Source: a virus | Lineage: Duplodnaviria; Heunggongvirae; Uroviricota; Caudoviricetes | Length of the DNA stretch: 64,000 bases | Direction: 5' to 3' (one strand) | Virus record (IMG/VR): IMGVR_UViG_3300028601_000019 | Coordinates: 4,130-68,129 of that record | In this document: positions 1 through 64,000 of the stretch, piece after piece | How positions within the stretch are numbered: the first letter of the stretch is position 1 | Layout: each line of letters begins with the position of its first letter | The notes under the pieces: model-generated | Seen by the model: only the letters and a program-made list of their open reading frames with translations | What the model was told of the DNA's origin: nothing | Database searches by the model: none | Program-made: the position numbers and the translations under genes

Positions 1-507
1 AATTCGCCCCTGAAGTAATCAAAGGGGGATGTATGAATTTCACGCAAGTGACTTTATAGAGTTCAATGACTTATGTTTGGTCCTATCCCATCTTAAGCCG
101 CCTCTATAATTGCTCAATGGATGTTGACCTAATAGCTATCCATTGAAGTGGTTAAACCGACTGTACTAGTTTCCTGTAACAATATCAATTTTTTCTAGTG
201 TTCTAGGGATTATATTTATTAATGGGGAAGGGAAGACCGTTTTGTAGATTGGGAGCAAGCAATTGCCCAAAAAGTTTAGATCAAACTAGACCATACCTAA
301 ACTTGGCTTAATCAACCAAACAGAACGTAGGGAAAACGTAAGATACCTCGCCGAAATGCATACTGCAATTTTTATTGTGGGATGTGGTTGGCAGGAAATT
401 GAGATGTTTCTTCTAGAATTTTAATAAGTCTAGGATAGATGTCTCAATTTCCTGCCGACTGCATTGAAAAATTAATTTTTATATTTTTAATTTTTTCTTT
501 GAGTGAA
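1..507. other. Noncoding region of about 500 bp with elevated GC and hairpins. A 15-17 bp inverted repeat (GGCAGGAAATTGAGAT / ATCTCAATTTCCTGCC) at about 400-468 encloses a TCTAGA-containing loop.
   Basis: No ORF is open in any of the three plus frames, even allowing TGA as sense. The inverted repeat was read directly from the sequence. Confidence 0.5.
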
Positions 508-939
508 TTAGATTTGAATAGCAATATTATCAATGTAGATTTTGTTTTCTGATTTCATTTGAATTGAAAACATTTGGAAACCTGATGGTGCTTCAATTTC
601 TTCAATCTGTTTAATTTTCTTTCTTTGAAAAAGAACATGACTTAGATTTAGACTTTTAGCTTTTACCAATGATTTATCAATAAGCATAAATTTTACATTA
701 TGGGAAACCTGAATATAATTTCCATCTTCAAGGGTTACTTTGATTAGAGATTTTTGATTGGCCTCTTCGATTAAAATGACTGGAGAAAAACCATTTACTG
801 TTAAAATTTCAAGAAATCTTTTGTTGATTTTTTTGTTGTCAAGTGCGCTTTTTAAAACATCAACCCTAATTGTGCTTAGTTTGTTTTTTCCCGTCTTAAC
901 AGTTACACTTGAACCTCTGTGAACATAACAATTTTCCAT
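508..939 (-). CDS. Hypothetical protein, 143 aa.
   Basis: ORF with an AAGGA ribosome-binding site 8 nt upstream of the ATG. A TAA lies in frame upstream. No in-frame TGA. Confidence 0.55.
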   Translation of the reverse strand: MENCYVHRGSSVTVKTGKNKLSTIRVDVLKSALDNKKINKRFLEILTVNGFSPVILIEEANQKSLIKVTLEDGNYIQVSHNVKFMLIDKSLVKAKSLNLSHVLFQRKKIKQIEEIEAPSGFQMFSIQMKSENKIYIDNIAIQI

Positions 940-1058
940 GATTATAATTCCTTTTCGTTTTGAATTATAATTATTTATTTAGATTCATTTTCTAATGAAG
1001 AACATTGATGTTTTAATGAATTTTTCATTGATTTCCTCTCAATTATAAATTTGTTTTC

Positions 1059-1066
1059 TATAAATA
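1059..1066 (+). promoter_or_regulatory. T4-type late promoter motif TATAAATA. It sits in an 8-nt insertion that is present in IS copy 1 and absent from copy 2, upstream of tnpB.
   Basis: Exact TATAAATA. Copy 2 reads TTCTATATATAATATT at the same place. Confidence 0.4.
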
Positions 1067-1098
1067 GATATATAATATTAAAACTAGGTTGTAAACAA

Positions 1099-2280
1099 AT
1101 GATTAGATCATCCAAACATATTTTGAAGTATCAGACTGGTTCCAAGACGAAAGTCTTGAACCAGCTTTTTGACGACTTCAGAACTGACTTGTCTTGGTAT
1201 ATAGATCTGATCATTGCTGGGCAATTGCCTCTAACCAAGTTCATGTCATCCAAGGACTTGCCTTCGGGGATCATTACTCATTCTGCTTGGAAACAAATTC
1301 TGTATAAAACAGCATCTGAAATTGTTCGTTCTCAATACAAACAAGCCTCTAATCAAAGATTCAAGCATTACAAGAAATTGTTCCACAAGTGCAGTAGTGC
1401 AAACAAACATTGTTTTTTTACTGACAAACGATTTAGTGAACTGAATCTCAAGCCAATTCATCAATCTAGGTTCTTTAGTAAGCCAGACTTAAAGAACTTT
1501 TCAATCACACTAGATTCTAGATTGATTGACTTTCAATATGGCTTGCATTTCGATGAATTTGTAAGAATTAAAACCCCATTGTTCCATGAGCACAAGAAAC
1601 GTGCCATTACAATCAATATTCCAATCAAACATCACAAACATAGTCGTAAATTCGAGTCATGGGAACGAAAGAACTCAGTTCGATTGACATTAAAGAACGG
1701 AGTCATGAATCTTGAATTGATCTATGAGAAAGATGCACCTAAACTAAAGACAGATGGTTCTGTTCTTGGAATCGATCAGGGCTACAAGAAACTAATGTCA
1801 TGCTCCGATGGAACATTTCTTGGTTCTGAGATGGAATCAATCTACAAGTTCATTTCCAACAAAAAACAAGGCTCTAAGGCTTTCAAGAGAGCATTGATTC
1901 ATAGGACCAATGAAACGAACAGAATTTGTAATTCTCTAGATCTTTCTGATGTCAAAGAACTTGTTGTCGAGGACCTCAAGAACTTGAAACATAAATCAAA
2001 ACTGTCAACAAATTTTATGAACAAGATGCAACGCTGGGTTTATCCAGCAGTACTGGGCAAATTGGAATCCTTGGCTGAAATGAACGGTGTTCATTTCACG
2101 AAGGTGAATCCTGCTTATACTTCGCAGACATGTTCTAATTGCGGATGTGTAGATCCTGAGTCTCGCCAAGGCGAAGACTTCATGTGTCTGCATTGTGGCT
2201 ATGAGATTGATGCAGACTGAAATGCATCAATCAACATTGCCCGTTTGGGAATTTATAGTTCCCAAAGTCCAAAAAGCTAA
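1099..2280 (+). CDS. tnpB: TnpB (IS605 OrfB family RuvC-like RNA-guided nuclease), about 393 aa.
   Basis: RuvC-I motif GIDQG; RuvC-II motif VVEDLKNL; zinc finger CSNCGC...CLHCG; RuvC-III motif DAD-TGA-NASINI. The ORF continues 20 codons past the TGA to a TAA. Confidence 0.85.
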
Positions 2281-2318
2281 TTTCATTGTTTTTCATTGAA
2301 ATTGGCAACTATGATCTC

Positions 2319-4310
2319 TTATCAAGTAGATTCTTCAAGATAGTGATCATCATTAATATCTGAAAGAATACCTCATACATCCTCTTCTTCTTTGTTTTTA
2401 AAAAGGTCAACCTCATCCTTAAAAAGTTCTGTATCAATAAGATAGCACATCCAATATAGACCTGAAACAAGGTCATCTCCACCATCTGTACTTGAAGTAA
2501 ACTTTCCATTCTTTTCAATAAAAGTAGAAATTTGTTTTGCTGTTTCCCTATCTTTAATTATTAGAGAACCGTCTTCAATAAGTTTTTTCATTGTGATAAC
2601 AGCTTTGGTTTTAGATGCTGATGTGGCTCTAATTCCGATTTCATTCTCTTTATTTCCAGAATTGTAAAGATTTGGATTTTCAAAAATTCACCAAAGATTT
2701 TGAGTAACAGTAGATCCCTCAGCATTGTTCTCTGCTCCAATAATAGCATCATTATAATAAATTGAAAGCCTGTTAATGATGGAAGAAAGTTCATAGGTAT
2801 CTGTGACATTGGATTGGAAAGTTGCAGCATTAACTAACTTAACTGGTTTGAATGAGTCTATTCTATAGATTTGAATAGTAGCATCATGAGCACCTGATCC
2901 TTTTGATGGATCAACACCAATAAGAAACTTTTCTCCTTGCTTTGGTTTATGATACACTCGTAATCTATCATTTAGATCTGTTTCTTGAGGATCTTCAATT
3001 GTTGTGTTAATAAATTCAATCCCAGCAGTTGAAACTAGAGTATTAGATGACCCGAGGAACTCAACTTCAAATTCCTGTTTGAATTTTGCAAGGTTGCCCA
3101 TATTCTTAATCTGTTTATCTCTTCAGGTCTTTGTTCTTCCAGGAATCATATCCCAAGTAACTTTCATATGTTTGTATTCATTTCTTTTTGCTTCAGCACC
3201 GGAATATATTTCATGAAATAGATTAAACACACCATTTGGGGTTGAAATGATAATAATTTTAGCCTCATCAGAAGATGAAATTGCTGGATATACTGAAGTA
3301 TAAAATTCTCTTGCTATACCGTCGGAGACGAATCCAAGTTCGTCGAGTAGAAGAAGTGCTACTGAACGCCCCCGAAAGGTATCTTCAGTTGTGCCGGCAG
3401 TTTCAATTTTTGACCCATTTTCAAATTCTATTGATTGTTTATTATATTCAACAACACCCGGTTTAAGATAGAAAGGAAGCTCTTCATACATAATTTTAAT
3501 ACGTCTAAGAAGGTCTTTTGCAGAACTTGCCTTATTAGATGCTATTCCAATAAATTTATCAGAGTGAAATATAGCATATCATAAAGCAAAAGCCCCTACT
3601 GTTGTTGAGTTATGACTCTTTACACCATTTGTATAATAACATTCTCCATCAACATCTAAACAATCATACATATTAGATGATGTATCTAATTTTTCAACAT
3701 TAGAAATTTCTATATCACCATTTTCGGTTTCTATAAAATCCCCAATAGTTAGATCCTTAGCATAAATTTCCTTGTCATCAGAAAATAGTATATGATTATC
3801 AGCACACACAAATTCAATGCCATTATTCAATGATACTTTATATTCATTATATTCAACAGTTTTACCAACACCAGAAAAATCTTTTCATCCATCTGGAGTT
3901 CAAATTTCATAATCTTCACAATTTCTTTTCTCTATAAATTTATCATTTATAACAAAAGAAGATGTTGTTAGTTTGTCAAAGAATTCCCCAATGGTTAATT
4001 CTTCTTCTATTCCTGTTTTCTTGTTTCTTATCTTTATTTTTGTATCCCAAGAAACGCACTTGCCCGATTGTCTACAGAATAAAAAAGTTAAGTATCTATG
4101 ATCTTTACACATTTTAATCATCTTTTTCTGGAAAGGATACAACAAATCTCCAAGCTTTTTTCTTCCACCATCAATTGTTACGATTGTAACAAAGTTTAAA
4201 AAATATAAAACATCTTCAGAACACTTTACAAGATCTGAAATCATTTCTGGTGTGTATTCATCTTCCATTCCTGGATTTTTTACAAATTTATCGTCATATC
4301 TAATTGACAT
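2319..4310 (-). CDS. gp17: Terminase large subunit (T4 gp17-like) containing a mini-intein. The precursor is about 663 aa and is read through 6 in-frame TGA codons.
   Basis: Five standard-code ORFs lie in one frame, separated only by TGA. T4 gp17 motifs are present: LFCRQSGK (Walker A), VEYNKQSIEFENGSKI and KIIIISTPNGVFNLFHEIY. The TGA aligns with an aromatic position in gp17. Confidence 0.85.
3609..4058 (-). other. Hint-domain mini-intein of 150 aa inserted in the terminase P-loop. It runs from Cys1 (CVSWDTKI...) to ...VKSHN and is followed by the +1 Ser of the extein (STTVGAFAL).
   Basis: The extein junctions QSGK|C and HN|STTV reconstitute QSGK-STTV, which matches T4 QLGKTTVV. Intein blocks A (CVSWDT), B (ADNH) and F/G (DCLDVDGECYYTNGVKSHN) are present. 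There is no endonuclease domain. Confidence 0.75.
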
Positions 4311-4356
4311 TTTCCTAACCTTATATATATTTTAATCTATTTATGATCAATAATCT

Positions 4357-4364
4357 TATAAATA
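4357..4364 (+). promoter_or_regulatory. T4-type late promoter TATAAATA upstream of the gp24-like gene. A divergent near-match, CATAAATA, lies on the minus strand at about 4333-4343 upstream of the terminase gene.
   Basis: Exact motif about 45 nt upstream of the ATG, followed by a GGAGGAATTTAAAC ribosome-binding site. Confidence 0.55.
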
Positions 4365-4409
4365 GTTTAAATTAGCACTGATATTCAATTCTTTTGGAGG
4401 AATTTAAAC

Positions 4410-5579
4410 ATGTCTGAATTTGATATTTTATTTACAGAACAGGAGAAGAAATCTAAGACTTTTTATCAAATTTCTACTCTATTGGAAAACACTTATAAGG
4501 TAATCAAGAATAACAACCCCAATTTTACTATTGAGGAAGCTGTTTCCTATGCTACAGGGAGTTTGGGGGATATTTCAGATTTCTCAACTAACGGAATTTA
4601 TCATAAAATTTCCATGGGGCTGTCAAAGAAAACTTGGGATAGACTTATTGCAAGAGAAATTGTTGGTGTTCAACCAATGAATGGTCCTGTTGGCTTATAT
4701 TATGCATTAAGATTTTATGCCAATTCTACTTATGGTGGACAAGCAAATCAAGAGCTTGGATTTAACAAGGTAGATACAACTTACACAGGATCATTAACAC
4801 CATCAGCAAGTGAAGCATTGGGATCAGGTATTTCTGGGTATCCCGGACTTGGAATTGGAACCGGGGAAAACATTAAAGAGATTAACATTAAACTTGAAAA
4901 GAAACAAGCTGAAGCACAAACAAGAAAACTAAATGCAAGATTTTCTGAAGAGCTTTTTCAAGATGTTTTCACAATGCACGATGTTAATCTAAGAGATCAG
5001 GTTTATACTGGAATTGCTCGTGAAGTCCAAACAGAAATTGACCTTGAAGTCATTGAAAAGATTAATAGTGTAGCAACAGCAAAAACATTAAATTTTGCTA
5101 CTGTTGCTGGTGATAACAAATCTGATAAGTATAATTCATTTGTTGCATATGTATTAAATCTTGCTAATGTAATTGGTAAGACTTCTAATCATGGTAATGG
5201 TAATTTTGTAATTGCAAGTTCAAATATTTCCGGTGTAATTGAATCTACTCCTCAATTTTCTGTATCAATGATTACAGACAAACAATATGAATGGGATGAT
5301 AGAGTTTGTTTCGCCGGAACAATTAATGGAATGAAGCTTTTTAGAAATATTTTTTGGGATACTGATAAGTACATTGTAGGATATAAGGGTGAAACAGAAC
5401 TTGATGCTGGGATTTTTTATCTTCCATATATTTTTATGCATCTACAAGCCATTCAAGAAAATTCTTTCCAGAATTCTATTGGTGTAATGAGTAGATATGC
5501 AATTGGTGAAAATATTTTTGGTGCTGAGAAATATTATCAGAAAGTTGAAGTAAGCAATATGGATGTTTTATATTCATAG
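4410..5579 (+). CDS. gp24: Major capsid protein paralog (T4 gp24-like vertex protein or second MCP), 389 aa.
   Basis: Shares the T4 gp23/gp24 motifs VGVQPMNGPVG..ALRF and KKQAEAQTRKLNARFS..LFQD with the 11055 gene. No in-frame TGA. Confidence 0.7.
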   Translation: MSEFDILFTEQEKKSKTFYQISTLLENTYKVIKNNNPNFTIEEAVSYATGSLGDISDFSTNGIYHKISMGLSKKTWDRLIAREIVGVQPMNGPVGLYYALRFYANSTYGGQANQELGFNKVDTTYTGSLTPSASEALGSGISGYPGLGIGTGENIKEINIKLEKKQAEAQTRKLNARFSEELFQDVFTMHDVNLRDQVYTGIAREVQTEIDLEVIEKINSVATAKTLNFATVAGDNKSDKYNSFVAYVLNLANVIGKTSNHGNGNFVIASSNISGVIESTPQFSVSMITDKQYEWDDRVCFAGTINGMKLFRNIFWDTDKYIVGYKGETELDAGIFYLPYIFMHLQAIQENSFQNSIGVMSRYAIGENIFGAEKYYQKVEVSNMDVLYS

Positions 5580-5626
5580 TGAAATATTCAGAACGAGGAA
5601 AGATAAATCCCTTTGATGCTTATATG

Positions 5627-5806
5627 GCAGGGTGTTCTATTTGAATCACACCACAAGTAATTCTAATTTTAGAAAAACTATGTGAAAAATATAAAGATGA
5701 ATTAGAAGGAATTGATTTAGATGGGTTTCTTGACTTTAAAGATCAGATAGATCATGAAGCAGTTATAAAAAGAAAAAAGTATATGTAAATTAAAAAGGGA
5801 GCTATA
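5627..5806 (+). CDS. Small hypothetical protein, 59 aa, with one in-frame TGA.
   Basis: ORF read with TGA as Trp. Weak support. Confidence 0.25.
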
Positions 5807-5826
5807 ATAGCTCCCTTTTCTTATTC
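5793..5826. terminator. Bidirectional rho-independent terminator: GGGAGCTAT-aat-ATAGCTCCC, with an A-run on one side and a T-run on the other.
   Basis: Perfect 9-bp stem lying between convergent genes. Confidence 0.75.
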
Positions 5827-6102
5827 AAAAATCTTTGAAATTTTCCTTGGTTTAACTTGTGTCTCTGTTAGTTTTACTTCAATCTTTGGTTCTTTAGATT
5901 CTAAATCTGCATTTGATATTTCGCTATCTGTCAATAAAGACAAATGAGTATTCATGATTGATAATTGACCCACAATCTTTTTCAATAAAATTTCATTAGA
6001 AGTATCATAAACTTTTAATTCATCTTGTTCTACTCCTGTTACTTTTAAATGGGCAGATGCACCATCTGCATTTTTAATTGAATTTGATGAATATAGGATC
6101 AT
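5821..6102 (-). CDS. Hypothetical protein, 93 aa.
   Basis: ORF with an AAGGAAGACAT ribosome-binding site before the ATG. No TGA. Confidence 0.5.
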   Translation of the reverse strand: MILYSSNSIKNADGASAHLKVTGVEQDELKVYDTSNEILLKKIVGQLSIMNTHLSLLTDSEISNADLESKEPKIEVKLTETQVKPRKISKIFE

Positions 6103-6116
6103 ATGTCTTCCTTTCT

Positions 6117-6124
6117 TATAAATA
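6117..6124 (+). promoter_or_regulatory. Late promoter TATAAATA.
   Basis: Exact motif 39 nt upstream of the 6163 gene, followed by a GGAGGG ribosome-binding site. Confidence 0.5.
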
Positions 6125-6162
6125 GTTTATAATGATTATTTATAAGAAAGTTGGAGGGATCT

Positions 6163-6537
6163 ATGCCTTTACCAGAGCCTAAATCAAATGAAAAAGAAAA
6201 AGATTTTGTTTGTAGATGTATTTCAATACTTTCTGAAGAAAGGGATGAAATGGGGAATCTTCGTTGGCCTCAACAGAATCAAAGAATTGCTGTTTGCTAT
6301 TCTCAATGAGAAAAAAAGAATGAATCAGTTATCATAGATAGAATAAATAAATTTTTAGATGAATCTACAGTGGCTGGAGATGTTGCATCTTATGAGAAGC
6401 CAATTGCAATGGGTAAAAATTCTTATATCCAAAAAAGAGATAAGAAATGATCTTACATTGTTGACGAAAAAGAAGTTGATTCAGATGAAGATGTTGAAGA
6501 ACTTAAAAAAAGAATTAAGAAGGTGGAAAAATAAATG
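6163..6537 (+). CDS. Hypothetical protein of about 124 aa, with 2 in-frame TGA.
   Basis: Read through TGA. Late promoter and ribosome-binding site present. Lies immediately upstream of the portal gene. Confidence 0.45.
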
Positions 6538-8085
6538 GGATTTTTAACAGGATTAAAAGATTTTTTCTTTTCCAACGATGTTAATGAGGAATTGAAACAA
6601 TTTAAAAACATAGGTCAAGAAACAAAAAGAAAGGATTCAGAATTTGGTGAAGGATTTGAAAATCCCCTGATGGCGGCAGCAGGGTTGATTTCCCAGCAAT
6701 TTTATGACAAGTATCTATATCAAAAGCTTGATACTAAAATCAAAAAGATTGAAGAGTATCGAAGAATTGCTGGCAATTCTGAAATTTCTGATGTTATTGA
6801 GGATGCTGTTATTGAATCTACAATGCCAAATGATCAAGATGAAATTTTTAAATTGATATTTAGAGATGAAAAACTTGAGAAAAATAAAAATGCTGTAAAA
6901 AACATTGAAAATGAATTCAATGAACTTATCTACAACAGACTTAGATTGAATACAAAAATTCAAAATTATATGGAAGATTATTTCATTGATGGCGAACTTT
7001 ATTTTGAAAATGTTATTGATACTAACAACGCCAAGAAAGGTATTTTATATTGAAAGAAACTTCCAACAGAAACCATGGATTTTATTTACAATTATGAGAA
7101 AGGAATGACAGATGCATATATCCAGTATCTTAAAGGCGGATTAACCAACACCCTAATTAGATCTATTGAAGATGCTAGAAACTGTAAAGATATTATAGTA
7201 TTTGATAAATCTCAAATTGCATATGTGAATTATGGTAAGTTTTCTCCAGTAGATAGAACAAAGGTATTTGGCTATCTTGAAAAAGCAAGAAAGCCCTTTA
7301 ATCAGCTTAATATGCTTGAAACATCGGTGATCATTTATAGATTAGTAAGAGCTCCTGAAAGATTTGTTTTTAATATTGATGTTGGCAATATGCCCAGAGA
7401 TAAAGCTATGCAATTTGTTGAAAAAATGAAACAAAAACTTTCAACAAAAGAGTCTTTTGATCCTGAAACCGGTCTTTTAAAGAAAGCAGTTAATGTAATG
7501 TCGATTTCTGAAAACTTTTTCTTGCCGACTTCATCGTCCGGACGAGCAAGTTCTGTTAGTACTGTTGGCGGCAATCCTTCTGGTTTTGCTGAATTAGATG
7601 ACATCTACTATTTTCAAAAGAAACTATATAAAGCTTTAAAATACCCCATTACCAGAGTTCAAAATGCTAAAGATGGCCATTCTGGAGACAGTTTATTTGG
7701 TGGATCTTCCAATTTTGGTGAAATCCCTAGAGATGAAGTAAAATGATCTGTTTTTCTTGAAAATCAACAAGATAAGTTTTGTAGAATGCTGCTTAAAACT
7801 TTTCTTATTCATCTTGAGTTTAAAGGATTTTTAAAACAATATGGATTAGATGAATATTCTTTAGCTATTTCTATGAATTGTCCTAATTCATATAGAGATC
7901 AAATTGAACAGAAAGGAAGAGAAACAAAATTCAATAACTATAATATGCTTGTATCTAATGCCGAATTTTCAAAAACATATTTAATGAAAAGATTTCTTGA
8001 TATGGATGATGATGAGATAAAGCTTAATGCCGAAGGCCACAAACTTGACAAAGAATTATTTGGGGCCGGAGAGGAGGACGTTTAA
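6535..8085 (+). CDS. gp20: Portal protein (T4 gp20-like), 516 aa, with 2 in-frame TGA.
   Basis: Three same-frame ORFs are joined by TGA. The size matches gp20, and it lies upstream of the protease, scaffold and MCP genes as in T4. Confidence 0.7.
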
Positions 8086-8402
8086 TGAAATTTAAAATCA
8101 AACCCATTTTTGTCGCTATTGGAGCAGTCATTGTTGCTATTGCTACGTTTTTTCTACAAAGGCTTTTTTCAACAGACCCAAGAGGGAATGTCAATAAACC
8201 TTCTGATTCTATCTTAGATGATGTTTCTGAAGATAGCTATGTTCATCCAGATATCTCAAAAGAAGAGGAGGCAGCAGACTATCAAACGCAAAATATTGAA
8301 ACAGTCATTAAGGATGGAGCGGAGAAAGTTGAAGCTGCAAAGAAAGATACAAACATTAAGTCAACACAAGAAAAAATAGATTCAAATTGGGATGATCTTT
8401 AA
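8085..8402 (+). CDS. Small protein with an N-terminal transmembrane helix (IFVAIGAVIVAIATFFL) and an acidic C-terminus, 105 aa.
   Basis: The ATG overlaps the portal TAA. Hydrophobic helix followed by charged residues. Confidence 0.55.
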   Translation: MKFKIKPIFVAIGAVIVAIATFFLQRLFSTDPRGNVNKPSDSILDDVSEDSYVHPDISKEEEAADYQTQNIETVIKDGAEKVEAAKKDTNIKSTQEKIDSNWDDL

Positions 8403-8403
8403 A

Positions 8404-8913
8404 ATGAAAAAATATGTTTTGTACCTTTTTTTAGTACTATTGTGTGTTGGTTGTGCCCCAAAGCAATTTGAACCATTTCAACCACCAGAAATAAAGTTTG
8501 AAAAAACACAAGAGTATAAACTTGATCTATCTTCTATAAAAAAACCAGAAAAGATAAATCCAATCTTTGTTGATGGAAATTTTAAAGAGGTTTCAATAGA
8601 TGAAGCAAAATTCGTTCTTCTAACCCCAAGCGAATATGCTAAAGTTGGAGCAGTAGTTCAAATGGCAGTAACGTACAAACAAATTGCTATAGAGGAAGAA
8701 ACTTTAATAAATTTACATATAAATACTATTAATGCACTTAAAGAATATCTTGAACTTGAAAGGCAAAAGTCTCTTCAGTATAGAGAACTTTGAGTCAATG
8801 CTGAAAACAACTATAGATATGAGAAATGGGAACATCAAAAATCTTCTTTCTTTTATCAAACAGGATTATATGCTATAAGTTTTGGATCATTGATTGCATT
8901 GTTTGTATTATAA
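8404..8913 (+). CDS. Putative lipoprotein (signal peptide MKKYVLYLFLVLLCVGC) with a C-terminal transmembrane segment after TGA read-through. About 170 aa.
   Basis: Lipobox L-L-C-V-G-C. After TGA at 8791 the frame continues to GLYAISFGSLIALFVL and a TAA. Confidence 0.5.
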
Positions 8914-8943
8914 AATTGTTTTTAATAAATAATTATAGGAGTA

Positions 8944-9119
8944 TGTTAATGGATAAGGAAAATTTTAAAAAAGCATTTACATCATTTGCTGAAGATGATT
9001 TTGAAACATCAAGAGAGATTCTTTCTAAAGAACTTGATTCAACGATTAATGATTATTTTAAGAAAGAACTTGAATTGGAAAATGATGTTCTAAAAATAGA
9101 AAAACAACCGGAGGAGTAA
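8944..9119 (+). CDS. Small acidic protein of 58 aa. A possible prohead core or assembly protein given its position.
   Basis: ATAGGAG ribosome-binding site with an ATG. Sits in the gp20-gp21 gap, as gp67/gp68 do in T4. Confidence 0.4.
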
Positions 9120-9122
9120 CCC

Positions 9123-9710
9123 GTGAAGTTAATTACGGAGACAACATATAACATTTCAACCAAGAAGGATGATAAGTCTCTCTTTATTGAAGGTATTTTT
9201 TCAACAGCAGAAGAAAGAAATAGAAATGGAAGAATTTATTCTAAAAAAATTCTTGAAAGAGAAGTTGATAAACTTAGAGAAAACATTTCTAATAAATCTT
9301 CATTGGGTGAATTAGAACATCCAGCTTCTAATACAATTACACTTGAACGAGCAGCTATTCTTATTGAAGATCTTGTTTGAGAAGGTAATCATGTAATGGG
9401 TAAAGCAAAGGTTCTTTCGACTCCATGCGGGCAGATTGTAAAAAGTCTGATTGAAGATGGTGCTCGTATTGGTATTAGTTCAAGAGGTCTTGGAACAGTA
9501 AATGAAAAGACAAATTATGTTAATGAAGATTTTAATTTAATTTGTTGGGACATCGTTTCTACTCCAAGCAACAGAGGAAGTTGGGTTAATGGTGTGTTAG
9601 AAAGTATGGATTTTGATTCTTCAAATCAAGAAAAATTGATTGAACAAGCTAAGAAAGAACATCAAAAGAAGATCTTTCAAGTAATTGATCAGATTTCAAA
9701 AAATTTATAA
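9123..9710 (+). CDS. gp21: Prohead core protease (T4 gp21-like), 196 aa, with 1 in-frame TGA.
   Basis: GTG start after a GGAGG ribosome-binding site. GELEHP and GISSRGLG motifs. Same position as in T4. Confidence 0.7.
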
Positions 9711-9719
9711 GAGAGAACT

Positions 9720-9956
9720 ATGAAACTAATTGAAAAGATTGATGAATATTTAAATGAAGAAAATGTTGCTAGAAATCCCAAAACCGATTCGGTTGTAGAA
9801 AAGGGAAAAGATTGAACACTTATGAAGTCCGACCCCTATGGTCCAAATGGCAAATATACTGACTTTTATATTGTTTTTAAATCTGGGGGTTCTAAACCGA
9901 CATTTGAAACTCTAAAAGATGCTAAGAAATACCTAAAAGATCAGGATTACAAATAA
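9720..9956 (+). CDS. Hypothetical protein of 78 aa, with 1 in-frame TGA.
   Basis: Ribosome-binding site plus ATG. Frame verified codon by codon. Confidence 0.4.
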
Positions 9957-9978
9957 GTCAAAATTTATAATTTATTTT

Positions 9979-9986
9979 TATAAATA
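9979..9986 (+). promoter_or_regulatory. Late promoter TATAAATA followed by the conserved 5' UTR ATAAGGAACAATTCTTTAGGAGGAATTTA.
   Basis: The cassette repeats at 11009. Confidence 0.55.
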
Positions 9987-10025
9987 GTTTTATAAGGAAC
10001 AATTCTTTAGGAGGAATTTATTATA

Positions 10026-10991
10026 ATGGATATTAAAGAAATTGCAAAACTACTTGGCATCGAAGCTCTTGATGAGTCAGTAGCCAATGAAGTAGAAACC
10101 AAGCTATCTACTTTAGTTGAAAATAAAGTACAAGAAAAAGTAGAAGCTGCTGCCACTAAGAAAGCTGAAGTTCTAGCTAAGACAATGGTAGAGGAAGCTC
10201 TTGTTGAGGAAAAAGAAACTCTCAAAGAAGAGCTGGTTAAGGAATATGAAGAGAAGTTTGAAACTTACAAAGATACTCTTGCTGAAAAGTTTTCCATCTT
10301 TGTAGATGACATTCTTGCTGAAAAACTTCAGATTCCAGAGAACATCAAGGAATTTGCTCGTAAAGGTGAACTTTATGCAGATCTAATTGAACAGTTCAAA
10401 GTTCGTCTTGGAATTGATGAAGGTCTAGTTAATGATGAAGCTAAATCTCTTCTTGGCGAAGCTAAAGACGAAATTCTAAAACTTCGTGATGAAAAGAATG
10501 CTCTAACTGAAAAGTTTTTAAATGGTAAGTCTCTTCTTCATGAAGCCTCCATTACTCTTTATCTTTATGAAAAGTGTGATGGTCTAACTGAAGCTCAGAA
10601 AGAAAAAGTCTTTGCTATTCTTGAGGGTGTAACTGATAAAGAAACTATTGACAAGAAGTTCGATATTATTGTTGATACACTCGATGAAGAAGTTCTTACA
10701 GAAAAGGCTATCTCAGTTAAAGTAGTAGATCCCAAAAAGGCAGTCTCTGAACTAAAAAAGATTGGTGTATCTGCTAAAGTCGTATCTGAGTCTGAGGTTT
10801 CTTTCGATGTAAAAGATAAAAAGTCTGCAGTAGAATGGTTACTTAAAGATGGTGGTTGGGACAAGAAAGAGCTTAAGAAGTCTTATCCTGATTTAGTAGA
10901 GTCTGAAGGTGATGGAGTTGCTACTCCACAAATTACAGAAGAAGTTAAAGAAGATACATCTTTCGTTTCTAAATACCTCAACTATATCTAA
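10026..10991 (+). CDS. gp22: Prohead scaffold protein (T4 gp22-like), 321 aa, acidic with coiled-coil character.
   Basis: Rich in KE and lies between the protease and the MCP. No TGA. Confidence 0.65.
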   Translation: MDIKEIAKLLGIEALDESVANEVETKLSTLVENKVQEKVEAAATKKAEVLAKTMVEEALVEEKETLKEELVKEYEEKFETYKDTLAEKFSIFVDDILAEKLQIPENIKEFARKGELYADLIEQFKVRLGIDEGLVNDEAKSLLGEAKDEILKLRDEKNALTEKFLNGKSLLHEASITLYLYEKCDGLTEAQKEKVFAILEGVTDKETIDKKFDIIVDTLDEEVLTEKAISVKVVDPKKAVSELKKIGVSAKVVSESEVSFDVKDKKSAVEWLLKDGGWDKKELKKSYPDLVESEGDGVATPQITEEVKEDTSFVSKYLNYI

Positions 10992-11008
10992 AACAAAAAA
11001 GAAAAAAT

Positions 11009-11016
11009 ATAAATAG
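11009..11016 (+). promoter_or_regulatory. Late promoter TATAAATA plus the same conserved UTR, upstream of the MCP gene.
   Basis: Exact motif. The downstream 30 nt are identical to the cassette at 9988-10017. Confidence 0.55.
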
Positions 11017-11054
11017 ATTTATAAGGAACAATTCTTTAGGAGGAATTTAATAAA

Positions 11055-12296
11055 ATGTCTAAAATTAATGTTAAACAGCTAGTGGAAAAATGGAATCCAC
11101 TTATCAATGAGGAAGCAGTAGTTTCCAAAATTGGCAAGATTAAAGATAATAAGATCGAAGCTATGACTGCTATTATGTTGGAAAATGAATTCAACTATCT
11201 AAAAGAGCAGAATATGATTAGTGAAGCATCTTATACAGATGGTTCTTTTGGTACCAACTATGCAACTTCTGGTGAATTCCATAAGATTGCTATTCCCATG
11301 GTTCGCAGAACTTTCCCTAACCTCATTGCTCATGAAACTGTTGGTGTACAGCCAATGACCACTCCTGTTGGTCTAGCTTTCGCCCTACGTTTCAAAGCTG
11401 GTCAAACTTATAATAGTGGTTCCAACACTGAGCTTGGTTATAACACAGTAGATAAAGCTTATACTGGATCTATGATTACTTCTGCTGGTGAAGCTCTAGG
11501 TTCAAGTGTATCTCCCCCAGTTGGTTTAGGTATTGGTTCTGGCGATCAGATCAAGGAAGTCAATTTAACAATTGAAAAATCCCAGATCGAAGCTAAGACC
11601 CGTAAGTTACGTAGCCGTTGGTCCCTAGAGGTTGCTCAGGATCTAAATGCTATGCATGGTCTTGACATTGAATCTGAAATGCTTGATATTCTTTCTTATG
11701 AAATTCAGGCTGAAATTGACCGAGAAATCGTAGATGCTGTTAAAGCTGCTGCTAATAACAACTCTTACTCTTACGTTGCTGGTAAACAAGGTACACTTTC
11801 TTGGGCTTCCAGTGCTAATTTTGATGGTCGTTGGGAACATGAAAAATATCGTAACCTTTATAACTACACAGTTCGTATGTCTAACCGTATTGCTATCACA
11901 ACTCGTAGAGGTGCTGGTAACTTTATCGTAGCTAATCCTACTGTATGTGCTGCTCTTGAAGGAACTTCTAGTTTTACTATCGCTCCTGTAAATGGTAATG
12001 TAAACACTGGTAACACCTCTGTAGAAATTATCGGTACACTTGACGGACGTATGAAAGTTATCCGTGATACCTTTGCTACTGTTGATGAACTCACAGTTGG
12101 GTATAAGGGTGCTTCTGCAACCGGTATGGATGCTGGTATTATCTATTGTCCTTATGTACAGCTAATGCTAAGTCGCGCTACATTCGAAAATAGCTTTAAC
12201 CCAAGTGTTGGTTTGTTAAGCAGGTATGGGCTTCATAGTAATATCTTTGGTAGCGAAAATTACTACATGCGTGCAGTTATTGAAAATATGCCTTAG
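11055..12296 (+). CDS. gp23: Major capsid protein (T4 gp23-like), 413 aa.
   Basis: PMVRRTFPNLIAHETVGVQPMTTPVGLAFALRF matches T4 gp23 MVRRAIPNLIAFDICGVQPMNSPTGQVFALR. IEKSQIEAKTRKLRSRWSLEVAQDL matches IDKQVIEAKSRQLKAAYSIELAQDL. No TGA. Confidence 0.9.
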   Translation: MSKINVKQLVEKWNPLINEEAVVSKIGKIKDNKIEAMTAIMLENEFNYLKEQNMISEASYTDGSFGTNYATSGEFHKIAIPMVRRTFPNLIAHETVGVQPMTTPVGLAFALRFKAGQTYNSGSNTELGYNTVDKAYTGSMITSAGEALGSSVSPPVGLGIGSGDQIKEVNLTIEKSQIEAKTRKLRSRWSLEVAQDLNAMHGLDIESEMLDILSYEIQAEIDREIVDAVKAAANNNSYSYVAGKQGTLSWASSANFDGRWEHEKYRNLYNYTVRMSNRIAITTRRGAGNFIVANPTVCAALEGTSSFTIAPVNGNVNTGNTSVEIIGTLDGRMKVIRDTFATVDELTVGYKGASATGMDAGIIYCPYVQLMLSRATFENSFNPSVGLLSRYGLHSNIFGSENYYMRAVIENMP

Positions 12297-12320
12297 GCTA
12301 TTGATTTTATTAACAATTAG

Positions 12321-12345
12321 AAAGGGACTTCGGTCCCTTTCTTTG
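12321..12345 (+). terminator. Rho-independent terminator AAAGGGAC-TTCG-GTCCCTTT followed by a T-run, after the MCP gene.
   Basis: Perfect 8-bp stem with a UUCG loop. Confidence 0.8.
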
Positions 12346-12375
12346 TTTACATTGCTTAATTTTTCATAAAAAATA

Positions 12376-12425
12376 GTTTACAAACTTTCAAAACTTTTAT
12401 ATTCTAATCTTAACAAAGCAACAGT
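12376..12425 (+). promoter_or_regulatory. Early-type promoter: GTTTAC (-35), 16 nt, TATATT (-10), followed by the conserved leader TCTAATCTTAACAAAGCAACA. A second GTTTAC lies at 12345.
   Basis: Matches the T4 early-promoter -35 GTTTAC. The same architecture is found at 23873, 24653, 24954 and 27895. Confidence 0.5.
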
Positions 12426-12576
12426 GGAGATTAGAATGAATCTTAGCACCTAAAACATTATGAATAAGTTCTCTAAAATGTTTGATATTGCTGGTAGTAT
12501 GGGGGTTGCCACAATATTTAATGTGTCTTCATAATCGAGTCCTTGTAAAGCTTTCTAAGTAAGGAGAAAAATAATT

Positions 12577-12837
12577 ATGTATTTTAACTATGATTTTAAA
12601 ACTACAGATGAGTTTTTAACTGAATCTAATTTAGAATCTTTTCTTAGAGATTTTGTAAGAGATACAGAAATTGTGAGAGATAAGAAAGTTCCTGACTCTC
12701 CCATTCTAAATAGACCAGACTTTAGAATTGAAGAATTAAAGCTTATTTTGGAATTTAATGGGAAATTTCACTATACAATTGCTAAAACTATTATGTCTGA
12801 TACACTCAAAAAGAGTATCTATACCAGTATGGAATAG
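12577..12837 (+). CDS. Hypothetical early protein, 86 aa.
   Basis: AAGGAG ribosome-binding site and a true TAG stop. Confidence 0.5.
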   Translation: MYFNYDFKTTDEFLTESNLESFLRDFVRDTEIVRDKKVPDSPILNRPDFRIEELKLILEFNGKFHYTIAKTIMSDTLKKSIYTSME

Positions 12838-12863
12838 AATCATTTCTATTCCATATTGGATTC

Positions 12864-13252
12864 AAATGAAAGCCGAAGTTATTCATCACATTTTTGATCA
12901 GTATGAACAATTTGATAAGAGCAAATTTATTTTTAGAGATTTTAATAATTATAATCATGGATTTAATTCGGAAAAGTGTCCACTTCCATGTGACTATTGT
13001 GAACTTGGAATACAAATATATAAGGAAGACTATTCTTATTGGGATTCTATTATTGATAAACTTTACAAGTATGTTGATTGTTCTTTACTAGATAGAATCT
13101 TATATGAAGATAGTTTCTATAAAGTAGCAAGCAAATCAGTTTTACCATATTTTAAAGAATTTTATGATAATAATGGTTATGGATTTGGGTATGAGTTTAA
13201 AAAGGAGAATTTTCCCATAATAGGTTGTGAGTTAGATTTATTTTGGGAATAA
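12864..13252 (+). CDS. Hypothetical protein of about 129 aa.
   Basis: ORF. The start is uncertain, because the standard-code ORF begins at 12758. Confidence 0.35.
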
Positions 13253-13306
13253 GAAAGGGGGCCGAAGTCCCTATCAAATTATGATAATTATTGCAATACA
13301 TTTACT

Positions 13307-14278
13307 CTATATTCATATTCATAGTTTATAATCAAAGCCTGCATTTTTAACACTTTGCTCTTTTAATAAGTTCTTTTGAAGTTCTTTATTATATGTAAAT
13401 GTTGATTTTACTTCAACAATAAGATTATCTTTAGGTATATAGAAATCTGGAAAATATCTATGTTTTTTCATATCAATGCCTATATATCAAAAAGGAGGAA
13501 TTTCTCTCTTTTTATAAACAATTTCATTTTCGTTATATATTTTTAAAAGTTCATCAAAAACTTCCGGTTCATATCCCTGAAGATTGATAATTTTACCAGA
13601 TGGTAGTACATATTCATGTCATGATTTTTTATAGCCGCCCTGTGTTCTTTCAAAAACAATAGAACTTTGTGATGGATGATCTACGCCATAATTATTTTGT
13701 CACGTTTCTTTACAAGCATTTTTATAAATATCTGTTTTTGAAAACCAATCTACACCATATTTCTCTAAACAGGTTTCTCTATTTTTATCAAATCGCTCTT
13801 TTCTTTCAATTGGGGTTTCATTTCTATATCTTTCTTTAATGCTTTCAATATGAGTCTCGGTTTGAGTATAGTGTGGTACACCATATTTCTCTAAACAGGT
13901 TTTTTCGCTTTTATCTAATAATTCTTTAGATTGCATAGATCAAGGAACCCCATATTTTTCAACCATTGAATTATTAAATTTTTTTATAACTTCAGGATTT
14001 TTCATAGAACATTTTTGCGAGCAATGTCTTTTATACCCTTCCCTAAGATTAACATATTTAACTTTTTTCTGGTTACATATACAGCACAACATAATGTCAA
14101 AATTATCATTGATAATATGTCAACATCTTTGTGATAATGATGCGGTTTCAGGAAGAAATGATGTGAGTTCAAAAATTTGTATTTTTCTGTCAGGAAATCT
14201 AAAAAGTTTTCTGGGACTTATTTTTCCTAGAGAATCTAGCAAATTCTCTTTAATTCATATTTTTAGTTGATCGTTCAT
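13307..14278 (-). CDS. Homing-endonuclease-like protein of 323 aa, with about 6 in-frame TGA. It has an N-terminal zinc ribbon (CCICN...HCSQKC), tandem KYGV-containing repeats and a C-terminal PD-(D/E)xK nuclease motif (YFPDFYIP...IVEVKS).
   Basis: Translated by hand through TGA. The frame length is divisible by 3. Repeats are VEKYGVPW, CLEKYGVPH, CLEKYGVDW and NNYGVDHPSQS. Confidence 0.5.
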
Positions 14279-14410
14279 GATGTTCTACTCCTTTAGAATT
14301 TGAAAATGTTAATAGAGGTTAGAAATTGAAGGAGCAATTTCAACAATGGCCGTTGCTGTCCCTCTATTAAATTTAAAGATAAGATATTTTATTTACATTG
14401 TAAACAAAAA

Positions 14411-16342
14411 TTAAACTGCTCCAATTAATTCGTCAAAATCTGCGCCTGTTTTTGTAGCAATGAAGTTAAGTCTCAAGAATTCGGCACTTCTAGCTGGTTG
14501 CAGTCATATGTTGCCGTGCAATTCGTTGCGATCAATACGTTCTGGAGTATTAGTTGTCTCGTCAATTTGTACTTTGAATGCATAAATACCTCTGCGACCC
14601 TGTACATCGCGTAAGAAGGGCTCGATCATAGATCTTAATAAAAATCACGTAACTTCATCCGACATCTCGAAAAGAAAATATTTTGCACTTTTAGCAATAG
14701 ATTTTTCTAATACGAGGAATAATCTACGAACGTTAATTCTATTAAAAGCACTTTGTTTATCAAGCAATGTCTTTTGGCCTCATACTACTTTACCCTGACC
14801 ACTAAAAGAAACAATAGGATTAATACCAGCAACATATAATGCATCTCTATTTCCTTCAGTAGGATTAAAAGCAAGTCTACGTACACCAGTAATAACTGCT
14901 CTATTTAAACCTGCAGGGGCCCACCAAGCATCAGCTACATCATCAGTATGAGCATATAACCCAGCCATGTGTCCAGAAGCAGGTATCCAACGATATTTCT
15001 TATTCCAAGTATCAAATACTTCAAGCCAGTTTCCATAGATAGCAGCATAAGAAGTATTGGGATTAAAAGTAGAACCTGCCTGGCCCTTTCTTCATTTTAC
15101 CATATCTAAAGTTTCGGAACCTTTATTATTTAGAACATGACTTCTAAGAACATCAAGAATAGCAAAAGAATCACTTCTAATAACTTGACAAAGTTCAATT
15201 AAATGATCTTTTACTGTGACACCCTTATCAGATTCGATAAAGAGATTAACATCAATTTCTTCAGCATTGGCATATAAATTATATGCATCAATACATGCTG
15301 CATCTTCACCAGCTTGAACAGAAACGTCAGCATGTCTTCCAAAAAGACCATTTTTGCCACCAGAAAGCGCTGTTATTCTGGTCATAATTACAGCAATATT
15401 TTCTGCTTCGACTTCAGATGTTGTTTTAAATATTGGGTTTAAAGCAACATTAATATACTTAGATTGTTCATTGATTACGGTTTCTACAAAGTTAGAGACA
15501 CCAGAATCGTCAATTGAAGTTTCATCAGAAGAAACAATAAAGACTTCTTTATCTTCCCACATTGTAGAGCCTTGATCTTTAGCTTGAACCATTACAACAA
15601 ACTGTTTTTCGTCTGTCATCGGAGTATCAAGATCACGAATTACTGCAAAAGGAAGATTATCTTGGTAACCCACAGTTCCAAAATCTGGATTTGCTTCATA
15701 GTCGTTCCACATTGTTGTTACAGCTGCAGTAGCCGCAAGAGTTAATGTTACTCCAGAAGGAATATCAAAGGTTTCTGTCTGAGTGTCAAAATATTTAACA
15801 GCATCATAGGTTGCTTTATTATAAACAAGAACTCTAGAATTGTTGCCGAATTCGCCACGATATTTTGCCATAATCCAAAGCGGATCATCTTCACCCATTA
15901 GAGTATCTACCATTTCAGGGAACATTTTAAGATCAGTTGTTCCTAAAGAAACATAACTATATGGGTCATCATCTTCTGTGCCCGCAACAGTTCCTGTAAC
16001 TTCAAAAGTAAAATTAACCATTGCTTCTTGAACTGAATTTGTTCCAGTAAGAATTTTTGTGCCAGCAAAAGTGGCATCCTGCGGCATTACTCTTGTACAA
16101 TAAAGAGCATTACCATATTTTAGATATCCAACAGAAGTTAAAATATCAGTAAAAGATGCATCAGTTGGCTTACCAAAAGTGCTAATTAGTTCATCTGTAT
16201 TTGTTACTAAATACTGTTCGTATTCAGGCCCTTTGTATGTTTTTCGCAAAACGTTAACTGCAATAGATGTTGCTACTGCTGGAATCGTAGTGCTTAGATC
16301 GACTTCCCGGGGATATACACCTGGGGATAGGGAAAAGCTCAC
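14411..16342 (-). CDS. gp18: Tail sheath protein (T4 gp18-like), 643 aa, GTG start, TGA codons in the C-terminal third.
   Basis: The N-terminus MSFSLSPGVYPREVDLS is a sheath signature. The C-terminus ...RNELHGNIWLQPARSAEFLRLNFIATKTGADFDELIGAV resembles the gp18 C-terminus. Confidence 0.8.
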
Positions 16343-16393
16343 GTTTAAATTCCTCCATAAATTAAAATCTAAGAATCATTAGATTGTTATATC

Positions 16394-16401
16394 TATTTAT
16401 A
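16394..16401 (-). promoter_or_regulatory. Minus-strand late promoter TATAAATA upstream of the sheath gene. The ribosome-binding site is GGAGGAATTTAAAC.
   Basis: The reverse complement gives an exact TATAAATA. Confidence 0.5.
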
Positions 16402-16525
16402 ATTTTTGATGAGGATTTATGTTATGATCCAAATAAATAGTTTTATAAATTCAAAGGAGGTATATTTGTTTTTGTTGTTTTCATCAGAAAAAATATTTTT
16501 ACAAAACCTAAGGGGAAACTGCTTG

Positions 16526-17740
16526 AAGAAAAAATACATTCTTGATACTAATGTTTTAATTGAGGACCACCTATCCATTGAAACTCTTAGAAATGGAGTA
16601 GAAAATGAAATATATATTCCCAAAACAGTAATAGATGAATTAGATGGTCTGAAAAAGAATGCTTCGAAAAGACCTCAAGTTCTAAGAGTACTTGGTGAAC
16701 TTGAGAAACATAAAGATTATATTCAGATTTTAGATACTCTAAATTATGAAGATAAGCCCGATAATAAAATTTTAAAAGAAATTTTAACACTTCAAGATAA
16801 TGAAAAATATATATTCGTTACTAATGATAGATTATTTAGATTAAAAGCAGAGAAAGAAGGTCTCAATGTAGAAGAATATAAAGCATCTAATCCATTCCTA
16901 GTAGATTCTGAAAAGTATACTGGATTTGTCGAACTATATACTAAAGATGGCAAAAACGAAGATTTTAGCAAATGACCAAACTCATTTTATTTTTCAGAAA
17001 CAAAGAAATTGATGTATTATTCTGGAAAAGATAAAAAGGTTACTGAAGTTCCTGAAGTAATGGAAGCCTGGAAAATTAAAGCATGAGATGTTTATCAAAG
17101 AGCATTAATGCAATTATTGCTTGATGATAGTGTTTTAGTTACTTCTGTGATGGGAAATGCTGGTTGTGGAAAGAGTCTAGTAGCATTAGCGTGTGCTCTT
17201 CATTTGGTTCTACAGGAAAAGAAACATAAGAAAATTTATATTACTACTTCAAATGTTGAAGCTACTGAGGAACTTGGATTTAGACCTGGTGATGTTGATG
17301 AAAAGTTCGGACCATTAATTAGACACATGAAAGAGTTAGTTTTAAAGCTACATGAGATTAGACCAGCGAATAAATTGTTTATTGATCCATCAGTTCAAGT
17401 CAACAATCTTGAATTTAATCCAAGAGTTATTGAACTAATCCCTCTAAACTTTCTGCGGGGGTCCACACTCTCCGATTGTGTGGTAATTCTCGACGAAGCA
17501 CAAAATCTTTCAAAAACAGAGATTAGAACATTAACAAGTAGATGTGGTGAGAATGTTAAGTTTATTGCTACTGGTGATTTGAACCAAATTGACAATCATC
17601 ACCTATCTAAAGAGAATAATGGATTAAATTGGTTGGTAAAATGTTTTCAGGGTGATAAAAGATATGGACATTTAAAGATGAGTGGGAAAAGAGCACGCGG
17701 GCCAATTTGTGAAATGACTAATGAAAGATTCAGCTCTTAA
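16526..17740 (+). CDS. phoH: PIN-domain / PhoH-like ATPase fusion (PhoH2/YlaK-type), about 404 aa, with 2 in-frame TGA.
   Basis: N-terminal PIN (ILDTNVLIED...IPKTVIDELDGL). A C-terminal PhoH P-loop NTPase (GNAGCGKSLVALA) follows in the same frame, joined by two TGA codons. Confidence 0.65.
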
Positions 17741-17742
17741 TT

Positions 17743-17750
17743 TATAAATA
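17743..17750 (+). promoter_or_regulatory. Late promoter TATAAATA.
   Basis: Exact motif 33 nt upstream of the 17784 ATG. Confidence 0.45.
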
Positions 17751-17783
17751 GAATATAAGAACGATTTTTAACGGAGTTATTAA

Positions 17784-18167
17784 ATGAAAACACTATTAGA
17801 ACGAATTGATCTTATCCTAACAGAGGAAAAAGATAAACAAAAGTTAAAAGATATATATAATTATTATAAGGAAATTAGAGGAACTCACTGAAATAGATTA
17901 GAATTTTTAAGTTCTGATACCCTAAAATTTAAAGTATTTGATGGTAACACACTTGTTATTGATAATAAAGCCGGTAAAAAAATATTACAGGATTTAAAAA
18001 TTATATTTGAAGATCTTGGATATAAAAATGAAGGAACAAAAAAAGCGTCAACTGGTGAGATTAATGTTTTTACAAAGAGTGATATTAAAATGAATATTCA
18101 AATTGTAAAAAGAAAAGATAAAGATGCTGGTGGCTTTATTGATATAAGTATCAACCATTTAAAATAA
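17784..18167 (+). CDS. Hypothetical protein of 127 aa, 1 in-frame TGA. The N-terminus MKTLLERI is shared with the next gene.
   Basis: The first 27 nt are identical to the start of the 18181 gene. Confidence 0.45.
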
Positions 18168-18180
18168 AAGAGGGCACTAA

Positions 18181-18420
18181 ATGAAAACACTATTAGAACG
18201 AATTGAAATGTTTACTGAGGAAAAAGATTCCGAATATCAGAAATTCTTTAAGGCAAAACTTAAAGAATTCGGTGTTAAAGAACCTGATGAATTAAGTAAA
18301 GAAGACAAGAAAAAGTTTTATTCCGAAGTTGAAAAAGAATGAGATAAAGAAGAAGATCATGAAGATGACAAAGACAAAGATGAAGATGACAAAGATGAAG
18401 ATGATGAAGAGGATGATTAA
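18181..18420 (+). CDS. Hypothetical highly acidic protein of 79 aa (Asp/Glu-rich tail), 1 in-frame TGA.
   Basis: Paralogous N-terminus MKTLLERI. Confidence 0.45.
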
Positions 18421-18422
18421 TT

Positions 18423-18854
18423 ATGCTATTCGAAGAATATATGGATGAAGAAGAGTATTTAGAAACTCTTAATGAGCTACTTTTTAATTTTATTGATTCA
18501 TTAGATTTGGAAACTTTGTCTGAAGAACAAGCTGAACTTCTTGATGAACTATTGGAATTTGCTACTGAAATTGACTATGAAGAAGATGATGTAGATGGTG
18601 ATGAATCTGAAGATGAAGAAGAACTAGAAGAAGCTCTAAGAAAAAGAGTTGTTCGTAAAGGTAAAATAGTTCGTAAACTTATTTGTAAACCGGGGTTTAA
18701 ATCTCTGGCAGGTAAATGTGTGAAGATGGCTGCATCTGAACGTAGAATTAGAAAGAAAATGGCAAAAAGAGGTGCTAAGAAACGTAGATCAAAGAAATCT
18801 GCAATGCTTAGACACAGAGCTAGATCTATGAAAATAGCCAAAAGAATTGCCTAG
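18423..18854 (+). CDS. Hypothetical protein of 143 aa with an acidic N-terminal half and a strongly basic C-terminal half (RKRVVRKGKIVRK...KKRRSKKS).
   Basis: ORF without TGA. Confidence 0.5.
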   Translation: MLFEEYMDEEEYLETLNELLFNFIDSLDLETLSEEQAELLDELLEFATEIDYEEDDVDGDESEDEEELEEALRKRVVRKGKIVRKLICKPGFKSLAGKCVKMAASERRIRKKMAKRGAKKRRSKKSAMLRHRARSMKIAKRIA

Positions 18855-18863
18855 GAGATAGAA

Positions 18864-19106
18864 ATGAAAATTGTTGAAAAAATTACAAAATACCTGGAAG
18901 AAGGTTCTACTGAAAATTGTCTTGCTACTCTTAAAGCTAACATTGAGTTTTATGAAAAGATGGAAGACAAGGATGATAAAGCTAAAGAAGTTCTTGACAC
19001 TATGAAAGGAATTTTAGACTACTATGAGAAAGAAGGTTCTTTCTCACCGGGCCAAGCTAAAGCTGTTTTTAATACTAGTACTGGCATTAAAAAGATGACA
19101 TCTTAA
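18864..19106 (+). CDS. Hypothetical protein, 80 aa.
   Basis: GGAG ribosome-binding site. Confidence 0.45.
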   Translation: MKIVEKITKYLEEGSTENCLATLKANIEFYEKMEDKDDKAKEVLDTMKGILDYYEKEGSFSPGQAKAVFNTSTGIKKMTS

Positions 19107-19131
19107 GAGATTAGTTTAGTACCTAAAGTTA

Positions 19132-19162
19132 AAAGGATCTATCGAAAGGTAGATCCTTTTTT
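19132..19162 (+). terminator. Rho-independent terminator AAAGGATCTA-tcgaaagg-TAGATCCTTT followed by a T-run.
   Basis: Perfect 10-bp stem. Confidence 0.7.
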
Positions 19163-19164
19163 GT

Positions 19165-19172
19165 TATAAATA
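19165..19172 (+). promoter_or_regulatory. Late promoter TATAAATA.
   Basis: Exact motif upstream of the 19178 gene. Confidence 0.45.
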
Positions 19173-19177
19173 GTTAT

Positions 19178-19645
19178 ATGAGTTATATGCATAATCAATA
19201 TGATCCGAAACGGCATAATTTATATAAACCAATGAATCCAGAAAAATATACTGGAGATGTTAATAAAATAGTATCTAGATCTTCTTACGAATGACAATTT
19301 TATAGATGATTAGATTCTAATAATAATGTATTAAAGTGGTGTACTGAGCCAATAGGACTACCTTATATAGATTATACAGGGAAGCAAAGACACTACTATC
19401 CTGATGTTGTTTTTCAATGTATGACTCCAACCGGAGAAACTAAAACCTATATGATAGAAATAAAACCATTAAAGGAAACTATACCCCCGGTTCCAAATAA
19501 AAGAAAAAGAACTAAAACTGTTCTTTATGAACAAAAAACCTGGGAAACAAATTGTAGAAAATGAAAAGCAGCAAAAACATTTTGTAAATTAAAGGGCTGA
19601 GAATTTAAACTAATTACAGAAAAAGAATTAGGTATGGGAAGATAA
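19178..19645 (+). CDS. PD-(D/E)xK nuclease-family protein of 155 aa, with 5 in-frame TGA.
   Basis: Frame verified codon by codon. The motif is YYPDVVFQ...TYMIEIKP. Confidence 0.45.
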
Positions 19646-19649
19646 TACA

Positions 19650-20117
19650 ATGGCAATTAAAGTATCTTTAACACATAAGCATGGTAATATAACAATGAAG
19701 TCTGGGGAATTTTATACATTTAAATATACTGGGTTTGCACATGATCCCTCCCCGCATATATTATTTTTAAATAAACTACAGGGAATTCATCCAACATCTG
19801 GACGAGAATGACGTTTTATACAAGGGATCAACCTTAACTATATACCCCGACAAGACAGAAGAAAATTTGTAGATGATTGAATAAAAAATTATTCTAAATC
19901 TAAAAACCTAGAATTTACATGACAACTAGTTAAACGCAAATATCCATATATTGCTTTTGGAATTAGAAGATATTTTTGAAGCCCCCCATATTATATGTCT
20001 AAAATGGAACATCTTAATACCATAGAAAAGATTGAAAAGACAATTGTCGGCAATTGAGCTAAGGATTTCAGTAAAAAACTTAGAATGAAAATTGCACAAA
20101 TTTTTAAAAAAATGTAA
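19650..20117 (+). CDS. Hypothetical protein of 155 aa, with 5 in-frame TGA.
   Basis: Read through TGA with the frame checked at both ends. Confidence 0.4.
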
Positions 20118-20132
20118 AGAGGAAGATTGTTA

Positions 20133-21188
20133 ATGTATTGGTTTAAATGTTTCTTTATAACTCTAATAATTGTATTTGATTTTTTAGTATTTACTAGCCC
20201 AGTATCAACATCGGATTTAGATAAAAGAGATTTACTTCCAATTTTAAAAATTGCTATTGTAAACTCTTATGATATAGATCATGTTTGTGGAAGCCCCCAA
20301 ACACAAGGAATTATACATGGATTATCTAAATTAGATTCTAAGTATCAGCTTGATATACAAGTTTGATATATGAAAACAGATATAACATTTACTACACAGG
20401 ATAAGATAGAATATATTTCGAAGAAAGTTATAGAGGACATTAAAGCCTTTAATCCTGACCATATATTTACAGTAGATGATACTGCTTTTAAAAATGTTGG
20501 AATTCCCTTTTCTAAAACTCATAATGTATTTTTTTCTGGAATCAACAAACCATTTAATGAATATCTTGTGTCTGAAGATATGGATGGTTTAAAATTTTCA
20601 GGAATTGAAGAACAATTGGATATGGAAAAATTTTTTAAAATTATTTCCAAAATTGAATTTTATCCCAGTCGATTCTGAATATTAGCAGATTCTAATACCA
20701 CATCATTTTATCTTGCTCAAAATTATAAAAACGAAATAAAAAAACATAGTTCATTCTCAAGTGAAATTATAACTGTTTCCAGGACATCTGATCTTCGTAA
20801 GATACTTTCAAACTTACAACAGGAAAAGAAGGGTGTTATAATATATGCTTTTCAAACATTACTGGATGATGATTATAATGTTATAAAAACTAAAAAATCC
20901 CTATTATCCGACCTTTTAAAATACAACAAAAAACATCTAGAATTATGTGAAAATTGTTATTACTCCAAAAGTGGCATCTCATTAACACTGTCTCCAGATT
21001 TTTATAAAATGGGTATAGATGTTGCTAATATGTTTGTAGATTTTATAGAAAGTAAATCGTTTAAAACAGATATATTTAGGTCTTCAAATTTGTTTTCAAT
21101 AAATATTAAAAGATTGGAAGATCTTGAATTTAAATGGGTCTACAATAAAATTATTGAAGAGGTAGATGGCTCTTATGCAATATATTAA
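20133..21188 (+). CDS. Membrane-anchored protein of about 351 aa with a periplasmic-binding-protein-like region (KIAIVNSYDIDHVCGSPQTQGIIHGL), 2 in-frame TGA.
   Basis: N-terminal transmembrane segment FFITLIIVFDFLVF. Resembles COG2984-type substrate-binding proteins. Weak assignment. Confidence 0.35.
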
Positions 21189-21480
21189 AGGTAGACTTGG
21201 AAATTTATTTCATAAATTTATTTCAAATCTACATTACATAATGATCTGTATTGTTGGAATTCTTTTTATAGCAAATTTGATGTTTTATAATACAGAAGAA
21301 ATAAATTATTCAGATATAGTGTTAGATAAAACATTTGAAAATGTTGACGAAGTATATATTAATAATGAATTTGGCAAATCTTTGATATTAAAAGTTCCTC
21401 ATAGATCTAGAATCATAGTGCAAAAAAAGGAACTTGCAAATTCAAATACATTTTTAATCCGTGTAGACGTATTAAAATAG
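21166..21480 (+). CDS. Small membrane protein, 104 aa.
   Basis: GAGGTAG ribosome-binding site. One transmembrane helix. Confidence 0.4.
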   Translation: MALMQYIKGRLGNLFHKFISNLHYIMICIVGILFIANLMFYNTEEINYSDIVLDKTFENVDEVYINNEFGKSLILKVPHRSRIIVQKKELANSNTFLIRVDVLK

Positions 21481-21516
21481 GAGGTGATGTATTCAAACCC
21501 ACTAAGGAGTTAGGTT

Positions 21517-21933
21517 ATGATAGAATTTTTTTTAACTTTACCATTTAGCATAGAAATCTGAAAAACAATATCATTGTTATCATTAGCAGCAATAATATTT
21601 CTCGTTAGAATATATAATAAGTATTTTGTACTGGAAGAAATATTAGAAGTTCATGTTAAAAGGATCAGTGAAAATATAGATAAAATTAATGAACGACATG
21701 AAGAATTTCTAATAACAGTAGATAAGTTCATTGGTGTAATTACAACGACAGATGAAATAAGCATAAAGCAAAAAGAGCAAATAGATCTTTTAAATAAGAT
21801 AGTAGACGGGTTTAGAGTAAAGGGTGTTTGTGAATCGAAAGAAGTTATCAAGAATGAAGATAGTGACACATTAACTTTAAAGAAACTTTTAGATTTAATT
21901 TGTGAGGATTATGAATTACACAGAAAAGATTAA
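21517..21933 (+). CDS. Small membrane protein of about 138 aa, with 1 in-frame TGA.
   Basis: AAGGAG ribosome-binding site. Transmembrane helix plus a coiled-coil region. Confidence 0.4.
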
Positions 21934-22002
21934 ACAAACCATTGTTTACAATTTAGTTCCCCTGTTTTAAATTTAACCAAATTTGAAATGGGGGAACTTT
22001 TT

Positions 22003-22500
22003 ATGAACACACAACTACTGGAGCCCGAAAAAACAAAAATAAATTACTATGTAAAAAATAAAGATCTTCTTATTGAGATTGAAAAGCTTCAGGAAACTAA
22101 TGTTTTTTCTGATACATTGGGAAGATATATTATTAGAATTGTTAATGGCCTTTCACATAGACCAAACTTTAGTGGATATACATACATTGAAGATATGAAA
22201 TCTGAAGCACATGTAGCCATTATTAAAGGGCTTAGAAATTTTAATCTTGAAAAATCTAGTAATCCATTTGCATATATTACTCAAATAGCATGAAATGCTT
22301 TTATAGCATTCATAGGAAGAGAAAAGAAAAAATCCAAAACAAAGAAAAGATTATTTGATTTAAAAGATCTTATTCAAGAAGAAGATTCTATGTGTGCAAT
22401 TAACTATTCATATTATTGTGAAATAGAAGTATTTGAAAATGTTGACGAAGTTCCAGATGTTAAAATGGAAGATTTAGAAATTTGTGAGGAAAATGAATAA
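22003..22500 (+). CDS. gp55: Late-transcription sigma factor (T4 gp55-like), about 165 aa, with 1 in-frame TGA.
   Basis: RPNFSGYT matches T4 RFNFSGYT. NPFAYITQIA-TGA-NAFIAFIGREKK matches [21 protein letters not shown]. It lies adjacent to a gp47 homolog, as in T4. Confidence 0.8.
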
Positions 22501-23484
22501 ATGAAACATGCTGTTTTTACTGATCTTCATGTTGGGTTAAATATTAATCAAGAAGTATGGGAAAAACTCCCTATTAAAGCTGTAGAATTTCTAACAACAG
22601 AAGCAAGAAGAAGAAATCTTAAATCTATTATTTTTGCTGGTGATTTTTATCATGATAAAAAAGAACTATCAATCAAAGCCATTGATTCAGCAAGAATAAT
22701 CTGCGAAATGTTAGATGAATTTCAAACATATATTATTTGTGGAAATCATGATGCGTATTTTAGAAATACAAACGAACTAAATTCCCTTCAAACAATAGAT
22801 AAGTTTAAAAACATTCATATTATTAATTCACCAACAATTATATATGATAAAATTGGTCTTTGCCCCTGGTCAACAGACTATAGAGAATTAAAATGCCCTA
22901 TTCTAATTGGTCATTTTGATATTAAAGATTTTAAAATGAATGATAATACAACATCTTTTAAAGGTGAAGAAATTTCAAGCTTTAAAGATTTTGAAATTGT
23001 TATTTCTGGTCATTATCATACATATTCCAAAAAAGGAAATATAGTATATATTGGAAATATGTATGGTCATAATTTTAATGATGTTAATGCAAGTAGAGGA
23101 TTTCATATTTTCGATGATGAAACTTTGGAATTAGAATTTGTAGAATTCAAAGATGCTCCTAAATTTATTCATGTTTTCGATATGGATCTTAATGAAGAAC
23201 AAATTAAAGGAAACATTATAAAAATCTATTTTACAAAAGAATATTCTGAAATGGATATCCTTGATTTTCTTACTCGAGTTAATTCGCTAAATCCTTTACA
23301 GGTTGATGTCAACTATTCCAGAATTGAAATGGAAGATGTTAAAATGGATATTCCTGAAGAGATTTTTTCAACATTAGATGAGAAACAATTGTTTCTTACT
23401 TACTTGGATAAAATTTCTATTCCTGATCATCTTAAACTTCCAATGTGTAAAAAGATTTTAGAAGATTTATTTAAAAATCAATAG
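22501..23484 (+). CDS. gp47: Mre11/SbcD-like recombination nuclease (T4 gp47-like), 327 aa.
   Basis: Metallophosphoesterase motifs DLHVG, GDFYH, GNHD and GHYH. T4 gene order 55-47. Confidence 0.8.
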   Translation: MKHAVFTDLHVGLNINQEVWEKLPIKAVEFLTTEARRRNLKSIIFAGDFYHDKKELSIKAIDSARIICEMLDEFQTYIICGNHDAYFRNTNELNSLQTIDKFKNIHIINSPTIIYDKIGLCPWSTDYRELKCPILIGHFDIKDFKMNDNTTSFKGEEISSFKDFEIVISGHYHTYSKKGNIVYIGNMYGHNFNDVNASRGFHIFDDETLELEFVEFKDAPKFIHVFDMDLNEEQIKGNIIKIYFTKEYSEMDILDFLTRVNSLNPLQVDVNYSRIEMEDVKMDIPEEIFSTLDEKQLFLTYLDKISIPDHLKLPMCKKILEDLFKNQ

Positions 23485-23486
23485 AA

Positions 23487-23525
23487 TAAAAAAGGTAACT
23501 AGAGCAATTTAGTTACCTTTTTAGT
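23487..23525 (+). terminator. Rho-independent terminator AAGGTAACTA-gagcaat-TTAGTTACCTT followed by a T-run.
   Basis: 10-bp stem. Confidence 0.7.
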
Positions 23526-23534
23526 TTCTGTTCA

Positions 23535-23860
23535 TTGTTTACCCAATCAATAATACCCATTAATCTATACCCTCCGTACTAAGTTATATTATAACTAACC
23601 TATCCGGATATCATTGTAAACAAACAAACTAGGAAAATTTTCGGCAATTTGATATCATGTCCGGAAAACTCAAGATTCTTGATGATTCTAGGAAACCTAA
23701 TTATATCAATAACTTAGAAATCCTCCAAATTCTTAGTTTTCCTAATCAAATTAAGTACTTAGAAGAAATCCTCAAAAAACTAGTGAAAATCGTGTATAAT
23801 TATATTGATTTTTTGCAGGATTCAGGAATCCTAATTATTGTAATAATTTAGGATTCTGAA
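23535..23860 (+). repeat. Copy 1 of a 330-bp dispersed repeat. It contains the palindromes AGTTATATTATAACT, AGGATTCAGGAATCCT and AATTATTGTAATAATT, and a small ORF (23657..23851).
   Basis: About 85-90% identical to 48598..48925. The first palindrome differs between copies but is perfect in both, a compensatory change. Confidence 0.7.
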
Positions 23861-23872
23861 AAAAGTAGTGTA

Positions 23873-23923
23873 CATTCTTTCAAAATCTGGTTATTCTGAA
23901 AACATCTTAACAAACAAAACCAA
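23873..23923 (+). promoter_or_regulatory. Early-type promoter AAAAAGTAGTGTACATT ... GGTTATTCTGAAAACATCTTAACAAAC.
   Basis: The 17-mer is shared with 27885. The leader resembles the others. Confidence 0.4.
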
Positions 23924-24304
23924 ATGGAGATTAAGATGTTTGCTATTATTAATGAAAAGAACGAAAGGTTGTCTAATGGTTACACACTTAAATTTGTAGA
24001 TGCTTCTAAACGCTGTTGTCTATGGAAGAATGAGACTCCTGCTAGGAATCTTTTGAATAAACTTACTGATGATGGTGTGGTTGGATTACGAGTTGAAGAT
24101 ATTGGGGATGAACTTCCTAAGGTTGAAAAGAAAGAACGAAAGCTAAAAGAAGAAACTCAATCTCAAGAAGAAGTTGAATTTGATGAAACTTCATTTTTTG
24201 AGCAAGGAATTAATGAAAAATGTTTGAGATGTGAGGGCGACTGTAAACAGTCAGCTCTTGTAAAAATTATTCGTTGCCCTAGTTTCAAAAAGATTAAAAA
24301 ATAA
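23924..24304 (+). CDS. Hypothetical protein of 126 aa with a C-terminal CxxC..C region.
   Basis: ORF with a ribosome-binding site. Confidence 0.5.
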   Translation: MEIKMFAIINEKNERLSNGYTLKFVDASKRCCLWKNETPARNLLNKLTDDGVVGLRVEDIGDELPKVEKKERKLKEETQSQEEVEFDETSFFEQGINEKCLRCEGDCKQSALVKIIRCPSFKKIKK

Positions 24305-24369
24305 TGTATGTACATTCTCTCAATAGTTTGATACTTCTATTTTTAACACAATCATTTAAGGAGATTTTA

Positions 24370-24645
24370 ATGAATTCATTATTTGAAAGAATAGAGCCCA
24401 TGGATGGAGAAGAAATTGCCAAAGAACTTGGAACAACCCGCCAGTATATTTGTAACACACTCAAATCTGCCCTCCGCAAAGTATACAAATCTCTTAAACA
24501 GAAAAATCCTGACATGACCCCCTTTGAAATTGTAAATGCTATTAGAGAATTTTTTGGAATTGAAGACACAGATGAAGTCCGCATATTTTTTCAATCTTTT
24601 CCCCCAGATGTTAGAGAAGAAGTAGAATCTTCAATGAAAATGTAA
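24370..24645 (+). CDS. Standalone sigma-70 region-4-like helix-turn-helix protein, 91 aa.
   Basis: MDGEEIAKELGTTRQYICNTLKSALRKV matches the sigma70_r4 pattern (L..eIA..lG.t...V.q....Al.kL). AAGGAG ribosome-binding site. Confidence 0.5.
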   Translation: MNSLFERIEPMDGEEIAKELGTTRQYICNTLKSALRKVYKSLKQKNPDMTPFEIVNAIREFFGIEDTDEVRIFFQSFPPDVREEVESSMKM

Positions 24646-24652
24646 TTTTTTA

Positions 24653-24700
24653 TTTACAAACATTAAAAAGTTTTATATTCTGATCTTAACAAAACAACAT
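24653..24700 (+). promoter_or_regulatory. Early-type promoter TTTACA (-35) ... TATATT (-10) plus the leader CTGATCTTAACAAAACAACA.
   Basis: Nearly identical to 24954-24995 and 12376-12425. Confidence 0.5.
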
Positions 24701-24717
24701 TAACAAAGGAAACGATC

Positions 24718-24948
24718 ATGGAAATCAAGAAGGGCGACATCATTAGAAGTTATGACTTTCATTTCAATACTGATTGTTATAATGTTGGCATCGTAACAGA
24801 TGTTGATGATAAATGGATTTATTTCACCTCTGGTAAGAAGGTTTGGATGGGAGAAGAGATTGAAGATTTCGATCCTTATATGAGAACCGCCCCAATTGGA
24901 TTCATGATGCTTGACGAAGAATTTGAAAGAATTTTAATTTTAGCTTAA
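24718..24948 (+). CDS. Hypothetical early protein, 76 aa.
   Basis: ORF after an early promoter. Confidence 0.5.
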   Translation: MEIKKGDIIRSYDFHFNTDCYNVGIVTDVDDKWIYFTSGKKVWMGEEIEDFDPYMRTAPIGFMMLDEEFERILILA

Positions 24949-25024
24949 TTTTTGTTTACAAACATTAAAAAGTTTTATATTTCTCTAATTAATATAAACA
25001 ACTTAATCAAATGGAGATTATCTC

Positions 25025-25846
25025 ATGGCTACCCCAGTAACTTCTATGAATCCTTTCTTTAATGTTGAACGTTCTCCCGTTTACACAAAGTTCAACGGCA
25101 AGGAAATTCGCCTCTCTAAGGATGTTCTTGTAAATGTTGAAACTGGAAACCCTGTAGGTATTGTTGGCAGGGACTACAAGGTAGTTACAAATGCCGAAGT
25201 TAATGAAATTTTTGGTGAAGCTTTTTCCAAATATAAGATTAAGCAAACTATGGATTTCATGAAGAAGGGTGGTGAAACTTGGGTACGCAGGATTGTTTTT
25301 GAAGATGATTCTCTTACCTTTGATGTTGGAAACGGCGACTCTCAACATGTAATGTTGGAAATTTTCAATGGATTCAATCTTACAACTCGCTACGGGTATG
25401 AAATTTCACTTTTCCGTTCTATTTGTTCAAATGGAATGGTTTTCGGAAGAAAAAATCTCTTTGGTTTGAACTTCACCCACATGAAGAATAATCTTGAAGT
25501 TATTCAAAACACCTTTGAACTTGGTACAAAGGAAATTGGTGAAACAATTATTCCTACCTGGCAAAAGTGGACCAAGATTCCTCACACAATGAAAGATATG
25601 GAAACATTTATTGATTCTCGAGATTATGTCAACAATGACAAGATGAAGGAACGAATTCTTGTCAAGTATGAGGAAATTATGAATCGTGAAAAGCATGATG
25701 AAACTCGATTCGGTGCGTTTAATACGCTTACTTACATGATGACTCATGAAACAAGTTCTCGTCGTGAAGATACATCAAACATTTTTGGCAATGCTTACAG
25801 GAAGTATGAGCGGCTTGCCCAAGATATGTACGAACTTCCCATGTAA
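25025..25846 (+). CDS. DUF932/TIGR03299-like phage-plasmid protein, 273 aa.
   Basis: NPVGIVGRDYKVVTNAEVNEIF and RSICSNGMVFG resemble conserved DUF932 motifs. Confidence 0.4.
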   Translation: MATPVTSMNPFFNVERSPVYTKFNGKEIRLSKDVLVNVETGNPVGIVGRDYKVVTNAEVNEIFGEAFSKYKIKQTMDFMKKGGETWVRRIVFEDDSLTFDVGNGDSQHVMLEIFNGFNLTTRYGYEISLFRSICSNGMVFGRKNLFGLNFTHMKNNLEVIQNTFELGTKEIGETIIPTWQKWTKIPHTMKDMETFIDSRDYVNNDKMKERILVKYEEIMNREKHDETRFGAFNTLTYMMTHETSSRREDTSNIFGNAYRKYERLAQDMYELPM

Positions 25847-25857
25847 ATAAAAATTTT

Positions 25858-25923
25858 GGGAGAGATGAACCTCTTTGAGGTCATAGCAAGCCTTGAACTT
25901 GCCTCAATTAAATTGACTCTCCC
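25858..25923 (+). repeat. 66-nt structured intergenic repeat, copy 1. It has an outer stem GGGAGAG/CTCTCCC and two internal hairpins.
   Basis: Identical to 29593..29658. It lies directly after a stop codon. Confidence 0.7.
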
Positions 25924-25942
25924 TAATTTTAAGGAGCTAATT

Positions 25943-26413
25943 ATGTATGGAACTACAGATGACCTTATAGGATATTATTTTCAATATAAAGGCATATATG
26001 TGGGTTGGGATGATAATAGTGGAATGGATATGTTTATTCATCATAAAATTAAAGCTGGAAATTTTTCAACAATTTTCAATATTGTACCAGATGATTTTGA
26101 ATTTCCAACGGGCGATGATTTAAAACAAATCTATAAAAACTGTAAAACAGTCAAAGGATTTAGAGAGTTTATTGGGTATCAAAATAAATATTGGACTTCA
26201 GATGTATATTCTGATAATATAATGTATGCTTTTAATTTTAATAGGGGGCAATTTTCTAGGGAATATAAATCTTCAGATGGTTGTTATGGAATTTATATTA
26301 GAAAGATTTACAGAAATGATGATTTAGGCAATGATGCCCACATGAAAAGTCGTGGGTTCTATTCCCATAGACTACGATGGAAGAAGGATCTACAAGAATA
26401 TGATTACAACTAA
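25943..26413 (+). CDS. Hypothetical protein of about 156 aa.
   Basis: AAGGAG ribosome-binding site. The standard-code ORF start at 25856 lies inside the repeat and was not used. Confidence 0.45.
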   Translation: MYGTTDDLIGYYFQYKGIYVGWDDNSGMDMFIHHKIKAGNFSTIFNIVPDDFEFPTGDDLKQIYKNCKTVKGFREFIGYQNKYWTSDVYSDNIMYAFNFNRGQFSREYKSSDGCYGIYIRKIYRNDDLGNDAHMKSRGFYSHRLRWKKDLQEYDYN

Positions 26414-26585
26414 AGAAGAATATCATAAAGCTCTTAGACGGCTTGATGAACTTTGTACAAAAGAAAATCTTTCAGTTAAAGAAACAATTGAACTTGACAA
26501 AGAACTAGTCATAGATATTCAACTTTATGAAGATTTTCTTTTTCGTGAGTATTTGGACGAAAACTTTTTAACTTATAAAAATTAG
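26400..26585 (+). CDS. Small hypothetical protein of 61 aa.
   Basis: Overlapping ATG. Weak. Confidence 0.3.
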   Translation: MITTKEEYHKALRRLDELCTKENLSVKETIELDKELVIDIQLYEDFLFREYLDENFLTYKN

Positions 26586-26597
26586 GAGGATTAGAAA

Positions 26598-26957
26598 ATG
26601 ATGATTCAGTATGTTAGACGTGGCAAGAGTAGGATTCCTTTTGGAACTATGACCGCGCAAAAGCTTACAAATGCGAAGGGAATTGAATATCTTTCTTTGG
26701 GCTGGTCTATTTGTAATAAGAAGGATACATTTTTTAAAAGTATTGGAAAGGTTGAATCTATGGATAGGGCTACACATCATGATTTTTTCATGATGGATAA
26801 TGAAACTACAAGAATGGATATTCCTTCATCTTTTGCAAAGAAGTTCGAGCGATTTGCACAAAGGGCATCAGCATATTTTCAAACTAAGCAGTTTCAGAAT
26901 GAATATTTTGTAACTACAACCGAAATTACAACAAAGGAAGAAAGATTGGATGTTTAG
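26598..26957 (+). CDS. Hypothetical protein, 119 aa.
   Basis: AGGAGG ribosome-binding site. Confidence 0.5.
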   Translation: MMIQYVRRGKSRIPFGTMTAQKLTNAKGIEYLSLGWSICNKKDTFFKSIGKVESMDRATHHDFFMMDNETTRMDIPSSFAKKFERFAQRASAYFQTKQFQNEYFVTTTEITTKEERLDV

Positions 26958-27087
26958 ACCAGATAAGGAAGATGGATTATTCACCTTAAATTCTGTCTTC
27001 CTTCTTATTAAGGATAATAATTATATATTAGTTACTTTTAAAGATTGCTCAGATGAAGCAAAGGGGGTTGAAATATGAAACATTGAA

Positions 27088-27324
27088 TTGCTTAAACAAT
27101 TGCCAACTGAATTTGCAATGGTTCCAAACATTCCTTGTAAAAAGGAGAATGATGCAGTTAGAGCCAAAGATGTATATAAGCTAAGAATGTTCTTTGAAAA
27201 ATTAGGTTTTGATTTCTTCTTTTGGCATGAAACGATGGAAGAAGAAAAAAACTTTGAAAATATTGAAAAATTCTATTTACAAAGAATCAAGCCTAGTATA
27301 GAAAAAGAATTAAGAAGACAATAA
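27088..27324 (+). CDS. Hypothetical protein of about 78 aa. Start uncertain.
   Basis: ORF. Confidence 0.3.
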   Translation: MLKQLPTEFAMVPNIPCKKENDAVRAKDVYKLRMFFEKLGFDFFFWHETMEEEKNFENIEKFYLQRIKPSIEKELRRQ

Positions 27325-27331
27325 TTTAACT

Positions 27332-27405
27332 GGCCCAGTAACTCAACTGGATAGAGTACGAACCTCCTAAGTTCGAAGTTGCAAGATCGTACCTTGCCGG
27401 GGTCA
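27332..27405 (+). tRNA. tRNA-Arg (anticodon CCU), 74 nt, with one A-G mismatch in the acceptor stem.
   Basis: Hand-folded cloverleaf: acceptor GGCCCAG, D-arm ACTC/GAGT, anticodon arm CGAAC-CTCCTAA-GTTCG, T-arm GCAAG-ATCGTAC-CTTGC. Confidence 0.6.
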
Positions 27406-27411
27406 CAAAAT

Positions 27412-27484
27412 GCTCCTGTAGTTCAATTAGCAGAATCCCCGGCTCATAACCGGACAGTTGTAGGTGCAAATCCTGCCGGGAGCA
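27412..27484 (+). tRNA. tRNA with a CAU anticodon (elongator Met, or Ile if modified to lysidine), 73 nt.
   Basis: Hand-folded cloverleaf: acceptor GCTCCTG/CGGGAGC, anticodon loop CTCATAA, T-arm GTAGG-TGCAAAT-CCTGC. The 1:72 pair is G-C, so it is not an initiator. Confidence 0.65.
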
Positions 27485-27508
27485 CAAACTTTTAAAAGGA
27501 GATTTGAA

Positions 27509-27739
27509 ATGATTAGAGAAAAATCAGAAAGAAGCAATAAACCAATTATTATTGATCTTACAGGGCCAGAAGGAAATGCGTATGCTCTTATGGCTTATGC
27601 CAAATCATTTGCAAAACATCTTAGCTACTCTGTTTCCGATATAGAACTAATGATATCTGATATGATGAGTTCAGATTATGAACATCTTCTTGAGGTTTTT
27701 GATTCCCATTTTGGTGATTATGTAATCTTGGAGCGATAA
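27509..27739 (+). CDS. Hypothetical protein, 76 aa.
   Basis: AAAGGAG ribosome-binding site. Confidence 0.5.
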   Translation: MIREKSERSNKPIIIDLTGPEGNAYALMAYAKSFAKHLSYSVSDIELMISDMMSSDYEHLLEVFDSHFGDYVILER

Positions 27740-27895
27740 ATGAAAAATATGATTGTGGTTGCTGATTTTTTCATGGATCAAGATGAAGTTTCTATTGTTG
27801 ATTTTATCTTAAAACATCAAAATGTTATTAAATCCATTTACTTTAATGGCGAATTTTATAGCGTAGAAAAAACTTTGGAAAATTTTAAAAAGTAG
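27740..27895 (+). CDS. Hypothetical protein, 51 aa.
   Basis: The ATG abuts the previous TAA. Confidence 0.35.
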   Translation: MKNMIVVADFFMDQDEVSIVDFILKHQNVIKSIYFNGEFYSVEKTLENFKK

Positions 27896-27945
27896 TGTAC
27901 ATTTGTTTTGACTTTTGTTATTCTGATCTTAACAAAACAACAATT
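27885..27945 (+). promoter_or_regulatory. Early-type promoter AAAAAGTAGTGTACATT..TTTGAC..GTTATTCTGATCTTAACAAAACAACAA.
   Basis: Shared 17-mer and conserved leader. Confidence 0.45.
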
Positions 27946-28018
27946 TAACCAAGGGAAAATAAAATGATCACTTTCTTCAAGAACTACGAAAATATTGATG
28001 AAAATGGGGGTATGAATA

Positions 28019-28483
28019 GTGAAGATTAGACATTGTTTCGTCTCAAATTCAAGTAGTTCAAGTTTTATCATTGGGTTAGCCAAGACAGATGACAACTCAG
28101 GAACAAAATTTGATTCTTCAAATTTGGTTTGGTCGGAATGGAACGAAAGTTATTTTCTGGAAGTAGAGGGTGGAAGATATTCCGGTGAAATTTATGTTCG
28201 TAAAAATGATGATGGGAGTTATAAACTTGAAATTGAATCTTTTATGGGATCATCAGTAACTTGTAATATTAAAGATGGAGAATACTTCCTTCATGTTGAT
28301 GGTGCTGGTCCAGGAGAGGATTCTTTCTTTTCTGTATATGATGATGATGGAAACTGGGTTGACATTGATTATGATATGATTGAACTTGACGATTTTGATA
28401 AAAAAGATGTTGAAAAGTTTTATAAGATTCGTGATCTTGGTGGGGATGCTACCTATGGAACAAAAGTTATTTTCTGGGAGTAG
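28019..28483 (+). CDS. Hypothetical protein of 154 aa with the N-terminus MKIRHCFVSNSSSSSFI. It is terminated by the junction of a tandem duplication.
   Basis: GTG start. Shares the MKIR.(C/F)FVSNSSSSSFI N-terminus with the 28794 gene. Confidence 0.45.
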   Translation: MKIRHCFVSNSSSSSFIIGLAKTDDNSGTKFDSSNLVWSEWNESYFLEVEGGRYSGEIYVRKNDDGSYKLEIESFMGSSVTCNIKDGEYFLHVDGAGPGEDSFFSVYDDDGNWVDIDYDMIELDDFDKKDVEKFYKIRDLGGDATYGTKVIFWE

Positions 28484-28780
28484 AGGGTGGAAGATATTCC
28501 GGTGAAATTTATGTTCGTAAAAATGATGATGGGAGTTATAAACTTGAAATTGAATCTTTTATGGGATCATCAGTAACTTGTAATATTAAAGATGGAGAAT
28601 ACTTCCTTCATGTTGATGGTGCTGGTCCAGGAGAGGATTCTTTCTTTTCTGTATATGATGATGATGGAAACTGGGTTGACATTGATTATGATATGATTGA
28701 ACTTGACGATTTTGATAAAAAAGATGTTGAAAAGTTTTATAAGATTCGTGATCTTGGTGGGGATGCTACCTATGGAGCAG
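28140..28780 (+). repeat. Tandem direct duplication of about 318 bp x 2. The second copy is out of frame.
   Basis: 28157-28470 is repeated at 28473-28790. The junction reads TTATTTTCTGG(G/A)AGTAGAGGGTGG. Confidence 0.8.
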
Positions 28781-28794
28781 GGAGGAATGGTTAA
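28561..28794 (+). pseudogene. Duplicated 3' fragment of the 28019 gene.
   Basis: The amino-acid sequence is identical to the C-terminus of the 28019 protein. Confidence 0.5.
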
Positions 28795-29116
28795 TGAAAA
28801 TTAGGAAATTTTTTGTAAGCAATAGTTCAAGCAGTAGCTTCATTGTCCTTACACAGGGAATTTCTGAAATTCAAAAAGAACTTCTTTTAAACATTGAAGA
28901 TGAGTGGTTTAAACAAGATCCTTGGAGAATTACTGAAGAAGAATTTTGGATTGAAGGGTATACATCCATGGATAACTTTGATATGAATGAATATATGGAA
29001 AAGATTGGTATTGATGTTAAAAAATATGTAAAATGGTGGTATGTTTACTTATGTTGGATCAATACTTGATGATGGAAATTTTGTTTATTCGATTGTCATT
29101 CGCATGTATTTACATT
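28794..29116 (+). CDS. Paralog of the 28019 gene (MKIRKFFVSNSSSSSFI). Its 3' end overlaps the 29041 ORF in another frame.
   Basis: N-terminal paralogy. Ends with a W-W-W run via TGA codons. Confidence 0.4.
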
Positions 29117-29262
29117 CCTTGGATAATGGGTTTATTGATGCTATTATTACATGGAATGATGGTGAGCGTGTAAATGTGACGGATGAAAAGGTTGATTATA
29201 ACATGCTCATGAATAAGCCGAACCTCTTTGCCACTACATATCTTGTTGAGGAAGCCCATTAA
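29041..29262 (+). CDS. Hypothetical protein of 73 aa in the +1 frame relative to the 28794 gene.
   Basis: Clean ORF without TGA. Confidence 0.35.
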   Translation: MFTYVGSILDDGNFVYSIVIRMYLHSLDNGFIDAIITWNDGERVNVTDEKVDYNMLMNKPNLFATTYLVEEAH

Positions 29263-29287
29263 TAATTTAACTTAGAGGAAAATTAAA

Positions 29288-29584
29288 ATGTGTGAAAATT
29301 CTACGATTATTGTTTATGATCCTTATGGAAATGCAAATTTGACCAATGACGGCAATTTGCATGAAAAGGCAAAGGAACTTCTTACTGACTTTAGGGTACA
29401 TGAGATTTATAGGTCCATTACCATTACTGTATGTCAGAAGTCTCTTGCAGGAACCCTTGTTTCCATGTGCAAAAGCAATTATCCCAATTATGGGTGGGTA
29501 AAGGTTTTTGACCCCTATAATGCTCTAACCAATTCCAAGTATCTGAAACATTACGTTCAGAATTCAAGTCCCGAAATCGACTAA
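29288..29584 (+). CDS. Hypothetical protein, 98 aa.
   Basis: GAGGAAAATTAAA ribosome-binding site. Confidence 0.5.
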   Translation: MCENSTIIVYDPYGNANLTNDGNLHEKAKELLTDFRVHEIYRSITITVCQKSLAGTLVSMCKSNYPNYGWVKVFDPYNALTNSKYLKHYVQNSSPEID

Positions 29585-29592
29585 TCTTTTTT

Positions 29593-29658
29593 GGGAGAGA
29601 TGAACCTCTTTGAGGTCATAGCAAGCCTTGAACTTGCCTCAATTAAATTGACTCTCCC
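29593..29658 (+). repeat. 66-nt structured intergenic repeat, copy 2.
   Basis: Identical to 25858..25923. Confidence 0.7.
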
Positions 29659-29683
29659 CTTCTTTATTTAAAAGGACTTATAT

Positions 29684-30226
29684 ATGGAAAAATATTTTAA
29701 AAATTTGGTTGAAGATTTAGAATGTTTACTTGATGATTATGTTGTTTACCCATATAAAAGAATTAGAGATAAGTATTACGATGTTAAATATGGAATCAAG
29801 AACCTAATTCGATGGTTCCCAGTTATTTGGGGTGATCGTGATTGGGATTTTGCATATATGTTTGCTCTTCTCGAAAAGAAGTTTGAACACTATGAAAAAG
29901 AGTGGAGTTCTGATGCATGTTTTGTTGTAGGATCTGAAAAACAAGTAAAGAGATTCAAGATTTGCAAAGAACTTTGTAGACGATTAAAAGATGATTGGTA
30001 TTATCATGAAAATACTTTTATGTTCCATGATAAGAAATGGGGGGATTTAGAATTTACAGATAGCCCTAGATGTATTACACGAACAAATATAAAATCTAAG
30101 GAAGATGATGATCTTGAAGCAACAGAATCCCTTAGATTATTTAAGATTGAAAATGCAAGAAAAGATGCGGATGTTGAACTTCTTCAAATGTATATTAGAA
30201 AATATTGGAAGACATGGTGGTGGTAA
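29684..30226 (+). CDS. Hypothetical protein, 180 aa.
   Basis: ORF with a ribosome-binding site. Confidence 0.5.
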   Translation: MEKYFKNLVEDLECLLDDYVVYPYKRIRDKYYDVKYGIKNLIRWFPVIWGDRDWDFAYMFALLEKKFEHYEKEWSSDACFVVGSEKQVKRFKICKELCRRLKDDWYYHENTFMFHDKKWGDLEFTDSPRCITRTNIKSKEDDDLEATESLRLFKIENARKDADVELLQMYIRKYWKTWWW

Positions 30227-30227
30227 T

Positions 30228-30525
30228 GGATAGAACATCTGACTCCACAAAGATTGAAAAGATTATTATAATCCACACACCGCTTGGAAGATGCTACTAT
30301 AATGTTGGTGGAATGAGAACTGATACAACAGCATGTATAATGTGTGAAAGTAATATTCCTTTTGAATCTGAATGTATAACGATTAAAATAGACGATTCAT
30401 TTGAAACAGAAGAAATAAATGAATGTGTGAAGTTTCATAAAGATGATTTACTTGATGAACAAGAAAGATTTTTGAAAGAAAAAGAGAAACGAAACTTTAG
30501 AAGAATGTGTAAAGGAAGGAGATAA
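30228..30525 (+). CDS. Hypothetical Cys-rich protein of about 99 aa.
   Basis: ORF. Start chosen at MDRTSDS. Confidence 0.4.
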
Positions 30526-30526
30526 A

Positions 30527-30961
30527 ATGACTATTCAAAATGACCTAATGAAAGAACTGGCTAATACTGCCAAAGAAGGCGTGACTATCCGTAGGAACAA
30601 CATCAAGTTTCTTGTTGGGCAGTTTCAAAGAGTGGCTAAAAACAAGGAAAAGATTGTTGAAGATTCTGAAGCTATCAAGATCATGAAGAATCTTTACTCA
30701 TCAATGAAGGAAATTACTCTTCCAAGTTTGAAAAAAGATGGTTATGAGTATTTTGAAGCCATTGATTTTATTGTCCTTTGTGAGGAACTTCTTCCAAAAA
30801 TGGCTACAGAATCAGAAGTTATTGAATTTCTTACATCTATTGACTTCAAAAGTCTGAAGTCTCCAATGCAAGCTATTGGAATTACAGTAAAACACTTTAA
30901 TGGAAATGTGAAACCTGAACTTGTAAGAAATTGTTTACCTTTTCTTGGGATCTATGTATAG
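30527..30961 (+). CDS. Hypothetical protein, 144 aa.
   Basis: ORF. Confidence 0.5.
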   Translation: MTIQNDLMKELANTAKEGVTIRRNNIKFLVGQFQRVAKNKEKIVEDSEAIKIMKNLYSSMKEITLPSLKKDGYEYFEAIDFIVLCEELLPKMATESEVIEFLTSIDFKSLKSPMQAIGITVKHFNGNVKPELVRNCLPFLGIYV

Positions 30962-30979
30962 TTGCTTTAGGAGGGATAA

Positions 30980-31345
30980 ATGGTTATTGATAATGTTGAT
31001 GAACTAAACGACCAGATTAGTAAATTTTTAAAATTTGAAAAGGATCTTAAAGATTATTTGATTGGTTATTTTAAAAACAAATCAATTTCTCTTGAAGATA
31101 GATGGGCTACCTTTGAAAGAATTGGGAACATTTTTCCAATCCATCCATGGTACATATCACTTAAAGAGCTTGATAATAATGATTTAGAATGGTATGCTGA
31201 TTTTGGATATGATAGATATAGAACAGTTGAATTTCTTGAAGTTGTTCAAACAATTGAAGAAAATGATTATATGGACGTAGATTTAAATAGATTAAAAGAA
31301 GAAATTCTTGAAAGTGGATATTTCGGGTTCACTCACGATTGGTAA
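30980..31345 (+). CDS. Hypothetical protein, 121 aa.
   Basis: GGAGGG ribosome-binding site. Confidence 0.5.
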   Translation: MVIDNVDELNDQISKFLKFEKDLKDYLIGYFKNKSISLEDRWATFERIGNIFPIHPWYISLKELDNNDLEWYADFGYDRYRTVEFLEVVQTIEENDYMDVDLNRLKEEILESGYFGFTHDW

Positions 31346-31584
31346 AAATTAACGGAGGAAAAATGTTAAAATTATATTGTTGGGTTGTTCTTGTGTTTTT
31401 TATTTTGGTAGGAAACTTTGGGTTTGTGTTACCCTATCTTGTATCTGCTGCTCATACTGAGCTTGTTCTTTTGGGTTGTGTTATTGGGTTGATTATTCCT
31501 ATTGCGTTAGTGTTTATTGTTAAATATAAAATTATCCCAATTGTTAAAGAAATGATTGGAAAAGCTACCAAAGGAGAAATGTAG
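31339..31584 (+). CDS. Small protein with two transmembrane helices, 81 aa. A possible NfeD-like partner of the SPFH gene.
   Basis: Two hydrophobic helices. Lies immediately upstream of the SPFH gene. Confidence 0.45.
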   Translation: MVKINGGKMLKLYCWVVLVFFILVGNFGFVLPYLVSAAHTELVLLGCVIGLIIPIALVFIVKYKIIPIVKEMIGKATKGEM

Positions 31585-31585
31585 A

Positions 31586-32449
31586 ATGAAAAAGATTATG
31601 TTGCTTGTGGGTCTAATGTTGATGATGTTTATGTGTACCGGATGCCTTGAGCGTGTTCCTTCTGGCCATGTTGGTGTAAAGGTTTTCCTACTTGGCGGTG
31701 ATAAAGGCGTAGATAGTCAAGAACTTGGGGTTGGTCGTTATTGGATTGGATGGAATGAGGAATTACATATTTTCCCAACATTTACTCAAAACTATGTTTG
31801 GACTGCCGATGTAACAGAGGGTTCTGAAACAGATGAATCAATTACATTCCAAACAATGGAAGGACTATCAGTAAATGCTGATATTGGTATTGCATATCAT
31901 ATTGATCCTACTAAGGTATCAGTAATTTTTCAGAAGTATCGTAAGGGTGTGCAAGAAATTACTGATATTTACCTACGAAACATTGTAAGAGATGCCTTTG
32001 CAACTGTCGCATCTAATCGCCCTGTAGAGTTTGTTTATGGTGAAGGAAAATCTGAACTTAGAACAGAAGTTGAAAATATTGTAAAGGCTAAAGTTGAACC
32101 AATTGGTATTATCATTGAACAGATTTCTTTTGTAGGCAATTTAAGACTTCCAGAAACTGTTATTAGTGCCATTAATGCTAAGATTGAGGCAACACAAACG
32201 GCACAGAGAGCAGAAAATCAACTTCGTGAAGCAGAGGCAGAAGCACGAAAGAAGATTGCAGAAGCTCAAGGCCAAGCCGAATCCATTAAGTTGGTCGCAA
32301 TTTCACAAGCCGAAGCTAACAAGATTCTTAGTGCATCTATTACATCTAACCTAGTAGAATATAAGCGTATTGAAAAGTGGAACGGGATCATGCCAACATA
32401 TATGGCAGGGAACATGCCAACACCAATGTTAAATATGAAGTCTGAGTAA
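31586..32449 (+). CDS. SPFH/Band-7 (prohibitin/HflK-like) family lipoprotein, 287 aa.
   Basis: Signal peptide with a lipobox (MKKIMLLVGLMLMMFMCTGC). SPFH core GHVGVKVFLLGG... A C-terminal EA-repeat coiled coil (REAEAEARKKIAEAQGQAE). Confidence 0.65.
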   Translation: MKKIMLLVGLMLMMFMCTGCLERVPSGHVGVKVFLLGGDKGVDSQELGVGRYWIGWNEELHIFPTFTQNYVWTADVTEGSETDESITFQTMEGLSVNADIGIAYHIDPTKVSVIFQKYRKGVQEITDIYLRNIVRDAFATVASNRPVEFVYGEGKSELRTEVENIVKAKVEPIGIIIEQISFVGNLRLPETVISAINAKIEATQTAQRAENQLREAEAEARKKIAEAQGQAESIKLVAISQAEANKILSASITSNLVEYKRIEKWNGIMPTYMAGNMPTPMLNMKSE

Positions 32450-32466
32450 AATAACTGTTTACAAGT

Positions 32467-32505
32467 ATGAAAGGGTTTGATAGGGTTTTCTTATCAAACC
32501 CTTTC
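32467..32505 (+). terminator. Hairpin GAAAGGGTTTGATA-gggttttct-TATCAAACCCTTTC, with a 14-bp stem.
   Basis: Perfect inverted repeat after the SPFH gene. The following T-run is weak. Confidence 0.55.
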
Positions 32506-32522
32506 ACATTTAGGAGATTAGA

Positions 32523-32591
32523 AATGGCAACAATTCACAATAATGGATGGGATTTTGTTAAAGAAGGAGAAACATACCAATATTATATTTA
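32523..32591 (+). CDS. Short ORF of 22 aa (MATIHNNGWDFVKEGETYQYYI) that ends at the IS left boundary. It may be the remnant of an interrupted gene.
   Basis: GGAG ribosome-binding site. The stop TAG is the first IS nucleotides. Confidence 0.25.
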
Positions 32592-33926
32592 GATTCATTT
32601 TCTAATGAAGAATATTGATGTTTTAATGAATTTTTCATTAATTTCCTCCTGAAATTATAAAATTAGTCAAAAACAAAATTTGTTTTCTATATATAATATT
32701 AAAATTAGGATTTCCAATGATTAGATCATCCAAGCACATTTTGAAGTATCAGACTGGTTCAAAGACGAGAGTCTTGAACCAGCTGTTTGACGACTTCAGA
32801 ACAGATTTGTCTTGGTACATAGATCTAATCATTTCGGGGCAATTGCCACTGACCAAGTTCATGTCATCCAAGGACTTGCCTTCAGGGATCATTACTCACT
32901 CCCAATGGAAACAAATTCTATACAAGACAGCATCTGAAATTGTTCGTTCTCAATACAAACAAGCCTCAAATCGACGATTCAAGCATTACAAGAAATTGTT
33001 CCATAGGTGCATTAGTGCAAATAAGCATTGTTCTTTCACTGATAAGAGATTTAGTGAACTGAACCTCAAACCAATTCATCAATCTAGGTTCTTTAGTAAA
33101 CCAGATCTAAAGAATTTCTCAATAACACTAGATTTAAGATTGATTGATTTTCAATATGGACTTCATTTCGATGAATTTGTTAGAATCAAGACTCCATTGT
33201 TTCATGAACACAAGAAACGAGCTATTACAATCAATGTCCCAATCAAGCATCACAAGCATAGTCGTAAGTTTGAGTCTTGGAAACGCAAGAACTCAGTTAG
33301 ATTGACACTAAAGAACAATGTCATGAATCTTGAATTGATCTATGAGAAAGAAGCTCCAAAACTAAAGACCAATGGTTCTGTTCTTGGAATTGATCAAGGC
33401 TATAAGAAATTATTGTCTTGTTCCGATGGAACATTTCTTGGTTCCGAAATGGAATCAATCTACAAATTCATTTCAAACAAAAAGCAAGGTTCCAAATCCT
33501 TCAAGAGAGCATTGATTCATAGGACCAATGAAACGAATCGAATTTGTAATTCTCTAAATCTTTCTAATGTCAAAGAGCTTGTTGTCGAGGACCTCAAGAA
33601 CCTAAAACATAAAACTAAACTAAGTACTAATTTTATGAACAAGATGCAACGCTGGGTTTACCCAGCAGTACTGGGCAAATTGGAATCCTTGGCTGAAATG
33701 AACGATGTTCATTTCACGAAGGTGAATCCTGCTTATACTTCGCAGACATGTTCACAATGCGGATGTGTAGATCCTGGGTCTCGCCAAGGCGAAGGCTTCA
33801 GGTGTTTGCACTGTGGACATGAGATTGATGCAGATTGAAATGCATCAATCAATATTGCCCGTTTGGGAATTTATAGTTCCCAAAGTCCAAAAAGCTAATT
33901 TCATTGTTCTTCATTGAAATTAGTAA
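32588..33926 (+). mobile_element. IS605/IS1341-family TnpB-only element, copy 2.
   Basis: More than 90% identical to 978..2312 across the left end, tnpB and the right end. Confidence 0.75.
32717..33898 (+). CDS. tnpB: TnpB, copy 2, about 393 aa. The terminal TGA is read as Trp.
   Basis: Same motifs as copy 1: CSQCGC...CLHCGHEIDAD-TGA-NASINIARLG. Confidence 0.85.
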
Positions 33927-34149
33927 CTATCTATAGTAACAAAAAAACGTAGTTGTGGGAAACCTTCATATGAATCAATGTGTTTTGCTCTACAAAACAT
34001 GGCCCAAGTTATGAAGGAAAACAACATTACAGAAGTTTTTATGCCTAGAATTGGTTGTGGTTTAGACCGACTATCTTGGCCAGCAGTAAGGGAACAACTC
34101 AAATATGTGTTTGGCGATAGTGAGGTAACTTTCAATGTCTACTATCTCT
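33927..34149 (+). pseudogene. Macro-domain C-terminal fragment. The N-terminal half is missing and the frame opens exactly at the IS right end.
   Basis: YESMCFALQNMAQVMKENNITEVFMPRIGCGLDRLSW...EVTFNVYY resembles the macro C-terminal strands (SIAFPAISTG type). There is no VNAAN/GGGV region upstream. Confidence 0.4.
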
Positions 34150-34632
34150 AATATATTTGAAAATAGTTTGATTGAAAGTTTTAAAGGAGATTATGTATTT
34201 TTAAGTAATTTTTATTTTACATATGTTCTTTATGATGGCATTGTTTGAAAAACAGCTGAGCATGCATATCAGGCCTCTAAAACTCTTGATCCAAAAGAAA
34301 AGAAATGGATATTAGATTGTCCTACTCCACACCTTACCAAAGATTTGGGCCAAAGACTATCATTAAGGGAAGATTGGAATAAAGTAAAGATTCAAATTAT
34401 GAGAGATATTATATTTCAAAAGTTTGAAGCTAATAAAAACATTAAAGATAAACTTATTGCAACACATCCATTTATACTAATTGAGGGAAATGTATGGCAT
34501 GACAACTTTTGAGGGATGTGTAAATGTATAAAATGTGAAAATTTAAAAGTAAAGCATAATCACCTAGGAATTATTCTTATGGAATTGCGATCTTTATATA
34601 TAAACAATTCAGTGTTTTTTAAGGAGAATTAA
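34135..34632 (+). CDS. NADAR (YbiA/DUF1768) domain protein, 165 aa, with 2 in-frame TGA.
   Basis: GDYVFLSNFY and TAEHAYQASK motifs. Confidence 0.6.
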
Positions 34633-34953
34633 ATGAAGGTTATTACATTGTGTGGATCTACAAAATTTCGCAAGGAATTTGAAGATGTAATGAGAGAAGA
34701 AACACTAAAAGGAAATCTTGTATTTAGTGTTGGATTGTTTGGACATTCTGAGGGAATGAATATGTCAAGTCCATTAAAGAAAATGCTTGATAAACTTCAT
34801 TTCCGTAAGATTGATATGTCTGATGAAATTTTTGTTATTAATCCAAATGGTTATATTGGTCTTTCTACTTGTGATGAAATCTATTATGCTTTATCTCAAG
34901 GGAAAACTGTAAGATTTTTAGAGGGTGATATGGAGAAACATGAATGTCTATAA
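34633..34953 (+). CDS. Nucleoside 2-deoxyribosyltransferase/DNPH1 (Rcl)-like protein, 106 aa.
   Basis: ITLCGSTKF ... DEIFVINPNGYIGLSTCDEIYYALSQGKTV resembles the Rcl/NDT Rossmann-like pattern. Confidence 0.4.
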   Translation: MKVITLCGSTKFRKEFEDVMREETLKGNLVFSVGLFGHSEGMNMSSPLKKMLDKLHFRKIDMSDEIFVINPNGYIGLSTCDEIYYALSQGKTVRFLEGDMEKHECL

Positions 34954-36971
34954 TTCACTTAGAAGAACTTAAGCTTAAGAATTTTCTATCTTATGGATCT
35001 ACTTTATCTACTTTCAAGATTAATTCAGGGTTGACTTTAATCTCGGGTCAGAACAAAGATACATCAAGATCAAATGGCGCAGGTAAGTCTGGACTCAATG
35101 AAAGTATTGTGTGGTCTTTATTTGGAAAAACAATCAAAGATATTTCAAAAGATCAGATTCTTAACTGGAAAAATAAAAAGAAATGTTATGTTGAAATTTC
35201 TTTTACTATTGATGAAATTAAGTATCGTGTCGAACGAGGGATTAAACCAAATATTTTAAAGATCTTTAAGGATGATGTTGAAATAGAACAAATGGCATCT
35301 GTTGTTGATTTTCAAAAATATCTAGAAGATGAAATTTTAAAAATTGATTATAAAACTTTTGTTTCTTTATTTTATTATAATCCAAATAACTTTGTTTCGA
35401 TTTTTGATATTCCTAAAGCTCAAAAAAGAAAGTTTTTGGAAAACATCTTTAATCTTGAAGCATATTCTGATATTAAGAATAAGATAAATAAAAAAGTCTC
35501 AAGCATAGATAACACTGTTCTTGAAAATAAAACAGCAATGTCAAAAAATGAAGAACGAATTTCATCATTAGAATCAAATATCTCAAAATACAATAATGAT
35601 ATTATTTCTATTGATATTTCAACAAATACACTAAATAGGTTAAACAAAGAACTATTAGAAATTCCTGATGATGCACCATCAAATGATGATATTTCTAACT
35701 TAGAAGAAAATATTGCAAATGTTAGAAATCTTGTAGAAAAAATCAACATCTCTCTATCTGAAAACAGGTCAGAGATTAAATCTAATCCATACACAAATGA
35801 TGCTGAAGATAAGCTAAAAGAGTGTGAGACAAAATTAGGTGGAATAACCCAAGATAAAGACCTTGAAAATTTGCTTTATCAAGAATCACTTGAATTTAAA
35901 ATTAAGAAGGATTCATTAAATAATGACCTTCGTAAAGTGTCCCAGAAGGGCGAATATGAGGACCTTGATAACTGTCCTATTTGTGGTTCGAAAATGGATA
36001 ATGAATCGCTTAGGAAGCATAAAGCGCAAGAAAAAGAGCGCATTCAAAAGGAGCTATCTGAGCTTACTTCCAAAGAAAAAGATATTATCGAAAAATATAA
36101 TAATATCAAACAACAGAATTTGGATTTCACATATTACAGTTCAGAAATTGAAAGGTTATCGAACGCTGTTGAAATAAACAAAAAATTTACTGAGCTAATG
36201 AAGTCTAAAGAGAAACTTACTAATACATATGATACATATAAAAGTTCTTTGGATGCAAAAGAACTTCAATTAAAGGAAATGAGGGAACTTGTATCAAAAT
36301 CTAATAAAGAACCTTTACTTGCTCTGATTAAAGCAGAATCTGAAAAAATTGAAGAAAGAAAAATTCAGATTCAGAAGCTTGAAGAATATAAAGGAAATGC
36401 TATTGCTGAAGTTACTCTTTTAAAGAGTGAAAATGTTGAACTCAATAAAAAGAACACTAACATTAGTCTTCTAAAAGATTACTACAGCTTCCTGAAGAGG
36501 CTCTGTGGTGACGATCAAATTAAGCAATATGCCATTAGTAGTCTAGTACCTATCATTAACCAGAGAGCTAACCATTACCTTTCGGAAGCGGCTGTAGGCT
36601 TCTATATTAAGTTAGATGGATGGCTTGATTGTGAAATTAAGGGTGCAGGAATTTCAAATGCTACTGCAAATAGTTTATCTGGTGGTGAGAAAAAATCTTT
36701 AGAACTTGCACTTCAATTTGCTCTGTATGATATTTCAAAACTTAAATGTAAAAATTTACCAAATATTCTTATTCTTGATGAAATTCTTGATTCATCAGTA
36801 GATGTAAAGGGAATTGAAAATCTCATGAATATTGTAAAAGTAAAACAAACTGAAGATGATCTTGCTTGTTTAATTATTTCACATAGAAAAGAAGTTAGTT
36901 CGTTTACATTTGATAATAGAATGACTATAGTAAAATCAAATGGCTATAGTTCAATTAAAGAGGAGAATTAA
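34944..36971 (+). CDS. gp46: Rad50/SbcC-like recombination ATPase (T4 gp46-like), 675 aa.
   Basis: Walker A motif GQNKDTSRSNGAGKSGL. Long coiled-coil region. ABC signature LSGGEKKS. D-loop ILILDEILD. No TGA. Confidence 0.8.
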   Translation: MSIIHLEELKLKNFLSYGSTLSTFKINSGLTLISGQNKDTSRSNGAGKSGLNESIVWSLFGKTIKDISKDQILNWKNKKKCYVEISFTIDEIKYRVERGIKPNILKIFKDDVEIEQMASVVDFQKYLEDEILKIDYKTFVSLFYYNPNNFVSIFDIPKAQKRKFLENIFNLEAYSDIKNKINKKVSSIDNTVLENKTAMSKNEERISSLESNISKYNNDIISIDISTNTLNRLNKELLEIPDDAPSNDDISNLEENIANVRNLVEKINISLSENRSEIKSNPYTNDAEDKLKECETKLGGITQDKDLENLLYQESLEFKIKKDSLNNDLRKVSQKGEYEDLDNCPICGSKMDNESLRKHKAQEKERIQKELSELTSKEKDIIEKYNNIKQQNLDFTYYSSEIERLSNAVEINKKFTELMKSKEKLTNTYDTYKSSLDAKELQLKEMRELVSKSNKEPLLALIKAESEKIEERKIQIQKLEEYKGNAIAEVTLLKSENVELNKKNTNISLLKDYYSFLKRLCGDDQIKQYAISSLVPIINQRANHYLSEAAVGFYIKLDGWLDCEIKGAGISNATANSLSGGEKKSLELALQFALYDISKLKCKNLPNILILDEILDSSVDVKGIENLMNIVKVKQTEDDLACLIISHRKEVSSFTFDNRMTIVKSNGYSSIKEEN

Positions 36972-37406
36972 ATGGTAGCAACAGATTTAGAGCTTTTGGA
37001 AGATCTTTGGGAAGAGGTAAATAATTCAGAAATCATTCCTTTTGGAAATGATGCTTTTCTTAATAAAGAATCTTTAACTATGTTTTTATTAAATGATCTT
37101 GTGATGATCACTGTAGATAGTGGACAATATTTTGTAAGTTTTAGTTGTGAAGTTGATGAAGCTTTTATTATTGCTGATGTTGTATTTTTTCTTTTTGAAA
37201 AGACGGGCGTAAAGCCAACTGTAATTGATAATTTTTATATTCAGTTTGTTGAAGAAAAATCAGAACCAAATTTCTTAATGGGTGATGAAGCTAGAGTTGT
37301 TTGTCTAAAAGATAAATGTTTCGAAACATTTAGAGAACTTCTTCAGACAAAGAATATGGGCGACTTTCTTGAAGATTTGGATGTGGAGGAGATGGTAAAA
37401 TGTTAG
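36972..37406 (+). CDS. Hypothetical acidic protein, 144 aa.
   Basis: ORF abutting gp46. Confidence 0.5.
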   Translation: MVATDLELLEDLWEEVNNSEIIPFGNDAFLNKESLTMFLLNDLVMITVDSGQYFVSFSCEVDEAFIIADVVFFLFEKTGVKPTVIDNFYIQFVEEKSEPNFLMGDEARVVCLKDKCFETFRELLQTKNMGDFLEDLDVEEMVKC

Positions 37407-37648
37407 AATTTAAATATATTATTACTAAAAAGAATGTTAGTGCATTTAAAGGAAAATCTGTATATGGCAAACATCATGAAGTTGGCGATAAAGCTGTATT
37501 TCTAATGATTCAAACTGAAGAAAATAAAAATGCAACTAAGTTTGAAGTTGTTCAACTTTTTGAAGTGGAAAAAGAAATGTTTTTGAATGAATATGAATTT
37601 GTAGAAAAGAAAGATGTTTTTTGTGTTTTTAAAAAGAAGGAGATGTAA
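37400..37648 (+). CDS. Hypothetical protein, 82 aa.
   Basis: ORF. Confidence 0.45.
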   Translation: MLEFKYIITKKNVSAFKGKSVYGKHHEVGDKAVFLMIQTEENKNATKFEVVQLFEVEKEMFLNEYEFVEKKDVFCVFKKKEM

Positions 37649-38701
37649 ATGAGTTTATTAGATCTAAAAAAGAAGATTGAGAAAGCATCAAAGGGTATTC
37701 ATGTTTCGATTCTTTCAGAATCAGATATTGCACATGTTAGTGAGTGAATTCCTACTCCAAGTTATGATCTAAACCGAGTTTTAACAGGAAATCTTTTTAA
37801 AGGTCTTCCTGAAAAAAGTTTAACTTACCTCGTGGGGGTCGAGGCCTCGTTCAAATCATCCTTTTCATGTCTTTGCGCTGCAAATGCTCAAAAACAAGGA
37901 TACACTCCTATTGTTATAGATTCTGAGGGTGCATGAACGGGTGATTTCGTAAAGCGATGGGGACTTGACCCCGATAATATGCTTTACATTTATGAGCCTT
38001 TTGTAGATAATGTATGTGCTACTATTGCTCAGCTTATTGATTCTGATGATGAAAAGTTTATCATTATTTTGGATTCACTTGGTGGATTGGAAAATGAAAA
38101 GCTTCTTACAGATGCAACTTCCGGTGATGTAAAAGCAGATCAAGGTGGTTTACAAAAAAGAATTAAGCGTTTATTGAAATTAATGCTTAATTTAATCAAA
38201 AAGAAAAAATCTATTGGTATTTATACTGGGCATATGTATGGTAATCCGGGGGCGTCATATGGGCCAACTGAAAGTATAGGGGGAGGTAAATTTGCCGCCC
38301 TGGCCCCGGACACAATAATTCAGTTAAAAAAATCAAAAAATATAGATAAAGATAAAAATGTAATTGGAAATTTGGTAACTGCAACAACATTAAAAAATAG
38401 ATTTTATCCAGCATTTAATCAATGTATTATTGATATTAATTATACTGACGGAATTCAGAGAAAGGCAGGAATGGTGGAACTTGCAATCAAGGCTGGGTAT
38501 ATTGACAAGGCCGGGGCTGGGTGGATGACAAATACTATTACAAACGAAAAGGTTCAGGGCGAATTAAAAGCTGAAGCATGGATCAATGATGATATGCTTA
38601 ATAAACTTAATGAGTTTCTTGAAGATACTGGTTATAGCACAATCAATGAAGAACTTAAAGAGGAACTTGTTGATGCTGAGACTGGTGAAGTAAAATTATA
38701 G
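37649..38701 (+). CDS. uvsX: RecA-like recombinase UvsX, 350 aa, with 2 in-frame TGA.
   Basis: IPTPSYDLNRVLTGNLFKGLPEKSLTYLVGVEASFKSSF matches T4 UvsX IPMMNIALSGEITGGMQSGLLILAGPSKSFKSNF. IILDSLGGLENEK matches VFIDSLGNLASKK. One TGA aligns with Phe in T4. Confidence 0.8.
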
Positions 38702-38710
38702 GAGATATAT

Positions 38711-39082
38711 ATGAATACTACTGTTATGACTAATGAAAGATTAATAGATTTGGCTGCCAAAACTGCTCATAATGTAAACACTGCTTTTTGTGAGGTATAT
38801 GAGCATCCTCATTGTGGAAATTGAGATGAAGCACCAGATTGGCAAAAGGAATCTTGTATCGCTGGAGTTAAATTTCATTTAGAATCTCCAAATGCCACGC
38901 CAGAAGATTCCCATAAGAGTTGAATGGAACATAAAGAAAAATATGGTTGGGTGTATGGAGAGGTTAAAGATGCTGAAAAGAAAACACATCCATGTATGGT
39001 TCCATATGAAAAACTTCCCATTGAACAACGAGTAAAAGACTACCTATTCAAAGCTGTAATAGATAGTATTTTTAAAGGGTAA
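38711..39082 (+). CDS. RyR-domain protein, 123 aa, with 2 in-frame TGA.
   Basis: The motif E.SHKSW...GWVYGEVKDAEKKTHPCMVPYEKLP fits the RyR-domain consensus (H..W..GW.YG...hP.lvpY.eL). Confidence 0.4.
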
Positions 39083-39088
39083 AATAAT

Positions 39089-39271
39089 ATGCTAAAATGA
39101 ATCAACGAAATAACAGCAGACTCACTAAAACACTGGAACACGCAGGTTGAAACAGTAGACGGGTGGAAATTGGCTCGGCCTATAGGAAGAGGTGGGTTTC
39201 TTCGTAGACTATCTAAAGCATGGAAAGTATTCAAAGGCGCAGCTGATGTACTGATCTGGCACAAGCAATAA
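39089..39271 (+). CDS. Small hypothetical protein, 60 aa, with 1 in-frame TGA.
   Basis: Frame verified. Confidence 0.35.
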
Positions 39272-39304
39272 CCAATACGAATAACATTTTATAAAAAAGT
39301 ATTA

Positions 39305-39337
39305 TATATGTCTCCTTACGTAATATAAGGAGACATA
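39305..39337. terminator. Bidirectional terminator hairpin ATATATGTCTCCTTA-cgtaa-TAAGGAGACATATAT between convergent genes.
   Basis: Perfect 15-bp stem. Confidence 0.7.
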
Positions 39338-39838
39338 TATGTATCATTATAATTTAAATTTAATTTTTAATTTTTTTAGAAGTCTTTTGCTTCCAAAATG
39401 AATAGGTGATGGAATTTCATCAAAAGATTTAATTCATTTAAAATCGGAGTGTTCTCAATTTAGTCTAGGTTCAAAAATTTCATCTACTGTTATTATAAAT
39501 GTTGTAAAAACAAAACTACCATCTTCAAAAATATCGAATGGTTTTTCTGAAATTTTAAAGGGGCCATTATATCGCAGTTCTTCTTTAAATTCTCTTTTGG
39601 CTGTTATTTTTGGTCATTTATCATAATCATCGACTTTTCCTGAAACAACAATGCTTCAAGTTCCTGCTTCTTTGACTGTTTTTCATCCGTCTATTGTATC
39701 TTTTTGTCTTTGAAGAACTAAAAATGCTTTTTCTTTCTTAGCGTATATAATAGCACCCGCAGCTTCTTTTCCAAAATAAGATCTTTCAGATTCACCACTT
39801 TTCAGATCCATTCTCAAAAATTTAATAAATTGTGTCAT
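39338..39838 (-). CDS. NUDIX hydrolase, 166 aa, with 6 in-frame TGA.
   Basis: Nudix-box-like SGKVDDYDK-TGA-PKITAKREFKEEL. Length divisible by 3. Confidence 0.45.
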
Positions 39839-39841
39839 AAT

Positions 39842-39866
39842 AAAGGGGAGAGTTTACTCTCCCCGC
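39842..39866 (-). terminator. GC-rich hairpin GGGGAGAG-ttta-CTCTCCCC with a T-run on the minus strand.
   Basis: Lies downstream of the large minus-strand gene. Confidence 0.65.
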
Positions 39867-39870
39867 TCCT

Positions 39871-42800
39871 TTATCCTTTACATTCATCTAATAGCATTAG
39901 AAATTGTGAATATAAACCTTCGGGGTCATCTGTCATAAATGCATCAGTAAATGGTACTCGAATAACACCATCTAAATCTCTTTCTGTATGAAAGACCACC
40001 CCAATTCCAAACTGATTAGAATCTACATACATTTTTTTAGATTTTTTAATAATCTTAGATTCAAAGTCTTGCCAAGGCATCATTTCCTTATGAGTTGGTA
40101 CTAATCCTTGATGAAAAACAAATGTAATAACATTTTTTGATTTAATCATTTCTTGCTCCTGTAGAAAATCTGCAAATGATTTAAAATACTTATTTTCTTT
40201 AATAGCATGGGGATACTGCTTTTTAAGTTTATTCACATATGATTTTGTTGTGAACTTTACTTTGTGTGCTTTAACAATATTAATCTGCGCTTGTGGTCAG
40301 CAAAGTGCTCATTCAGGAGATCTAATAGAATCGGTTCCAGTTCCTGCAACATGATAATGAAGACCTTTTGCTCCAAGATTTACCTCACATTCATATATAG
40401 TCCCAATAGTTCCTTCTTTACGACTAAATCCTTCATCACCAAGATATTGAGCAACTTTCTCAATAACATTAGAAACATAAATACCGCCAACAGTACTAAT
40501 AGTTGCTCTGTGATATAAATCTGAAGGATAGTTTACTATAGCTCTAGTATTTGCTGCACCAGAATCTATAGGAAAATATCCATTTTCCAAATATTCTACA
40601 TAATCATTAGTCTTTTCTATAGCATCACCATCTGCCTTTGCTTTTACTAATGTCATATTGTGGATGTCTAGCATTCTACCAACAGTTGAAGAGTCGTTGG
40701 CCGGAATAACAGTAAATCCAAATCTTAAAATAAAGTTAGAAGCAGTTAATCCCGAAGCATGAAATGCTGGTATGAGATTATCATTTCCAAATCTGGTTTT
40801 AAACTCTTCAAACTGAGGATACTTCATATTAACATTAAATGATTCAAGAAATTCAACTGCTGATGAACCATGCATTCCATTATAATATTTTGAATATTCA
40901 ACTGTCTTCTCATTGAGTTGATCTTGACTTTCTTCAATTTTATCGATTTTAATATCTGGAATTAATGCATCACTCTTTAAAACATCACTTACTCTCTCAA
41001 AATAAGAGGCCCAGGATTCTCGAGGTTTCTTTCTTAACATTGCACCTTTAAATTCAAAGTTATTATAGGTTAATAAGGTTTTAATTCTATTTGGTGTCAA
41101 TTGTGTAAATGGTTTTAGTGGGTTATTCGAAACATAAATATCATTTAAAAGAGGATAAATTAGTAGTTGCTCTTTAAGAGTATTTACTAAGCTATTTTTA
41201 ATTTTATCTGGAAATGCATCTAATAACTTATCAAGATTTTGTATTTTATCTTTGCTAGAAAGCATATCTAACATGATAAATTCAAGACTATTGGTTTTGT
41301 TAAGAAGTCTTTTACCTGATGAAATCTTATCCCAAATTCCACTTACATCCGGATCTGAAAAATATTCTACAAGAGCATCAACTCCATGATCATCATAAAG
41401 CTTTCCAATATAGAATGAGTTCTTATCAAGATACTGAGAGATAACATCTGTTGCTTCTTTAGATGTATAATAATTTGGGTCTCCAAGTCTTATTAAAAGA
41501 AATGAATTCATATAGGATCTTGTAAGAAAATCTTTAAGAGTATCTTTATCAGAAATAAAGTCCAAAAGAAATGAATCTTTTAACTTTTCGGAATCATAAG
41601 AACCAAAATCATCTAATACACTAAAAAGTCGAGCTTTATTATTTTTAGTAGATGTTTGAAAAAGTTCTTTTGCTTCATCCTTAGTTATTATACTTAGGTT
41701 TGCCATATAATTAAGATCTAAAACTATGCTTTTAATTTTACCGCCAGCCAAAAGCTTGTTTTTTAAATGAGTTAAAATTTTATCTTTAAATGCAAGTAAT
41801 GTTGGCTTATTAAGTTTATATGATATAGCCACAGAAAAATAATTATACTCAGTGTCTGAATTCAATTGATCAATTCTTTCATCAATAGCCTTAAAAACTT
41901 TTGCATTTTTGGAAAGATCATAATCTGTATCACGAAATAATTCAATAAATGACCTAAAATTAGAGTGACCAAGATTCTCACTATCTAAATTAACAAATAA
42001 CTCTGTATTATTAAGAATAAAATCAAGAGAAACATTAAAACTTCTAATTAAACTAAAAGGAATATATTCACCAATCAATTTAATTATAAGTTTTATTAAA
42101 TAATAATATTCTGTAGAACCAACAGGCACATTTTTAAATAATGTGTTTACAACTGTTTCATCACTTAATGAATAAACACTCAATGAATTTTGTTGTGTGT
42201 TAGAAGAAATATGATTTAAAAGCTTATTAAAATCATCTCATTTGCCTTTTGTAGCAAAATAAGTTAAACATCTAAATGCCAAAAATTGTTCATACTTTGA
42301 AGCGCCATAATATGGAAATCATTTAAAATTTGAAGGTGTATCGAATACTAAATCTTCAATTAGATATGAGTTATCTAATCTATATTCTCCATATAGATAA
42401 AAAGCTAAAATAATATATTTTGACATATATCTATGATCACTTTTAACTTCATTTAAAAAATCATCATATTTAAGTCCATACTTTTCCATAAATTGTTTAA
42501 TATCTAACCCAGTATCTTGTAAATAAGATTTGTAAAAATTATCTCATTTTGATTCTCCGTCAATAATGTCGGAATTTAACATAGCAAATGTTAGGCCAGA
42601 AGCAACTTTATCTGCAAATGTTAATCGTGAATCTGCTCATTTATATGCATCACATGATTTATTTGTTAACGTTATAAATCTTTTAGCAAGATCTTTTGCT
42701 GGAGTATTATCCTTTCCAATAAATGCAATTAAATCTTCTTCTGGAAGATATTCAATTTGAGCATTTTTAATATAAGAAAAAATAGGAAACTTAGTATCAC

Positions 42801-44085
42801 TATAAATGAAAAATAAAAACTTATCAGTATCAAGACTATGAGAAGCTATAATAGATTTCAGTATTTCAGTACTATCATTCTTAAAATCTCTATCAAAAAC
42901 AAATCTTATATTACTTAATGTTTTATCTAAAAAGTCTTGTGGAACACCAGCTCTAGCTAAACTTCCTATAGTATCTCCAATGAAAGTTTCAATATCATTA
43001 ACAAAAAGATACATAGAATACAAATCACTCATACTATCCATTTTAGAATATAAAAATAATCTACCAAAAGATCGTCTATAATCATCAGCCAAAATAAAAT
43101 CTTTAAAGAAGGTGGGTACTTTAGAAATATCACCAAGAATAGGTGTAAATAAGGTTTCTATATTTGGAAATTCTTGTTTAATAGTGGCAGGTATTGGGTG
43201 AAAAAAGAAAGCTGCAAGATCTTCATATGAAAATGTATACGCAATATGACTTGCAGGAATTCCAAATTTAGCGCAACTTTGAATTACTTCCTTAATAGAA
43301 GAATTATTGCCGTACATATACATTAATATAGCATATTTTGCATGATAAGATGCTCTATCAGAACCAATAAAAGCAACAATGTCATTCCATGTTACCTGTT
43401 TTGTAACTGTAGGAGAAGCAGTAATAACAGAAGTTTTGACAGGGATTGGATCGGGTTTTGGTGCTCCAGTTAATGCAGACTTAACAGGAGACACTGTCTG
43501 AGTTTGTGTGTTAGGATCTATTACATTAGTTGTTGGTGAGCTCTGGGTGCCATCAGTAACACCAGCAAGCCTCTTATACATAACTCTAAATTCATGAGCT
43601 CTTTTATTTTGTAGGGCCAAATTATAAAGCTCTGGAAGCATATCAGCAAGTGTCTTATTACCCTTTACGAAATCCTTAATTAATGCTGAAATTTGTGGGT
43701 ATGGATATACAGAACTAACTTTGATTTTTTTAATAATTTCAGTTCTAACAAGATTCTCATCAAGACCGCCTAATGTTCCGGTTTTAATCTTGGCAAGCAT
43801 TTTGGTAATCTTTGTCATTGTCATATCAGGAATAACCTTCTTGTCATCAATGATCTTAAGAATTACCATTAAATCTGTGTCAGAATCAGTTATCTTTTCA
43901 AGTCTAACTGATGATTGTTTAAAATATTGAATAAGTTTGATATCATCTTTATATTTTGCATAAAGGCCCAAAAATCCTAGAAAATTGATTCAGAATTCAT
44001 TAGTAATTTTCTTTTCCTTAGTAAGAAATTTATCTTTTCCTTCTTGATCTTTTCATATATGGTTCTCAATTAAAAGTTCTCTCAT
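39871..44085 (-). CDS. Very large protein of 1404 aa, read through about 8 in-frame TGA. Its C-terminal third carries an ADP-ribosyltransferase-like R/STS/ExE pattern (FILRFGF ... ATISTVGG ... IYECEV). A candidate Alt-like injected effector.
   Basis: Three standard-code ORFs (39871-40236, 40309-42183, 42637-43971) share one frame. Hand translation of the gaps shows only TGA between them. ATG at 44085 with a GAAGGAGA ribosome-binding site. Confidence 0.5.
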
Positions 44086-44268
44086 TTAAAGAATGTCTCC
44101 TTCAGTGTAATAAAACTATTTATTACTTTCTTGTGCTTTCTTAAACTTAGTAACTATCAAACCTTCACCATCATCTACAAATTTATTGTTATTTTTCTTA
44201 TCCTTTTCTTTCTTCTCTTTTTCTTCTTGAAGATAGTGATTTAATTTTTCATTTATATCGCTCATCAT

Positions 44269-44826
44269 TTAATCCCCTATCAGTTCCACATGTAATTTGT
44301 TTCCTACTTTTTTAAGGATTCTAAATTTAGATTCTTTGTTAAGAAGAATCTCCTCTTCTGCTGCAAAACCACTTAATTCTTTTACAGACATTGCTTTAGA
44401 TCCTTTTGGAACGTGTATTTGTAGTATTGTGGAATCTCTTGACCTTCCAAATCCTATTGCTCGTGTTTCATCAGAAGATGTAGAAACAAACCCCTTATCT
44501 TCAATAACATCATCAAAATCAACTTTAGCAGCAATATGAGCTTTTCCTTTTTTATGAGCGGCCTTTATTTTTTCCTTATATGAATTATAATAGTCTTTAG
44601 TTACTTCTTTCAAATGATGTTTATTTTTGTCAGATTCTTGGACCCCTTCGCTTTTCTTTTCAGTAGACGGCTTATCTATATTGTCAAAATGCTTTTGAAC
44701 ATCATCTAGATGTTTACCAATTAGATCATCATCAAGCCCCTTTAAAATATGTCCATTTTTATCTATTTGAACATGCCGGCCATTAATTGTTATTCATTTT
44801 TCGTTTATATAGGAATAGAAATTCAT
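44269..44826 (-). CDS. ADP-ribosyltransferase (R-S-E class, C3/iota/Alt-like), 185 aa, with 1 in-frame TGA.
   Basis: STS motif GFVSTSSDE. ARTT/ExE motif GFAAEEEILL (compare EQEVLL in C3 and iota toxin). Candidate catalytic Arg in NGRHV. The ATG overlaps the stop of the upstream gene (TAATG). Confidence 0.55.
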
Positions 44827-45116
44827 TACATATCCTCTATTTCATCTTTCCCTTCCTCTTCGGTGGGAACATCTTCTTTATCCAACATTTCAAGTAAACC
44901 TTTAAATTCACCAATATGAACCTTTTCTTCTCTTGCTACATCAAGAAGAACTTCTTTTACTTTCTTGTTCTTTACTTTTCTAGACATCAACTGATACAAG
45001 ACAATTGCATCTTGCTCCGCAACAATAGCCATTCTTAAAATTTCATCATCTGTTTTATCATTGAGATTCATTTCGTTAGATAACATCTCATTAAGTATGA
45101 ATTCTTTAAATTTCAT
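44826..45116 (-). CDS. Ferritin-like/rubrerythrin-family small protein, 96 aa, with an acidic C-terminal tail.
   Basis: The pattern AEQDAIVLY...VAREEKVHIGEFKGLL suggests a ferritin-like ExxH four-helix-bundle half. Translationally coupled to the ART gene. Confidence 0.35.
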   Translation of the reverse strand: MKFKEFILNEMLSNEMNLNDKTDDEILRMAIVAEQDAIVLYQLMSRKVKNKKVKEVLLDVAREEKVHIGEFKGLLEMLDKEDVPTEEEGKDEIEDM

Positions 45117-46535
45117 TTAGGGTTCTTTTAACTCCTTCTCAACTACTTCAAATTTTTCTTTGTCATAGATTCTTAATCTGATATCTCCATATTTAGGAAA
45201 CCATTTATTACTGTGGTCTACCAAATCATATACAATAGCCATATCTTTACTTATATGTTTTCTTAAAACTCTACCAATGCTTTGGCAAATTCTAATAGAA
45301 CTTTTATAGGGAGCAGCAAAAATTAAGTGACCCAAATTTGGAATGTTTATGCCAGTCGAAAATGTGGCATAGGTCGCTAAAACTATAAATTTTTTATCTG
45401 GATTTTGGATAATCTTCTGTCTCCAAATTTCTCTATCCGCAGTGGCCATTGCACCAGAAATAAAAACAATTTTATTATCATCACACAATTCTTGTGAAAT
45501 GAGATGTTGTTTTAAAAATTCACCTTCAGTTTCAACTTTACCAACAAGCAACAACGTGGTTTTCTTTACATCTCTTAAAATGTTTGTAATAATATTTAAT
45601 CTGAAGGGATTTCTGAAAATCTCATCTTTTGCTTCGAAATAATCTTTGCTAAATTTATCATTATATTCAATATGATACATTAAAATTTTGCTATTTGCAA
45701 TGTATCCAAGATCCTGAAGTTCTGATGCTGACACTTCTACTACAATTGGACCCAAATAACTTTTAACATTAAGTACTTCCAATCTAGCATCTGGCATTGT
45801 ACCAGTACAGCCAATTCTATACTCAGCAGAAGAAATCTTTAAAATATCTCTAATAGCGGTTGCTCGTGCCCCATGTACTTCATCTATAATTACGCAGTTA
45901 AATCTCTCAACATTTGTTTTGCAATGTTGTAGACTTTGCCAAGTAGAAATAACTATCTTCTTATCCCACTCTTTAAATTTGGAATATACTCTACCAAGAT
46001 CTTCTTTAAAGAATCCATAATCAAGAATGTCTTTATAAAACTGTTCTACGAGAGAAGTTGTAGGTACAATAATAATAGCATTAGAAATTTTTTTGCAATG
46101 AAGAAGATTCTTAATTATGCCAGCAATGATATAACTCTTGCCTGCACTAGTAGCTGCTCGTAAAATACATTTTTTATATTTAATGGCTTTTCTAATACAA
46201 TTATCTTGATATGGTCTATAATCTCATGGTTCACATTTTTCTAATTCTAGATTATCAAAGTATGAATCTTGTCTTAGAAAATCTTTAACGCAATCTTCGA
46301 TCACCAATTCTGTTTTTGGAAAGTTCTTTTTGTAGAAAGCAAGAAACTCAGTTAATAGACCATACGGAAGAGTCTTCTCATAGATACTAAAAAGATAAAT
46401 TTTACCATCCCAATGACCAACTTTAAATTTTGGATTAAAAGCATATCCCGGGGCATATTCAGCAAAATAATCTTTTAAGGAAAGAAGAATCTCCCTATCT
46501 TCACAGTCTACATAAAAGTGTAGAGCATCTCACAT
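45117..46535 (-). CDS. uvsW: UvsW-like SF2 helicase, about 473 aa, with about 3 in-frame TGA.
   Basis: The N-terminus ALHFYVDCEDREILLSLKDYF...AFNPKFKVGHWDGKIYLF matches T4 UvsW VHFHDFSHVRIDCEE...RFNPRFRYGNWDGRIRLL. Motif I ATSAGKS, motif II DEVH, motif VI QSIGRVLR. Confidence 0.8.
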
Positions 46536-46549
46536 TCTTAGTTTTATCA

Positions 46550-46963
46550 CTACATCCTCTTGTTAGCATCAATGAACCCTTTCATGGACCAATATTGTCT
46601 ATCTAGTCCTTTTACACATAGTTCAAAAAATGCTATTCTTATTTTTTGTTTTCTTAAAATTTCGTTCATTTTTAAATATTTAGGGTCTTTAGGTATGTAA
46701 TATTTCTCAATTTCCTTATTTGTTAGCTCTTCTTCAGTATGAAATCGATATTTATGATAAAGTTCACCAACAAGCTTTTCTTGTAGTTCTTCAAGCTCTT
46801 CATATCTGTTCTTTTCCTTGATGAGTTGATCTTGAAATTTCATACTTTGATATGGGTTATCTTGCAGCTTCTGGCAAATGTTAAGTTCATCAAAAGCTAC
46901 AAGATCATATATAGGATATTCTTTTAATAGGTCATCTACAATTTTATCTTTATCTACAACCAC
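46550..46963 (-). CDS. Hypothetical protein, 137 aa.
   Basis: ORF without TGA. Confidence 0.5.
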   Translation of the reverse strand: MVVDKDKIVDDLLKEYPIYDLVAFDELNICQKLQDNPYQSMKFQDQLIKEKNRYEELEELQEKLVGELYHKYRFHTEEELTNKEIEKYYIPKDPKYLKMNEILRKQKIRIAFFELCVKGLDRQYWSMKGFIDANKRM

Positions 46964-46970
46964 AAATTTA

Positions 46971-47519
46971 TCTCCCTTTCTACTTTAAGTTAGGATATGT
47001 ATCAAAAAATCCTTCTGCTTTTAGATCATCATAATCACCAACAATTGACATATCAAATGGGGTCTTACCATCAATAAGTTCTTTATCCATTCTTTTAATA
47101 ATGATATCTCTAATTTGTTCAGCTTTTCTATCTATATCTTTTAGTGCAAATCCTGCTGTTCAATCAAGAACATTCATAAAAAAGCCATCAACATAAATTT
47201 CTTTGCCCATACCGCTTGTTTCAAATTCATATTCTTTTGGTCTTTTTTGATTAAAACTTCAAGCATTAAGAATCTGATCTTCTTTAAGATCTTTTAGAGC
47301 AGATCCCTTATCTCCCTTCTTTAAATTAATAACCCCTTCTGGGAATATATGTTTGAAATTTTTAATAAAGAGATAAATATAATCTAAGGATCATTTGTTT
47401 CTAAGTTCAAAATTTTTCTTATGAAAGACTTTAAACTCTTGTTTTGTCATTTCTGAATATGGTTTATGACTTACTACTGCTTCGGACATAATGTCTTTTA
47501 ATTTTGTATATAATTCCAT
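46971..47519 (-). CDS. Hypothetical protein, 182 aa, with 4 in-frame TGA.
   Basis: Hand translation. Length divisible by 3. Confidence 0.4.
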
Positions 47520-47532
47520 TATAATAAACTCC

Positions 47533-48507
47533 TTAAGATAGTAAATAATGTTCTATTTTTCCTTCAATACTATTTTCAAAAAGTTTCAATTTTCTTGGAA
47601 GAATGGTTATTGAAACATCTCTCTCCTTTGTAACTCTCTCTAATGATGAGTCACTAAATGAACATTCAATAGGAACAACGTACATAGACGACGTTGGAGT
47701 TAACAAAACTACTGATGTTGAAATATAAGGAGAAGGATTTTCTCTAATTGGACAGAATTTAGTATCTCTCTTCAAATTTTTTGATGTGAGATTTTTAAGT
47801 AATGTTAAAACTTCCAATGGATGATTTGGATTTTCATCTTCAATTGCTTTGATTACCGTATCTCTTCTCATTATAGAAGACTTATACCCCTCGCCATCTT
47901 CTTTAGTATATCCAGCATCTTTTAAAAGAATCCCATGATTAGTTCTTACAACTAGTACATCATCTTTAATTTCTTTGACTTTAACATCATAATCTTCTGG
48001 TGTAATATGTTTCAACAAAATAGCTTTAACATCATCCTCATTTTCAATTGAGTCGATTTCTAAATCTTTAAGAATAGCTTCTTTGGTTTTATTATTAAGA
48101 AATATCTCCAAACAAAAAAGCTTCTCACCATCAGAAACAAGAGTATTACCCTCAAATCTTTCTTCAACTAATGTATCTACAACATCTTGAAGTTTATCCA
48201 TTTTAAGAACTTGTCTTAGAATAACTCCATTTCTACTAGTTTTTCGATTTTTAATAGATAGCCTTTTTTGCCCATCCTTCTTATCTTCATGATTTTGAAG
48301 AGCAACAGAAACAAGCATGATTCCTTTTGAATTGATTCCCTCAGTTCAATCATTATATTCATCGATTAAAAAGGCTGAAGTTGTCTTATCATGAGAATAA
48401 TACTTGATAGAATATTTTGGTTTATAAGCTCTGTCCCTGATCTTATATAAAAATCATTGTTCCTTGCTATTTTTGTTTTTAATCTTCATGCCAACGGCAA
48501 CACACAT
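47533..48507 (-). CDS. Hypothetical protein, 324 aa, with 2 in-frame TGA. The N-terminus is MCVAVG, a possible Ntn-hydrolase-like N-terminal Cys.
   Basis: ORF extended through TGA to the ATG at 48507. Confidence 0.4.
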
Positions 48508-48597
48508 AGAGTTAAAATCTCCATAAAATTAATTTTGTTTTAATTATTTATAAGAAATTAAAGATGTCAATGCCGATTCATTCACCATAGCATTTGT

Positions 48598-48925
48598 TTA
48601 CCCAATCAATATTACATATTAATCTATGCCCTCCGTACTAAGTTAATATATTAACTAACCTATTTCTCCAGGGTTGTAAACAAAGAAAATTCAAAAACAT
48701 TCAAAATTCTCACCTTCTAAATTAATAAGTCCAGAAAACTCAAGATTCTTGATGATTTTAGGAAGCCTAATTATATCAATAACTTAGAAATCCTCCAAAT
48801 TCTTAGTTTTCCTAATAAATCTAAATACTTAGAAGAAATTATCCGGAAAATCATAGAAATGGTGTATAATTATATTGATTTTTTGCAGGATTCAGGAATC
48901 CTAATTATTGTAATAATTTAGGAAT
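48598..48925 (+). repeat. Copy 2 of the 330-bp dispersed repeat (see 23535). It lies between divergent gene clusters.
   Basis: Same palindromes, with compensatory substitutions (AGTTAATATATTAACT). Confidence 0.7.
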
Positions 48926-48966
48926 CCTAAAAGAATTTTTGTTTTTTATGGATGATTATATTTTTT

Positions 48967-48974
48967 CTATAAAT
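48967..48974 (+). promoter_or_regulatory. Late promoter TATAAATA.
   Basis: Exact motif about 35 nt upstream of the 49010 ATG. Confidence 0.45.
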
Positions 48975-49009
48975 AATTAAAACACATTATTATGTTTAGA
49001 GGAAATATT

Positions 49010-49813
49010 ATGACAAGAGCGGAATTACGAGCTAGATTAAAAAGGGATCTTGGTTATCCTTATAACAAAGTAGAAGTGACTGATGATCATTTAAATGATG
49101 CTATTGACGATGCATTAGAAAAATGAGAGGAATGAGCAGTTGGCAATGCTATTAAAGAATATTATTTTACTATTCCATTATCTGCTGGTCAAAGTGAGTA
49201 TGTTCTTCCCGTTTATGTTACAGACGTTCTGGGCTTCAAATCAGACACTTGGAGTACCGGCATTAATACTCTATTTACCATCGAGAATTTCTTATACACA
49301 CAAGGATATATTGATCCTCAGCAATTTATGGGTTCTGGTGGGTTAATTGGATATCAATTGGCTATGGATTATATCGAGACATTAGAACGATACATGCCCG
49401 AACAATATACATTTAAATATGCTAGACATAAAAAAATTCTTCAATTAAGTCCTACACCCGTCTTGAAGGATATAAGAACAATCAATGGCACAGCGTGAGA
49501 TTTTGCTGGATATCTTTTGGTTAGATGTATGGCGTATGATGGCTCCTTTGTTACTGGTTGAACATATGAAGATTTTGAAGATCAGTCCTTAAGTGAAGGC
49601 TGAGTTAAAAAATATTCGCTAGCAAAGTTAAAAACAACGGTTGGTCAAATTAGAAGAAAGTTTTCTGGGTATGGTTCATTAGGAAATACTGGAATTACGT
49701 TAGACGGTCCCGAACTTATTTCTGAAGGCAAAGAAGAGATGGAAAAATTAATTGAAGAATTAGATACAAATTATGCCTATGAAGGTTATGGAATCTTTAT
49801 GGGTAGCATGTAA
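49010..49813 (+). CDS. Putative virion structural protein, 267 aa, with 5 in-frame TGA.
   Basis: Late promoter. Frame verified at both ends. Starts a structural gene block. Confidence 0.4.
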
Positions 49814-49828
49814 AAGGAGAATATGTTA

Positions 49829-50157
49829 ATGGAACTAAAATATGGATGGATTTGCCCATTATGTGGAAAGGCTTTAAGCCCAGATACTAAAGCTTGCCTT
49901 TGTTACAAGGAAAAGAAAAAAGAAGATGTTGAAAAAAAGGATTCAAAGCCAGAGGAAAATGTTAAAATTTCTCCATGAGATTTGTCAAAAATTAATGATC
50001 CATTTCCAATTTATAAATGAGTAAAGCCTTATAATCCCTATGAAGATCAACCAATGTTTAGATTTTACACTTCTGGCTCAAGTGATCCATGTGAAGGATG
50101 CCAAAATAAAGGAAATGGTTTTTGTCATTGTACACTAGGGATTAAAACAACCTATTA
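49829..50157 (+). CDS. Cys-rich small protein of about 109 aa with a zinc-ribbon-like region. Boundaries approximate.
   Basis: CPLCGK...CLCY and CEGC...CHC motifs. The end frame was not reconciled. Confidence 0.3.
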
Positions 50158-50167
50158 AGGATTTAAA

Positions 50168-50518
50168 ATGGAAAAAATTGAATTACCAACACATATATCA
50201 GGTGATTGATGGAATGGTATGGGTCCAATAACTGTAAAAGTTAATGGCGATCCATTGAATATAACAGGGACTGAAATAAAAATGCAAATCCGTAGAAGTC
50301 GAAAACCTAATGAGGTTGTTCTTGCTGAATGAACTACAACTGATGGGACAATTGAAATTATTAATGGTGTAAATGGTGTATTTAATATCGTGGGAAGAGA
50401 GCTTTCTCTTCCTGGTGGTAATCTTTTTTCTGATGTTCAAGTTACTACATTAGATGGAAGATCATTTACTATTATTCCAGAAATAGTTTGAAATGTTATA
50501 AATGATATAACAAGGTAA
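50168..50518 (+). CDS. Hypothetical, likely structural, protein of 116 aa, with 4 in-frame TGA.
   Basis: Frame verified. Confidence 0.4.
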
Positions 50519-50524
50519 TTTACT

Positions 50525-50785
50525 ATGGGAAACATATTTGAGGTAAATGTAGAAGGTATTGTAGATAATAAATATGATATTGATATTGGATTAACAACAA
50601 ATGATATTAGTATTGATATTATTAAAGAAGAGAAAAATTATGAAATTTCAATTGAAACAATTACATCCACTTCTCTTGTTAGTCCAAATACTGGAAATAG
50701 ATTAATAAGAACTATTGAGGGTGGATTATATGTACCAGAAATAGATATTGATTTAGTTTCTATATATGAAGAGGCTAAACTTTAG
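50525..50785 (+). CDS. Hypothetical protein, 86 aa.
   Basis: ORF. Confidence 0.4.
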   Translation: MGNIFEVNVEGIVDNKYDIDIGLTTNDISIDIIKEEKNYEISIETITSTSLVSPNTGNRLIRTIEGGLYVPEIDIDLVSIYEEAKL

Positions 50786-51000
50786 GAGTTAATATGACAA
50801 GTGAAGAAACATTAATAAATTTCGCACGAGCGGTTGGTTTAGACATAAAATCAATTAAGAATTCCATGGGATCTTTAAGTGACTTTGAAATTGTTAATCC
50901 ACTAGAAAGTGATTTAATACAATACAAAAGTGGTAAATGAAAAAATATTAGAAAAGAAGTAATATCAGATGGTGGAAACTTTTAAGGGGGATTAATATAA

Positions 51001-52587
51001 ATGGCGAACACAATTAGAATTAAAAGACGAGATAGTGGTGGGGCAATAGGTGCTCCTTCTACTTTAGAAAATGCTGAATTAGCTTTTAATGAAGCTGATG
51101 ACGTTCTTTATTATGGTAAAGGAACTGGCGGGGCTGGTGGTTCTGCTACAACAATTGAGGCTATTGGTGGCCAAGGGGCGTTTGTAAGTAAAAACAATGT
51201 AAATCAAGACATCGCTGGAACAAAAAATTTCACAGGCACAGTAACTGCCCCAACACAATTAACAAGTGATAGTTCAACAAAAGTTGCAACTACAGCCTTT
51301 GTTAAGGGATTGGGTTATACTGCTTCTCCTACAACAGTTTCTGGTACTTTTACAAAGGTAACAGTTAATGCAAGTGGTTATGTTACATTGGGTGATAATC
51401 TTAGTGCTACTGATATTCCTACATTAACTGCTTCAAAGATTTCTGATTTTGATACTCAAGTAAGAACATCAAGATTAGATCAAATGGCTTCTCCAACTGC
51501 TTCGGTTTCATTAAATTCTCAAAAAATTACAAACTTAGCTACACCAACTGCTGATACAGATGCCGCTAATAAAGTATATGTAGATAATCTTATTCAAGGA
51601 ATCAGTGCAAAGGACTCTGTAAAAGTTGCTACCACGGCAAACATTACATTATCCGGAACTCAAACCATTGATGATATAGCTGTCATTGCTGGGGATAGAG
51701 TATTAGTTAAAAGTCAAACAACCTCTTCTCAAAATGGTGTTTATGTTGTTGCTGCGGGTGCGTGGTCCAGAACTTTAGATTGCAATATTTGAAACGAACT
51801 AATATCTGCCTTTGTATTTGTTGAGCAAGGAACACAATATTCAGATTCTGGTTGGTTATGTACTGTTGATGCTGGTGGAACATTAGGTACAACTTCAGTT
51901 ACATGAACCCAATTTTCTGGGGCAGGCTCTGTTGAAGCTGGAACTGGCCTTTCAAAAGATGGCAATACATTAAATGTTGGTGCTGGAACTGGTATTGCTG
52001 TTGCTGCTGATTCTGTAGGATTGACTGGGCAAGCTCTTGCTCTTCATAATTTAGCAACAAATGGAATGGTTACACGTACTGCAAGTGGTACATTCTCTGC
52101 CAGAACAATTTCAACATCTGGAAACGGTGTTTCTGTTTCAAATGGTGACGGTGTTTCTGGGAATCCTACTATTTCTTTAACTGCCGCATTATCTTCTGTA
52201 GGAGCATTAACCCCTGTAGCTGATAGAATTGCTTATTACACAAATGAGACAACTGCCGCCCTATCAACATTAACATCTTTTGGTAGGTCTTTAATTGATG
52301 ATGCTGATGCTGCCACTGCACAAACCACTTTAGGTTTAGTAATTGGAACAAACGTACAAGCCTATAATGCAAAACTCACCACAATTGCGGGTTTGTCATC
52401 TACTGATGGTAACTTTATAGTTGGTAATGGGTCTACATGGGTAGTAGAATCTGGCTCAACTGCAAGAACCTCATTAGGTCTTGGAACAATAGCTACTCAA
52501 GCGTCTACTGCTGTTTCAATTACTGGTGGGTCAATCACAAACTTAACAACCTTTGATGGTATAACTATTGATGGTGGAACATTCTAA
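51001..52587 (+). CDS. Tail fiber protein, 528 aa, rich in Gly, Thr, Ser and Ala, with fiber-repeat motifs. 2 in-frame TGA.
   Basis: Two same-frame ORFs joined by TGA. Repetitive (T/S)xT...G segments. The N-terminus MANTI is shared with the next gene. Confidence 0.65.
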
Positions 52588-52658
52588 ATAAATACTGGGC
52601 TATCTTTATAGCCCTTTAAAATCCTGCTTCTTTAAGCAAACACATAAGGAAAGTCACT

Positions 52659-53021
52659 ATGGCAAATACGATTATTCATAAAAAATCTTCTGTAAGTGGA
52701 AAAGCCCCACTTACAACAGATCTTGCACTAGGCGAGATTGCAGTTAATACATATGATGGAAAAATTTATTTAAAGAAAAACAATGGGACTGAATCTATTG
52801 TTGAGTTTGCTCCGGGTGTAAAAGTTTATAACCATACCCAAGCAAGTGCAAATACAACTTGAACCATTACACACAATTTAAATACTAGATTGGTTGACGT
52901 TATTGTTTCTGATGGGTCATATGTTAAAATTGTTCCTGATGAAATAACCTTTACATCTGTAAACCAAGTAACCCTAACATTTTTTGAAACTGTTTCTGGA
53001 TATGCTAAGATAATAGGATAA
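52659..53021 (+). CDS. Fiber-associated small protein, 120 aa, N-terminus MANTIIHKK. 1 in-frame TGA.
   Basis: Frame verified. The MANTI(R/I) N-terminus parallels the fiber gene. Confidence 0.4.
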
Positions 53022-53029
53022 ATAGATTT

Positions 53030-53698
53030 ATGACTTTAGATATAAACTTTAAACCACAATGAGAACTTTTAGATTTTGAACAACCTGAACAAGAATATGA
53101 ATTATTTGATTCTATTGCTTCAGAATTTAATGACATTGCTGGATTTCCAATAGAGTATTATGTTCTTGATGCTGTTAATGGAAATATTGATCTTTTATAC
53201 GGCGAAGATCCAAATATGAATTGAAATGGCCCGTTTAGAACAAAAATAGTTTATGAGCCAACAAATGAATCTGAAGTTTTAAACTCTTTTGGTTTTTCTT
53301 CTGATGACGTTATTACAGCAATGATGATGACAAAATCGGTTTTTTCAAGAGATGTTTCATATGACTATGTTCCTAAAGTTGGCGATGTAATTAAAACCCT
53401 TTGAAACAACAAGATGTATGAACTCACAGATGTTGGTGCAGAATCTAAAATTTTTAATGGAAAGAAAATGGTTTGAGATTTTATTTGTAGACCATTTAGA
53501 CATAGTGCTCAAAGCTCTTCAGCAGATGAGATTATTTTCAATACACCAACTAATATTGATTTCCCTGATATCAACTTTGAATATGATACTAAGCCTCTTT
53601 CTGCATTTGGTGACAATGAGTATATTGAAGAAGAATCAGATAAAATTGATAGTAATAGTGTAGATTCTACTTTTTATGGATATGATACTTTAGATTAG
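53030..53698 (+). CDS. Putative neck or baseplate structural protein, 222 aa, with 4 in-frame TGA.
   Basis: Frame verified. Position within the tail module. Confidence 0.35.
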
Positions 53699-53705
53699 GA
53701 TAAAA

Positions 53706-54413
53706 CATGGATACATTTTTTCATTACCATACGTTAAGAAAGACAACAATTCAATTTCTTAACATTTTTAACAATATTAAAATTGCAAAATATAATACTG
53801 ATGGATCTATAAGGGAATTTGTAAAGGTTCCTTTAAAATATGCCCCAAAGGAAAAGTTTTATTATTGATTATTTCAAAGAAAACACGAAGTAAAGCTGCC
53901 AATGATGAGTGCATATATAGTTAGCATTATGCCAGCTATTAATGAAAGAGGAACTAACAAACATATGAAAGTTCTGTCTTGTGATAGAACCAAATATCAT
54001 AAAACATTGGTTCCCTATACTATTGAATATGAGCTTTCTATTTCTGCATTGTTTCATAACGAAATAGATCAGATTTTTGAACAGATCATTCCTTACTTTA
54101 CTCCTTATGTAATGACAAGAGTAACTTTACCAGAAATTGATAATCACTTTGATTGTAAAGTTATTTTAGAATCTATCTCTCCAGATATGGAAACAGATAT
54201 CCCAGAAGATGATTATAGAAATATAAATTGAAAGTTGAATTTTACTGTTCATACATTTGCTTTACAACCAATTACAGATGGAAAATATATTGAAGAAATC
54301 TTTCTTGAAATGAAAAATAATGATTTAGTTTATGAAACTATGCATGTTTCTGGATATATGAATGACGATAATCAAATCATATCTTCATACGAATTAATAC
54401 CAGGAGATGAATA
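53706..54413 (+). CDS. Putative tail or baseplate structural protein, 235 aa, with 2 in-frame TGA.
   Basis: Frame verified. Confidence 0.35.
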
Positions 54414-54917
54414 ATGGGATGTACATCATTTAATATTGCATCTGGAAATAATTTTCAACTACATTTTCCAGTATTGCCGTTTTCTACTACATTGCAAGAC
54501 AGTAAAGATCTAACTTTGAATATTCATAATGTTGTTATTCCAAGTATGTCTTTTGATAGTACACCAATTAGTTGGCAAGGATGAGATACTAAGCGCGTAG
54601 ATAGTAATTTGATTTTTACTGACTTCACCTTTGATTTTATGTTAGATGAAGAATTTAAAAACTGAGGAATTTTGTTTGATTGAATGACTCACATCAACAA
54701 TAATAAGGATGTAATAAGCAAACACCCTCGGAGCTATACAACAGATGCTTACATAAATGTAATGAATAATTTTGGAAAAACAATTTTAAAATTAAATCTA
54801 ATTAACAGTTTTCCTATGGATTTAGGATCAGTTACTTTATCTTATAGAGATGGAGAAACATATATTGAATGTAGTGCAACAATTTCTTATGATAGAATGG
54901 AAAGAACTACCTCATAA
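54414..54917 (+). CDS. Putative tail structural protein, 167 aa, with 3 in-frame TGA.
   Basis: Same frame as ORF 54684..54917. Confidence 0.35.
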
Positions 54918-55346
54918 GTTTTAAAATATCTTCTCTTGAACTAACAACAATATTATTTTGAGTATAGGTGTTATTATCTCCGGATGGTAACACCTTTTCA
55001 TCTTTATTTTTCTTTAATTCAAATTCTAATTTTTTCAAATCCAAAAATTCTTGCTTTTGATTAGTGGTTTCTAATGATACATCATTAGATATCATTGAAT
55101 TAGCAGCACTAGTTATACAATCAATTAATTTAGCAGCAATCTCAACTAATTTAACTGTGGCTCCAGTCGTGCCAACACTTCATTCATCTTCAATTTTATC
55201 AAGAAGTCTCTGCGCCCTTGCGATATTTCCTTGAAGAATTTCATTAGGATTGTTTACATCCTCATCCAACTGGTTTTTAATATTCTTAAGTTCTTGTTTT
55301 GCTACTTCAATATCGAAACAATCTGAGAGGGTTTTATCCAACATAA
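54907..55346 (-). CDS. Hypothetical protein of about 146 aa, with 1 in-frame TGA. A minus-strand TATAAATA lies upstream at 55367..55374.
   Basis: The reverse complement shows a GGAG ribosome-binding site and an ATG. Confidence 0.4.
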
Positions 55347-55966
55347 TAAACTCCTAATTTTTTAACTATTTATATAAGGAGGTATGTGTGAAGAAATTAT
55401 TTCGCGAAGAATATGAAACATATAATGATGAGGCCATTAAAATTTCTAAAGAAATAGGAGTTGAGATCAGAAAAATGATTGATCATTATTGTAATGATTG
55501 CGGGTACTACGTAAATGAGATTCAACATATTTTATTTGACGAGGAATATTGAAATCAAAAAGGAGAAAAGAAAGAATGATTTGGCATAGTATTAGGGATT
55601 TTTTACCTGGACGAAATGTAAGACAAATACTACTATATTTTGCATCATCTCAAAACTTAGTTCTGATAAATTTAGATGAAGATCCTACCAATACTTCTAA
55701 TATAGTTCGGGAGTACATTTTTAAACGAAAATATCATGTAGAAGATAAACCTGATAATTATATTGATTGGCCCACTCATTGGATGGAAGTCAAATTTCCG
55801 GTAATTTAATTTATGAAAAGATACAAAATTAAAGTGTTTAAATATGGGGATGCTAGTTTTGATTATATAATCATACGAGCATTTGGATTTGATTCTCTTT
55901 GTTTACAAGCTGAAGATTTTTGTAGGAAGTCAACAACATATAAAGAATGGATTTTTGTTGGAGAAG

Positions 55967-56686
55967 ATGATGAGATTTAAACCATATTCAGTATCTAAGA
56001 TCGAATGCTTCTTAGATTGTCCCAAAAAATTTGAATGAAGATATATTACTAAACCAGATGTTAAACAAACAGTCAAACACTTTGAAAAAGGAAAGCTTTG
56101 ACATTCACTAATTGAACACTCAATCAAAAGAACAACTAAAAATTTTGTTAAACCAAAGTTCTATGAATTATCTCAAGAAGAATATTTACATGAACTTTCT
56201 AATATAGTAAAGTTTGTTAAAGGAAGGTTTTTCTTACCATATCTTCAAGATGTAATGAGATTTAAACAACTTTTGGAACAGCGATTTTCTATTACTGATG
56301 ATGGAGAAGTTTCCTTTAATAATGATCTAAACCCTCTTTTCAAAGGATTCATTGACTTAGTTCAGTTTGATGATTTCGATGTTGAGATTATAGATTGGAA
56401 GACTGGTGGAAAGAGTGTTGAGAATATTCAAAGATATCCCAAGTCAACTTTTCAATTAGATGTGTATGCTTATGTTGCTCATAAGATCTTTAACCCTAAG
56501 TCTATTATTGGTAAGTATGTCTATGTTGAACACGAATACGAACATGTTTTAAAAAATTTTAATCATATGGAAACCTGGAGAGAAATATTATGGAATATTA
56601 ACACTATAGAGAATTGTAAAGATTTTGAAAGAAAAGAAAGTACACTTTGCGACTGGTGTGAGTTTAGAGGAATCTGTTTAGAATAA
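55967..56686 (+). CDS. Cas4/RecB-like PD-(D/E)xK exonuclease with an Fe-S cluster (DUF83), 239 aa, 2 in-frame TGA.
   Basis: N-terminus YSVSKIECFLDCPKKFE-W-RYI. Motifs GFIDLV and DWKTG. C-terminal cysteines CDWCEFRGIC. Confidence 0.55.
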
Positions 56687-56698
56687 AAGGAGAAAATT

Positions 56699-57340
56699 AT
56701 GTTTAAGAAAGCTATGTTTTTGCTAATGTTTGTTATCTTTATGGCGGTTGGTTGTGATCAAGTTATTAACACAAAGATTGAGCTTGATACACTTGAATCA
56801 TTTAATCCAGAAAGTGGAATGATTTTTGTTCCTGGACGGCTTGCTTTCGAAGTGCCATCTGAAAAGGAGTTCAATAAGACTCGTCACTTTCTTGAAGTAA
56901 CTTTAAATGATTATTTTATGAATGTTAGAAATGTTAAACATGTTAAAGAGAATTTTGATGATATAGTGCTTGTAGATGTTGATATTCCACTAACCTTTAA
57001 AAGAGTAGATGATATGCCAACACCATTTTATTTCACTTATAACGATAAGACTCTATATATAAATCTTTCCGGGGTTGCATTAACTAGACTTAATGATGAT
57101 CTTAAGAAGGCTCTTAACCAGGGAATAAATAGACTTGTAGACATTAGGGTTAACGCTTATGTTGTTAATACAACTCACTACCCAGTTACTCTTACCACTC
57201 CATCTCTGTTTATTGATAATACATCAGTAAACGACAACACAACTATTGAACTTGATTCTGGAGAATCAACAACTATTACATGTTCTAACGTAATGGTAGA
57301 TTTATCATCTAAGCAATCTGTAAAGATTTTCTCATTCTAA
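56699..57340 (+). CDS. Lipoprotein, 213 aa. The signal peptide has the lipobox MAVGC.
   Basis: MFKKAMFLLMFVIFMAVGC. Confidence 0.55.
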   Translation: MFKKAMFLLMFVIFMAVGCDQVINTKIELDTLESFNPESGMIFVPGRLAFEVPSEKEFNKTRHFLEVTLNDYFMNVRNVKHVKENFDDIVLVDVDIPLTFKRVDDMPTPFYFTYNDKTLYINLSGVALTRLNDDLKKALNQGINRLVDIRVNAYVVNTTHYPVTLTTPSLFIDNTSVNDNTTIELDSGESTTITCSNVMVDLSSKQSVKIFSF

Positions 57341-57346
57341 ATAGGG

Positions 57347-57373
57347 AGGGATTAAGTTCCCTCTTCTATTTTA
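57347..57373 (+). terminator. Hairpin GAGGGA-ttaagt-TCCCTC followed by a T-run.
   Basis: 6-bp stem after the lipoprotein gene. Confidence 0.5.
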
Positions 57374-57394
57374 AAAAAGTTTAAAGGAGGTTGA

Positions 57395-58642
57395 ATGTAT
57401 AGTACTGAAGAAATTTATAAAGTATATTTTGAATTGAATAAAAACAAATCCGCTACAGCAAAAGAACTTGGAATCGATTGAGGAACTGTTCATAGACATG
57501 TAGAAAAGTTTGAAAATGGTCAAGAACAGTTTTCCTATGGAAATATGAATGATAATTCAGCTGATGAATCTGATGTCTTTGAAGGTGAAATTGATGGTGA
57601 ATCTTTTACAGATGAAGATCTCTTTAAGAAATTCAATCTAAGTCCAGATCAATGAGCTATAAGTTCTATTGTTCACAACGAATGAGAAACTCCGATCAAG
57701 AATGATCTTGGAGAAGTTACACCACATACTAACAAACAATCTAAAGTTATTTTCAAAAAAATTATTAAGGATATAACATTAGATATCATTAAAGAACAAT
57801 ATAATCTTCTTTCTAAAAAGTATGTACCAATTATAAGAAGTGAAACAAAACAAAAGAAACCTTGTATGTATGAAATCGCCATTGCCGATCATCATTTTGC
57901 AAAACTTGCTTGGGATATGGAAACTGGTGAATCTTACGATATTAAGATTGCTAAGAGTTATTACATTAATGCGGTCCGGGACCTTCTAGCAAGGGCTTCT
58001 CATCTCAATATCAATAAGATTCTCATGCCTATTGGAAATGATTTGTTTAACTTTGATGGAATCAGAAATGAAACCACTGCCGGTACTCCACAAGATTCTG
58101 ATTCAAGATGGACAAAGGTTTTTAGAGTAGTATCAGAAACCCTAGTTGAAGTTATTGATATCTGTAGAGAAGTTGCTGATGTAGATGTTATTGTTGTTCC
58201 AGGAAATCATGATAGAGCATCATGTTTTTATCTTGGGGAATTTCTCTCAGCGTGGTATAGATTAGATAAGAATGTTAATGTTAATAATGATCCAACACTA
58301 AGAAAGTACTATGCTTATGGTAAAACTTTAATTGGGTTAAGTCATGGGAATGAAGAGAAACATGCTAATCTTCCATTACTAATGGCACGCGAAGCTAAAG
58401 AGGCTTGGGGACAATGTGAGTTTTATGAATATCAGATTGGACACTGGCATAGGAAGAAAATGACAGAGTATGTTTCTGGGGATACCTATAATGGGGTTCA
58501 AGTAAGAGTTTTACCCTCTTTAACTGGGACAGATGCTTGACATTATTCCAAAGGATTTGTAAAGGGCATCAAATCTGCTGTTGGTATTGTATATGATAAA
58601 AATGAAGGCTGTATTGCTGAATTTATAACAAAGGTGAAATAA
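57395..58642 (+). CDS. Helix-turn-helix plus calcineurin-like metallophosphoesterase protein, 415 aa, with 4 in-frame TGA.
   Basis: N-terminal helix-turn-helix (KSATAKELGID-W-GTVHRHV). C-terminal DHHF, GNDLF, GNHD and GHWH motifs. Frame verified. Confidence 0.45.
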
Positions 58643-58828
58643 ATGAATGAGAAACATTATTGTTGCGTTTGTGCAAGACAAATAACTAACAACAAAAATA
58701 ATAATGATTATGAATGTCAGGGTCCTGTAAAATATATGGGGCCAACATTGGGTTTTATTTGTGCAGAATGTTCTAAAGATTTAGATGAAGATGGTTTATT
58801 CCCCGAAGAAAGAAATGGTTTACTATAA
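58643..58828 (+). CDS. Zinc-ribbon small protein, 61 aa.
   Basis: CCVCAR...CQG...CAEC. Confidence 0.4.
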   Translation: MNEKHYCCVCARQITNNKNNNDYECQGPVKYMGPTLGFICAECSKDLDEDGLFPEERNGLL

Positions 58829-58831
58829 ATA
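58824..58831 (+). promoter_or_regulatory. Late promoter TATAAATA upstream of the tail tube gene.
   Basis: Exact motif plus an AAGGAG ribosome-binding site. Confidence 0.5.
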
Positions 58832-58867
58832 GTTATATGAAACTTATTTCAAGGAGATTTAATTAAA

Positions 58868-59383
58868 ATGGCTATTAACGGATTCGATATCGATGCTTTC
58901 AGAAGCAATTACGCTGATTTAGCTCGCCAATATACTTTCGTTATTCATTTGAATAACCCATTTGGCACTTTAGGAACAGAAGCAACAAAATTTTTGGTTA
59001 ATGCTTCAAGTATGCCTGGATCTACTATTGATCCAATTGAAGCACATTGGCAAGGCAATATTATGCCACTTGCTGCTACACATACTTTTGAAGATTGGAC
59101 AGTAACTTTTAAATGTGATAGCAAAGCTCAAATTAGAAAGGATTTGCTTAAATGGCATGAAACTATTCATAATCCACGTACCAATGTTCATGCTGCCCCA
59201 AGTGTTTATATGGTTGATCAAGAAATTTGGCAGCTTAATACAGAGGGCAACCCAATTCATAAAATGAAATTAATTGGTGCTTGGCCTACTGTAGTTGGTG
59301 AATTAACTTTGGATTATAGTGCCAAAGATATCTGTACTTTCGACGTTACAATAAAGTACATTAGACACGAGACAATCGGTTAA
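58868..59383 (+). CDS. gp19: Tail tube protein (T4 gp19-like), 171 aa.
   Basis: TFEDWTVTF matches T4 TFDDWTVTV. LIGAWPTVVGELTLDY matches IKGLWPTNVGELQLDW. Confidence 0.8.
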   Translation: MAINGFDIDAFRSNYADLARQYTFVIHLNNPFGTLGTEATKFLVNASSMPGSTIDPIEAHWQGNIMPLAATHTFEDWTVTFKCDSKAQIRKDLLKWHETIHNPRTNVHAAPSVYMVDQEIWQLNTEGNPIHKMKLIGAWPTVVGELTLDYSAKDICTFDVTIKYIRHETIG

Positions 59384-59400
59384 TTAAGGAGATTTTGTGT

Positions 59401-60135
59401 ATGGCTTTTAATTTTCAGCAGCACTTAAATGTGTATGAAAAAATTGTGGAACTCCCTTCTAATGGGGAACAAGTAAAGATTAAACCTATTACTACAAACC
59501 AAATGAAAAAGCTTTTGGTTTATGAAAATGAAAGTGATCCTATTTTTGGAGAAGTAATTCTTGATGAAATTCTAGGATTTTCCGTAATTGATAAAGATGT
59601 TAAAGAATTGCTTCTTCAAGATAGATATTATCTTTTTATTGAAGTAAGAAAATTAACTAAAGGTTCGAAACATTCTTACAATCATACATGTGAAAAGTGT
59701 AACTCCCCTATTATTAGTACTATTGACTTAAATAAATTAAAGGTTCAAAAACCTAAAAAAAATCTAGTTAAAGAAGTAGAGATTTTAAATGGGACTTTAA
59801 TTTTGACTCTTGATTTTCCTACTAGAGCAAAACAGGAAGAAGGATATTCTCATATTGATTCAAAACTTTCTGTATCTGAAAAGCAAGTAGAAATGATTAT
59901 TGCTAATTTAGCACAATCTATTGTATCTATTAAGTCTCCTTCTGGTGTAGATGAAAATATTCCAGTTAAAGACAAAATGGATTTTGTTGGAAATCTTCCG
60001 GGTACTGATTATGATACTTTAAAAGATTGGTTTGATAAAAATGATTTTGGTATTGATTTAACAATCAAAACAAAGTGCCCATATTGTTCTACAGTAAATG
60101 AGCATTCTTTACCCATGAACAATTTTTTTCAATAA
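59401..60135 (+). CDS. Hypothetical tail-associated protein of 244 aa. A possible chaperone given its position.
   Basis: ORF between the tube and tape-measure genes. Confidence 0.35.
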   Translation: MAFNFQQHLNVYEKIVELPSNGEQVKIKPITTNQMKKLLVYENESDPIFGEVILDEILGFSVIDKDVKELLLQDRYYLFIEVRKLTKGSKHSYNHTCEKCNSPIISTIDLNKLKVQKPKKNLVKEVEILNGTLILTLDFPTRAKQEEGYSHIDSKLSVSEKQVEMIIANLAQSIVSIKSPSGVDENIPVKDKMDFVGNLPGTDYDTLKDWFDKNDFGIDLTIKTKCPYCSTVNEHSLPMNNFFQ

Positions 60136-60357
60136 TTAAACTGTTTACAATGGATTGTTCATTAAATTCTATTATAGAAGAGCAATATCAATTGTCAAAA
60201 AATGTTAATATAAGCATTGTGGAATCTGGTGAGCTTATTGATTTTGAAAGACTGGCATATATCTCTTTATTAGTTAGAGACAAAAGAAAAGAAAATGAAA
60301 TATTAAAAGCTAATAAATAGATATAACTCACTTGGACATCGATCCAAAGGATTCATA

Positions 60358-60400
60358 AAGAGTCTAAAGAGTGTTTAAAACATTTTTTAGACTCTTTTTA
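60358..60400 (+). terminator. Hairpin AAGAGTCTAAA...TTTAGACTCTT followed by a T-run.
   Basis: 11-bp stem. Confidence 0.55.
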
Positions 60401-60414
60401 TTTGGAGAAAATAT

Positions 60415-61974
60415 ATGGCTGAAAAAGATACTTTAAGAGATAATGTAAGGAAGGATGTTAAACAGACTACAACACTTCCTTTTAGTTTTAAAAATTTTGT
60501 TACTGGTATAGGGCTTGCTATTTCAAGATCTGGTGCACGGACATGAGATAAATTAGCTGATATGCCAGATGAAATAAAAAATGGATTTTCAAAAGTTTCT
60601 AGTACTATTCAATCTAGTACTACTGAAATTATGGGGTCCGCTTTAAATTCAATGATTGGAGATATTAAGTCTTTAGCATCGGGAATAAAAGATATTACTA
60701 CAGGAACTTTTAAAAAACTTTTTTCATTCTTTGGTGGTGATAATGAAGAGCTCAGTGAAGAAAAGAAACAAACAAAAACTCTTGGCAATATTTTTAAGAT
60801 TTTTAAGAAATGAAGCATTAGAGATATGTTTAAACCTAAAGAAAAGAATAAAGATGATGGAGGTTTTTTTGCCCCATTAGCTATTATAGGTCTTGCACTT
60901 GGAGCTATCACTGGTGGAATAGCTGCTGGTATTGGTGGTGTCATTGAATATTTTCTTATTCCTTTTAAAGTGGTTTTAAATAGTTTAAGAGGTGTTACTA
61001 CTCTTTTAAAGGAATCTTCAATTGGAAAACTTTTTATTGATTTTTTTGGAAAAGTAAGAGCATTTTTTAGTGGGTGAATTGATAACGCTTTAGTTTCTAT
61101 TAATAGTTTTTTTGGAAAGTTTAAAATTTTTGCTGGATTTTTTAAAGGGTTTAGTATTGGATTTATGAAACTATTTTCAAAAATTCCTGTTATCGGATGA
61201 TTTATTACTGGCGTAATGGCAATTATTGATTTTTTTACTGGGTTTTTCGGAACGGAAGGAAGCTTCTTTGAAAAAATAAAGGCCGGCTTAATAAACATGA
61301 CCACTGGATTTTTTTCCCCAATTTTTGAATTTATAGGATGAATTGGAGATTGAATTTTAAATCTATTTGGAATAAATTCTGATATAGGAACAACCTTAAA
61401 TACTTGATTTTCTAATCTTTTAAATTTCTTTTTTAATTTTCCTATAGTTGAAAAACTTAAGAATGCTTGAGAAGGAATACAAAATGCTGCAAATGCACTT
61501 GTTGAATCATTAAAAAATTGACTAATATCATTAATTCCCTCTTTCGATTCTATTAAAGAAATGCTTCCATCTTTTGACTCTATTAAAAAATCTATAATTG
61601 GGACAAGAGATACTATCAAAGATGAGGCTAAAAATGCTTGAAATTCGGCAGGCGAATATATTGGATCTTTTTTTGAAAAGGACAATTTATCACCAGCTCA
61701 GACTATTAGTGATCTTGATTCATCTACTAAAGCAAAAGAAGTATCCAATAATAAAGAAATGGCAAAAGCATTATATAAAATGACAGAACAACAAATTAAA
61801 GAATCTAAAAAACGTGATGAAGAAAAGAAAGAAACAGTTAATCAGCAAGTTAATGTTTCTTCAGTTCAAAATTCAAGAGGATCTTCCGGAGGCACATTTA
61901 TTGAGGCTCCGGATGAAATTGAAAACTTTGGAATTGTATTTATGAATAAAACAACACTAGGAGGAACGTTCTAA
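60415..61974 (+). CDS. gp29: Tail tape-measure-like protein of about 519 aa, Gly-rich with hydrophobic segments and about 9 in-frame TGA.
   Basis: ORFs 60562, 60826 and 61759 share a frame. Position after the tube gene and before a gp48-like gene, matching the T4 order 29-48. Confidence 0.55.
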
Positions 61975-62795
61975 TGGATTATGATTTAGTTCCAGTTCCT
62001 TTTTCAAACTTAGTTAAAATTAAGTTTGTATCTAAAAAACTTAGTTCTCAAAGGGCATATGCTAGAGGAGCAAATCAACTTAATGTTGATGAATCTGATA
62101 GAAACACATGAACTTTTATTGCTCCAGAAGAACTTCAGGAAAACGTTTCTCATACTTGGGATACTTATGAAAGCTTAGCAAGTCGCCTTTCATCTAAAGT
62201 TGGTGAAATTCACACAGCATTAACAGATTTACAGGGGTTTAAAAGTGCTGTTGGTGGAGCATATACAGGATTAAAGCCCAATGAAGGTCAGAGTTTTGCC
62301 TCAACAGAAACAATTAAAAATGTTGTGTCTTCTGCAGTTAGAGAATCTGCTAAAGTAGATATACCATCATACAGAGTAGATACTGCTATGGTTTATAAGG
62401 ATTCTTCAAGACTCGAATACTCTCTGACAATGACACTTGCAGATATGAATGGTGATCCATATAATTCTATAGTTAAACCTGTTAGAGAACTTGAAAAACT
62501 TTCTTGCCCTGAAATGGCTGATGACACTATTCTTATTAATTTTCCTTATATATTTCAAGTATATACAGTTGGATCTGAAATTATAAATGTAAAAAATGCG
62601 GCAATTATTAATGTTGCTCCATTATGAAAGGGGCCAATTGTTAACAATTATTATAGTATGTGTGAACTTACTATAATTTTTAGAGATATAGAACCCCTAT
62701 ATAGAACTACTTTTAGTAAAGGTGGAATTATAAGAACTTCGAAATCACAACCACAAGCAAGAACAGATTTAACAAATGGATTTAGTGGGAGATAA
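61974..62795 (+). CDS. gp48: Baseplate-tube junction protein (T4 gp48/gp54-like), 273 aa, with 2 in-frame TGA.
   Basis: Follows the tape-measure gene as in T4. Frame verified. Confidence 0.4.
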
Positions 62796-62797
62796 AT

Positions 62798-63169
62798 ATG
62801 GACCTTTCTAAATATAATGAATATACTAAACAGAATCTATCTAATTCTACACAGCTTAAGCTGTTTACTATTTTAGATGATGTTACTAATAATACATATT
62901 ATTTAAATATTTTTAGATCATATATAATAAACATGTCGTCATTGAATGATACATCATTCTATGAATTATATGAAGTTGATAATAATGATTGATTTGATAA
63001 TATAAGTTATAAATTTTATAATACCCCACAACTATGGTGGGTTATTTGTATGGTTAACAATATAATTAATCCTTTTGAAGAACTTCAACCTGGCCAAATT
63101 CTTAGAATTCTTAAAAATTCTTATATATATAACATATTAAAAGAAGTTAGAAATATAGGAAATGCATAA
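62798..63169 (+). CDS. Small baseplate-associated protein, 123 aa, with 1 in-frame TGA.
   Basis: Frame verified. Confidence 0.35.
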
Positions 63170-64000
63170 TGTATACACAGGAAGATGTAAGAACTTTTGC
63201 TATTGTTATTAATACTGCTAGAGGATTGGTAACATTAGACTCATCAGATATAATTCAATTTTATTTTATTGAAGATATATTTTCTATGTCCATGGTTGGA
63301 AAACTTATAATGAAGGATAACAGAGGACTTGTTGAATTTGCACCATTAACAGGAAATGAAACTCTTTCTATTTCCTATGGTGAGGAAGAAACTATAGACA
63401 AGGAATTTAGAATTTATAGCATTTCAAAAATTGATAAACTTGAAAATGTAGATCCAACTGGCAAGAATGTTATTGAGCTTTTCTTTACTGATCAGATGTT
63501 TTTCCCTGTTAATTTCCTTCAATTTTCAAAATCTTGAGGACCAATGAGAATTTCTGATATTGTTAAAGATATTGGAGAAAAAATGCTAGGAATTCGGGTT
63601 TGAGATAAATTTGAAAAGTCCAATGAATTTATAGAGGGATTTTATTCTCCGTATTGGAACCTAAGCACGTGTATTAAGTGGTTAATGAAACGAGCATCTG
63701 GTGTCACCTCTGATAAAACCGGATATTGCTTTTATAATAACTCATATGGATCTAATCTCATTACTCTAAACACACTTTTAGAGCAAACAGAGCTAATGAA
63801 AATTAGCTCAGAAGATGATGGGGTTTACACTTTTGAGGATCCCAATCTTTTTCTTTATAATAAAATTTTAAATTGAAGTATGATGGGAATAGATAATTCA
63901 TCATTAAGATTTATTGCTGGCGGCACAAGATTTGGTTTTAATAATGCAAAAAAGAAATTTATTAAAAAGGAATATCTATATAAGGATATTTTAAAAAATC
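63169..64000 (+). CDS. Baseplate protein, truncated by the window end, with at least 4 in-frame TGA.
   Basis: Continuous frame to the window edge. Confidence 0.35.

What the first reader, a model, noticed from the sequence alone, without database searches (positions are those of the whole stretch)
24370..24645. Free-standing sigma-70 region-4-like helix-turn-helix protein expressed from an early promoter region
The 91-aa protein matches the region 4.2 helix-turn-helix pattern (EIAKELGTTRQYICNTLKSALRKV). A decoy or appropriator of the host -35 recognition surface would be a functional analog of T4 AsiA/MotA logic.
Basis: inference. Interest (0 to 1): 0.55.

Follow-up and report, generated by a model that had tools for sequence, protein, structure and literature searches.

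The report
Sigma-4/gp33-like RNA polymerase cofactor
A real, conserved 91-residue protein of an uncultured T4-like phage joins a sigma-factor "region 4.2" DNA-reading motif to a domain resembling T4 gp33 (the protein that replaces sigma region 4 on host RNA polymerase), so it is probably this lineage's gp33 counterpart and may link gp33 to sigma factors.

Summary
The ORF is real: 24370-24645 (+), 91 aa, with a Shine-Dalgarno site and dN/dS of about 0.08 against its ortholog. It belongs to an undescribed family of about 190 clusters at 50% identity. The family appears only in metagenomes, and every informative context is T4-like.

Residues 14-38 align in register with E. coli sigma-70 residues 574-598. 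Of 84 family members, 80 hit Pfam Sigma70_r4, though this protein is sub-threshold. Only region 4.2 is present.

[quoted passage not shown] The C-terminal three helices align weakly but reproducibly with gp33 H3-H5 (hhalign P 0.005), and the conserved positions of the two families coincide.

The phage encodes gp55 2 kb upstream and uses TATAAATA late promoters with no -35 element. No canonical gp33 was found in the window.

Best reading (about 0.5): a gp33 counterpart that acts as a sigma-4 surrogate on the beta-flap and works with gp55. It is not an AsiA/MotA analogue.

Main rival (about 0.3): an ordinary HTH DNA-binding regulator.

Weak points:
- no sliding-clamp-binding tail
- no HMMER-level match to gp33
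- only 64 of about 165 kb scanned

In passing: the phage reads TGA as Trp.

The parts
24370..24645 (+). Gene for the 91-aa five-helix protein (stop codon included)
   Evidence: ORF list and sequence. Homologs. dN/dS 0.08. AF2 models with pLDDT 86.7 and 92.2 and helices at 13-20, 24-45, 51-62, 67-75 and 79-90.
24358..24363 (+). Shine-Dalgarno AAGGAG, 6 nt before the ATG
   Evidence: Read directly from the sequence.
24309..24337 (+). Promoter-like site TGTACA-N17-TACTTC; a degenerate copy of the repeated early-type promoter and leader motif
   Evidence: Regex scan and alignment by eye with the copies at 12377, 23869, 24653 and 27896. A conserved TTTACATTGTCGAAA... lies at the same place in L001 and L007. 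A consensus match only; function not shown.
24406..24504 (+). Residues 13-45: sigma-70 region 4.2-type helix-turn-helix with a long basic recognition helix (R24, Q25, K32 and K37 are 88-96% conserved)
   Evidence: Pfam and PHROG hits. BLASTP to E. coli sigma-70 residues 574-598. PDB profile hits to Tfx, YlxM, DeoR-N, RpoH and SigA. Conservation and charge.
24508..24642 (+). Residues 47-91: acidic three-helix module (PFE...FFxxFP..IRxEI..DA) resembling helices H3-H5 of gp33
21988..22500 (+). gp55-like late sigma factor (sigma region 2 type), read through an in-frame TGA (Trp) at 22291-22293; the presumed partner
   Evidence: phrog_234, E 1e-23. 39% identity to T4 gp55 across the TGA, E 5e-21. 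The C-terminus ...DLEICEENE compares with T4 ...LDFLYEAND.
23924..24304 (+). Conserved upstream neighbour (126 aa, unknown function), probably co-transcribed; its TAA overlaps an ATG at 24304
   Evidence: Synteny in L001, L002, L003, L007 and L008. No family hit.
23869..23897 (+). Early-type promoter motif TGTACA-N17-TATTCT upstream of the 126-aa gene
24653..24681 (+). Early-type promoter motif TTTACA-N17-TATTCT immediately downstream, serving the next gene; an identical 27-mer recurs at 24955-24981
11008..11015 (+). Example of a T4-type late promoter TATAAATA, upstream of the gp23-like capsid gene. Others lie at 4357, 9979, 16394(-), 17743, 48545(-), 48968 and 58824. None has a conserved -35 element.

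Best explanation
The gene encodes a compact five-helix protein of an undescribed family found so far only in uncultured T4-like (Pantevenvirales) phages.

Helices 1-2 form a sigma-70 region 4.2-type helix-turn-helix. [quoted passage not shown]

I think the protein is this lineage's counterpart of gp33. In this model it is made early or in the middle period from a sigma-70-type promoter. It binds the beta-flap tip and keeps host sigma region 4 off it. The sigma-2-like factor gp55, encoded 2 kb upstream, provides recognition of the TATAAATA late promoters. Its basic recognition helix would lie against upstream DNA. That contact is probably not sequence-specific, because the late promoters show no -35 element.

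Shown: the gene is real and under purifying selection; the family exists in T4-like contexts; the HTH is sigma 4.2-like; the fold and C-terminal sequence resemble gp33; gp55 and T4-type late promoters are present.

Inferred: flap binding, exclusion of sigma region 4, DNA contact, time of expression, and partnership with gp55.

For: 2. Sequence. hhalign of the family against T4-type, cyanophage-type and merged gp33 profiles always gives the same register: family residues 47-91 against gp33 residues 51-93. P improves from 0.04-0.11 to 0.0047 as the gp33 profile becomes more diverse. None of 150 column shuffles reaches the real score, and the reversed profile scores 14 against 22. The most conserved positions coincide: family E53, P78 and D88-A89 with T4 gp33 E57, P78 and E88-A89.

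3. Rank test. An HMM of the C-terminal module, run against about 3,700 decoy ORFs plus 24 gp33 sequences, ranks two gp33 proteins first among non-family hits.

4. Context. gp55 lies 2 kb upstream in a conserved order, gp55-gp47-x-126aa-this gene. TATAAATA sites precede the structural genes and have no -35 conservation. Other family members sit next to nrdA, primase, gp32, RNase H and the gp44/62 clamp loader.

5. No canonical gp33. Neither T4-type nor cyanophage-type gp33 was found in the 64-kb window or in the flanks of related loci. Cultured relatives such as HTVC008M carry canonical gp33. tBLASTn with this protein and one other family member found no match in any isolate phage record.

6. 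Literature. The T4 review already calls gp33 a sigma-4 mimic and gp55 + gp33 a split sigma (PMC2988020).
Against: - HMMER finds no match to the gp33 families PF16805 or phrog_254.
- hhalign probability is only 7.5%, and true gp33 subfamilies match each other at E 2e-9.
- Foldseek against the PDB did not retrieve 3TBI.
- The family has no hydrophobic C-terminal sliding-clamp-binding motif. Its tails are short and basic. In T4 that motif is essential for activation (PMC7892883).
- T4-type gp33 is strongly acidic, whereas the HTH half here is basic. The best-conserved polar residues (R24, Q25, K32, K37) lie on the recognition helix, as in ordinary DNA-binding regulators.
- One phage carries two tandem paralogs.
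- gp33 and sigma-4 are published as structurally unrelated.
- Only 64 kb of a contig of about 165 kb could be scanned for a canonical gp33.
Confidence: 0.5

Rival explanations
1. An ordinary stand-alone DNA-binding transcription regulator. The sigma-4/Tfx/DeoR-type HTH would bind a specific operator in the phage or host genome, for example to shut off early promoters or switch on a middle class. The C-terminal helices would serve only for folding or dimerisation. The similarity to gp33 would be convergence of small helical bundles.
For: The best PDB sequence hits are DNA-binding HTH proteins: Tfx 9e-5, YlxM 2.6e-4, and the N-terminal HTH of DeoR/SorC. The recognition helix is basic, and R24, Q25, K32 and K37 are 88-96% conserved. 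One phage carries tandem paralogs. There is no clamp-binding tail. A source annotates a homolog as 'predicted transcriptional regulator'. A repeated promoter and leader motif could serve as an operator set.
Against: The C-terminal module is as conserved as the HTH (F73, F77, P78, P51) and always accompanies it. The top fold hit among 48,164 chains is gp33 itself, the factor expected in a gp55-encoding phage but not found in this window. The sequence register against gp33 is reproducible. No conserved inverted-repeat operator was identified.
Confidence: 0.3
2. A sigma appropriator or decoy in the AsiA/MotA sense. The protein would bind host sigma-70 region 4, or would compete with it for -35 DNA. 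Either way it would remodel the host holoenzyme for a middle promoter class.
For: The sigma 4.2-like recognition helix keeps the equivalents of sigma-70 T583, R584, I587, A594, L595, R596 and K597. The probable early expression fits.
Against: There is no similarity to AsiA or MotA in Pfam, PHROGs, the PDB or fold searches. No third promoter class with a MotA-box-like element was seen: only the TKTACA-N17-TATTCT and TATAAATA classes. The residues at the base-reading positions R586, R588 and Q589 differ (Y, C, N), so competition for the host -35 element is doubtful.
Confidence: 0.08
3. The sigma-4 half of a sequence-reading split sigma. The protein would bind the flap like gp33 but would also read a specific upstream element at a subset of gp55-dependent, or other, promoters. 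In that case it would be a true promoter-specificity subunit.
For: As for the best explanation, plus the strong conservation of the sigma 4.2 positions that read the -35 element (R24 = R584, Q25 = E585).
Against: Eleven TATAAATA sites in the window share nothing obvious around -35. T4-type late promoters need no upstream element (PMC2988020).
Confidence: 0.1

Closest known systems
T4 gp33, late-transcription co-activator (Pfam PF16805 Trans_coact; PDB 3TBI)
   Different: There is no HMMER-level match to the gp33 families. Helices 1-2 carry a clear sigma 4.2 signature and a long basic recognition helix, where T4 gp33 is acidic and does not bind DNA alone. The family has no C-terminal clamp-binding motif (T4 ...TLDFLL; cyanophage ...AKLPL).
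Region 4.2 of sigma-70 family factors (Pfam PF04545 Sigma70_r4)
   Same: The HTH aligns in register with E. coli sigma-70 residues 574-598 (10/25 identical, including T-R and A-L-R-K). 80 of 84 family members hit the Pfam model.
   Different: Only region 4.2 is present (profile positions 20-49 of 50). There are no region 4.1 helices and no regions 2 or 3. Three unrelated helices follow the HTH instead. This protein scores below Pfam's cutoff.
T4 AsiA/MotA sigma appropriation
   Same: It is a small phage protein, probably made early, that may act at the sigma region 4 / beta-flap interface of host RNA polymerase.
   Different: There is no sequence or fold similarity. No MotA-box-type promoter class was seen. 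The phage shows the gp55 late system, for which gp33 is the relevant partner, not AsiA/MotA.
Small sigma-4-like HTH DNA-binding proteins (archaeal Tfx, YlxM/p13, N-terminal HTH of DeoR/SorC)
   Same: These are the best sequence hits in the PDB for the HTH, at E 1e-4 to 2e-3.
   Different: The matches cover only about 30 residues of the HTH. None has the C-terminal PFE...FFxxFP..IRxEI..DA module.
Phage late activators with sigma-like HTH (RinA/ArpU type; PMC3152322)
   Same: They are small phage proteins with a sigma region 4-like HTH that control late genes.
   Different: RinA-type proteins bind a specific site upstream of terS in temperate siphoviruses of Gram-positive bacteria. No similarity beyond the generic HTH was seen here, and the context is a T4-like lytic phage with gp55.

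Membership tests
T4 gp33 / Trans_coact (PF16805, phrog_254) | Significant sequence match to the family model | tested here: not met
   T4 gp33 hits PF16805 at 5e-27 and phrog_254 at 2e-32. The window protein lists neither in Pfam (E<=1) or PHROGs (E<=0.1). Neither is among the families hit by the 84 members. Local gp33 HMMs give E>6.
T4 gp33 / Trans_coact (PF16805, phrog_254) | Five-helix fold of gp33 as seen on the beta-flap (3TBI) | tested here: met
T4 gp33 / Trans_coact (PF16805, phrog_254) | Remote homology by profile-profile comparison | tested here: inconclusive
   hhalign gives P 0.0047 and probability 7.5% over 47 columns. The register is the same with three gp33 profiles, and 0/150 column shuffles reach the score. 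The positive control, T4-type against cyanophage-type gp33, gives E 2e-9.
T4 gp33 / Trans_coact (PF16805, phrog_254) | C-terminal hydrophobic sliding-clamp-binding motif | tested here: not met
   The protein ends ...EVESSMKM. Family tails are variable and mostly basic. T4-type gp33 ends LDFLL and cyanophage-type ends AKLPL. The T4 review notes that some accepted gp33 homologs also lack an obvious motif.
T4 gp33 / Trans_coact (PF16805, phrog_254) | Encoded in a phage with gp55 and T4-type late promoters | tested here: met
   gp55 at 21988-22500. TATAAATA sites lie upstream of structural genes.
T4 gp33 / Trans_coact (PF16805, phrog_254) | Binds the RNA polymerase beta-flap tip helix | not testable with these tools
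   This needs a complex prediction or an experiment.
Sigma-70 family, region 4 (PF04545) | Region 4.2 HTH signature | tested here: met
   80/84 members hit PF04545, best E 3e-8. This protein scores E 0.0019 and 18.1 bits, below the 24.1-bit cutoff. BLASTP to sigma-70 residues 574-598 gives E 0.001.
Sigma-70 family, region 4 (PF04545) | Region 4.1 helices preceding the HTH (the complete sigma-4 domain) | tested here: not met
   The match covers only profile positions 20-49 of 50. Only 12 poorly conserved residues precede the HTH.
Sigma-70 family, region 4 (PF04545) | Part of a polypeptide that also has sigma region 2 | tested here: not met
   Nearly all family members are free-standing proteins of 80-130 aa. 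Region 2 is on the separate gp55.
AsiA / MotA (T4 middle-mode sigma appropriation) | Sequence or fold similarity to AsiA or MotA | tested here: not met
   Neither is listed in the Pfam, PHROGs, PDB or BFVD searches.
LuxR/GerE-type HTH | GerE model is the best-matching HTH class | tested here: not met
   GerE is hit by 5/84 members, against 80/84 for Sigma70_r4. GerE scores only E 0.24 in the PDB profile search.

The most novel reading that the evidence does not exclude
This family may be an evolutionary intermediate between sigma region 4 and gp33. It keeps a recognisable sigma 4.2 helix-turn-helix in the position of gp33 helices H1-H2 and shares gp33's flap-clamping helices H3-H5. If so, the gp55/gp33 late system of T4-like phages descends from a sigma factor that was literally split in two. 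In this lineage the sigma-4 half would still contact DNA, so late transcription would not need the sliding-clamp tether.
Probability: 0.3. Interest if true: 0.75.

Novelty: new variant of a known kind. Interest (0 to 1): 0.55.

Why it matters
gp33 has been called a sigma-4 mimic with no discernible sequence or structural relation to sigma. Whether the gp55/gp33 pair arose from a split sigma is an open evolutionary question.

This family carries a sigma 4.2 signature on a gp33-like fold, which makes that question testable. It also points to a version of T4-type late transcription in which the co-activator touches DNA itself instead of being tethered to the replication clamp.

The family is large (about 190 clusters at 50% identity). 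tBLASTn with two members found no match among 50,697 isolate phage records, and Pfam and PHROGs match only its HTH. It would therefore fill an annotation gap for a conserved gene of uncultured T4-like phages.

Tried and rejected
- Megablast of 10 kb around the gene against isolate phages found no match.
- tBLASTn of this protein and of family member P0014 against 50,697 phage records found no match.
- The PDB sequence search with the 6-sequence profile gave only noise, such as ribosomal S6. With the 84-sequence profile it gave HTH-only hits.
- The Pfam 'Latarcin' and 'PNMA' hits are low-complexity or compositional noise on the acidic C-terminus and were rejected.
- The generic promoter and terminator scan did not exceed shuffles. 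Promoter inference rests instead on the repeated motif.
- Foldseek against the PDB gave nothing below E 0.9.
- T4 DsbA, the small late-transcription DNA-binding protein encoded next to gene 33, shows no similarity (E 0.17).
- The search for related loci with the broad alignment failed because no stretch was conserved enough. The narrow alignment gave only two loci.
- Word-based searches with gp33 reached only phages of Proteobacteria. Cyanophage-type gp33 sequences had to be collected from annotated genomes.
- The rest of the contig of about 165 kb could not be obtained to prove absence of a canonical gp33.
- Rfam found only the two tRNAs.

Full report
**1. The observation.**
It has an ATG start, 91 codons and a TAA stop, and AAGGAG lies at 24358-24363. 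The quoted motif is residues 15-38.

The gene is real. Six close homologs share 66-100% identity, all about 91 aa. The gene order is conserved in related metagenomic contigs. dN/dS is 0.08 at dS 1.3 against the L001 ortholog. An exhaustive HMMER search of 1.84 billion cluster representatives found 188 relatives at E<=0.001. Nearly all are free-standing proteins of 80-130 aa matched over the whole length (alignment A2).

**2. The replicon.**
The window has 31% G+C and comes from a deeply branching T4-like phage.
- It encodes a gp55-like late sigma factor, gp47/gp46, UvsX, a gp23-like capsid protein, portal, sheath, large terminase and baseplate proteins.
- The capsid protein is only about 36-38% identical to its closest isolate relatives: Phage C48C1, Pelagibacter phage HTVC008M and cyanophages.
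- There is no nucleotide match to isolates.
- TGA encodes Trp. gp55 homology to T4 runs straight across an in-frame TGA. The sheath, terminase and a 1405-aa protein are contiguous only when TGA is read as Trp, for example GKVV[TGA]GQKT.

The finding's ORF contains no TGA, so its reading is unaffected.

**3. The N-terminal half.**
- Pfam gives Sigma70_r4 at E 0.0019 and 18.1 bits, below the 24.1-bit cutoff, on profile positions 20-49 of 50.
- PHROGs gives a sigma-factor family at 2e-4.
- Across the family, 80/84 members hit Sigma70_r4 (best 3e-8) and 47/84 hit Sigma70_r4_2, but only 5/84 hit GerE. PHROG hits are sigma factors or HTH proteins and cover only the HTH.
- Residues 14-38 align with E. 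coli sigma-70 residues 574-598 at 10/25 identities. This places R24 and Q25 at R584 and E585, and A34-L-R-K37 at A594-K597.
- The family profile hits DNA-binding HTH proteins (Tfx, YlxM, DeoR/SorC N-terminal domains) and sigma factors in the PDB. These matches again cover only about 30 residues.

The HTH is therefore of the sigma 4.2 class. Region 4.1 is absent, and the protein is not a sigma factor.

**4. The whole fold.**
AlphaFold2 gives a confident five-helix domain. pLDDT is 86.7 with 6 sequences and 92.2 with 84, and the helices are at 13-20, 24-45, 51-62, 67-75 and 79-90.

gp33 also has five helices and clamps the flap tip helix where sigma region 4 binds (PMC7892883).

**5. Sequence tests of the gp33 link.**
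HMMER sees no relation to gp33.

Profile-profile comparison gives a weak but reproducible alignment of family residues 47-91 with gp33 residues 51-93 (H3-H5).
- P is 0.04-0.08 against T4-type profiles and 0.11 against a cyanophage-type profile.
- P is 0.0047 against the merged, more diverse profile.
- None of 150 column shuffles reaches the real score. The reversed profile scores 14 against 22.
- The best-conserved columns coincide: family E53, P78 and D88-A89 with gp33 E57, P78 and E88-A89.
- An HMM of the C-terminal module, run against about 3,700 decoy ORFs plus 24 gp33 sequences, places two gp33 proteins first among non-family hits, always in the same register.
- A low-confidence extension aligns the family's TRQ with the conserved D-[KR]-Q of gp33 H1-H2.

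I take this as moderate support for homology. It falls well short of the E 2e-9 seen between accepted gp33 subfamilies.

**6. Context.**
gp55 lies 2 kb upstream, and the order gp55-gp47-x-126aa-this gene-DUF932 is conserved. Distant members of the family sit beside nrdA and primase (L006, L025), near gp32 and RNase H (L009), and near the gp44/62 clamp loader (L027). These are T4-like replication and early-middle modules, which is also where gene 33 lies in T4 and cyanophages.

TATAAATA sites precede the structural genes, and nothing is conserved around -35. A second, sigma-70-like class consists of T[GT]TACA-N17-TATTCT plus a conserved leader. It precedes small genes at 12377, 23869, 24653 and 27896, and a degenerate copy lies at 24309-24337 in front of this gene.

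No canonical gp33 is detectable in the window or in related flanks. HTVC008M has a canonical gp33. No family member was found in the 97 kb of its 147-kb genome that I scanned.

**7. Mechanism.**
The most economical reading is that the protein is the gp33 counterpart of this lineage. It would be a sigma-4 surrogate on the beta-flap that works with gp55 at promoters lacking a -35 element.

It differs from T4 gp33 in three ways.
- It has a recognisable sigma 4.2 HTH.
- That half is basic (mean net charge +3.5), and R24, Q25, K32 and K37 are 88-96% conserved. T4-type gp33 is acidic (net charge -3 to -10).
- It has no clamp-binding tail.

It may therefore contact upstream DNA directly and replace part of the role of the clamp tether. 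In T4, gp33 K75 touches upstream DNA only within the clamp complex. The phage's gp55 keeps a C-terminus (DLEICEENE) reminiscent of T4's LDFLYEAND. The T4 review notes that some accepted gp33 homologs also lack an obvious clamp motif.

**8. Rivals.**
The same data fit an ordinary DNA-binding regulator about half as well. In its favour are the basic conserved recognition helix, tandem paralogs in L009, the absence of a clamp motif, and the statistical weakness of the gp33 sequence link. An AsiA/MotA-type appropriator has no support beyond the HTH. A sequence-reading sigma-4 subunit is possible but lacks a visible target motif.

**9. Verdict.**
The right comparison is gp33 rather than AsiA/MotA.

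I rate it a new variant of a known kind. If flap binding is confirmed, it has some evolutionary interest as a possible link between sigma region 4 and gp33. Interest is 0.55, and confidence in the gp33-counterpart model is about 0.5.

Noticed in passing
whole window; e.g. 22291-22293, 14411-16378(-), 2319-4331(-), 39871-44085(-): TGA is read as Trp (genetic code 4). gp55, the tail sheath (5 in-frame TGA), the large terminase (7) and a 1405-aa protein (8) are contiguous, and homologous across the TGAs, only under this code. TGG is used too. Some genes have no TGA at all: the capsid gene, gp47, DUF932 and the 91-aa gene. No suppressor tRNA is in the window. Phage stop-codon recoding is described in bioRxiv 10.1101/2021.08.26.457843, but I know of no T4-like example.
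   Followed up: partly
21988-22500 (+): The late sigma factor gp55 itself needs read-through of one TGA to be made full length. If the host uses the standard code, recoding would gate late transcription.
   Followed up: no
2319-4331 (-): The large terminase appears to carry a mini-intein right after the Walker A lysine (...CRQSGK | CVSWDT ... VKSHN | STTVGAF...).
   Followed up: no
1051-2280 (+) and 32717-33898 (+): Two copies of a TnpB/Cas12f-like (IS200/605 OrfB) gene are 94% identical at protein level. Under the standard code both are cut short at an in-frame TGA. Relatives carry one too (L001, L024).
   Followed up: partly
12377-12425, 23869-23920, 24653-24705, 27896-27945 (+24955-24981): A repeated promoter-like motif, T[GT]TACA-N17-TATTCT, is followed by a conserved leader (G/A)ATCTTAACAAA(A/G)CAAC. 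It is likely the phage's early or middle promoter class.
   Followed up: partly
24646-24981: The 76-aa gene at 24718-24948 is bracketed by two identical 27-nt promoter-like repeats. It is absent at this position in L001, L002 and L003 and present in L008. It looks like a small inserted gene cassette.
   Followed up: partly
23797-23850 and 48867-48920: A 54-nt stretch is identical at both sites. It contains TGTATAAT (an extended -10-like sequence) and the palindrome GGATTCAGGAATCC. One copy lies upstream of the 126-aa gene's promoter and the other upstream of a late promoter.
   Followed up: no
28149-28451 and 28466-28768: A tandem duplication of 303 nt at 99.7% identity spans the end of one small gene and the next.
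   Followed up: no
L008:9749-10270; L009:10001-10668: In L008 the HTH gene is open upstream. It is fused in frame to a duplicated N-terminal part of the 126-aa neighbour, giving a 173-aa ORF. In L009 two paralogs of the family (102 and 114 aa) lie in tandem.
   Followed up: partly
13307-14284 (-): A homing-endonuclease-like gene (phrog_3339, E 5e-15) with eight in-frame TGAs sits between the capsid and sheath regions.
   Followed up: no
27332-27485 (+): tRNA-Arg(CCT) and tRNA-Met(CAT) lie side by side. They are the only Rfam or ARAGORN hits in the window.
   Followed up: yes
4357, 9979, 11008, 16394(-), 17743, 48545(-), 48968, 58824: T4-type late promoters TATAAATA(G)(T/A)TT(A/T)ATA lie 30-45 nt upstream of ribosome-binding sites of structural genes. 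The total count of TATAAATA is not above shuffles (16 against 11.9), but the placement is telling.
   Followed up: partly

What the first reader, a model, noticed from the sequence alone, without database searches (positions are those of the whole stretch)
25858..25923. Identical 66-nt structured element placed right after stop codons
GGGAGAG...CTCTCCC closes two inner hairpins (ATGAACCTC/GAGGTCAT and GCAAG/CTTGC). It occurs twice with 100% identity (25858..25923 and 29593..29658), each time 5-10 nt after a gene stop and preceded by a T-run. It could be a processed small RNA, an unusual terminator or attenuator, or a miniature mobile element.
Basis: seen in the sequence. Interest (0 to 1): 0.6.

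Follow-up and report, generated by a model that had tools for sequence, protein, structure and literature searches.

The report
tRNA-shaped RNA element between phage genes
Two identical 66-base stretches just after gene ends in an uncultivated T4-like phage fold into a cloverleaf that related phages preserve through matching base changes, so this is a real structured RNA absent from the RNA family catalogue, probably marking or protecting pieces of a long early messenger RNA.

Summary
A 70-nt unit (TTTT plus 66 nt) occurs twice, identically, at 25854-25923 and 29589-29658. Each copy starts 8-11 nt after a TAA stop.

The fold is a cloverleaf with three inner hairpins, not two, closed by the 7-bp stem GGGAGAG/CUCUCCC.

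I found 15 distinct copies in related metagenomic phage contigs. In them 99.2% of pair positions stay paired, and 13 of 24 pairs show changes on both sides, in all four helices. G·U wobbles and gene orientation point to an RNA on the + strand.

What it is not:
- Not in Rfam.
- Not a bacterial-type tRNA.
- Not in 185,579 reference genomes at the one exact core pattern tested.
- Not a classic intrinsic terminator: most copies lack a U-tract.
- Not a PeSL: no promoter follows.
- Not a MITE: no target duplication, syntenic sites, 1-2 copies per contig.

The 100% identity is best explained by gene conversion of copy 2 by copy 1.

In some relatives the same slot holds a plain 15-bp RNA hairpin instead. 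My best reading, which is inferred, is a cis-acting intercistronic element in the early polycistronic mRNA that also carries real tRNA genes. It would act in processing or stability, and its tRNA-like shape may recruit tRNA-processing enzymes. A released tRNA-mimic small RNA is the main rival.

The parts
25854..25923 (+). Copy 1 of the 70-nt unit (TTTT plus the 66-nt cloverleaf), 11 nt after the TAA stop of the DUF932 gene
   Evidence: CM R1, 101.8 bits, E 5.6e-25
25858..25864 (+). Copy 1, 5' strand of the 7-bp closing ('acceptor-like') stem GGGAGAG; pairs with 25917-25923 CTCTCCC
   Evidence: 3 of 7 pairs covary in relatives (AGGAGAG/CUCUCCU in L016, GGGAUGG/CCAUCCC in L019)
25865..25884 (+). 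Copy 1, hairpin 1: ATGA-A-CCTC TTT GAGG-TCAT, 8 bp with a conserved bulged A; it abuts the closing stem with no linker
   Evidence: 3 pairs with double changes; base ATGA/TCAT nearly invariant
25886..25902 (+). Copy 1, hairpin 2: 5-bp stem GCAAG/CTTGC with a 7-nt loop CCTTGAA (anticodon-arm dimensions). Loop consensus C-Y-U-U-K-A-A. Flanked by single junction bases A25885 and C25903
   Evidence: stem covaries at 3 of 5 pairs; the loop is nearly invariant
25904..25916 (+). Copy 1, hairpin 3: TCAAT TAA ATTGA; in relatives 4-6 bp with a 3-5 nt loop, the most variable arm
   Evidence: all 4 modelled pairs covary
25917..25923 (+). Copy 1, 3' strand of the closing stem CTCTCCC
29589..29658 (+). Copy 2 of the 70-nt unit, identical to copy 1, 8 nt after the TAA stop of a 98-aa gene. 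Same sub-parts at +3735: stem 29593-29599/29652-29658, hairpin 1 29600-29619, hairpin 2 29621-29637, hairpin 3 29639-29651
25025..25846 (+). Upstream gene of copy 1: DUF932 (PF06067) protein, 273 aa. The slot right after its stop is the conserved 'context 1' of the element
29288..29584 (+). Upstream gene of copy 2: 98-aa protein of unknown function ('context 2', conserved in L009, L011, L013, L014, L015)
25943..26413 (+). Downstream gene of copy 1 (156 aa, AAGGAG site 8 nt before the ATG); only 19 nt separate the element from the ATG
29684..30226 (+). Downstream gene of copy 2 (180 aa); 25 nt separate the element from the ATG
27332..27485 (+). Two genuine tRNA genes (Arg-CCT 27332-27406, Met/Ile2-CAT 27412-27485) on the same strand, lying between the two copies. 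They show that this transcript must pass through tRNA-processing enzymes

Best explanation
Shown: the element is a conserved, structured RNA made as part of the + strand early polycistronic mRNA of a group of uncultivated T4-like phages. It folds into a compact four-way junction, a cloverleaf. The parts are a 7-bp closing stem, an 8-bp bulged hairpin, a 5-bp/7-nt-loop hairpin and a 4-6 bp hairpin, with only one unpaired base at two of the four junction corners. It sits 8-11 nt after the upstream stop codon in 11 of the 13 copies measured (10 nt in L019, about 21 nt in L016 copy 2). That is about where I estimate the leading edge of a terminating ribosome to lie.

Inferred: it acts in cis as an intercistronic 'punctuation' signal. 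It would be a processing and/or stability determinant that defines and protects the 3' end of the upstream cistron, the 5' end of the downstream one, or both. Its tRNA-like shape (7-bp acceptor-like stem, an anticodon-arm-sized hairpin, closing stem plus hairpin 3 totalling 11-13 bp) makes the host's tRNA-processing enzymes (RNase P, 3' trimming) plausible readers. Those enzymes must already cut this transcript to free the real tRNAs encoded between the two copies. RNase E, acting at the A/U-rich tract just 5' of the stem, is an alternative enzyme.

Also inferred: the perfect identity of the two window copies comes from recent gene conversion of copy 2 by copy 1, not from transposition.
For: Structure:
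- RNAalifold independently returns the cloverleaf.
- In 15 distinct copies, 99.2% of cells are paired against 33-43% when partners are slid.
- 13 of 24 pairs have double changes, against 5.2 +/- 1.4 in shuffles (0 of 500 reach the observed value). All four helices are supported.

Strand:
- All neighbouring genes are on the + strand.
- 6 cells are G·U wobbles on the + strand. One sits inside the 4-bp hairpin 3 of L011 and L015, where the minus strand would have a C·A mismatch.
- The flanks on the other side are not conserved, so there is no conserved minus-strand promoter.

Cis role and read-through:
- The next start codon is 17-49 nt away, and in most copies there is no room for a promoter.

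Generic structural role of the slot:
- With the same flanking genes (DUF932 and the 'MFIN...' gene), L010 has the cloverleaf while L011, L015 and L034 have a plain 15-bp hairpin. The L034 version carries two G·U pairs on the + strand.
- L019 has a small hairpin followed by AUUUU there.

tRNA likeness:
- ARAGORN's mitochondrial mode calls a cloverleaf tRNA in all 12 copies tested.
- Real tRNA genes lie in the same transcription unit in every relative examined.

Gene conversion:
- In relatives, context-2 copies have hairpin 3 UCGG-CUAGA-CCGA and context-1 copies mostly have UCAAU-UAA-AUUGA. In the window both copies carry the context-1 form and the TTTT flank.
- Copies from the same assembly share lineage-specific variants: hairpin 1 in L008 and L014, hairpin 2 in the two L016 copies.
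Against: No RNA-end or stability data exist, so the processing and stability role is inference only.

A plain stabiliser would not need the nearly invariant loop 2 (C-Y-U-U-K-A-A), the bulged A or the fixed junction bases. These suggest a specific partner that I have not identified.

Features that help RNase P recognition are missing. There is no T-loop or D-loop consensus and no encoded CCA, and the base at -1 is U in most copies but C or G in two.

The minus-strand fold is on average about 3 kcal/mol more stable, and its middle loop (UUCAAGG) looks more like a canonical anticodon or T loop. The strand assignment therefore rests on wobble pairs and context only.

The covariation alignments were fitted to the model and the sequences are related, so the cell counts overstate the number of independent events.
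Confidence: 0.45

Rival explanations
1. A trans-acting stable small RNA. The 66-nt cloverleaf would be cut out of the mRNA and accumulate as a tRNA mimic that binds a tRNA-recognising factor. It could be a decoy or inhibitor of a host anticodon nuclease or other tRNA-targeting defence, or the ligand of a phage tRNA-binding protein such as the GatB/YqeY-like protein encoded nearby (window 30527-30961).
For: The most conserved unpaired part is the anticodon-arm-like hairpin 2: a 5-bp stem whose sequence covaries, and a 7-nt loop that is nearly fixed as C-Y-U-U-K-A-A. The L001 loop CUUUUAA equals the E. coli tRNA-Lys(UUU) anticodon loop (own knowledge). Cloverleaf dimensions match a tRNA. A protein matching phrog_1460 ('tRNA amidotransferase', YqeY-like) is conserved in the same gene block and sits directly downstream of the element in L019. 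There are two copies per genome, which would raise the dose.
Against: Nothing shows that the RNA is released or stable. No own promoter or terminator is visible. In three lineages the same slot is filled by a plain hairpin with no tRNA-like features. That fits a generic structural role better. Position 33 of the loop is C in most copies, unlike real anticodon loops. No anticodon nuclease or repair genes were examined.
Confidence: 0.2
2. A transcription-level signal. It could be a leaky factor-independent terminator or attenuator at the end of the upstream cistron. Or it could be the opposite: an RNA that modifies RNA polymerase for processive read-through, like the two put sites of phage HK022.
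For: There are two copies per genome, about 66 nt each, with multiple hairpins, in early transcripts. They lie 0.9 kb and 1.7 kb downstream of repeated early-promoter cassettes (24949-24981, 27887-27942). Placement just past a stop codon resembles lambda nutR after cro (own knowledge). L019 has a hairpin plus U-run in the DUF932 slot and a U-tract after its own cloverleaf. Some copies have T-rich sequence 3-5 nt after the stem.
Against: Only 1 of 13 copies examined has a U-tract immediately after the stem. A branched 52-nt interior is not what intrinsic terminators look like. Downstream genes lack their own promoters, so efficient termination would silence them. No strong terminator that would need read-through was found downstream of either copy within 20-36 kb. 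The put similarity is recalled from memory and was not tested.
Confidence: 0.12
3. A miniature mobile element or purely DNA-level recombination cassette (MITE, IS200/IS605-derived PATE, integron attC-like site, or PeSL-like shuffling motif) with no RNA function.
For: The two copies are 100% identical. The closing stem looks like a 7-bp terminal inverted repeat. Two TnpB elements live in the same window. The element lies at boundaries where gene content differs between relatives, and its position shifts in L016 copy 2 and L019. ssDNA hairpins of IS200/IS605 ends would also covary.
Against: There is no target-site duplication and no conserved target beyond a pyrimidine run. The repeat finder over the whole window reported no repeat family linking the element to the TnpB element ends at 969-1038 and 2286-2313, and I saw no resemblance on reading those ends. 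There are only 1-2 copies per contig, at syntenic slots. No copy was found by the core pattern in 185,579 reference genomes, and only 3 IMG/VR contigs carry it. G·U wobble pairs are tolerated. The attC R''/R' cores (RYYYAAC/GTTRRRY, own knowledge) are absent from the sequence. No promoter follows, as a PeSL requires (for the definition). Identity is explained by gene conversion.
Confidence: 0.05
4. A genuine but highly reduced tRNA (mitochondrial-like, without D/T-loop elbow) used in decoding, possibly linked to the phage's TGA-to-Trp recoding.
For: It has cloverleaf topology with a 7-bp acceptor stem and a 5-bp/7-nt anticodon arm. ARAGORN -mt calls all 12 tested copies. The phage recodes TGA.
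Against: The Rfam tRNA model gives no hit at E<=10 on either strand. ARAGORN's standard mode finds none. The -mt calls switch strand and identity between orthologues (Gln/Lys on +, Leu/Phe on -). No copy has a UCA anticodon. C33 occurs in most copies. There are no D- or T-loop conserved bases and no linker bases 8-9.
Confidence: 0.03

Closest known systems
tRNA and tRNA-like structures used as processing or mimicry signals (mitochondrial tRNA punctuation, MALAT1 mascRNA, bacterial and phage YrlA Y-RNA tRNA-like domains, RNase P-cleaved phage RNAs such as P1 C4 precursor)
   Same: Cloverleaf four-way junction. A 7-bp closing stem. A middle arm of 5 bp plus a 7-nt loop. Closing stem plus third hairpin totals 11-13 bp, like the 12-bp acceptor/T minihelix. 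Embedded in a longer transcript that also carries real tRNAs.
   Different: No D-loop or T-loop consensus, no elbow, no linker nucleotides 8/9 and no variable loop. Hairpin 1 is an 8-bp bulged helix. No CCA. No hit to Rfam tRNA or YrlA models. The 'anticodon' is not conserved.
Intercistronic RNase III sites of phage T7/T3 early mRNA and other 3' stabilising hairpins (REP elements)
   Same: Structured elements placed between cistrons of a phage early polycistronic mRNA, just past stop codons and read through by RNA polymerase. Interchangeable with a plain 15-bp hairpin in relatives. Closing stem plus hairpin 1 would stack to about 15 bp.
   Different: Branched four-way junction rather than a single irregular hairpin. 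A conserved 7-nt loop. No sequence similarity was tested or expected. Cleavage is unproven.
PeSL (promoter-early stem-loop) cassettes of T4-like phages (PMC2839356, PMC4122927)
   Same: Repeated intergenic motif in the plastic early-gene region of a T4-like phage. It lies at boundaries of gene gain and loss. Direct repeats that can recombine.
   Different: As defined, a PeSL is a simple stem-loop followed by a sigma-70-like early promoter, a Shine-Dalgarno site and a start codon. Here no promoter follows and the structure is a cloverleaf under RNA-level selection. The window has separate PeSL-like promoter repeats elsewhere (D5/D8/D12).
HK022 put (polymerase-utilisation) antitermination RNAs
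   Same: Two copies per phage genome, about 65-70 nt, multi-hairpin, acting within early transcripts (own knowledge).
   Different: put has two hairpins rather than a four-way junction, and is promoter-proximal. No terminators needing read-through were seen downstream. Similarity was not testable here.
Transcribed MITEs such as Neisseria Correia elements
   Same: Short repeat with inverted termini, co-transcribed with genes and folding in the mRNA.
   Different: No target duplication, no dispersal (1-2 syntenic copies), and compensatory evolution of internal hairpins.

Membership tests
tRNA (Rfam RF00005 / bacterial tRNA) | Scores with the tRNA covariance model or a bacterial tRNA finder | tested here: not met
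   No RF00005 hit at E<=10 on either strand around copy 1 or around the L019 copy. ARAGORN's standard mode finds 0 of 12. The real tRNAs nearby score 47-66 bits.
tRNA (Rfam RF00005 / bacterial tRNA) | Conserved anticodon identity among orthologues; U33 and purine 37 | tested here: not met
   On the + strand the loop is CCUUGAA, CCUUUAA or CUUUUAA (C33 in most). ARAGORN -mt assigns Gln, Lys, Leu or Phe on varying strands.
tRNA (Rfam RF00005 / bacterial tRNA) | Cloverleaf with a 7-bp acceptor stem and a 5-bp/7-nt anticodon arm | tested here: met
   This is shape only.
Intrinsic (Rho-independent) terminator | G+C-rich hairpin followed within 0-2 nt by a U-tract | tested here: not met
   The scan of 20000-36000 does not list either copy. 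Of 13 copies examined, only L019 has a U-tract right after the stem.
PeSL cassette of T4-like phages | Stem-loop immediately followed by a sigma-70-like early promoter, then Shine-Dalgarno site and start | tested here: not met
   Definition from PMC4122927. Only 17-33 nt separate the stem from the ATG in most copies, with no -35/-10. Possible TTTACA-N17-TAGAAA only in the longer L002 and L016 spacers.
MITE / IS200-IS605-derived PATE | Ends related to a resident IS; target-site signature; many dispersed copies | tested here: not met
   No repeat family links the element to the TnpB element ends in the whole-window repeat scan; none seen on reading those ends. No target duplication. Two copies in 64 kb.
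Integron attC site | R''/R' core sites (RYYYAAC ... GTTRRRY) bounding an imperfect hairpin after a cassette ORF | tested here: not met
   The sequence shows GGGAGAG ... CTCTCCC termini and no GTT/AAC cores. The core consensus is from own knowledge. No integrase search was done.
Any Rfam 15 family | Reaches a family's gathering score | tested here: not met
   Only the tRNAs pass in the window and in five related loci. The best sub-threshold hits near the element are chance-level snoRNA and lncRNA models at E>1.
Self-cleaving ribozymes with multi-way junctions (hammerhead, twister-sister, hairpin) | Conserved unpaired catalytic core nucleotides in the junction or internal loops | tested here: not met
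   The junction has only two unpaired bases (A, C) and one bulged A. No Rfam ribozyme hit.
RNase P substrate / tRNA-like processing signal | Cleavage at the 5' base of the closing stem by RNase P | not testable with these tools
   Needs an in-vitro cleavage assay or 5'-end mapping. Only shape and context are compatible.

The most novel reading that the evidence does not exclude
The cloverleaf is excised from the early mRNA and acts in trans as a minimal tRNA mimic. Its anticodon-arm look-alike has a fixed C-Y-U-U-K-A-A loop, similar to the anticodon loops of Lys/Gln-type UUN tRNAs. This arm would titrate or inhibit a host tRNA-targeting defence nuclease, or load a phage tRNA-binding (YqeY/GatB-like) protein. 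That would make it an RNA-based counter-defence or regulator encoded in the 3' UTRs of early genes.
Probability: 0.12. Interest if true: 0.85.

Novelty: new variant of a known kind. Interest (0 to 1): 0.55.

Why it matters
This adds a well-supported structured RNA family to phage biology, and Rfam 15 does not hold it. Covariation is seen in all four helices from only 15 sequences.

It shows a tRNA-shaped fold used as intergenic punctuation in a double-stranded DNA phage, a layout better known from mitochondria. The same slot can be filled by a cloverleaf or by a plain hairpin, which is a natural experiment on what intercistronic RNA structures do in T4-like early transcripts.

If the fold recruits tRNA-processing enzymes or mimics a tRNA toward defence nucleases, it would be a new route of phage post-transcriptional control or counter-defence.

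The finding also flags a group of uncultivated T4-like phages with TGA-to-Trp recoding of late genes.

Tried and rejected
- Rfam at gathering and permissive thresholds: only the tRNAs.
- INPHARED phage genomes: no DNA match for 24000-31000 and no protein match for the DUF932 gene.
- A first structure-based collection scan was mis-spaced by me (22 and 16 N instead of 21 and 14). It found nothing and wasted one scan. An exact 35-mer also found nothing.
- The reference-genome scan with the conserved core gave 10 hits. None folds like the element (best 20.9 bits), so they are chance hits. The L004 hit is a real tRNA on the opposite strand that matched the pattern by chance.
- Coding peptide: an ATG inside the element opens a frame, but L001, L015 and L019 have an in-frame TAA in loop 2, and stems change in a compensatory way. 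Rejected.
- SD/anti-SD ideas (loop 2 CCUU or the 3' strand CUCUCCC pairing with the downstream AAGGA): only 3-4 bp, and it does not covary with loop variants. Rejected.
- Loop 1 to loop 3 kissing, as a D/T-loop analogue: no consistent complementarity across variants.
- Relation to the TnpB element ends: none.
- Strand choice by folding energy: uninformative; the minus strand is slightly more stable.
- Literature searches for a described phage cloverleaf or tRNA-like intergenic motif found nothing matching.

Full report
**1. Observation**

The 66-nt sequence GGGAGAGATGAACCTCTTTGAGGTCATAGCAAGCCTTGAACTTGCCTCAATTAAATTGACTCTCCC is present at 25858-25923 and 29593-29658 with no mismatch. The identical unit is 70 nt, because it includes the preceding TTTT (D6). 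The closing-stem pattern is expected 0.02 times in shuffles. Covariance-model scans of the whole window with filters off find exactly these two copies.

Copy 1 begins 11 nt after the TAA stop of a DUF932 gene (25025-25846). Copy 2 begins 8 nt after the TAA stop of a 98-aa gene (29288-29584). The next start codons are 19 and 25 nt downstream.

The RNA fold is a cloverleaf. Only a bulged A and two single junction bases are unpaired outside the loops. The fold is -26.1 kcal/mol with z = -3.45.

**2. What the window is**

The window has 31% G+C and small tightly packed + strand genes. It encodes SbcD/gp47-like and SbcC/gp46-like nucleases and a tail sheath whose C-terminal 300 residues align to T4 gp18 at E 1e-60. 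It is therefore a distant T4-like myovirus with no close relative in INPHARED.

The element lies in the early-gene block between gp47 and gp46. This block also holds repeated sigma-70-like early promoter cassettes (TTTACA-N17-TATTCT plus a conserved leader; D5/D8/D12) and two real tRNA genes at 27332-27485, between the two copies.

**3. Relatives**

I found homologous loci by protein-guided and pattern-guided searches of IMG/VR, JGI metagenomes, and ENA and Logan assemblies. They give 15 distinct copies of the element.

- 'Context 1', directly after the DUF932 stop: window, L001, L002 (same as L036-38), L008, L010, L016 (same as L017), L032 (same as L033), L035.
- 'Context 2', after the 98-aa gene: window, L009, L011, L013, L014, L015.
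- Shifted positions within the same gene block: L016 copy 2 and L019.

**4. Structure is under selection**

RNAalifold on a plain MAFFT alignment returns the same cloverleaf. On the model-fitted alignment of 15 distinct copies:

| Measure | Observed | Control |
|---|---|---|
| Cells forming standard pairs | 99.2% | 33-43% with partners slid by 1-3 columns |
| Pairs changed on both sides (of 24) | 13 | 5.2 +/- 1.4 in shuffles; 0 of 500 as high |

Every helix contributes (for the 13-copy set). Examples:

- Closing stem: GGGAGAG/CUCUCCC becomes AGGAGAG/CUCUCCU (L016) or GGGAUGG/CCAUCCC (L019).
- Hairpin 2: GCAAG/CUUGC becomes GCAGA/UCUGC, GCAGG/CCUGC or GUAGA/UCUAC.
- Hairpin 3: UCAA/UUGA becomes UCGG/CCGA, CUGGA/UCCAG, UAGA/UCUA or CCAA/UUGG.

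Caveats: the alignment is fitted to the model, and the sequences are related.

Conserved single-stranded features are loop 2 (C-Y-U-U-K-A-A), the bulged A, the junction A and C, and a pyrimidine run 5' of the stem.

**5. Strand**

All flanking genes are on the + strand. Six cells are G·U on the + strand. One is an internal G·U in the 4-bp hairpin 3 of L011 and L015, which would be C·A on the other strand. The downstream flank is not conserved, so there is no conserved promoter for a minus-strand RNA.

Folding energies do not help, because the minus strand is slightly more stable. I take the + strand as the functional one, with moderate confidence.

**6. What it is not**

- *Not an Rfam family*.
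- *Not a bacterial-type tRNA.* There is no covariance-model hit and no standard ARAGORN call. The mitochondrial mode calls every copy, but on inconsistent strands and with Gln, Lys, Leu or Phe anticodons. This shows a tRNA-like shape without tRNA identity.
- *Not a classic intrinsic terminator.* Only L019 has a U-tract at the stem, and downstream genes have no promoter of their own.
- *Not a PeSL.* That motif is defined as a stem-loop plus an early promoter, and no promoter follows here.
- *Not a MITE or PATE.* It has no target duplication, no link to the two resident TnpB elements, and syntenic single or double copies. Only three IMG/VR contigs carry it, and no structured match was found in 185,579 reference genomes with the one core pattern tested.
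- *Not coding.* The internal ATG frame is closed by TAA in several relatives.

**7. Why the two copies are identical**

In relatives, the context-2 copies carry hairpin 3 UCGG-CUAGA-CCGA and a YCTT 5' flank. Context-1 copies mostly carry UCAAU-UAA-AUUGA and TTTT. In the window both copies have the context-1 form, including TTTT.

Copies from the same assembly also share lineage-specific variants. Hairpin 1 is ACUUU-AUU-GAAGU in both JTFP01 contigs (L008 and L014). Hairpin 2 is GCAGA in both L016 copies.

This is the pattern of gene conversion between 70-nt repeats 3.7 kb apart, in a phage type I know to recombine very actively. It is not the pattern of transposition. That L008 and L014 come from one genome is an inference.

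**8. The slot can hold other structures**

L010 and L011 have the same genes on both sides (DUF932 and an 'MFIN...' gene). L010 has the cloverleaf. L011, L015 and L034 have a plain 15-bp hairpin (UUACCCACGGAAAAC ... GUUUUCCGUGGGUAA) with no U-tract. The L034 version has two G·U pairs on the + strand.

L019 has a 6-bp hairpin over the stop codon followed by AUUUU. L020 has nothing.

So the common requirement at this position seems to be a stable + strand RNA structure just beyond the reach of the terminating ribosome.

**9. Mechanism**

*Shown:* a selected, compact, tRNA-shaped RNA fold inside a read-through early polycistronic transcript that also carries real tRNAs.

*Inferred (confidence about 0.45):* it acts in cis as intercistronic punctuation. 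It would be a processing site and/or exonuclease barrier that sets the ends and the stability of neighbouring cistrons. Candidate readers:

- tRNA-processing enzymes, given the shape (closing stem plus hairpin 3 = 11-13 bp; U at -1 in most copies);
- RNase E, at the A/U tract just upstream of the stem.

*Rivals:*

| Rival | Confidence | Main point |
|---|---|---|
| Released tRNA-mimic small RNA | 0.20 | Best explains the fixed loop 2; a YqeY/GatB-like gene is conserved nearby |
| Terminator, attenuator or put-like antiterminator | 0.12 | Two multi-hairpin copies in early transcripts |
| Mobile or recombination cassette without RNA function | 0.05 | Perfect identity and inverted termini |
| Reduced decoding tRNA | 0.03 | Cloverleaf shape only |

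**10. Novelty and score**

This is a new RNA motif absent from Rfam 15. I file it as a new variant of known kinds (tRNA-like structures and phage intercistronic RNA elements), not as a member of any tested family. Interest is 0.55. The structure is solid and unusual for a DNA phage. The function is unresolved, and the family is so far small and confined to one uncultivated phage group.

Noticed in passing
window 14411-16087 (-), 2319-4310 (-), 39871-44085 (-): TGA appears to be read as Trp in late genes. The sheath gene has 4 in-frame TGAs; three align with W, F or Y of T4 gp18 and one with R. The terminase-like ORF has 7 and a 1404-aa ORF has 8. Early genes (DUF932, SbcC/SbcD-like) have none. 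Treating TGA as sense raises long-ORF coverage from 67% to 90%. No UCA suppressor tRNA is in this window.
   Followed up: partly
window 969-2313 and 32579-33931: Two TnpB (Cas12f1-like TNB domain) IS200/IS605-type elements, 91-93% identical, with no TnpA nearby. In both, the ORF called under the standard code stops at a TGA that is followed in frame by the RuvC-like motif DAD*NASINIARLG. They are therefore intact only under the recoded reading.
   Followed up: partly
L011 7990-8055 (-), L015 1185-1235, L034 3130-3180: The plain 15-bp hairpin that replaces the cloverleaf after DUF932 has its 10-nt loop exactly reverse-complemented in L015 (CCCATTTAGA) relative to L011 (TCTAAATGGG); L034 has the L011 orientation with one substitution (TCTAAATGTG). 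This looks like a small inversion flanked by the stem arms.
   Followed up: partly
window 12368-12423, 23860-23899, 24647-24699, 24949-24981, 27887-27942: Repeated early-promoter cassettes (T[T/G]TACA-N17-TATTCT plus the conserved leader GATCTTAACAAAACAACA). The one at 12368 follows a terminator hairpin (12315-12347). These resemble the PeSL cassettes described for T4-like phages.
   Followed up: partly
window 28138-28437 and 28455-28754: A 99% identical tandem duplication with a 317-nt period, inside small early ORFs between the two cloverleaf copies.
   Followed up: no
window 23535-23862 and 48594-48932: A repeat of about 330 nt at 90-92% identity, 25 kb apart, including a 64-aa ORF. Its nature is unknown.
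   Followed up: no
window 27332-27485; L001, L002, L011, L013, L015, L016: The tRNA pair between the copies changes anticodon between relatives. Arg is CCT in the window but TCT in all relatives. The second tRNA is CAT (Met, or lysidine-type Ile2) in some relatives and TAT (Ile) in others.
   Followed up: no
window 30527-30961: A 144-aa protein matching phrog_1460 ('tRNA amidotransferase', YqeY/GatB-like). It is conserved in all related loci that reach this far, and lies directly downstream of the cloverleaf in L019.
   Followed up: partly
L004 11903-11980 (+): An unrelated IMG/VR contig carries a tRNA with acceptor stem GGGAGAG/CTCTCCC. ARAGORN reports it as tRNA-??? with an irregular anticodon loop. 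It matched my search pattern by chance.
   Followed up: no
L036 10851-11042 (also L037, L038): Public gene calls place a 63-aa ORF across the cloverleaf. They also fragment upstream genes, probably because the standard code was used for a TGA-recoded phage.
   Followed up: no

What the first reader, a model, noticed from the sequence alone, without database searches (positions are those of the whole stretch)
32523..34149. IS copy 2 sits inside or next to a truncated macro-domain gene
Immediately after the IS right end a frame opens that encodes a macro-domain C-terminal half (EVFMPRIGCGLDRLSW...EVTFNVYY). It has no N-terminal catalytic half. Immediately before the IS there is a 22-aa ORF that stops in the IS left end. 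This looks like IS-mediated disruption or truncation of a phage macro gene. Such a gene would be a likely ADP-ribose eraser.
Basis: inference. Interest (0 to 1): 0.6.

Follow-up and report, generated by a model that had tools for sequence, protein, structure and literature searches.

The report
IS-flanked remnant of phage macro gene
A small mobile element carrying an RNA-guided nuclease gene (TnpB) sits where about 430 bases are missing from a T4-like phage that reads TGA as tryptophan, and the loss leaves only the back half of an ADP-ribose-removing "macro" gene, which is an ordinary kind of gene loss in a variable anti-defence locus.

Summary
A 1,342-bp TnpB-only IS200/IS605-type element lies at 32589..33930. 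It is followed within one base by the last 72 codons of a TARG1/OARD1-like macro gene (33932..34151). A 22-codon ORF (32524..32592) precedes it and stops in the IS left end.

IS-free syntenic relatives carry an intact 138-139-aa macro gene at this position, just upstream of NADAR and the SMC-like gene.

Three corrections apply.
- The 22-aa ORF is not the start of the macro gene. It is the first 20 codons of a conserved upstream 94-aa gene.
- About 427 bp are missing at the IS, so this is an IS-flanked deletion and not a simple insertion.
- The retained half holds the equivalents of both TARG1 catalytic residues (Lys84, Asp125). The missing part is the N-terminal half of the fold, which includes the family's invariant HCIA.D..MG.GIAV motif.

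Read this way, tnpB is 393 aa and the adjacent NADAR gene is intact.

A near-identical contig shares the left flank and the IS but has a different right flank. The IS right end is therefore a rearrangement breakpoint, or that contig is an assembly chimera.

Verdict: a real but ordinary pseudogenisation. Whether the IS caused it is inferred, not shown.

The parts
32524..32592 (+). 22-codon remnant ORF. It holds the first 20 codons of a conserved 94-aa phage gene of unknown function, then YI and a TAG stop inside the IS left end.
   Evidence: Window 32508..32583 matches L004 5696..5773 at 88%. That region is the start of the L004 gene 5714..5998, MATIHNNGWDFVKEGETYQYKEGG.... Homology ends at 32583. 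The L004 94-aa protein has no Pfam match.
32584..32588 (+). TATAT pentamer directly 5' of the IS left end. It looks like a target/TAM site and is absent from the 94-aa gene of relatives.
   Evidence: The left-flank pentamers of four full-length copies are TTTAT (copy 1), TATAT (copy 2), TCTAT (L011) and TATAT (L041). L004 reads CAATAT|AAGGAAGG at this point.
32589..33930 (+). IS copy 2: a 1,342-bp TnpB-only IS200/IS605-family element. It has subterminal hairpins, no terminal inverted repeats and no target duplication.
   Evidence: 88.5% identical to copy 1. The ends are fixed by the empty site in L015 and by other copies. The hairpins fold with z = -2.6 at the left end and z = -5.9 at the right end.
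32717..33898 (+). tnpB, 393 codons when TGA is read as Trp. The in-frame TGA at 33836..33838 lies inside the RuvC-III motif DAD-W-NASINIA. The candidate RuvC residues sit in GIDQG, VVEDL and EIDAD, and the zinc-ribbon cysteines are CSQC...CLHC.
   Evidence: Pfam Cas12f1-like_TNB scores 9.7e-20. The two window copies share 369 of 393 residues, with dS 0.50 and dN/dS 0.07. TGA is kept in all 7 copies examined, with synonymous changes in both neighbouring codons. An identical 393-aa protein is on record as P0018, and there are 1,014 homologues.
33740..33930 (+). 3' end of tnpB plus the right end: the presumed omega-RNA scaffold and the right-end hairpin recognised by TnpA. This assignment is inferred.
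   Evidence: The RNA fold is -73.9 kcal/mol with z = -6.4. The non-coding right-end sequence is nearly invariant among copies that differ by dS 0.5. Only one compensatory pair was seen and there is no Rfam family match.
33931..33950 (+). Flank immediately 3' of the right end (CTATAGTAACAAAAAAACGT). This would be the omega-RNA guide if the element works like characterised TnpB elements. Base 33931 (C) has no counterpart in relatives.
   Evidence: Inferred from the architecture of TnpB systems (PMC8612924, PMC10055086). Sequence.
33932..34151 (+). Remnant of a TARG1/OARD1-like macro gene: the last base of codon 67, codons 68-139 and the stop. It keeps the Lys84 and Asp125 equivalents and lacks the first 67 codons. 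The first ATG is at 33978, with no Shine-Dalgarno sequence upstream.
   Evidence: 77-89% nucleotide identity to intact genes in L004, L006, L001, L025 and L028, starting exactly at 33932. PDB OARD1 8e-16. Alignment to 138-139-aa homologues. Only 8 differences in 216 nt against L028.
34135..34632 (+). Intact NADAR gene, 165 codons, with TGA = Trp at 34246..34248 and 34510..34512. It overlaps the macro stop by 17 nt and is the partner gene of the locus.
   Evidence: Pfam NADAR scores 1.9e-24 in one stretch spanning both TGA positions. The first TGA aligns with TGG in L028. Syntenic NADAR genes occur in L001, L046 and L048.
979..2312 (+). IS copy 1, the same family. It is inserted cleanly between the 3' end of the large-terminase gene and the next gene, and serves as the reference for the true IS ends.
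   Evidence: Empty site in L015...TTATTTAT|TAGACC..., against window ...TTATTTAT|[IS]|GATCTC....

Best explanation
The window comes from a distant T4-like myophage that reads TGA as tryptophan. Its relatives carry, between a Band_7/SPFH gene and an SMC-like/RecA block, a variable cassette region that ends in two ADP-ribose-removing genes. These are a 139-aa TARG1/DarG-type macro gene and a NADAR gene. By analogy with characterised phage proteins, these are most likely counter-defence enzymes that strip ADP-ribose from phage DNA modified by DarT-type toxins.

In this genome a 1.34-kb TnpB-only IS200/IS605 element occupies the place of about 427 bp. The lost segment is the last 74 codons of the upstream 94-aa gene and the first 67 codons of the macro gene. 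The macro gene is therefore a pseudogene. It has no start codon, no ribosome-binding site and no N-terminal half of the fold. NADAR and everything downstream remain intact.

Shown:
- the anatomy and the IS ends
- the intact gene in IS-free relatives
- the exact break points
- code 4

Inferred:
- that the IS caused the loss, for example through two nearby insertions at ..AATAT sites followed by recombination between the copies, or through an aberrant TnpA/TnpB-associated break repaired by end-joining
- that the IS makes an omega RNA whose guide is the macro-derived flank
- that the macro and NADAR genes act against DarTG-type defence
For: Synteny and intact genes in relatives.

Break points. 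Homology to the 94-aa gene stops at 32583, 5 nt before the left end. Macro homology resumes at 33932, 1 nt after the right end. In relatives both break points lie directly 3' of an AATAT pentamer: CCAATAT|AAGG and (G/A)AATAT|AGTAAC. This resembles the TNTAT left-flank motif of the IS.

IS family features:
- a clean empty site with no duplication
- the TNTAT left flank in four contexts
- subterminal hairpins
- a TnpB domain under purifying selection, dN/dS 0.07

Macro identity. The fragment scores 8e-16 against TARG1. The profile of the intact family scores 1.6e-35 against TARG1 over its full length and about 1e-6 to 1e-7 against DarG macrodomain chains 5m3i and 5m31.

The remnant shows no decay: 8 differences in 216 nt against L028, and no stop or frameshift. 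The loss is therefore recent.

The junction recurs in independent assemblies.

Code 4. Window TGA codons align with TGA 85 times and TGG 19 times in relatives, and never with a glycine codon. Coding density is 89.5% under code 4.

Phage identity: gp23 3.9e-99, gp20 5.9e-90, T4-type terminase and tail sheath.

Functional analogy: AdfN NADAR in T4-like phages (PMC11825919) and a chimallivirus DarG2-like antitoxin (PMC13309987, abstract).
Against: Neither IS junction is a clean insertion junction relative to any relative. Five bases (TATAT) on the left and one (C) on the right have no counterpart, so no simple mechanism reproduces the sequence.

No relative was found with the IS inside an otherwise intact macro or 94-aa gene.

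Other relatives have macro genes truncated at different points with no IS at the break. In L029/L030 the remnant starts near residue 99. In L028 it starts near residue 45. The region also varies in gene content, so deletions happen here without this IS.

Contig L040 is 99.98% identical over 5,214 nt up to the last base of the IS and then continues into unrelated DNA. Either the right end is a genuine rearrangement point or short-read assemblies are unreliable across this repeat.

No TnpA gene was found in the window (motif search only).

Support for the omega-RNA structure is weak: one compensatory pair.

No DarT-related function has been tested for these particular proteins.
Confidence: 0.7

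Rival explanations
1. The deletion came first, or arose independently, through the ordinary cassette turnover of this hypervariable region. The IS later landed at or next to the novel joint, which offers a TATAT target. On this view the IS is a bystander and not the cause.
For: The region between Band_7 and macro differs in gene content among relatives. L001 has a GIY-YIG gene plus 125-, 94- and 95-aa genes. L004 has 79- and 94-aa genes. The window has none complete. Two other truncated macro alleles exist with no IS at the break (L029/L030 and L028). The left junction carries a canonical TNTAT target, as a bona fide insertion would.
Against: The IS would have to land exactly on a pre-existing joint, since the missing segment is bounded within 5 nt and 1 nt by the IS termini. 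No IS-free copy of the fused allele was found, but no search could have detected one. all used patterns containing IS right-end sequence.
Confidence: 0.15
2. The apparent deletion, or the linkage of the two flanks, is a short-read assembly artefact. Two or more near-identical IS copies would have been collapsed or mis-joined. The real genome might carry IS - 427 bp - IS, or the two flanks might belong to different IS copies.
For: L040 joins the same left flank and IS to a completely different right flank in sample ERZ27247324. L047 from the same sample starts 118 nt inside the right end and carries the macro flank. The Logan contig L046 also breaks inside the right end. This is typical repeat behaviour.
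Against: Two independent full-length paths (the window and JGI contig L045, 1 mismatch in 8,321) span left flank, IS and macro remnant. The only other IS copy in the 64-kb window is 88% identical, too different to be collapsed. No contig among those fetched here carries the missing segment attached to IS ends.
Confidence: 0.1
3. The remnant is still functional: a short C-terminal macro-derived polypeptide (57-74 aa), or a regulatory or translational-coupling sequence kept for NADAR expression.
For: The frame stays open over 72 codons, with only conservative changes against L028. The remnant holds the Lys and Asp equivalents. Its 3' end overlaps the NADAR start by 17 nt, as in intact relatives. 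All three truncated alleles keep the 3' part of the gene.
Against: Half of the macro fold is missing, including the invariant HCIA.D..MG.GIAV motif. There is no Shine-Dalgarno sequence before the 33978 ATG and no promoter-like site nearby. The low divergence is equally explained by a recent event.
Confidence: 0.05

Closest known systems
TARG1/OARD1 (human C6orf130) and the DarG antitoxin macrodomain. Phage examples include the chimallivirus DarG2-like antitoxin (PMC13309987).
   Same: The intact relatives align with TARG1 over the full length (E = 1.6e-35) and with DarG macrodomain chains 5m31 and 5m3i (about 1e-6 to 1e-7). The ITKK lysine and the GCGLD aspartate are conserved. The gene is phage-borne and adjacent to a second ADP-ribose hydrolase.
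   Different: In this window only codons 68-139 remain, so the gene cannot form a macro domain. No toxin partner is present. Activity on ADP-ribosylated DNA is untested for this family.
IS200/IS605 family, TnpB-only subgroup (IS1341-like). An example is ISCaje1-3 of the T4-like Campylobacter phages CP220 and CPt10 (PMC2853527).
   Same: The element has a single tnpB gene, subterminal hairpins and no inverted repeats. It inserts 3' of a short motif without target duplication. Multiple diverged copies occur in T4-like phage genomes.
   Different: The protein is only about 26-27% identical to the Campylobacter phage TnpBs. The nearest GenBank phage homologues, at 45-47%, are in Desulfovibrio phage 7757 and an uncultured 462-kb phage. 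The gene contains a sense TGA codon. Copy 2 is flanked by a deletion rather than a clean insertion.
TnpB/omega-RNA (OMEGA) RNA-guided nucleases, e.g. ISDra2 TnpB (PMC8612924). They act as homing nucleases that keep the transposon at its site (PMC10055086).
   Same: The TnpB-specific domain is present, with candidate RuvC acidic residues and zinc-ribbon cysteines. A strongly folding, highly conserved 3' region runs up to the right end. A 5-nt motif lies 5' of the left end where a TAM would be.
   Different: Neither the RNA nor cleavage has been shown here. The TAM is inferred from only three distinct pentamers. Intact macro genes of relatives have TCTAA or TTGAA where the TAM would be, so they are probably not targets of this copy's guide.
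AdfN, the orphan NADAR anti-DarTG1 factor of T4-like phages (PMC11825919).
   Same: The neighbouring gene 34135..34632 is a stand-alone NADAR protein in a T4-like phage.
   Different: Orthology to AdfN was not tested. Here NADAR is paired and overlaps with a macro gene, which is now broken.

Membership tests
Macro domain, TARG1/OARD1-like | Significant sequence match to macro or TARG1 proteins | tested here: met
   The fragment scores 8e-16 against OARD1 chains. Pfam Macro scores 19.4 bits, below the 22-bit cut-off, because only profile positions 68-116 of 118 are present. The profile of intact relatives scores 1.6e-35 against OARD1.
Macro domain, TARG1/OARD1-like | Complete domain of about 140 aa, including the N-terminal half | tested here: not met
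   Only residues 68-139 of 139 are encoded. The invariant H23-C-I-A..D28..M31-G..G34-I-A-V motif of the family is absent. The sequence upstream of the IS belongs to a different gene.
Macro domain, TARG1/OARD1-like | Catalytic Lys84 and Asp125 of TARG1 (residue roles taken from established knowledge of TARG1) | tested here: met
   IVTKK aligns with LITKK, and GCGLDRL is identical.
Macro domain, TARG1/OARD1-like | ADP-ribose binding or hydrolysis | not testable with these tools
   This needs biochemistry. No activity is expected from a half-domain.
IS200/IS605 family (TnpB-only subgroup) | Encodes TnpB (OrfB) with its C-terminal zinc-ribbon/TNB domain | tested here: met
   PF07282 scores 9.7e-20. 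Sources name close homologues 'IS605 OrfB family transposase'.
IS200/IS605 family (TnpB-only subgroup) | Insertion 3' of a short specific sequence, with no target-site duplication | tested here: met
   The copy 1 empty site in L015 shows insertion exactly after TTTAT and nothing duplicated. The other left flanks are TATAT, TCTAT and TATAT. For copy 2 itself no empty site exists.
IS200/IS605 family (TnpB-only subgroup) | Subterminal hairpins instead of terminal inverted repeats | tested here: met
   The left-end hairpins are TTCATT/AATGAA and TTAATGAA/TTCATTAA. The right-end hairpin is GCTAATTTCATTG/CATTGAAATTAG, with z = -5.9. The ends TTAGATTC and AACTAT are not inverted repeats.
IS200/IS605 family (TnpB-only subgroup) | Y1 (HUH) transposase TnpA, in cis or in trans | tested here: inconclusive
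   There is no tnpA in the element. A motif scan of all code-4 ORFs in the window gave only an antisense shadow ORF. The rest of the phage genome and the host were not available.
TnpB/omega-RNA RNA-guided nuclease | Intact RuvC D-E-D triad and zinc finger | tested here: met
   GIDQG, VVEDL, EIDAD-W-NASINIA and CSQC...CLHC are present in both window copies. dN/dS is 0.07. The assignment of residues to the triad follows the motif pattern and not a structure.
TnpB/omega-RNA RNA-guided nuclease | Omega RNA overlapping the 3' end of tnpB and ending at the right end | tested here: inconclusive
   The fold has z = -6.4, and the non-coding right-end sequence is nearly invariant. Only 1 compensatory pair was seen in 7 copies, and no Rfam family matched.
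NADAR (neighbouring gene) | NADAR domain over its full length | tested here: met
   PF08719 scores 1.9e-24 over profile positions 9-160 of 163 when TGA is read as Trp.
IStron (group I intron fused to an IS605-type element) | Group I intron at the 5' end of the element | tested here: not met
   Only 128 nt lie between the left end and tnpB. No intron family appears in Rfam at E <= 1.

The most novel reading that the evidence does not exclude
In this lineage of code-4 T4-like phages, long-resident TnpB-only elements (copies differ by dS of about 0.5 yet are under strong purifying selection) may act as RNA-guided homing elements. Their right ends would be recurrent recombination break points that remodel the accessory anti-defence region. 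The macro loss here and the alternative right flank in L040 would be scars of TnpB- or TnpA-associated breaks. The sense TGA inside the RuvC-III motif would restrict active nuclease to cells that decode TGA.
Probability: 0.15. Interest if true: 0.55.

Novelty: new member of a known kind. Interest (0 to 1): 0.3.

Why it matters
The finding itself is modest. It documents a natural knock-out of one of two adjacent ADP-ribose-removing genes in an uncultured phage. It also shows that this macro-NADAR pair is patchy among close relatives: macro is intact, truncated at three different points, or NADAR is absent. That pattern is expected for accessory counter-defence genes whose value depends on which DarT-type systems the hosts carry.

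It also gives a well-defined, apparently active TnpB-only IS family in T4-like phages, with known ends, a candidate TNTAT TAM and several independent insertion contexts. These could be used to test TnpB behaviour in lytic phages.

The practical lesson is that the window must be read with genetic code 4. With the standard code, tnpB, NADAR, RecA and many other genes look broken.

Tried and rejected
(1) Simple insertion into the macro gene. Removing the IS in silico gives an open 94-aa frame, and its YQYY-T-IVTKK joint even resembles TARG1 YIYY-L-ITKK. This was rejected when DNA comparison showed that the upstream 20 codons belong to a different gene. The in-frame joint is coincidental.

(2) MAFFT aligned MATIHNNGW / DFVKE / GETY of the remnant ORF to pieces of the macro N-terminus. 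This is an alignment artefact, for the same reason.

(3) Megablast of the locus against GenBank phages gave no match.

(4) TnpB against GTDB representative genomes found no close relative, so no host clue emerged.

(5) An exact search for the right-end/macro junction in IMG/VR gave nothing. The generic right-end pattern added only one new contig from the metagenome collection and the six already-known viral contigs.

(6) Placing the alternative right flank of L040: its 160-aa gene has one relative in a 141-kb viral contig whose neighbours are not in the window, so this was uninformative.

(7) Code 25 (TGA = Gly) was rejected. TGA aligns with TGG and never with GGN.

(8) A suppressor tRNA-Trp(UCA) was not found in the window.

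(9) An IStron or group I intron, and known RNA families in the IS, were not found.

(10) The covariation test of the omega-RNA fold failed for lack of divergence among copies.

(11) The promoter/terminator scan of the locus gave fewer promoter-like sites than shuffled sequence and nothing usable.

The 373-aa standard-code TnpB is not on record.
Full report
**1. What is there**

ORF listing and raw sequence show three features in order:
- a 22-codon ORF at 32524..32592, behind an AGGAG
- a 373-codon ORF at 32717..33838 ending ...CLHCGHEIDAD-TGA
- after a short gap, a frame encoding ...IVTKKRSCGKPSYESMCFALQNMAQVMKENNITEVFMPRIGCGLDRLSWPAVREQLKYVFGDSEVTFNVYYL*, which ends at 34151

Self-comparison finds a second copy of the middle segment at 972..2312, 88.5% identical.

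**2. Genetic code**

The 373-codon ORF stops at a TGA in the middle of the RuvC-III motif, and the frame continues NASINIARLGIYSSQSPKS*. Both window copies keep this TGA while the preceding Asp codon differs synonymously. All seven copies collected keep it too, with synonymous variation in both neighbouring codons.

The downstream NADAR gene has two in-frame TGAs. Read as Trp, it gives one uninterrupted Pfam NADAR match (1.9e-24). One of these TGAs is TGG in relative L028.

Across homologous ORFs of related contigs, window TGA codons align with TGA 85 times and with TGG 19 times. They never align with a glycine codon.

Under code 4 the window holds 85 genes at 89.5% coding density, with 126 TGA and 145 TGG codons. 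The window is therefore a code-4 genome. No tRNA-Trp(UCA) lies within it; only tRNA-Arg(CCT) and tRNA-Met were found.

The genome is a distant T4-like myophage:
- gp23 major capsid protein, 3.9e-99
- gp20 portal, 5.9e-90
- T4-type large terminase and tail sheath

Its capsid protein is at most 38% identical to any GenBank phage.

**3. The mobile element**

The 393-aa protein is a TnpB (PF07282, 9.7e-20). The two window copies share 369 of 393 residues, with dS 0.50 and dN/dS 0.07. Both are therefore maintained genes and not recent duplicates.

The ends were fixed with an empty site. Relative L015 reads ...TTATTTAT|TAGACC..., where the window has ...TTATTTAT|[IS copy 1]|GATCTC.... This is a clean insertion 3' of TTTAT with no duplication.

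Additional copies all start with TTA(G/A)ATTC and end with AACTAT (L011/L050, L041/42, L033, L043, L009/10 and a solo right-end remnant in L029). The left-flank pentamers are TTTAT, TATAT, TCTAT and TATAT. The base after AACTAT is variable.

Both ends carry subterminal hairpins, with z = -5.9 at the right end, and they are not inverted repeats. No tnpA-like ORF was seen in the window (motif search only).

These features match the TnpB-only subgroup of IS200/IS605. The same kind of element has been described in the T4-like Campylobacter phages CP220 and CPt10 (PMC2853527).

The last 190 nt fold strongly as RNA (z = -6.4). The non-coding right-end sequence is almost invariant among copies. Covariation support is minimal, with one compensatory pair, and Rfam has no matching family. 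The omega-RNA is therefore inferred from the known architecture of TnpB systems (PMC8612924, PMC10055086).

Copy 2 occupies 32589..33930.

**4. The macro fragment and its relatives**

The fragment matches human OARD1/TARG1 (8e-16) and intact 138-139-aa proteins from metagenomes (up to 83% identity over the shared part, E = 1.6e-39).

A profile of those intact proteins matches TARG1 over its full length (1.6e-35). It matches DarG macrodomain chains more weakly (5m3i 1.8e-7, 5m31 1.1e-6).

Contigs encoding the intact proteins are syntenic with the window:
- L001: Band_7, GIY-YIG, 125 aa, 94 aa, 95 aa, macro(138), NADAR, 112 aa, SMC-like(675), 143 aa, RecA, RyR, NUDIX, 1404 aa
- L004: Band_7, 79 aa, 94 aa, macro(139), SMC-like
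- L025/L027: macro followed by NADAR

**5. What happened at the locus**

DNA comparison shows the following:
- Window 31571..32526 matches L004 Band_7 and the spacer.
- Window 32508..32583 matches the first 60 nt of the L004 94-aa gene. The 20 encoded residues are identical.
- Window 33932.. matches L004 macro from nucleotide 201 onward.

The 427 bp between these two points in L004 are absent (430 bp in L025). The IS lies in their place, separated from the homologous flanks by TATAT on the left and C on the right.

The 22-aa ORF is therefore the decapitated 94-aa gene, not the macro start. The in-frame 'reconstruction' obtained by deleting the IS is a coincidence.

The retained macro part (residues 68-139) contains the equivalents of TARG1 Lys84 and Asp125. 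It lacks the whole N-terminal half, including the family's invariant HCIA.D..MG.GIAV motif. It also has no start codon context. It is a pseudogene.

The remnant differs from the closest relative (L028) by only 8 of 216 nt (4 synonymous, 4 conservative) and has no stop or frameshift. The event is therefore recent.

**6. Was the IS the cause?**

Points in favour:
- Both ends of the missing segment coincide with the IS termini within 5 nt and 1 nt.
- In relatives both break points lie directly 3' of AATAT (CCAATAT|AAGG and GAATAT|AGTAAC). This resembles the element's TNTAT target.

This fits two nearby insertions followed by recombination between the copies, or an aberrant transposase- or nuclease-associated break.

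Points against:
- The filler bases (TATAT, C) are unexplained.
- No relative has the IS in an intact gene.
- The region is intrinsically variable.
- Two other truncated macro alleles exist without an IS at the break. L029/L030 encode a 72-aa product with a foreign N-terminus and have a solo right-end remnant 1.3 kb upstream. L028 breaks near residue 45 and abuts a response-regulator-like ORF, so it may itself be chimeric.

I give the IS-associated deletion 0.7, a pre-existing deletion 0.15, an assembly artefact 0.1 and a still-functional remnant 0.05.

**7. Reality of the junction, and an unexplained variant**

JGI contig L045 shows 1 mismatch in 8,321 and spans the entire structure. ENA L047 and Logan L046 start inside the right end and carry the same right-end/macro junction.

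ENA contig L040, from the same sample as L047, is identical to window 28717..33930 except for one base. It diverges completely immediately after the last base of the IS, running into two minus-strand genes not present in the window. Either the phage population holds two configurations that differ exactly at the right end, or the assembler mis-joined two IS copies. I could not place the alternative flank.

**8. Function of the locus**

By analogy only:
- Stand-alone NADAR proteins of T4-like phages (AdfN) remove DarT1-made ADP-ribose from phage DNA (PMC11825919).
- A DarG2-like antitoxin is encoded by chimalliviruses (PMC13309987, abstract).
- ICP1 encodes the DarT antitoxin mimic AdfB (PMC11481870).

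A macro-NADAR pair would plausibly cover both DarT types. This phage has lost the macro arm and keeps NADAR. L004 and L029 lack NADAR. None of this is tested for these proteins.

This copy's predicted guide (CTATAGTAAC...) would match intact macro genes only downstream of TCTAA or TTGAA, not TNTAT. The IS is therefore probably not aimed at intact macro alleles.

**9. Verdict**

The biology is ordinary: an IS-flanked deletion has made a pseudogene of an accessory gene, in a known class of IS and a known class of phage gene. The element is a new member of known kinds.

The more useful by-products are the recognition of code 4, the well-defined TnpB element family in T4-like phages, and the right-end break-point polymorphism.

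Noticed in passing
whole window, e.g. 33836..33838, 34246..34248, 34510..34512: The genome uses genetic code 4 (TGA = Trp). There are 126 in-frame TGA and 145 TGG codons in 85 genes, spread over structural and replication genes. TGA aligns with TGA or TGG in relatives. Standard-code ORF calling splits tnpB, NADAR, RecA and many others.
   Followed up: yes
window 27332..27485: The only tRNA genes in the window are tRNA-Arg(CCT) and tRNA-Met(CAT). There is no tRNA-Trp(UCA), so TGA decoding must come from the host or from a part of the genome outside the window.
   Followed up: partly
window 2319..4310 (-): The T4-type large terminase carries an insert of about 150 aa directly after the Walker-A-like RQSGK. 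The insert starts with Cys and ends ...SHN|S, like a mini-intein. Pfam Intein_splicing gives only a weak hit (E = 0.002, below cut-off). The 143-aa ORF at 508..939 (-) gives an even weaker hit to the same family.
   Followed up: partly
window 979..2312: IS copy 1 is cleanly inserted between the terminase 3' end and the next gene. Its empty site is present in L015 (around 3147..3154) and L016-L019.
   Followed up: yes
L040 5215..6185 (ENA ERZ27247324 k141_937490): This contig is 99.98% identical to window 28717..33930 but switches to unrelated DNA exactly after the IS right end. The new DNA carries 160-aa and 94-aa genes on the minus strand. It is either a second genome configuration or a chimeric contig.
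   Followed up: partly
L029 5001..5219 and 3650..3710; L030-L032; L028 1..150: Relatives carry independently truncated macro alleles. L029 (NCBI GCA_029972165.1) encodes a 72-aa product with a foreign N-terminus and has a 61-nt solo right-end remnant of the same IS 1.3 kb upstream. In L028, macro homology starts near residue 45, next to a response-regulator-like ORF on the other strand.
   Followed up: partly
L009/L010 2923..4205; window 55358..55382: A 5'-truncated IS copy lacking the left-end hairpins, together with 28 nt of foreign 3' flank, sits between two copies of a roughly 20-nt ATATAAATAGTTAAAAA sequence. That sequence contains the T4 late-promoter-like TATAAATA. The window has the corresponding empty site. 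This suggests movement by recombination at repeated promoter sequences rather than by transposition.
   Followed up: partly
window 34135..34632: An intact NADAR gene overlaps the macro stop codon by 17 nt. Relatives L004 and L029 lack NADAR altogether, so both ADP-ribose-hydrolase genes are patchy in this phage group.
   Followed up: partly
window 32468..32506: A 39-nt near-perfect inverted repeat (AAAGGGTTTGATAGGG...CTTATCAAACCCTTTC) lies between the Band_7 gene and the remnant ORF. It has no T-run and its function is unknown.
   Followed up: no
L004 5476..5695 vs window 32508..32526: L004 has an extra 79-aa gene between Band_7 and the 94-aa gene. The window lacks it, and the two alignments overlap by 19 nt (the RBS/start region). 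Gene cassettes in this region seem to be exchanged at repeated translation-start sequences.
   Followed up: no
/ one search hits: This TnpB clade has more than 1,000 homologues. The closest named ones (about 53% identity) are annotated in Candidatus Shapirobacteria (CPR) MAGs. Homologues at 45-47% occur in Desulfovibrio phage 7757 and an uncultured 462-kb phage.
   Followed up: no

What the first reader, a model, noticed from the sequence alone, without database searches (positions are those of the whole stretch)
33927..34953. Macro fragment, NADAR and Rcl/NDT-like gene cluster next to gp46
Three consecutive small genes carry ADP-ribose or nucleotide N-glycoside processing folds: a macro C-terminal fragment, NADAR (FLSNFY / TAEHAYQASK) and a DNPH1/2-deoxyribosyltransferase-like Rossmann protein. 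NADAR and macro domains can reverse nucleic-acid ADP-ribosylation. A phage-borne set suggests counter-defence against DarT-like or other ADP-ribosylating systems. It could also manage the phage's own ARTs.
Basis: partly seen in the sequence, partly recalled or inferred. Interest (0 to 1): 0.7.

Follow-up and report, generated by a model that had tools for sequence, protein, structure and literature searches.

The report
Phage NADAR gene beside broken macro gene
An uncultured T4-like phage that reads TGA as tryptophan carries an apparently intact ADP-ribose-removing NADAR enzyme, the dead stump of a second such enzyme (a macro domain cut off by a TnpB mobile element) and an unrelated small nucleotide-enzyme-like gene; these are members of known kinds, not a new system.

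Summary
The three reading frames exist where stated, but they are not a three-gene system.

- **NADAR (34135-34632).** It matches Pfam NADAR at E=1.9e-24. It belongs to the YbiA subfamily and keeps every catalytic or ligand residue I could map. It is a whole gene only if its two in-frame TGA codons mean Trp. Both align with Trp in E. coli YbiA, and the whole window behaves as genetic code 4.
- **Macro fragment (33927-34151).** This is the last 74 residues of a TARG1/OARD1-like macro domain. Related phages have the intact 138-residue gene, overlapping the NADAR start. Here a 1.35-kb TnpB element (32586-33930; second copy at 976-2312) replaces 430 bp, including the first 66 macro codons. The stump still looks selected (omega 0.04), so the loss is recent.

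Phage NADARs (AdfN) and phage DarG2-like macro proteins are already published as anti-DarT counter-defences. Verdict: a new member of known kinds, of modest interest.

The parts
32524..32592 (+). 22-codon stump of a 97-aa gene of unknown function. The gene is intact in the related phages L005-L007. Here it runs into the TnpB element and ends at a TAG.
   Evidence: blastn of window 32524-32583 against L005 8810-8869 gives 78% identity, and homology stops at 32583. tblastn matches aa 1-20 only.
32586..33930 (+). TnpB-only IS200/IS605-type element, copy 1. It has a left-end hairpin at 32623-32641 and the tnpB ORF at 32717-33898, with one in-frame TGA at 33836-33838. Its 3' part is strongly structured and omega-RNA-like, and there is a right-end hairpin at 33895-33923. 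It replaces 430 bp of ancestral sequence. No tnpA gene lies inside it.
   Evidence: Pfam Cas12f1-like_TNB E=9.7e-20 and PHROG 506 transposase E=1.5e-28. The ends are defined by alignment with copy 2. The RNA fold of 33720-33930 has z=-6.0.
33927..34151 (+). Remnant of a TARG1/OARD1-like macro domain gene, last 74 codons plus the stop. It keeps the TKK Lys and the GCGLDRL Asp but lacks residues 1-66. TAG and TAA stops lie immediately upstream in frame. The first ATG is at 33978.
   Evidence: PHROG 335 E=1.3e-10 and NCBIfam DarG E=2.4e-7. It is 86.5% identical to aa 65-138 of the L005 macro, which matches human OARD1 4j5r at E=1.4e-23. No N-terminal piece exists elsewhere in the window.
34135..34632 (+). 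NADAR gene, YbiA subfamily, 165 aa under code 4. W38 and W126 are encoded by TGA (34246-34248 and 34510-34512). Its start overlaps the end of the macro frame by 17 nt.
   Evidence: Pfam PF08719 E=1.9e-24 and TIGR02464 83.9 bits against a cut-off of 73.7. The alignment to YbiA 2b3w and PnNADAR 8bau maps E42, K49, K69, W81, K85, E117, D123 and W126 onto the residues described in PMC11543638. Omega is 0.12 against the L005 orthologue.
34633..34953 (+). 106-aa gene with an N-deoxyribosyltransferase-like (DUF4406-related) flavodoxin-type fold. It has no TGA. It is inserted between NADAR and gp46 relative to the related phages, and its end overlaps the gp46 start by 10 nt.
34944..36971 (+). gp46/SbcC-like recombination nuclease subunit, 675 aa. 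It is context only and not part of the cluster's function.
   Evidence: Pfam AAA_23 and SMC_N on the identical product. About 26% identity to the gp46 'recombination endonuclease' of cultured T4-like cyanophages.
976..2312 (+). Second copy of the same TnpB element. It shows that the element is a discrete repeated unit.
   Evidence: blastn gives 88.5% identity over 1,348 bp, and the TnpB proteins are 93.9% identical. dS is 0.50 and omega 0.07 between the copies. The same in-frame TGA at aa 374 is kept.

Best explanation
The locus is an accessory-gene slot upstream of gp46 in an uncultured, very divergent T4-like phage that decodes TGA as tryptophan.

The ancestral arrangement survives in related phages. 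It is an overlapping pair: a TARG1/DarG-type macro domain followed by a YbiA-type NADAR. By analogy with characterised enzymes, these would remove ADP-ribose from thymine and from guanine (or cytosine) bases of nucleic acid. That would undo damage by DarT-like or pierisin-like ADP-ribosyltransferases of the host.

In this phage a TnpB-only IS200/IS605-type element now occupies the place of 430 bp. The lost stretch held the 3' part of the upstream 97-aa gene and the first 66 codons of the macro gene. The macro arm is therefore dead, and only the NADAR arm remains. NADAR is apparently intact and under purifying selection.

The 106-aa gene with a deoxyribosyltransferase-like fold is a separate insertion. 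It most likely acts on nucleosides or nucleotides and is not part of an ADP-ribose module.

Shown here: gene structures, family and fold assignments, the code, the element and the deletion, selection, and synteny. Inferred: the biochemical substrates, and that the biological role is counter-defence.
For: Code 4:
- Total length of ORFs of at least 100 aa rises from 12,425 to 23,546 aa with table 4.
- Both NADAR TGA codons align with Trp of YbiA. One corresponds to W133 of PnNADAR, an ADP-ribose contact.
- In orthologue pairs, TGA aligns with TGG 13 times, with TGA 11 times, and with any other single amino acid at most 3 times.

NADAR:
- Family matches.
- E42 and K49 correspond to AdfN-T4 E36 and K43, whose mutation impairs counter-defence.
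- E117 is the YbiA-subfamily hallmark Glu.
- Omega is 0.12.
- All NADAR and YbiA types tested hydrolyse guanosine-ADPr in vitro (PMC11125620). YbiA types also act on cytidine-ADPr.
- Diverse phage NADARs neutralise DarTG1.

Macro:
- The relatives' 138-aa protein matches OARD1 at E=1.4e-23.
- The window keeps only aa 65-138.
- Omega of 0.04 with saturated dS shows that it was functional for nearly all of the divergence time.

TnpB element.

The same arrangement appears in three of the four metagenome contigs fetched. The fourth is too short to reach the macro remnant.

Third gene. It is absent in relatives and has unlinked contexts elsewhere.
Against: - No activity was measured.
- The host, and whether it has any DarT-like enzyme, is unknown.
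- The NADAR is not detectably similar to the validated T4 AdfN (pairwise E=0.13). Its best NCBIfam model is the riboflavin-intermediate N-glycosidase type.
- E. coli YbiA and T4 gp30.3 did not rescue cells from DarT1 in one study.
- PnNADAR R79 aligns with Gln73 here, with Arg74 adjacent.
- How the 430-bp deletion arose is not explained. IS200/IS605 elements normally insert without deleting.
- Whether NADAR is still transcribed and translated downstream of the element is not known.
Confidence: 0.6

Rival explanations
1. All three genes form one working ADP-ribose / N-glycoside processing module.
For: The three frames abut or overlap on one strand. All three folds act on N-glycosidic bonds in known relatives.
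Against: The macro gene lacks residues 1-66, including the N-terminal ligand-binding half. The third gene is missing in L005-L007, where NADAR abuts gp46. Four homologues of the third gene in other phages have no NADAR or macro neighbour.
Confidence: 0.07
2. NADAR (and formerly the macro protein) tidies up after the phage's own ADP-ribosyltransferase rather than countering a host enzyme. For example, it could remove off-target ADP-ribose from phage nucleic acid.
For: An ART-family gene (PF03496, 185 aa, 44269-44826 minus strand) and a NUDIX gene (39347-39838 minus strand) lie within 10 kb. A YbiA-type NADAR serves as antitoxin to an ART (YarT) in myxobacteria. In T4 the alt gene lies about 3 kb from 30.3/adfN.
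Against: The ART gene is about 10 kb away on the other strand, separated by core recombination genes. PF03496 enzymes are mainly protein-modifying. NADARs tested so far act on bases, and no phage example of this role is published in the papers read.
Confidence: 0.15
3. NADAR acts here as a small-molecule N-glycosidase, either for riboflavin-pathway damage control like E. coli YbiA or on another ribosylated metabolite.
For: TIGR02464 'riboflavin biosynthesis intermediates N-glycosidase' scores above its cut-off (83.9 against 73.7). The closest solved structure is YbiA. The authors of PMC11543638 note that non-DarT NADARs may have other substrates.
Against: No riboflavin genes were seen among the Pfam-annotated neighbours. 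The ancestral coupling is to a TARG1/DarG-type macro domain. YbiA itself hydrolyses guanosine-ADPr.
Confidence: 0.12
4. The NADAR frame is a decaying pseudogene with two premature stop codons, so nothing in the interval is functional except the third gene.
For: Under table 11 the frame is broken into ORFs of 37, 30, 55 and 38 aa. The JGI gene calls split it in the same way (L001).
Against: Both TGAs sit at conserved Trp positions. Omega is 0.12. TGA exchanges with TGG between orthologues. Code 4 doubles the ORF content. Essential genes such as the UvsX/RecA-like, UvsW-like and 1404-aa genes also carry in-frame TGA.
Confidence: 0.04

Closest known systems
Phage NADAR anti-DarT factors (AdfN: T4 gp30.3, Bas32 and Bas60 NADARs; PMC11825919) and the NADAR superfamily (PMC11543638, PMC11125620)
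   Same: A single-domain NADAR in a T4-like phage, with the catalytic Glu and Lys seven residues apart in the E-H-x-x-Q-x-x-K motif. The predicted activity is removal of ADP-ribose from guanine.
   Different: It belongs to the YbiA subfamily (Glu at the PnNADAR E125 position, where T4-type phage NADARs have His). It has no significant pairwise similarity to T4 gp30.3 (E=0.13). Two of its Trp residues are written as TGA. Its function is untested.
TARG1/OARD1 and DarG-type macro domains, including the chimallivirus DarG2-like antitoxin (PMC13309987)
   Same: The relatives' 138-aa protein aligns end to end with human OARD1 (E=1.4e-23). The remnant keeps the TKK lysine and the GCGLDRL aspartate.
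   Different: In this window only the last 74 residues remain, so it is a pseudogene. It has no DarT-binding domain. It is paired with NADAR instead of with a toxin.
Nucleoside 2-deoxyribosyltransferase / DNPH1 (Rcl) / DUF4406 superfamily
IS200/IS605-family TnpB-only elements with an omega RNA
   Same: A TnpB with a RuvC motif and a zinc ribbon, subterminal hairpins, a highly structured and conserved 3' end, and at least two copies in the genome.
   Different: It has no tnpA and sits in a phage genome. Its presence coincides with a 430-bp deletion rather than a clean insertion. The TAM and guide were not determined.

Membership tests
NADAR (Pfam PF08719), YbiA subfamily | Profile match above the curated cut-off over the whole domain | tested here: met
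   PF08719 scores 87.2 bits against a cut-off of 35.1 and covers 9-160 of 163 profile positions. TIGR02464 scores 83.9 against 73.7.
NADAR (Pfam PF08719), YbiA subfamily | Catalytic Glu and Lys (PnNADAR E43/K50; AdfN-T4 E36/K43) and the ADP-ribose contacts W89, D130 and W133 | tested here: met
   E42, K49, W81, D123 and W126 map by alignment to 8bau and 2b3w. R79 aligns with Q73, with R74 adjacent, and R93 with K85.
NADAR (Pfam PF08719), YbiA subfamily | Glu at the PnNADAR E125 position (Asp in DarT1-linked NADARs, His in T4-type phage NADARs) | tested here: met
   E117 in LIEGN aligns with that Glu.
NADAR (Pfam PF08719), YbiA subfamily | Uninterrupted reading frame | tested here: met
   Met only under TGA=Trp. 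The two in-frame TGAs lie at conserved Trp positions, and the code is supported.
AdfN anti-DarTG1 factors | Removes ADP-ribose from DarT1-modified DNA and restores phage growth on DarTG1 hosts | not testable with these tools
   This needs biochemistry and plaque assays. Sequence similarity to T4 AdfN is not significant.
Macro domain, TARG1/OARD1/DarG type | Complete macro fold of about 130-150 residues, including the N-terminal ligand-binding loop | tested here: not met
   Only aa 65-138 are present. Stops lie upstream in frame. Pfam Macro is below its cut-off.
Macro domain, TARG1/OARD1/DarG type | Catalytic Lys (TARG1 K84) and Asp (TARG1 D125) | tested here: met
   TKK and GCGLDRL are retained in the remnant and align with OARD1 through the L005 orthologue. 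The TARG1 residue numbers come from my own knowledge of TARG1.
Nucleoside 2-deoxyribosyltransferase / DNPH1 / DUF4406 | Profile match to PF05014 or PF14359 | tested here: not met
   The window protein has no hit at E<=1. 8 of 55 homologues hit PF14359, best E=4.4e-6.
Nucleoside 2-deoxyribosyltransferase / DNPH1 / DUF4406 | NDT-type flavodoxin-like fold | tested here: met
Nucleoside 2-deoxyribosyltransferase / DNPH1 / DUF4406 | Catalytic Glu nucleophile after strand 4 | tested here: inconclusive
   An invariant E82 lies in the helix that follows strand 65-69. No residue-level structural alignment was available.
IS200/IS605 TnpB element | TnpB protein with a RuvC-III motif and a zinc ribbon | tested here: met
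   Cas12f1-like_TNB E=9.7e-20. CxxC...CxxC and DADWNASINI are present.
IS200/IS605 TnpB element | Discrete repeated unit with conserved ends and subterminal hairpins | tested here: met
   Two copies with sharp boundaries and hairpins.
IS200/IS605 TnpB element | TnpA transposase, or a defined TAM with an omega RNA guide | tested here: inconclusive
   No other ORF fits inside the element. The 3' region is structured (z=-6.0) but has no Rfam match. A shared TATTT lies 5' of the left end in both copies, and two copies are too few to define a TAM.

The most novel reading that the evidence does not exclude
The overlapping TARG1-type macro + YbiA-type NADAR pair in this TGA-recoded T4-like lineage could be a two-enzyme operon that erases both thymine- and guanine/cytosine-linked ADP-ribose from phage DNA. 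The window would then catch its thymine arm freshly destroyed by a TnpB element spreading through phage genomes. The neighbouring mini deoxyribosyltransferase-fold family (more than 1,200 members, invariant Cys-Gly-Ser, two His and one Glu) could be an undescribed phage enzyme acting on a nucleotide-derived immune signal or on nucleotide pools.
Probability: 0.15. Interest if true: 0.55.

Novelty: new member of a known kind. Interest (0 to 1): 0.3.

Why it matters
The direct yield is modest. It is one more phage NADAR, of the YbiA type rather than the T4 AdfN type, and it adds to the evidence that reversing base ADP-ribosylation is a common phage need.

Three points are more useful:
- This gene, and many others in the window, can only be read with TGA=Trp. 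Standard-code pipelines shred the locus, as the JGI gene calls on the same contig do.
- The macro + NADAR pairing in the relatives suggests a testable dual-specificity counter-defence.
- A TnpB element has recently knocked out one arm. This is a natural example of a guide-RNA nuclease element reshaping anti-defence content in a large lytic-type phage.

The 106-aa family is widespread and uncharacterised, and would be a cheap biochemical target.

Tried and rejected
1. I first thought the 22-codon ORF upstream of tnpB (…GETYQYYI) was the macro N-terminus split by a clean insertion, joining as YYI|VTKK like TARG1. This was rejected. In L005-L007 that ORF is the start of a separate 97-aa gene, and the macro N-terminus (aa 1-66) is simply missing.

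2. IStron or group I intron that would splice the macro back together: no Rfam match at E<=1 in 31000-36000.

3. Near-identical DNA in cultured phages: none.

4. Sequence search of solved structures with a 55-sequence profile of the 106-aa family: only noise, E>=0.16.

5. Exact search for the element's left end in IMG/VR: no match.

6. Back-translated search for close TnpB relatives in GTDB species genomes, for a host clue: none. The protein search gave only about 53% identical hits, named Candidatus Shapirobacteria. The host remains unknown.

7. Alignment of the UvsX-like protein to RecA to test the TGA positions: uninformative columns, and my transcription of that protein was assembled by hand. 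I replaced it with the orthologue codon tally.

8. Search for an intact, near-identical macro allele in the protein database: none. Table-11 gene calling in that database limits this test.

9. Sample accessions in the literature: none found.

10. The AFDB fold library was unavailable.

11. Papers on NARP3 and on NDT in diaminopurine phages gave no link to this small family.

Full report
**What is in the sequence**

On the + strand between 33927 and 34953 there are three consecutive frames, directly upstream of a 675-aa SbcC/gp46-like gene at 34944-36971. The mechanical ORF list (table 11) shows the middle one as four short ORFs. Reading the frame through shows why. It has two in-frame TGA codons, at 34246-34248 and 34510-34512. 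With TGA read as Trp it is one 165-aa protein.

**Genetic code**

Several independent observations say that TGA is a sense codon here and that it means Trp.
- Summed length of ORFs of at least 100 aa rises from 12,425 aa (table 11) to 23,546 aa (table 4), against 15,652 aa for TAG recoding.
- The two TGA positions of the NADAR frame align with Trp in E. coli YbiA (…dgktWptsEH…, …dayWGdg…). The second also aligns with the Trp of Phytophthora NADAR that contacts ADP-ribose.
- In 19 ORF pairs between the window and a related phage contig (L006; some are short overlapping frames that may not be genes), TGA aligns with TGG 13 times and with TGA 11 times. It aligns with any other single amino acid at most 3 times.
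- Both copies of the tnpB gene keep a TGA inside the DADxNAxxNI motif, although they differ at half of their synonymous sites.

No suppressor tRNA lies in the window, only tRNA-Arg(CCT) and tRNA-Met. Recombination genes carry TGA too, so the code seems needed throughout infection. The host is unknown.

**NADAR (34135-34632)**

- Family matches:
  - Pfam PF08719 E=1.9e-24.
  - PHROG 1017 E=1.3e-36.
  - TIGR02464 above its cut-off.
  - YbiA 2b3w E=3.5e-17 and PnNADAR 8bau E=7e-4.
- Residues E42, K49, K69, W81, K85, E117, D123 and W126 line up with PnNADAR E43, K50, K75, W89, R93, E125, D130 and W133.
- E42 and K49 correspond to E36 and K43 of T4 AdfN, whose mutation weakens counter-defence.
- Glu at the E125 position marks the YbiA subfamily. 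It differs from T4-type phage NADARs (His) and DarT1-linked NADARs (Asp).
- Pairwise similarity to T4 gp30.3 is accordingly not significant (E=0.13).
- Similar NADARs occur in 457 phage records.
- Against the orthologue in the related phages the gene is 75% identical, with omega 0.12.

**Macro fragment (33927-34151)**

The 74 codons match PHROG 335 (E=1.3e-10) and the DarG model (E=2.4e-7). Three IMG/VR contigs (L005-L007) have a gp46 that is 72% identical to the window's. They show the ancestral layout:
- Band_7 gene;
- a 145-aa gene;
- a 97-aa gene;
- a 138-aa macro gene, overlapping by 17 nt with
- NADAR, followed directly by
- gp46.

The 138-aa protein aligns end to end with human OARD1/TARG1 (E=1.4e-23). 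The window has only residues 65-138 of it, at 86.5% identity. No N-terminal piece exists anywhere else in the 64 kb. The remnant keeps the TKK lysine and the GCGLDRL aspartate. It lacks the whole N-terminal half, and TAG and TAA stops lie in frame just upstream.

Between window and relative the remnant has pS 0.68 and pN 0.074 (omega 0.04). It therefore evolved as a working gene for almost all of the time since the two phages split, and the truncation is recent.

**Why it is a fragment**

Homology with L005 stops at window 32583, which is codon 20 of the 97-aa gene. It resumes at 33932, around macro codons 66-67. The 1,348 bp in between replace 430 bp of L005. They are a TnpB element:
- tnpB is 393 aa under code 4, with Cas12f1-like_TNB E=9.7e-20 and PHROG transposase E=1.5e-28.
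- It has left and right subterminal hairpins.
- Its 3' end is strongly structured and conserved, as expected for an omega RNA (z=-6.0).
- A second copy at 976-2312 is 88.5% identical. Its alignment gives sharp element ends at about 32586/32591 and at 33930.

There is no tnpA. The element ends coincide with the homology breakpoints, so the element's arrival and the deletion are linked. I could not work out how. The same junction is present in an independent ENA assembly (L003). The macro remnant and NADAR are identical in a Logan assembly (L002). A further short Logan contig (L004) carries only NADAR and the 106-aa gene.

**The 106-aa gene (34633-34953)**

- It has no Pfam, PHROG or NCBIfam family of its own.
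- It has more than 1,241 homologues, and 8 of 55 sampled touch DUF4406.
- The AlphaFold2 model is confident (pLDDT 90.8).
- In BFVD the top hit is a phage protein named N-deoxyribosyltransferase (42% identity, TM 0.86).
- Invariant residues include C7-G8-S9, H38, H56, K59, N70, Y74, G76, S78-T79 and E82.
- E82 lies where I recall the NDT/DNPH1 nucleophile to be, but no residue-level superposition was available.

The gene is absent from L005-L007, where NADAR abuts gp46. In four other phage contigs its homologues lie near other genes, never near NADAR or macro:
- SbcCD, thymidylate synthase, DHFR and MazG;
- DNA polymerase A;
- a ResIII helicase;
- small T4-type early genes.

It is best seen as an independent accessory gene of nucleotide metabolism.

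**How it most likely works**

Published work gives the following:
- All NADAR types tested, including YbiA, hydrolyse guanosine-ADP-ribose in vitro (PMC11125620).
- YbiA-type NADARs also reverse cytidine-ADP-ribose (PMC12945103).
- Several unrelated phage NADARs neutralise DarTG1 (PMC11825919).
- A phage DarG2-like macro protein protects against DarTG2 (PMC13309987, abstract).

The simplest reading is that the ancestral pair removed ADP-ribose from two kinds of modified base, and that this phage now keeps only the NADAR arm. This is inference, because nothing here measures activity and the host's arsenal is unknown. Alternatives are listed with their weights:
- service to the phage's own ART (PF03496 gene at 44269-44826);
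- a small-molecule N-glycosidase role;
- a pseudogene.

**Novelty and score**

Phage NADARs, phage TARG1/DarG-like macro domains, NDT-fold phage proteins, TnpB elements and TGA-recoded phages are each known kinds. The specific combination is new but not surprising. That combination is a YbiA-type NADAR readable only in code 4, its macro partner freshly truncated by a TnpB element, and a mini-NDT inserted next door. I rate it 0.3, as a new member of a known kind.

Noticed in passing
whole window 1-64000: The window is recoded so that TGA means Trp. Use is uneven. gp46 (34944-36971) has 0 TGA and 3 TGG, 29684-30226 has 0 TGA and 10 TGG, and 60415-61974 has 10 TGA and 0 TGG. Table-11 gene calls on the source contig split many genes, including the NADAR, tnpB, UvsX-like and 1404-aa genes.
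   Followed up: partly
window 976-2312: A second copy of the TnpB element (88.5% nt identity, TnpB 93.9% aa identity). dS of about 0.5 between the copies suggests old or independent acquisitions rather than a recent duplication.
   Followed up: partly
window 27332-27485: Adjacent tRNA-Arg(CCT) and tRNA-Met(CAT). The related phages have tRNA-Arg(TCT) and tRNA-Met at the matching place. No TGA-reading tRNA occurs in the window or in the loci scanned.
   Followed up: no
window 39347-39838 (-), 39871-44085 (-), 44269-44826 (-), 44826-45116 (-): On the minus strand lie a NUDIX gene, a 1404-aa protein with no Pfam hit, an ADP-ribosyltransferase-family gene (PF03496) and a rubrerythrin-like gene. This is a further NAD/ADP-ribose-related set about 5-10 kb from NADAR.
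   Followed up: no
window 32450-32523 compared with L005 8359-8796: A 145-aa gene present between the Band_7 gene and the 97-aa gene in L005 and L006 is absent from the window. This is another indel in the same accessory slot.
   Followed up: no
L008 3448-4698: A more distant relative (gp46 38% identical) has a 416-aa ORF beginning MEVYVLNKEGQPLMPTRP…. This looks like the PLMP N-terminus of IscB-type RNA-guided nucleases. I did not verify it with a profile search.
   Followed up: no
window 32717-33898: The only named homologues of this TnpB (about 53% identity) come from Candidatus Shapirobacteria MAGs. Many others are on 60-250-kb metagenomic contigs. This gives no usable host clue.
   Followed up: partly
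window 24633-44953 compared with L001: The JGI contig Ga0485107_001083 is not base-identical to the window (TnpB 99.7% identical). The Logan and ENA contigs L002-L004 are 100% identical, so several near-identical strains exist in different samples.
   Followed up: no
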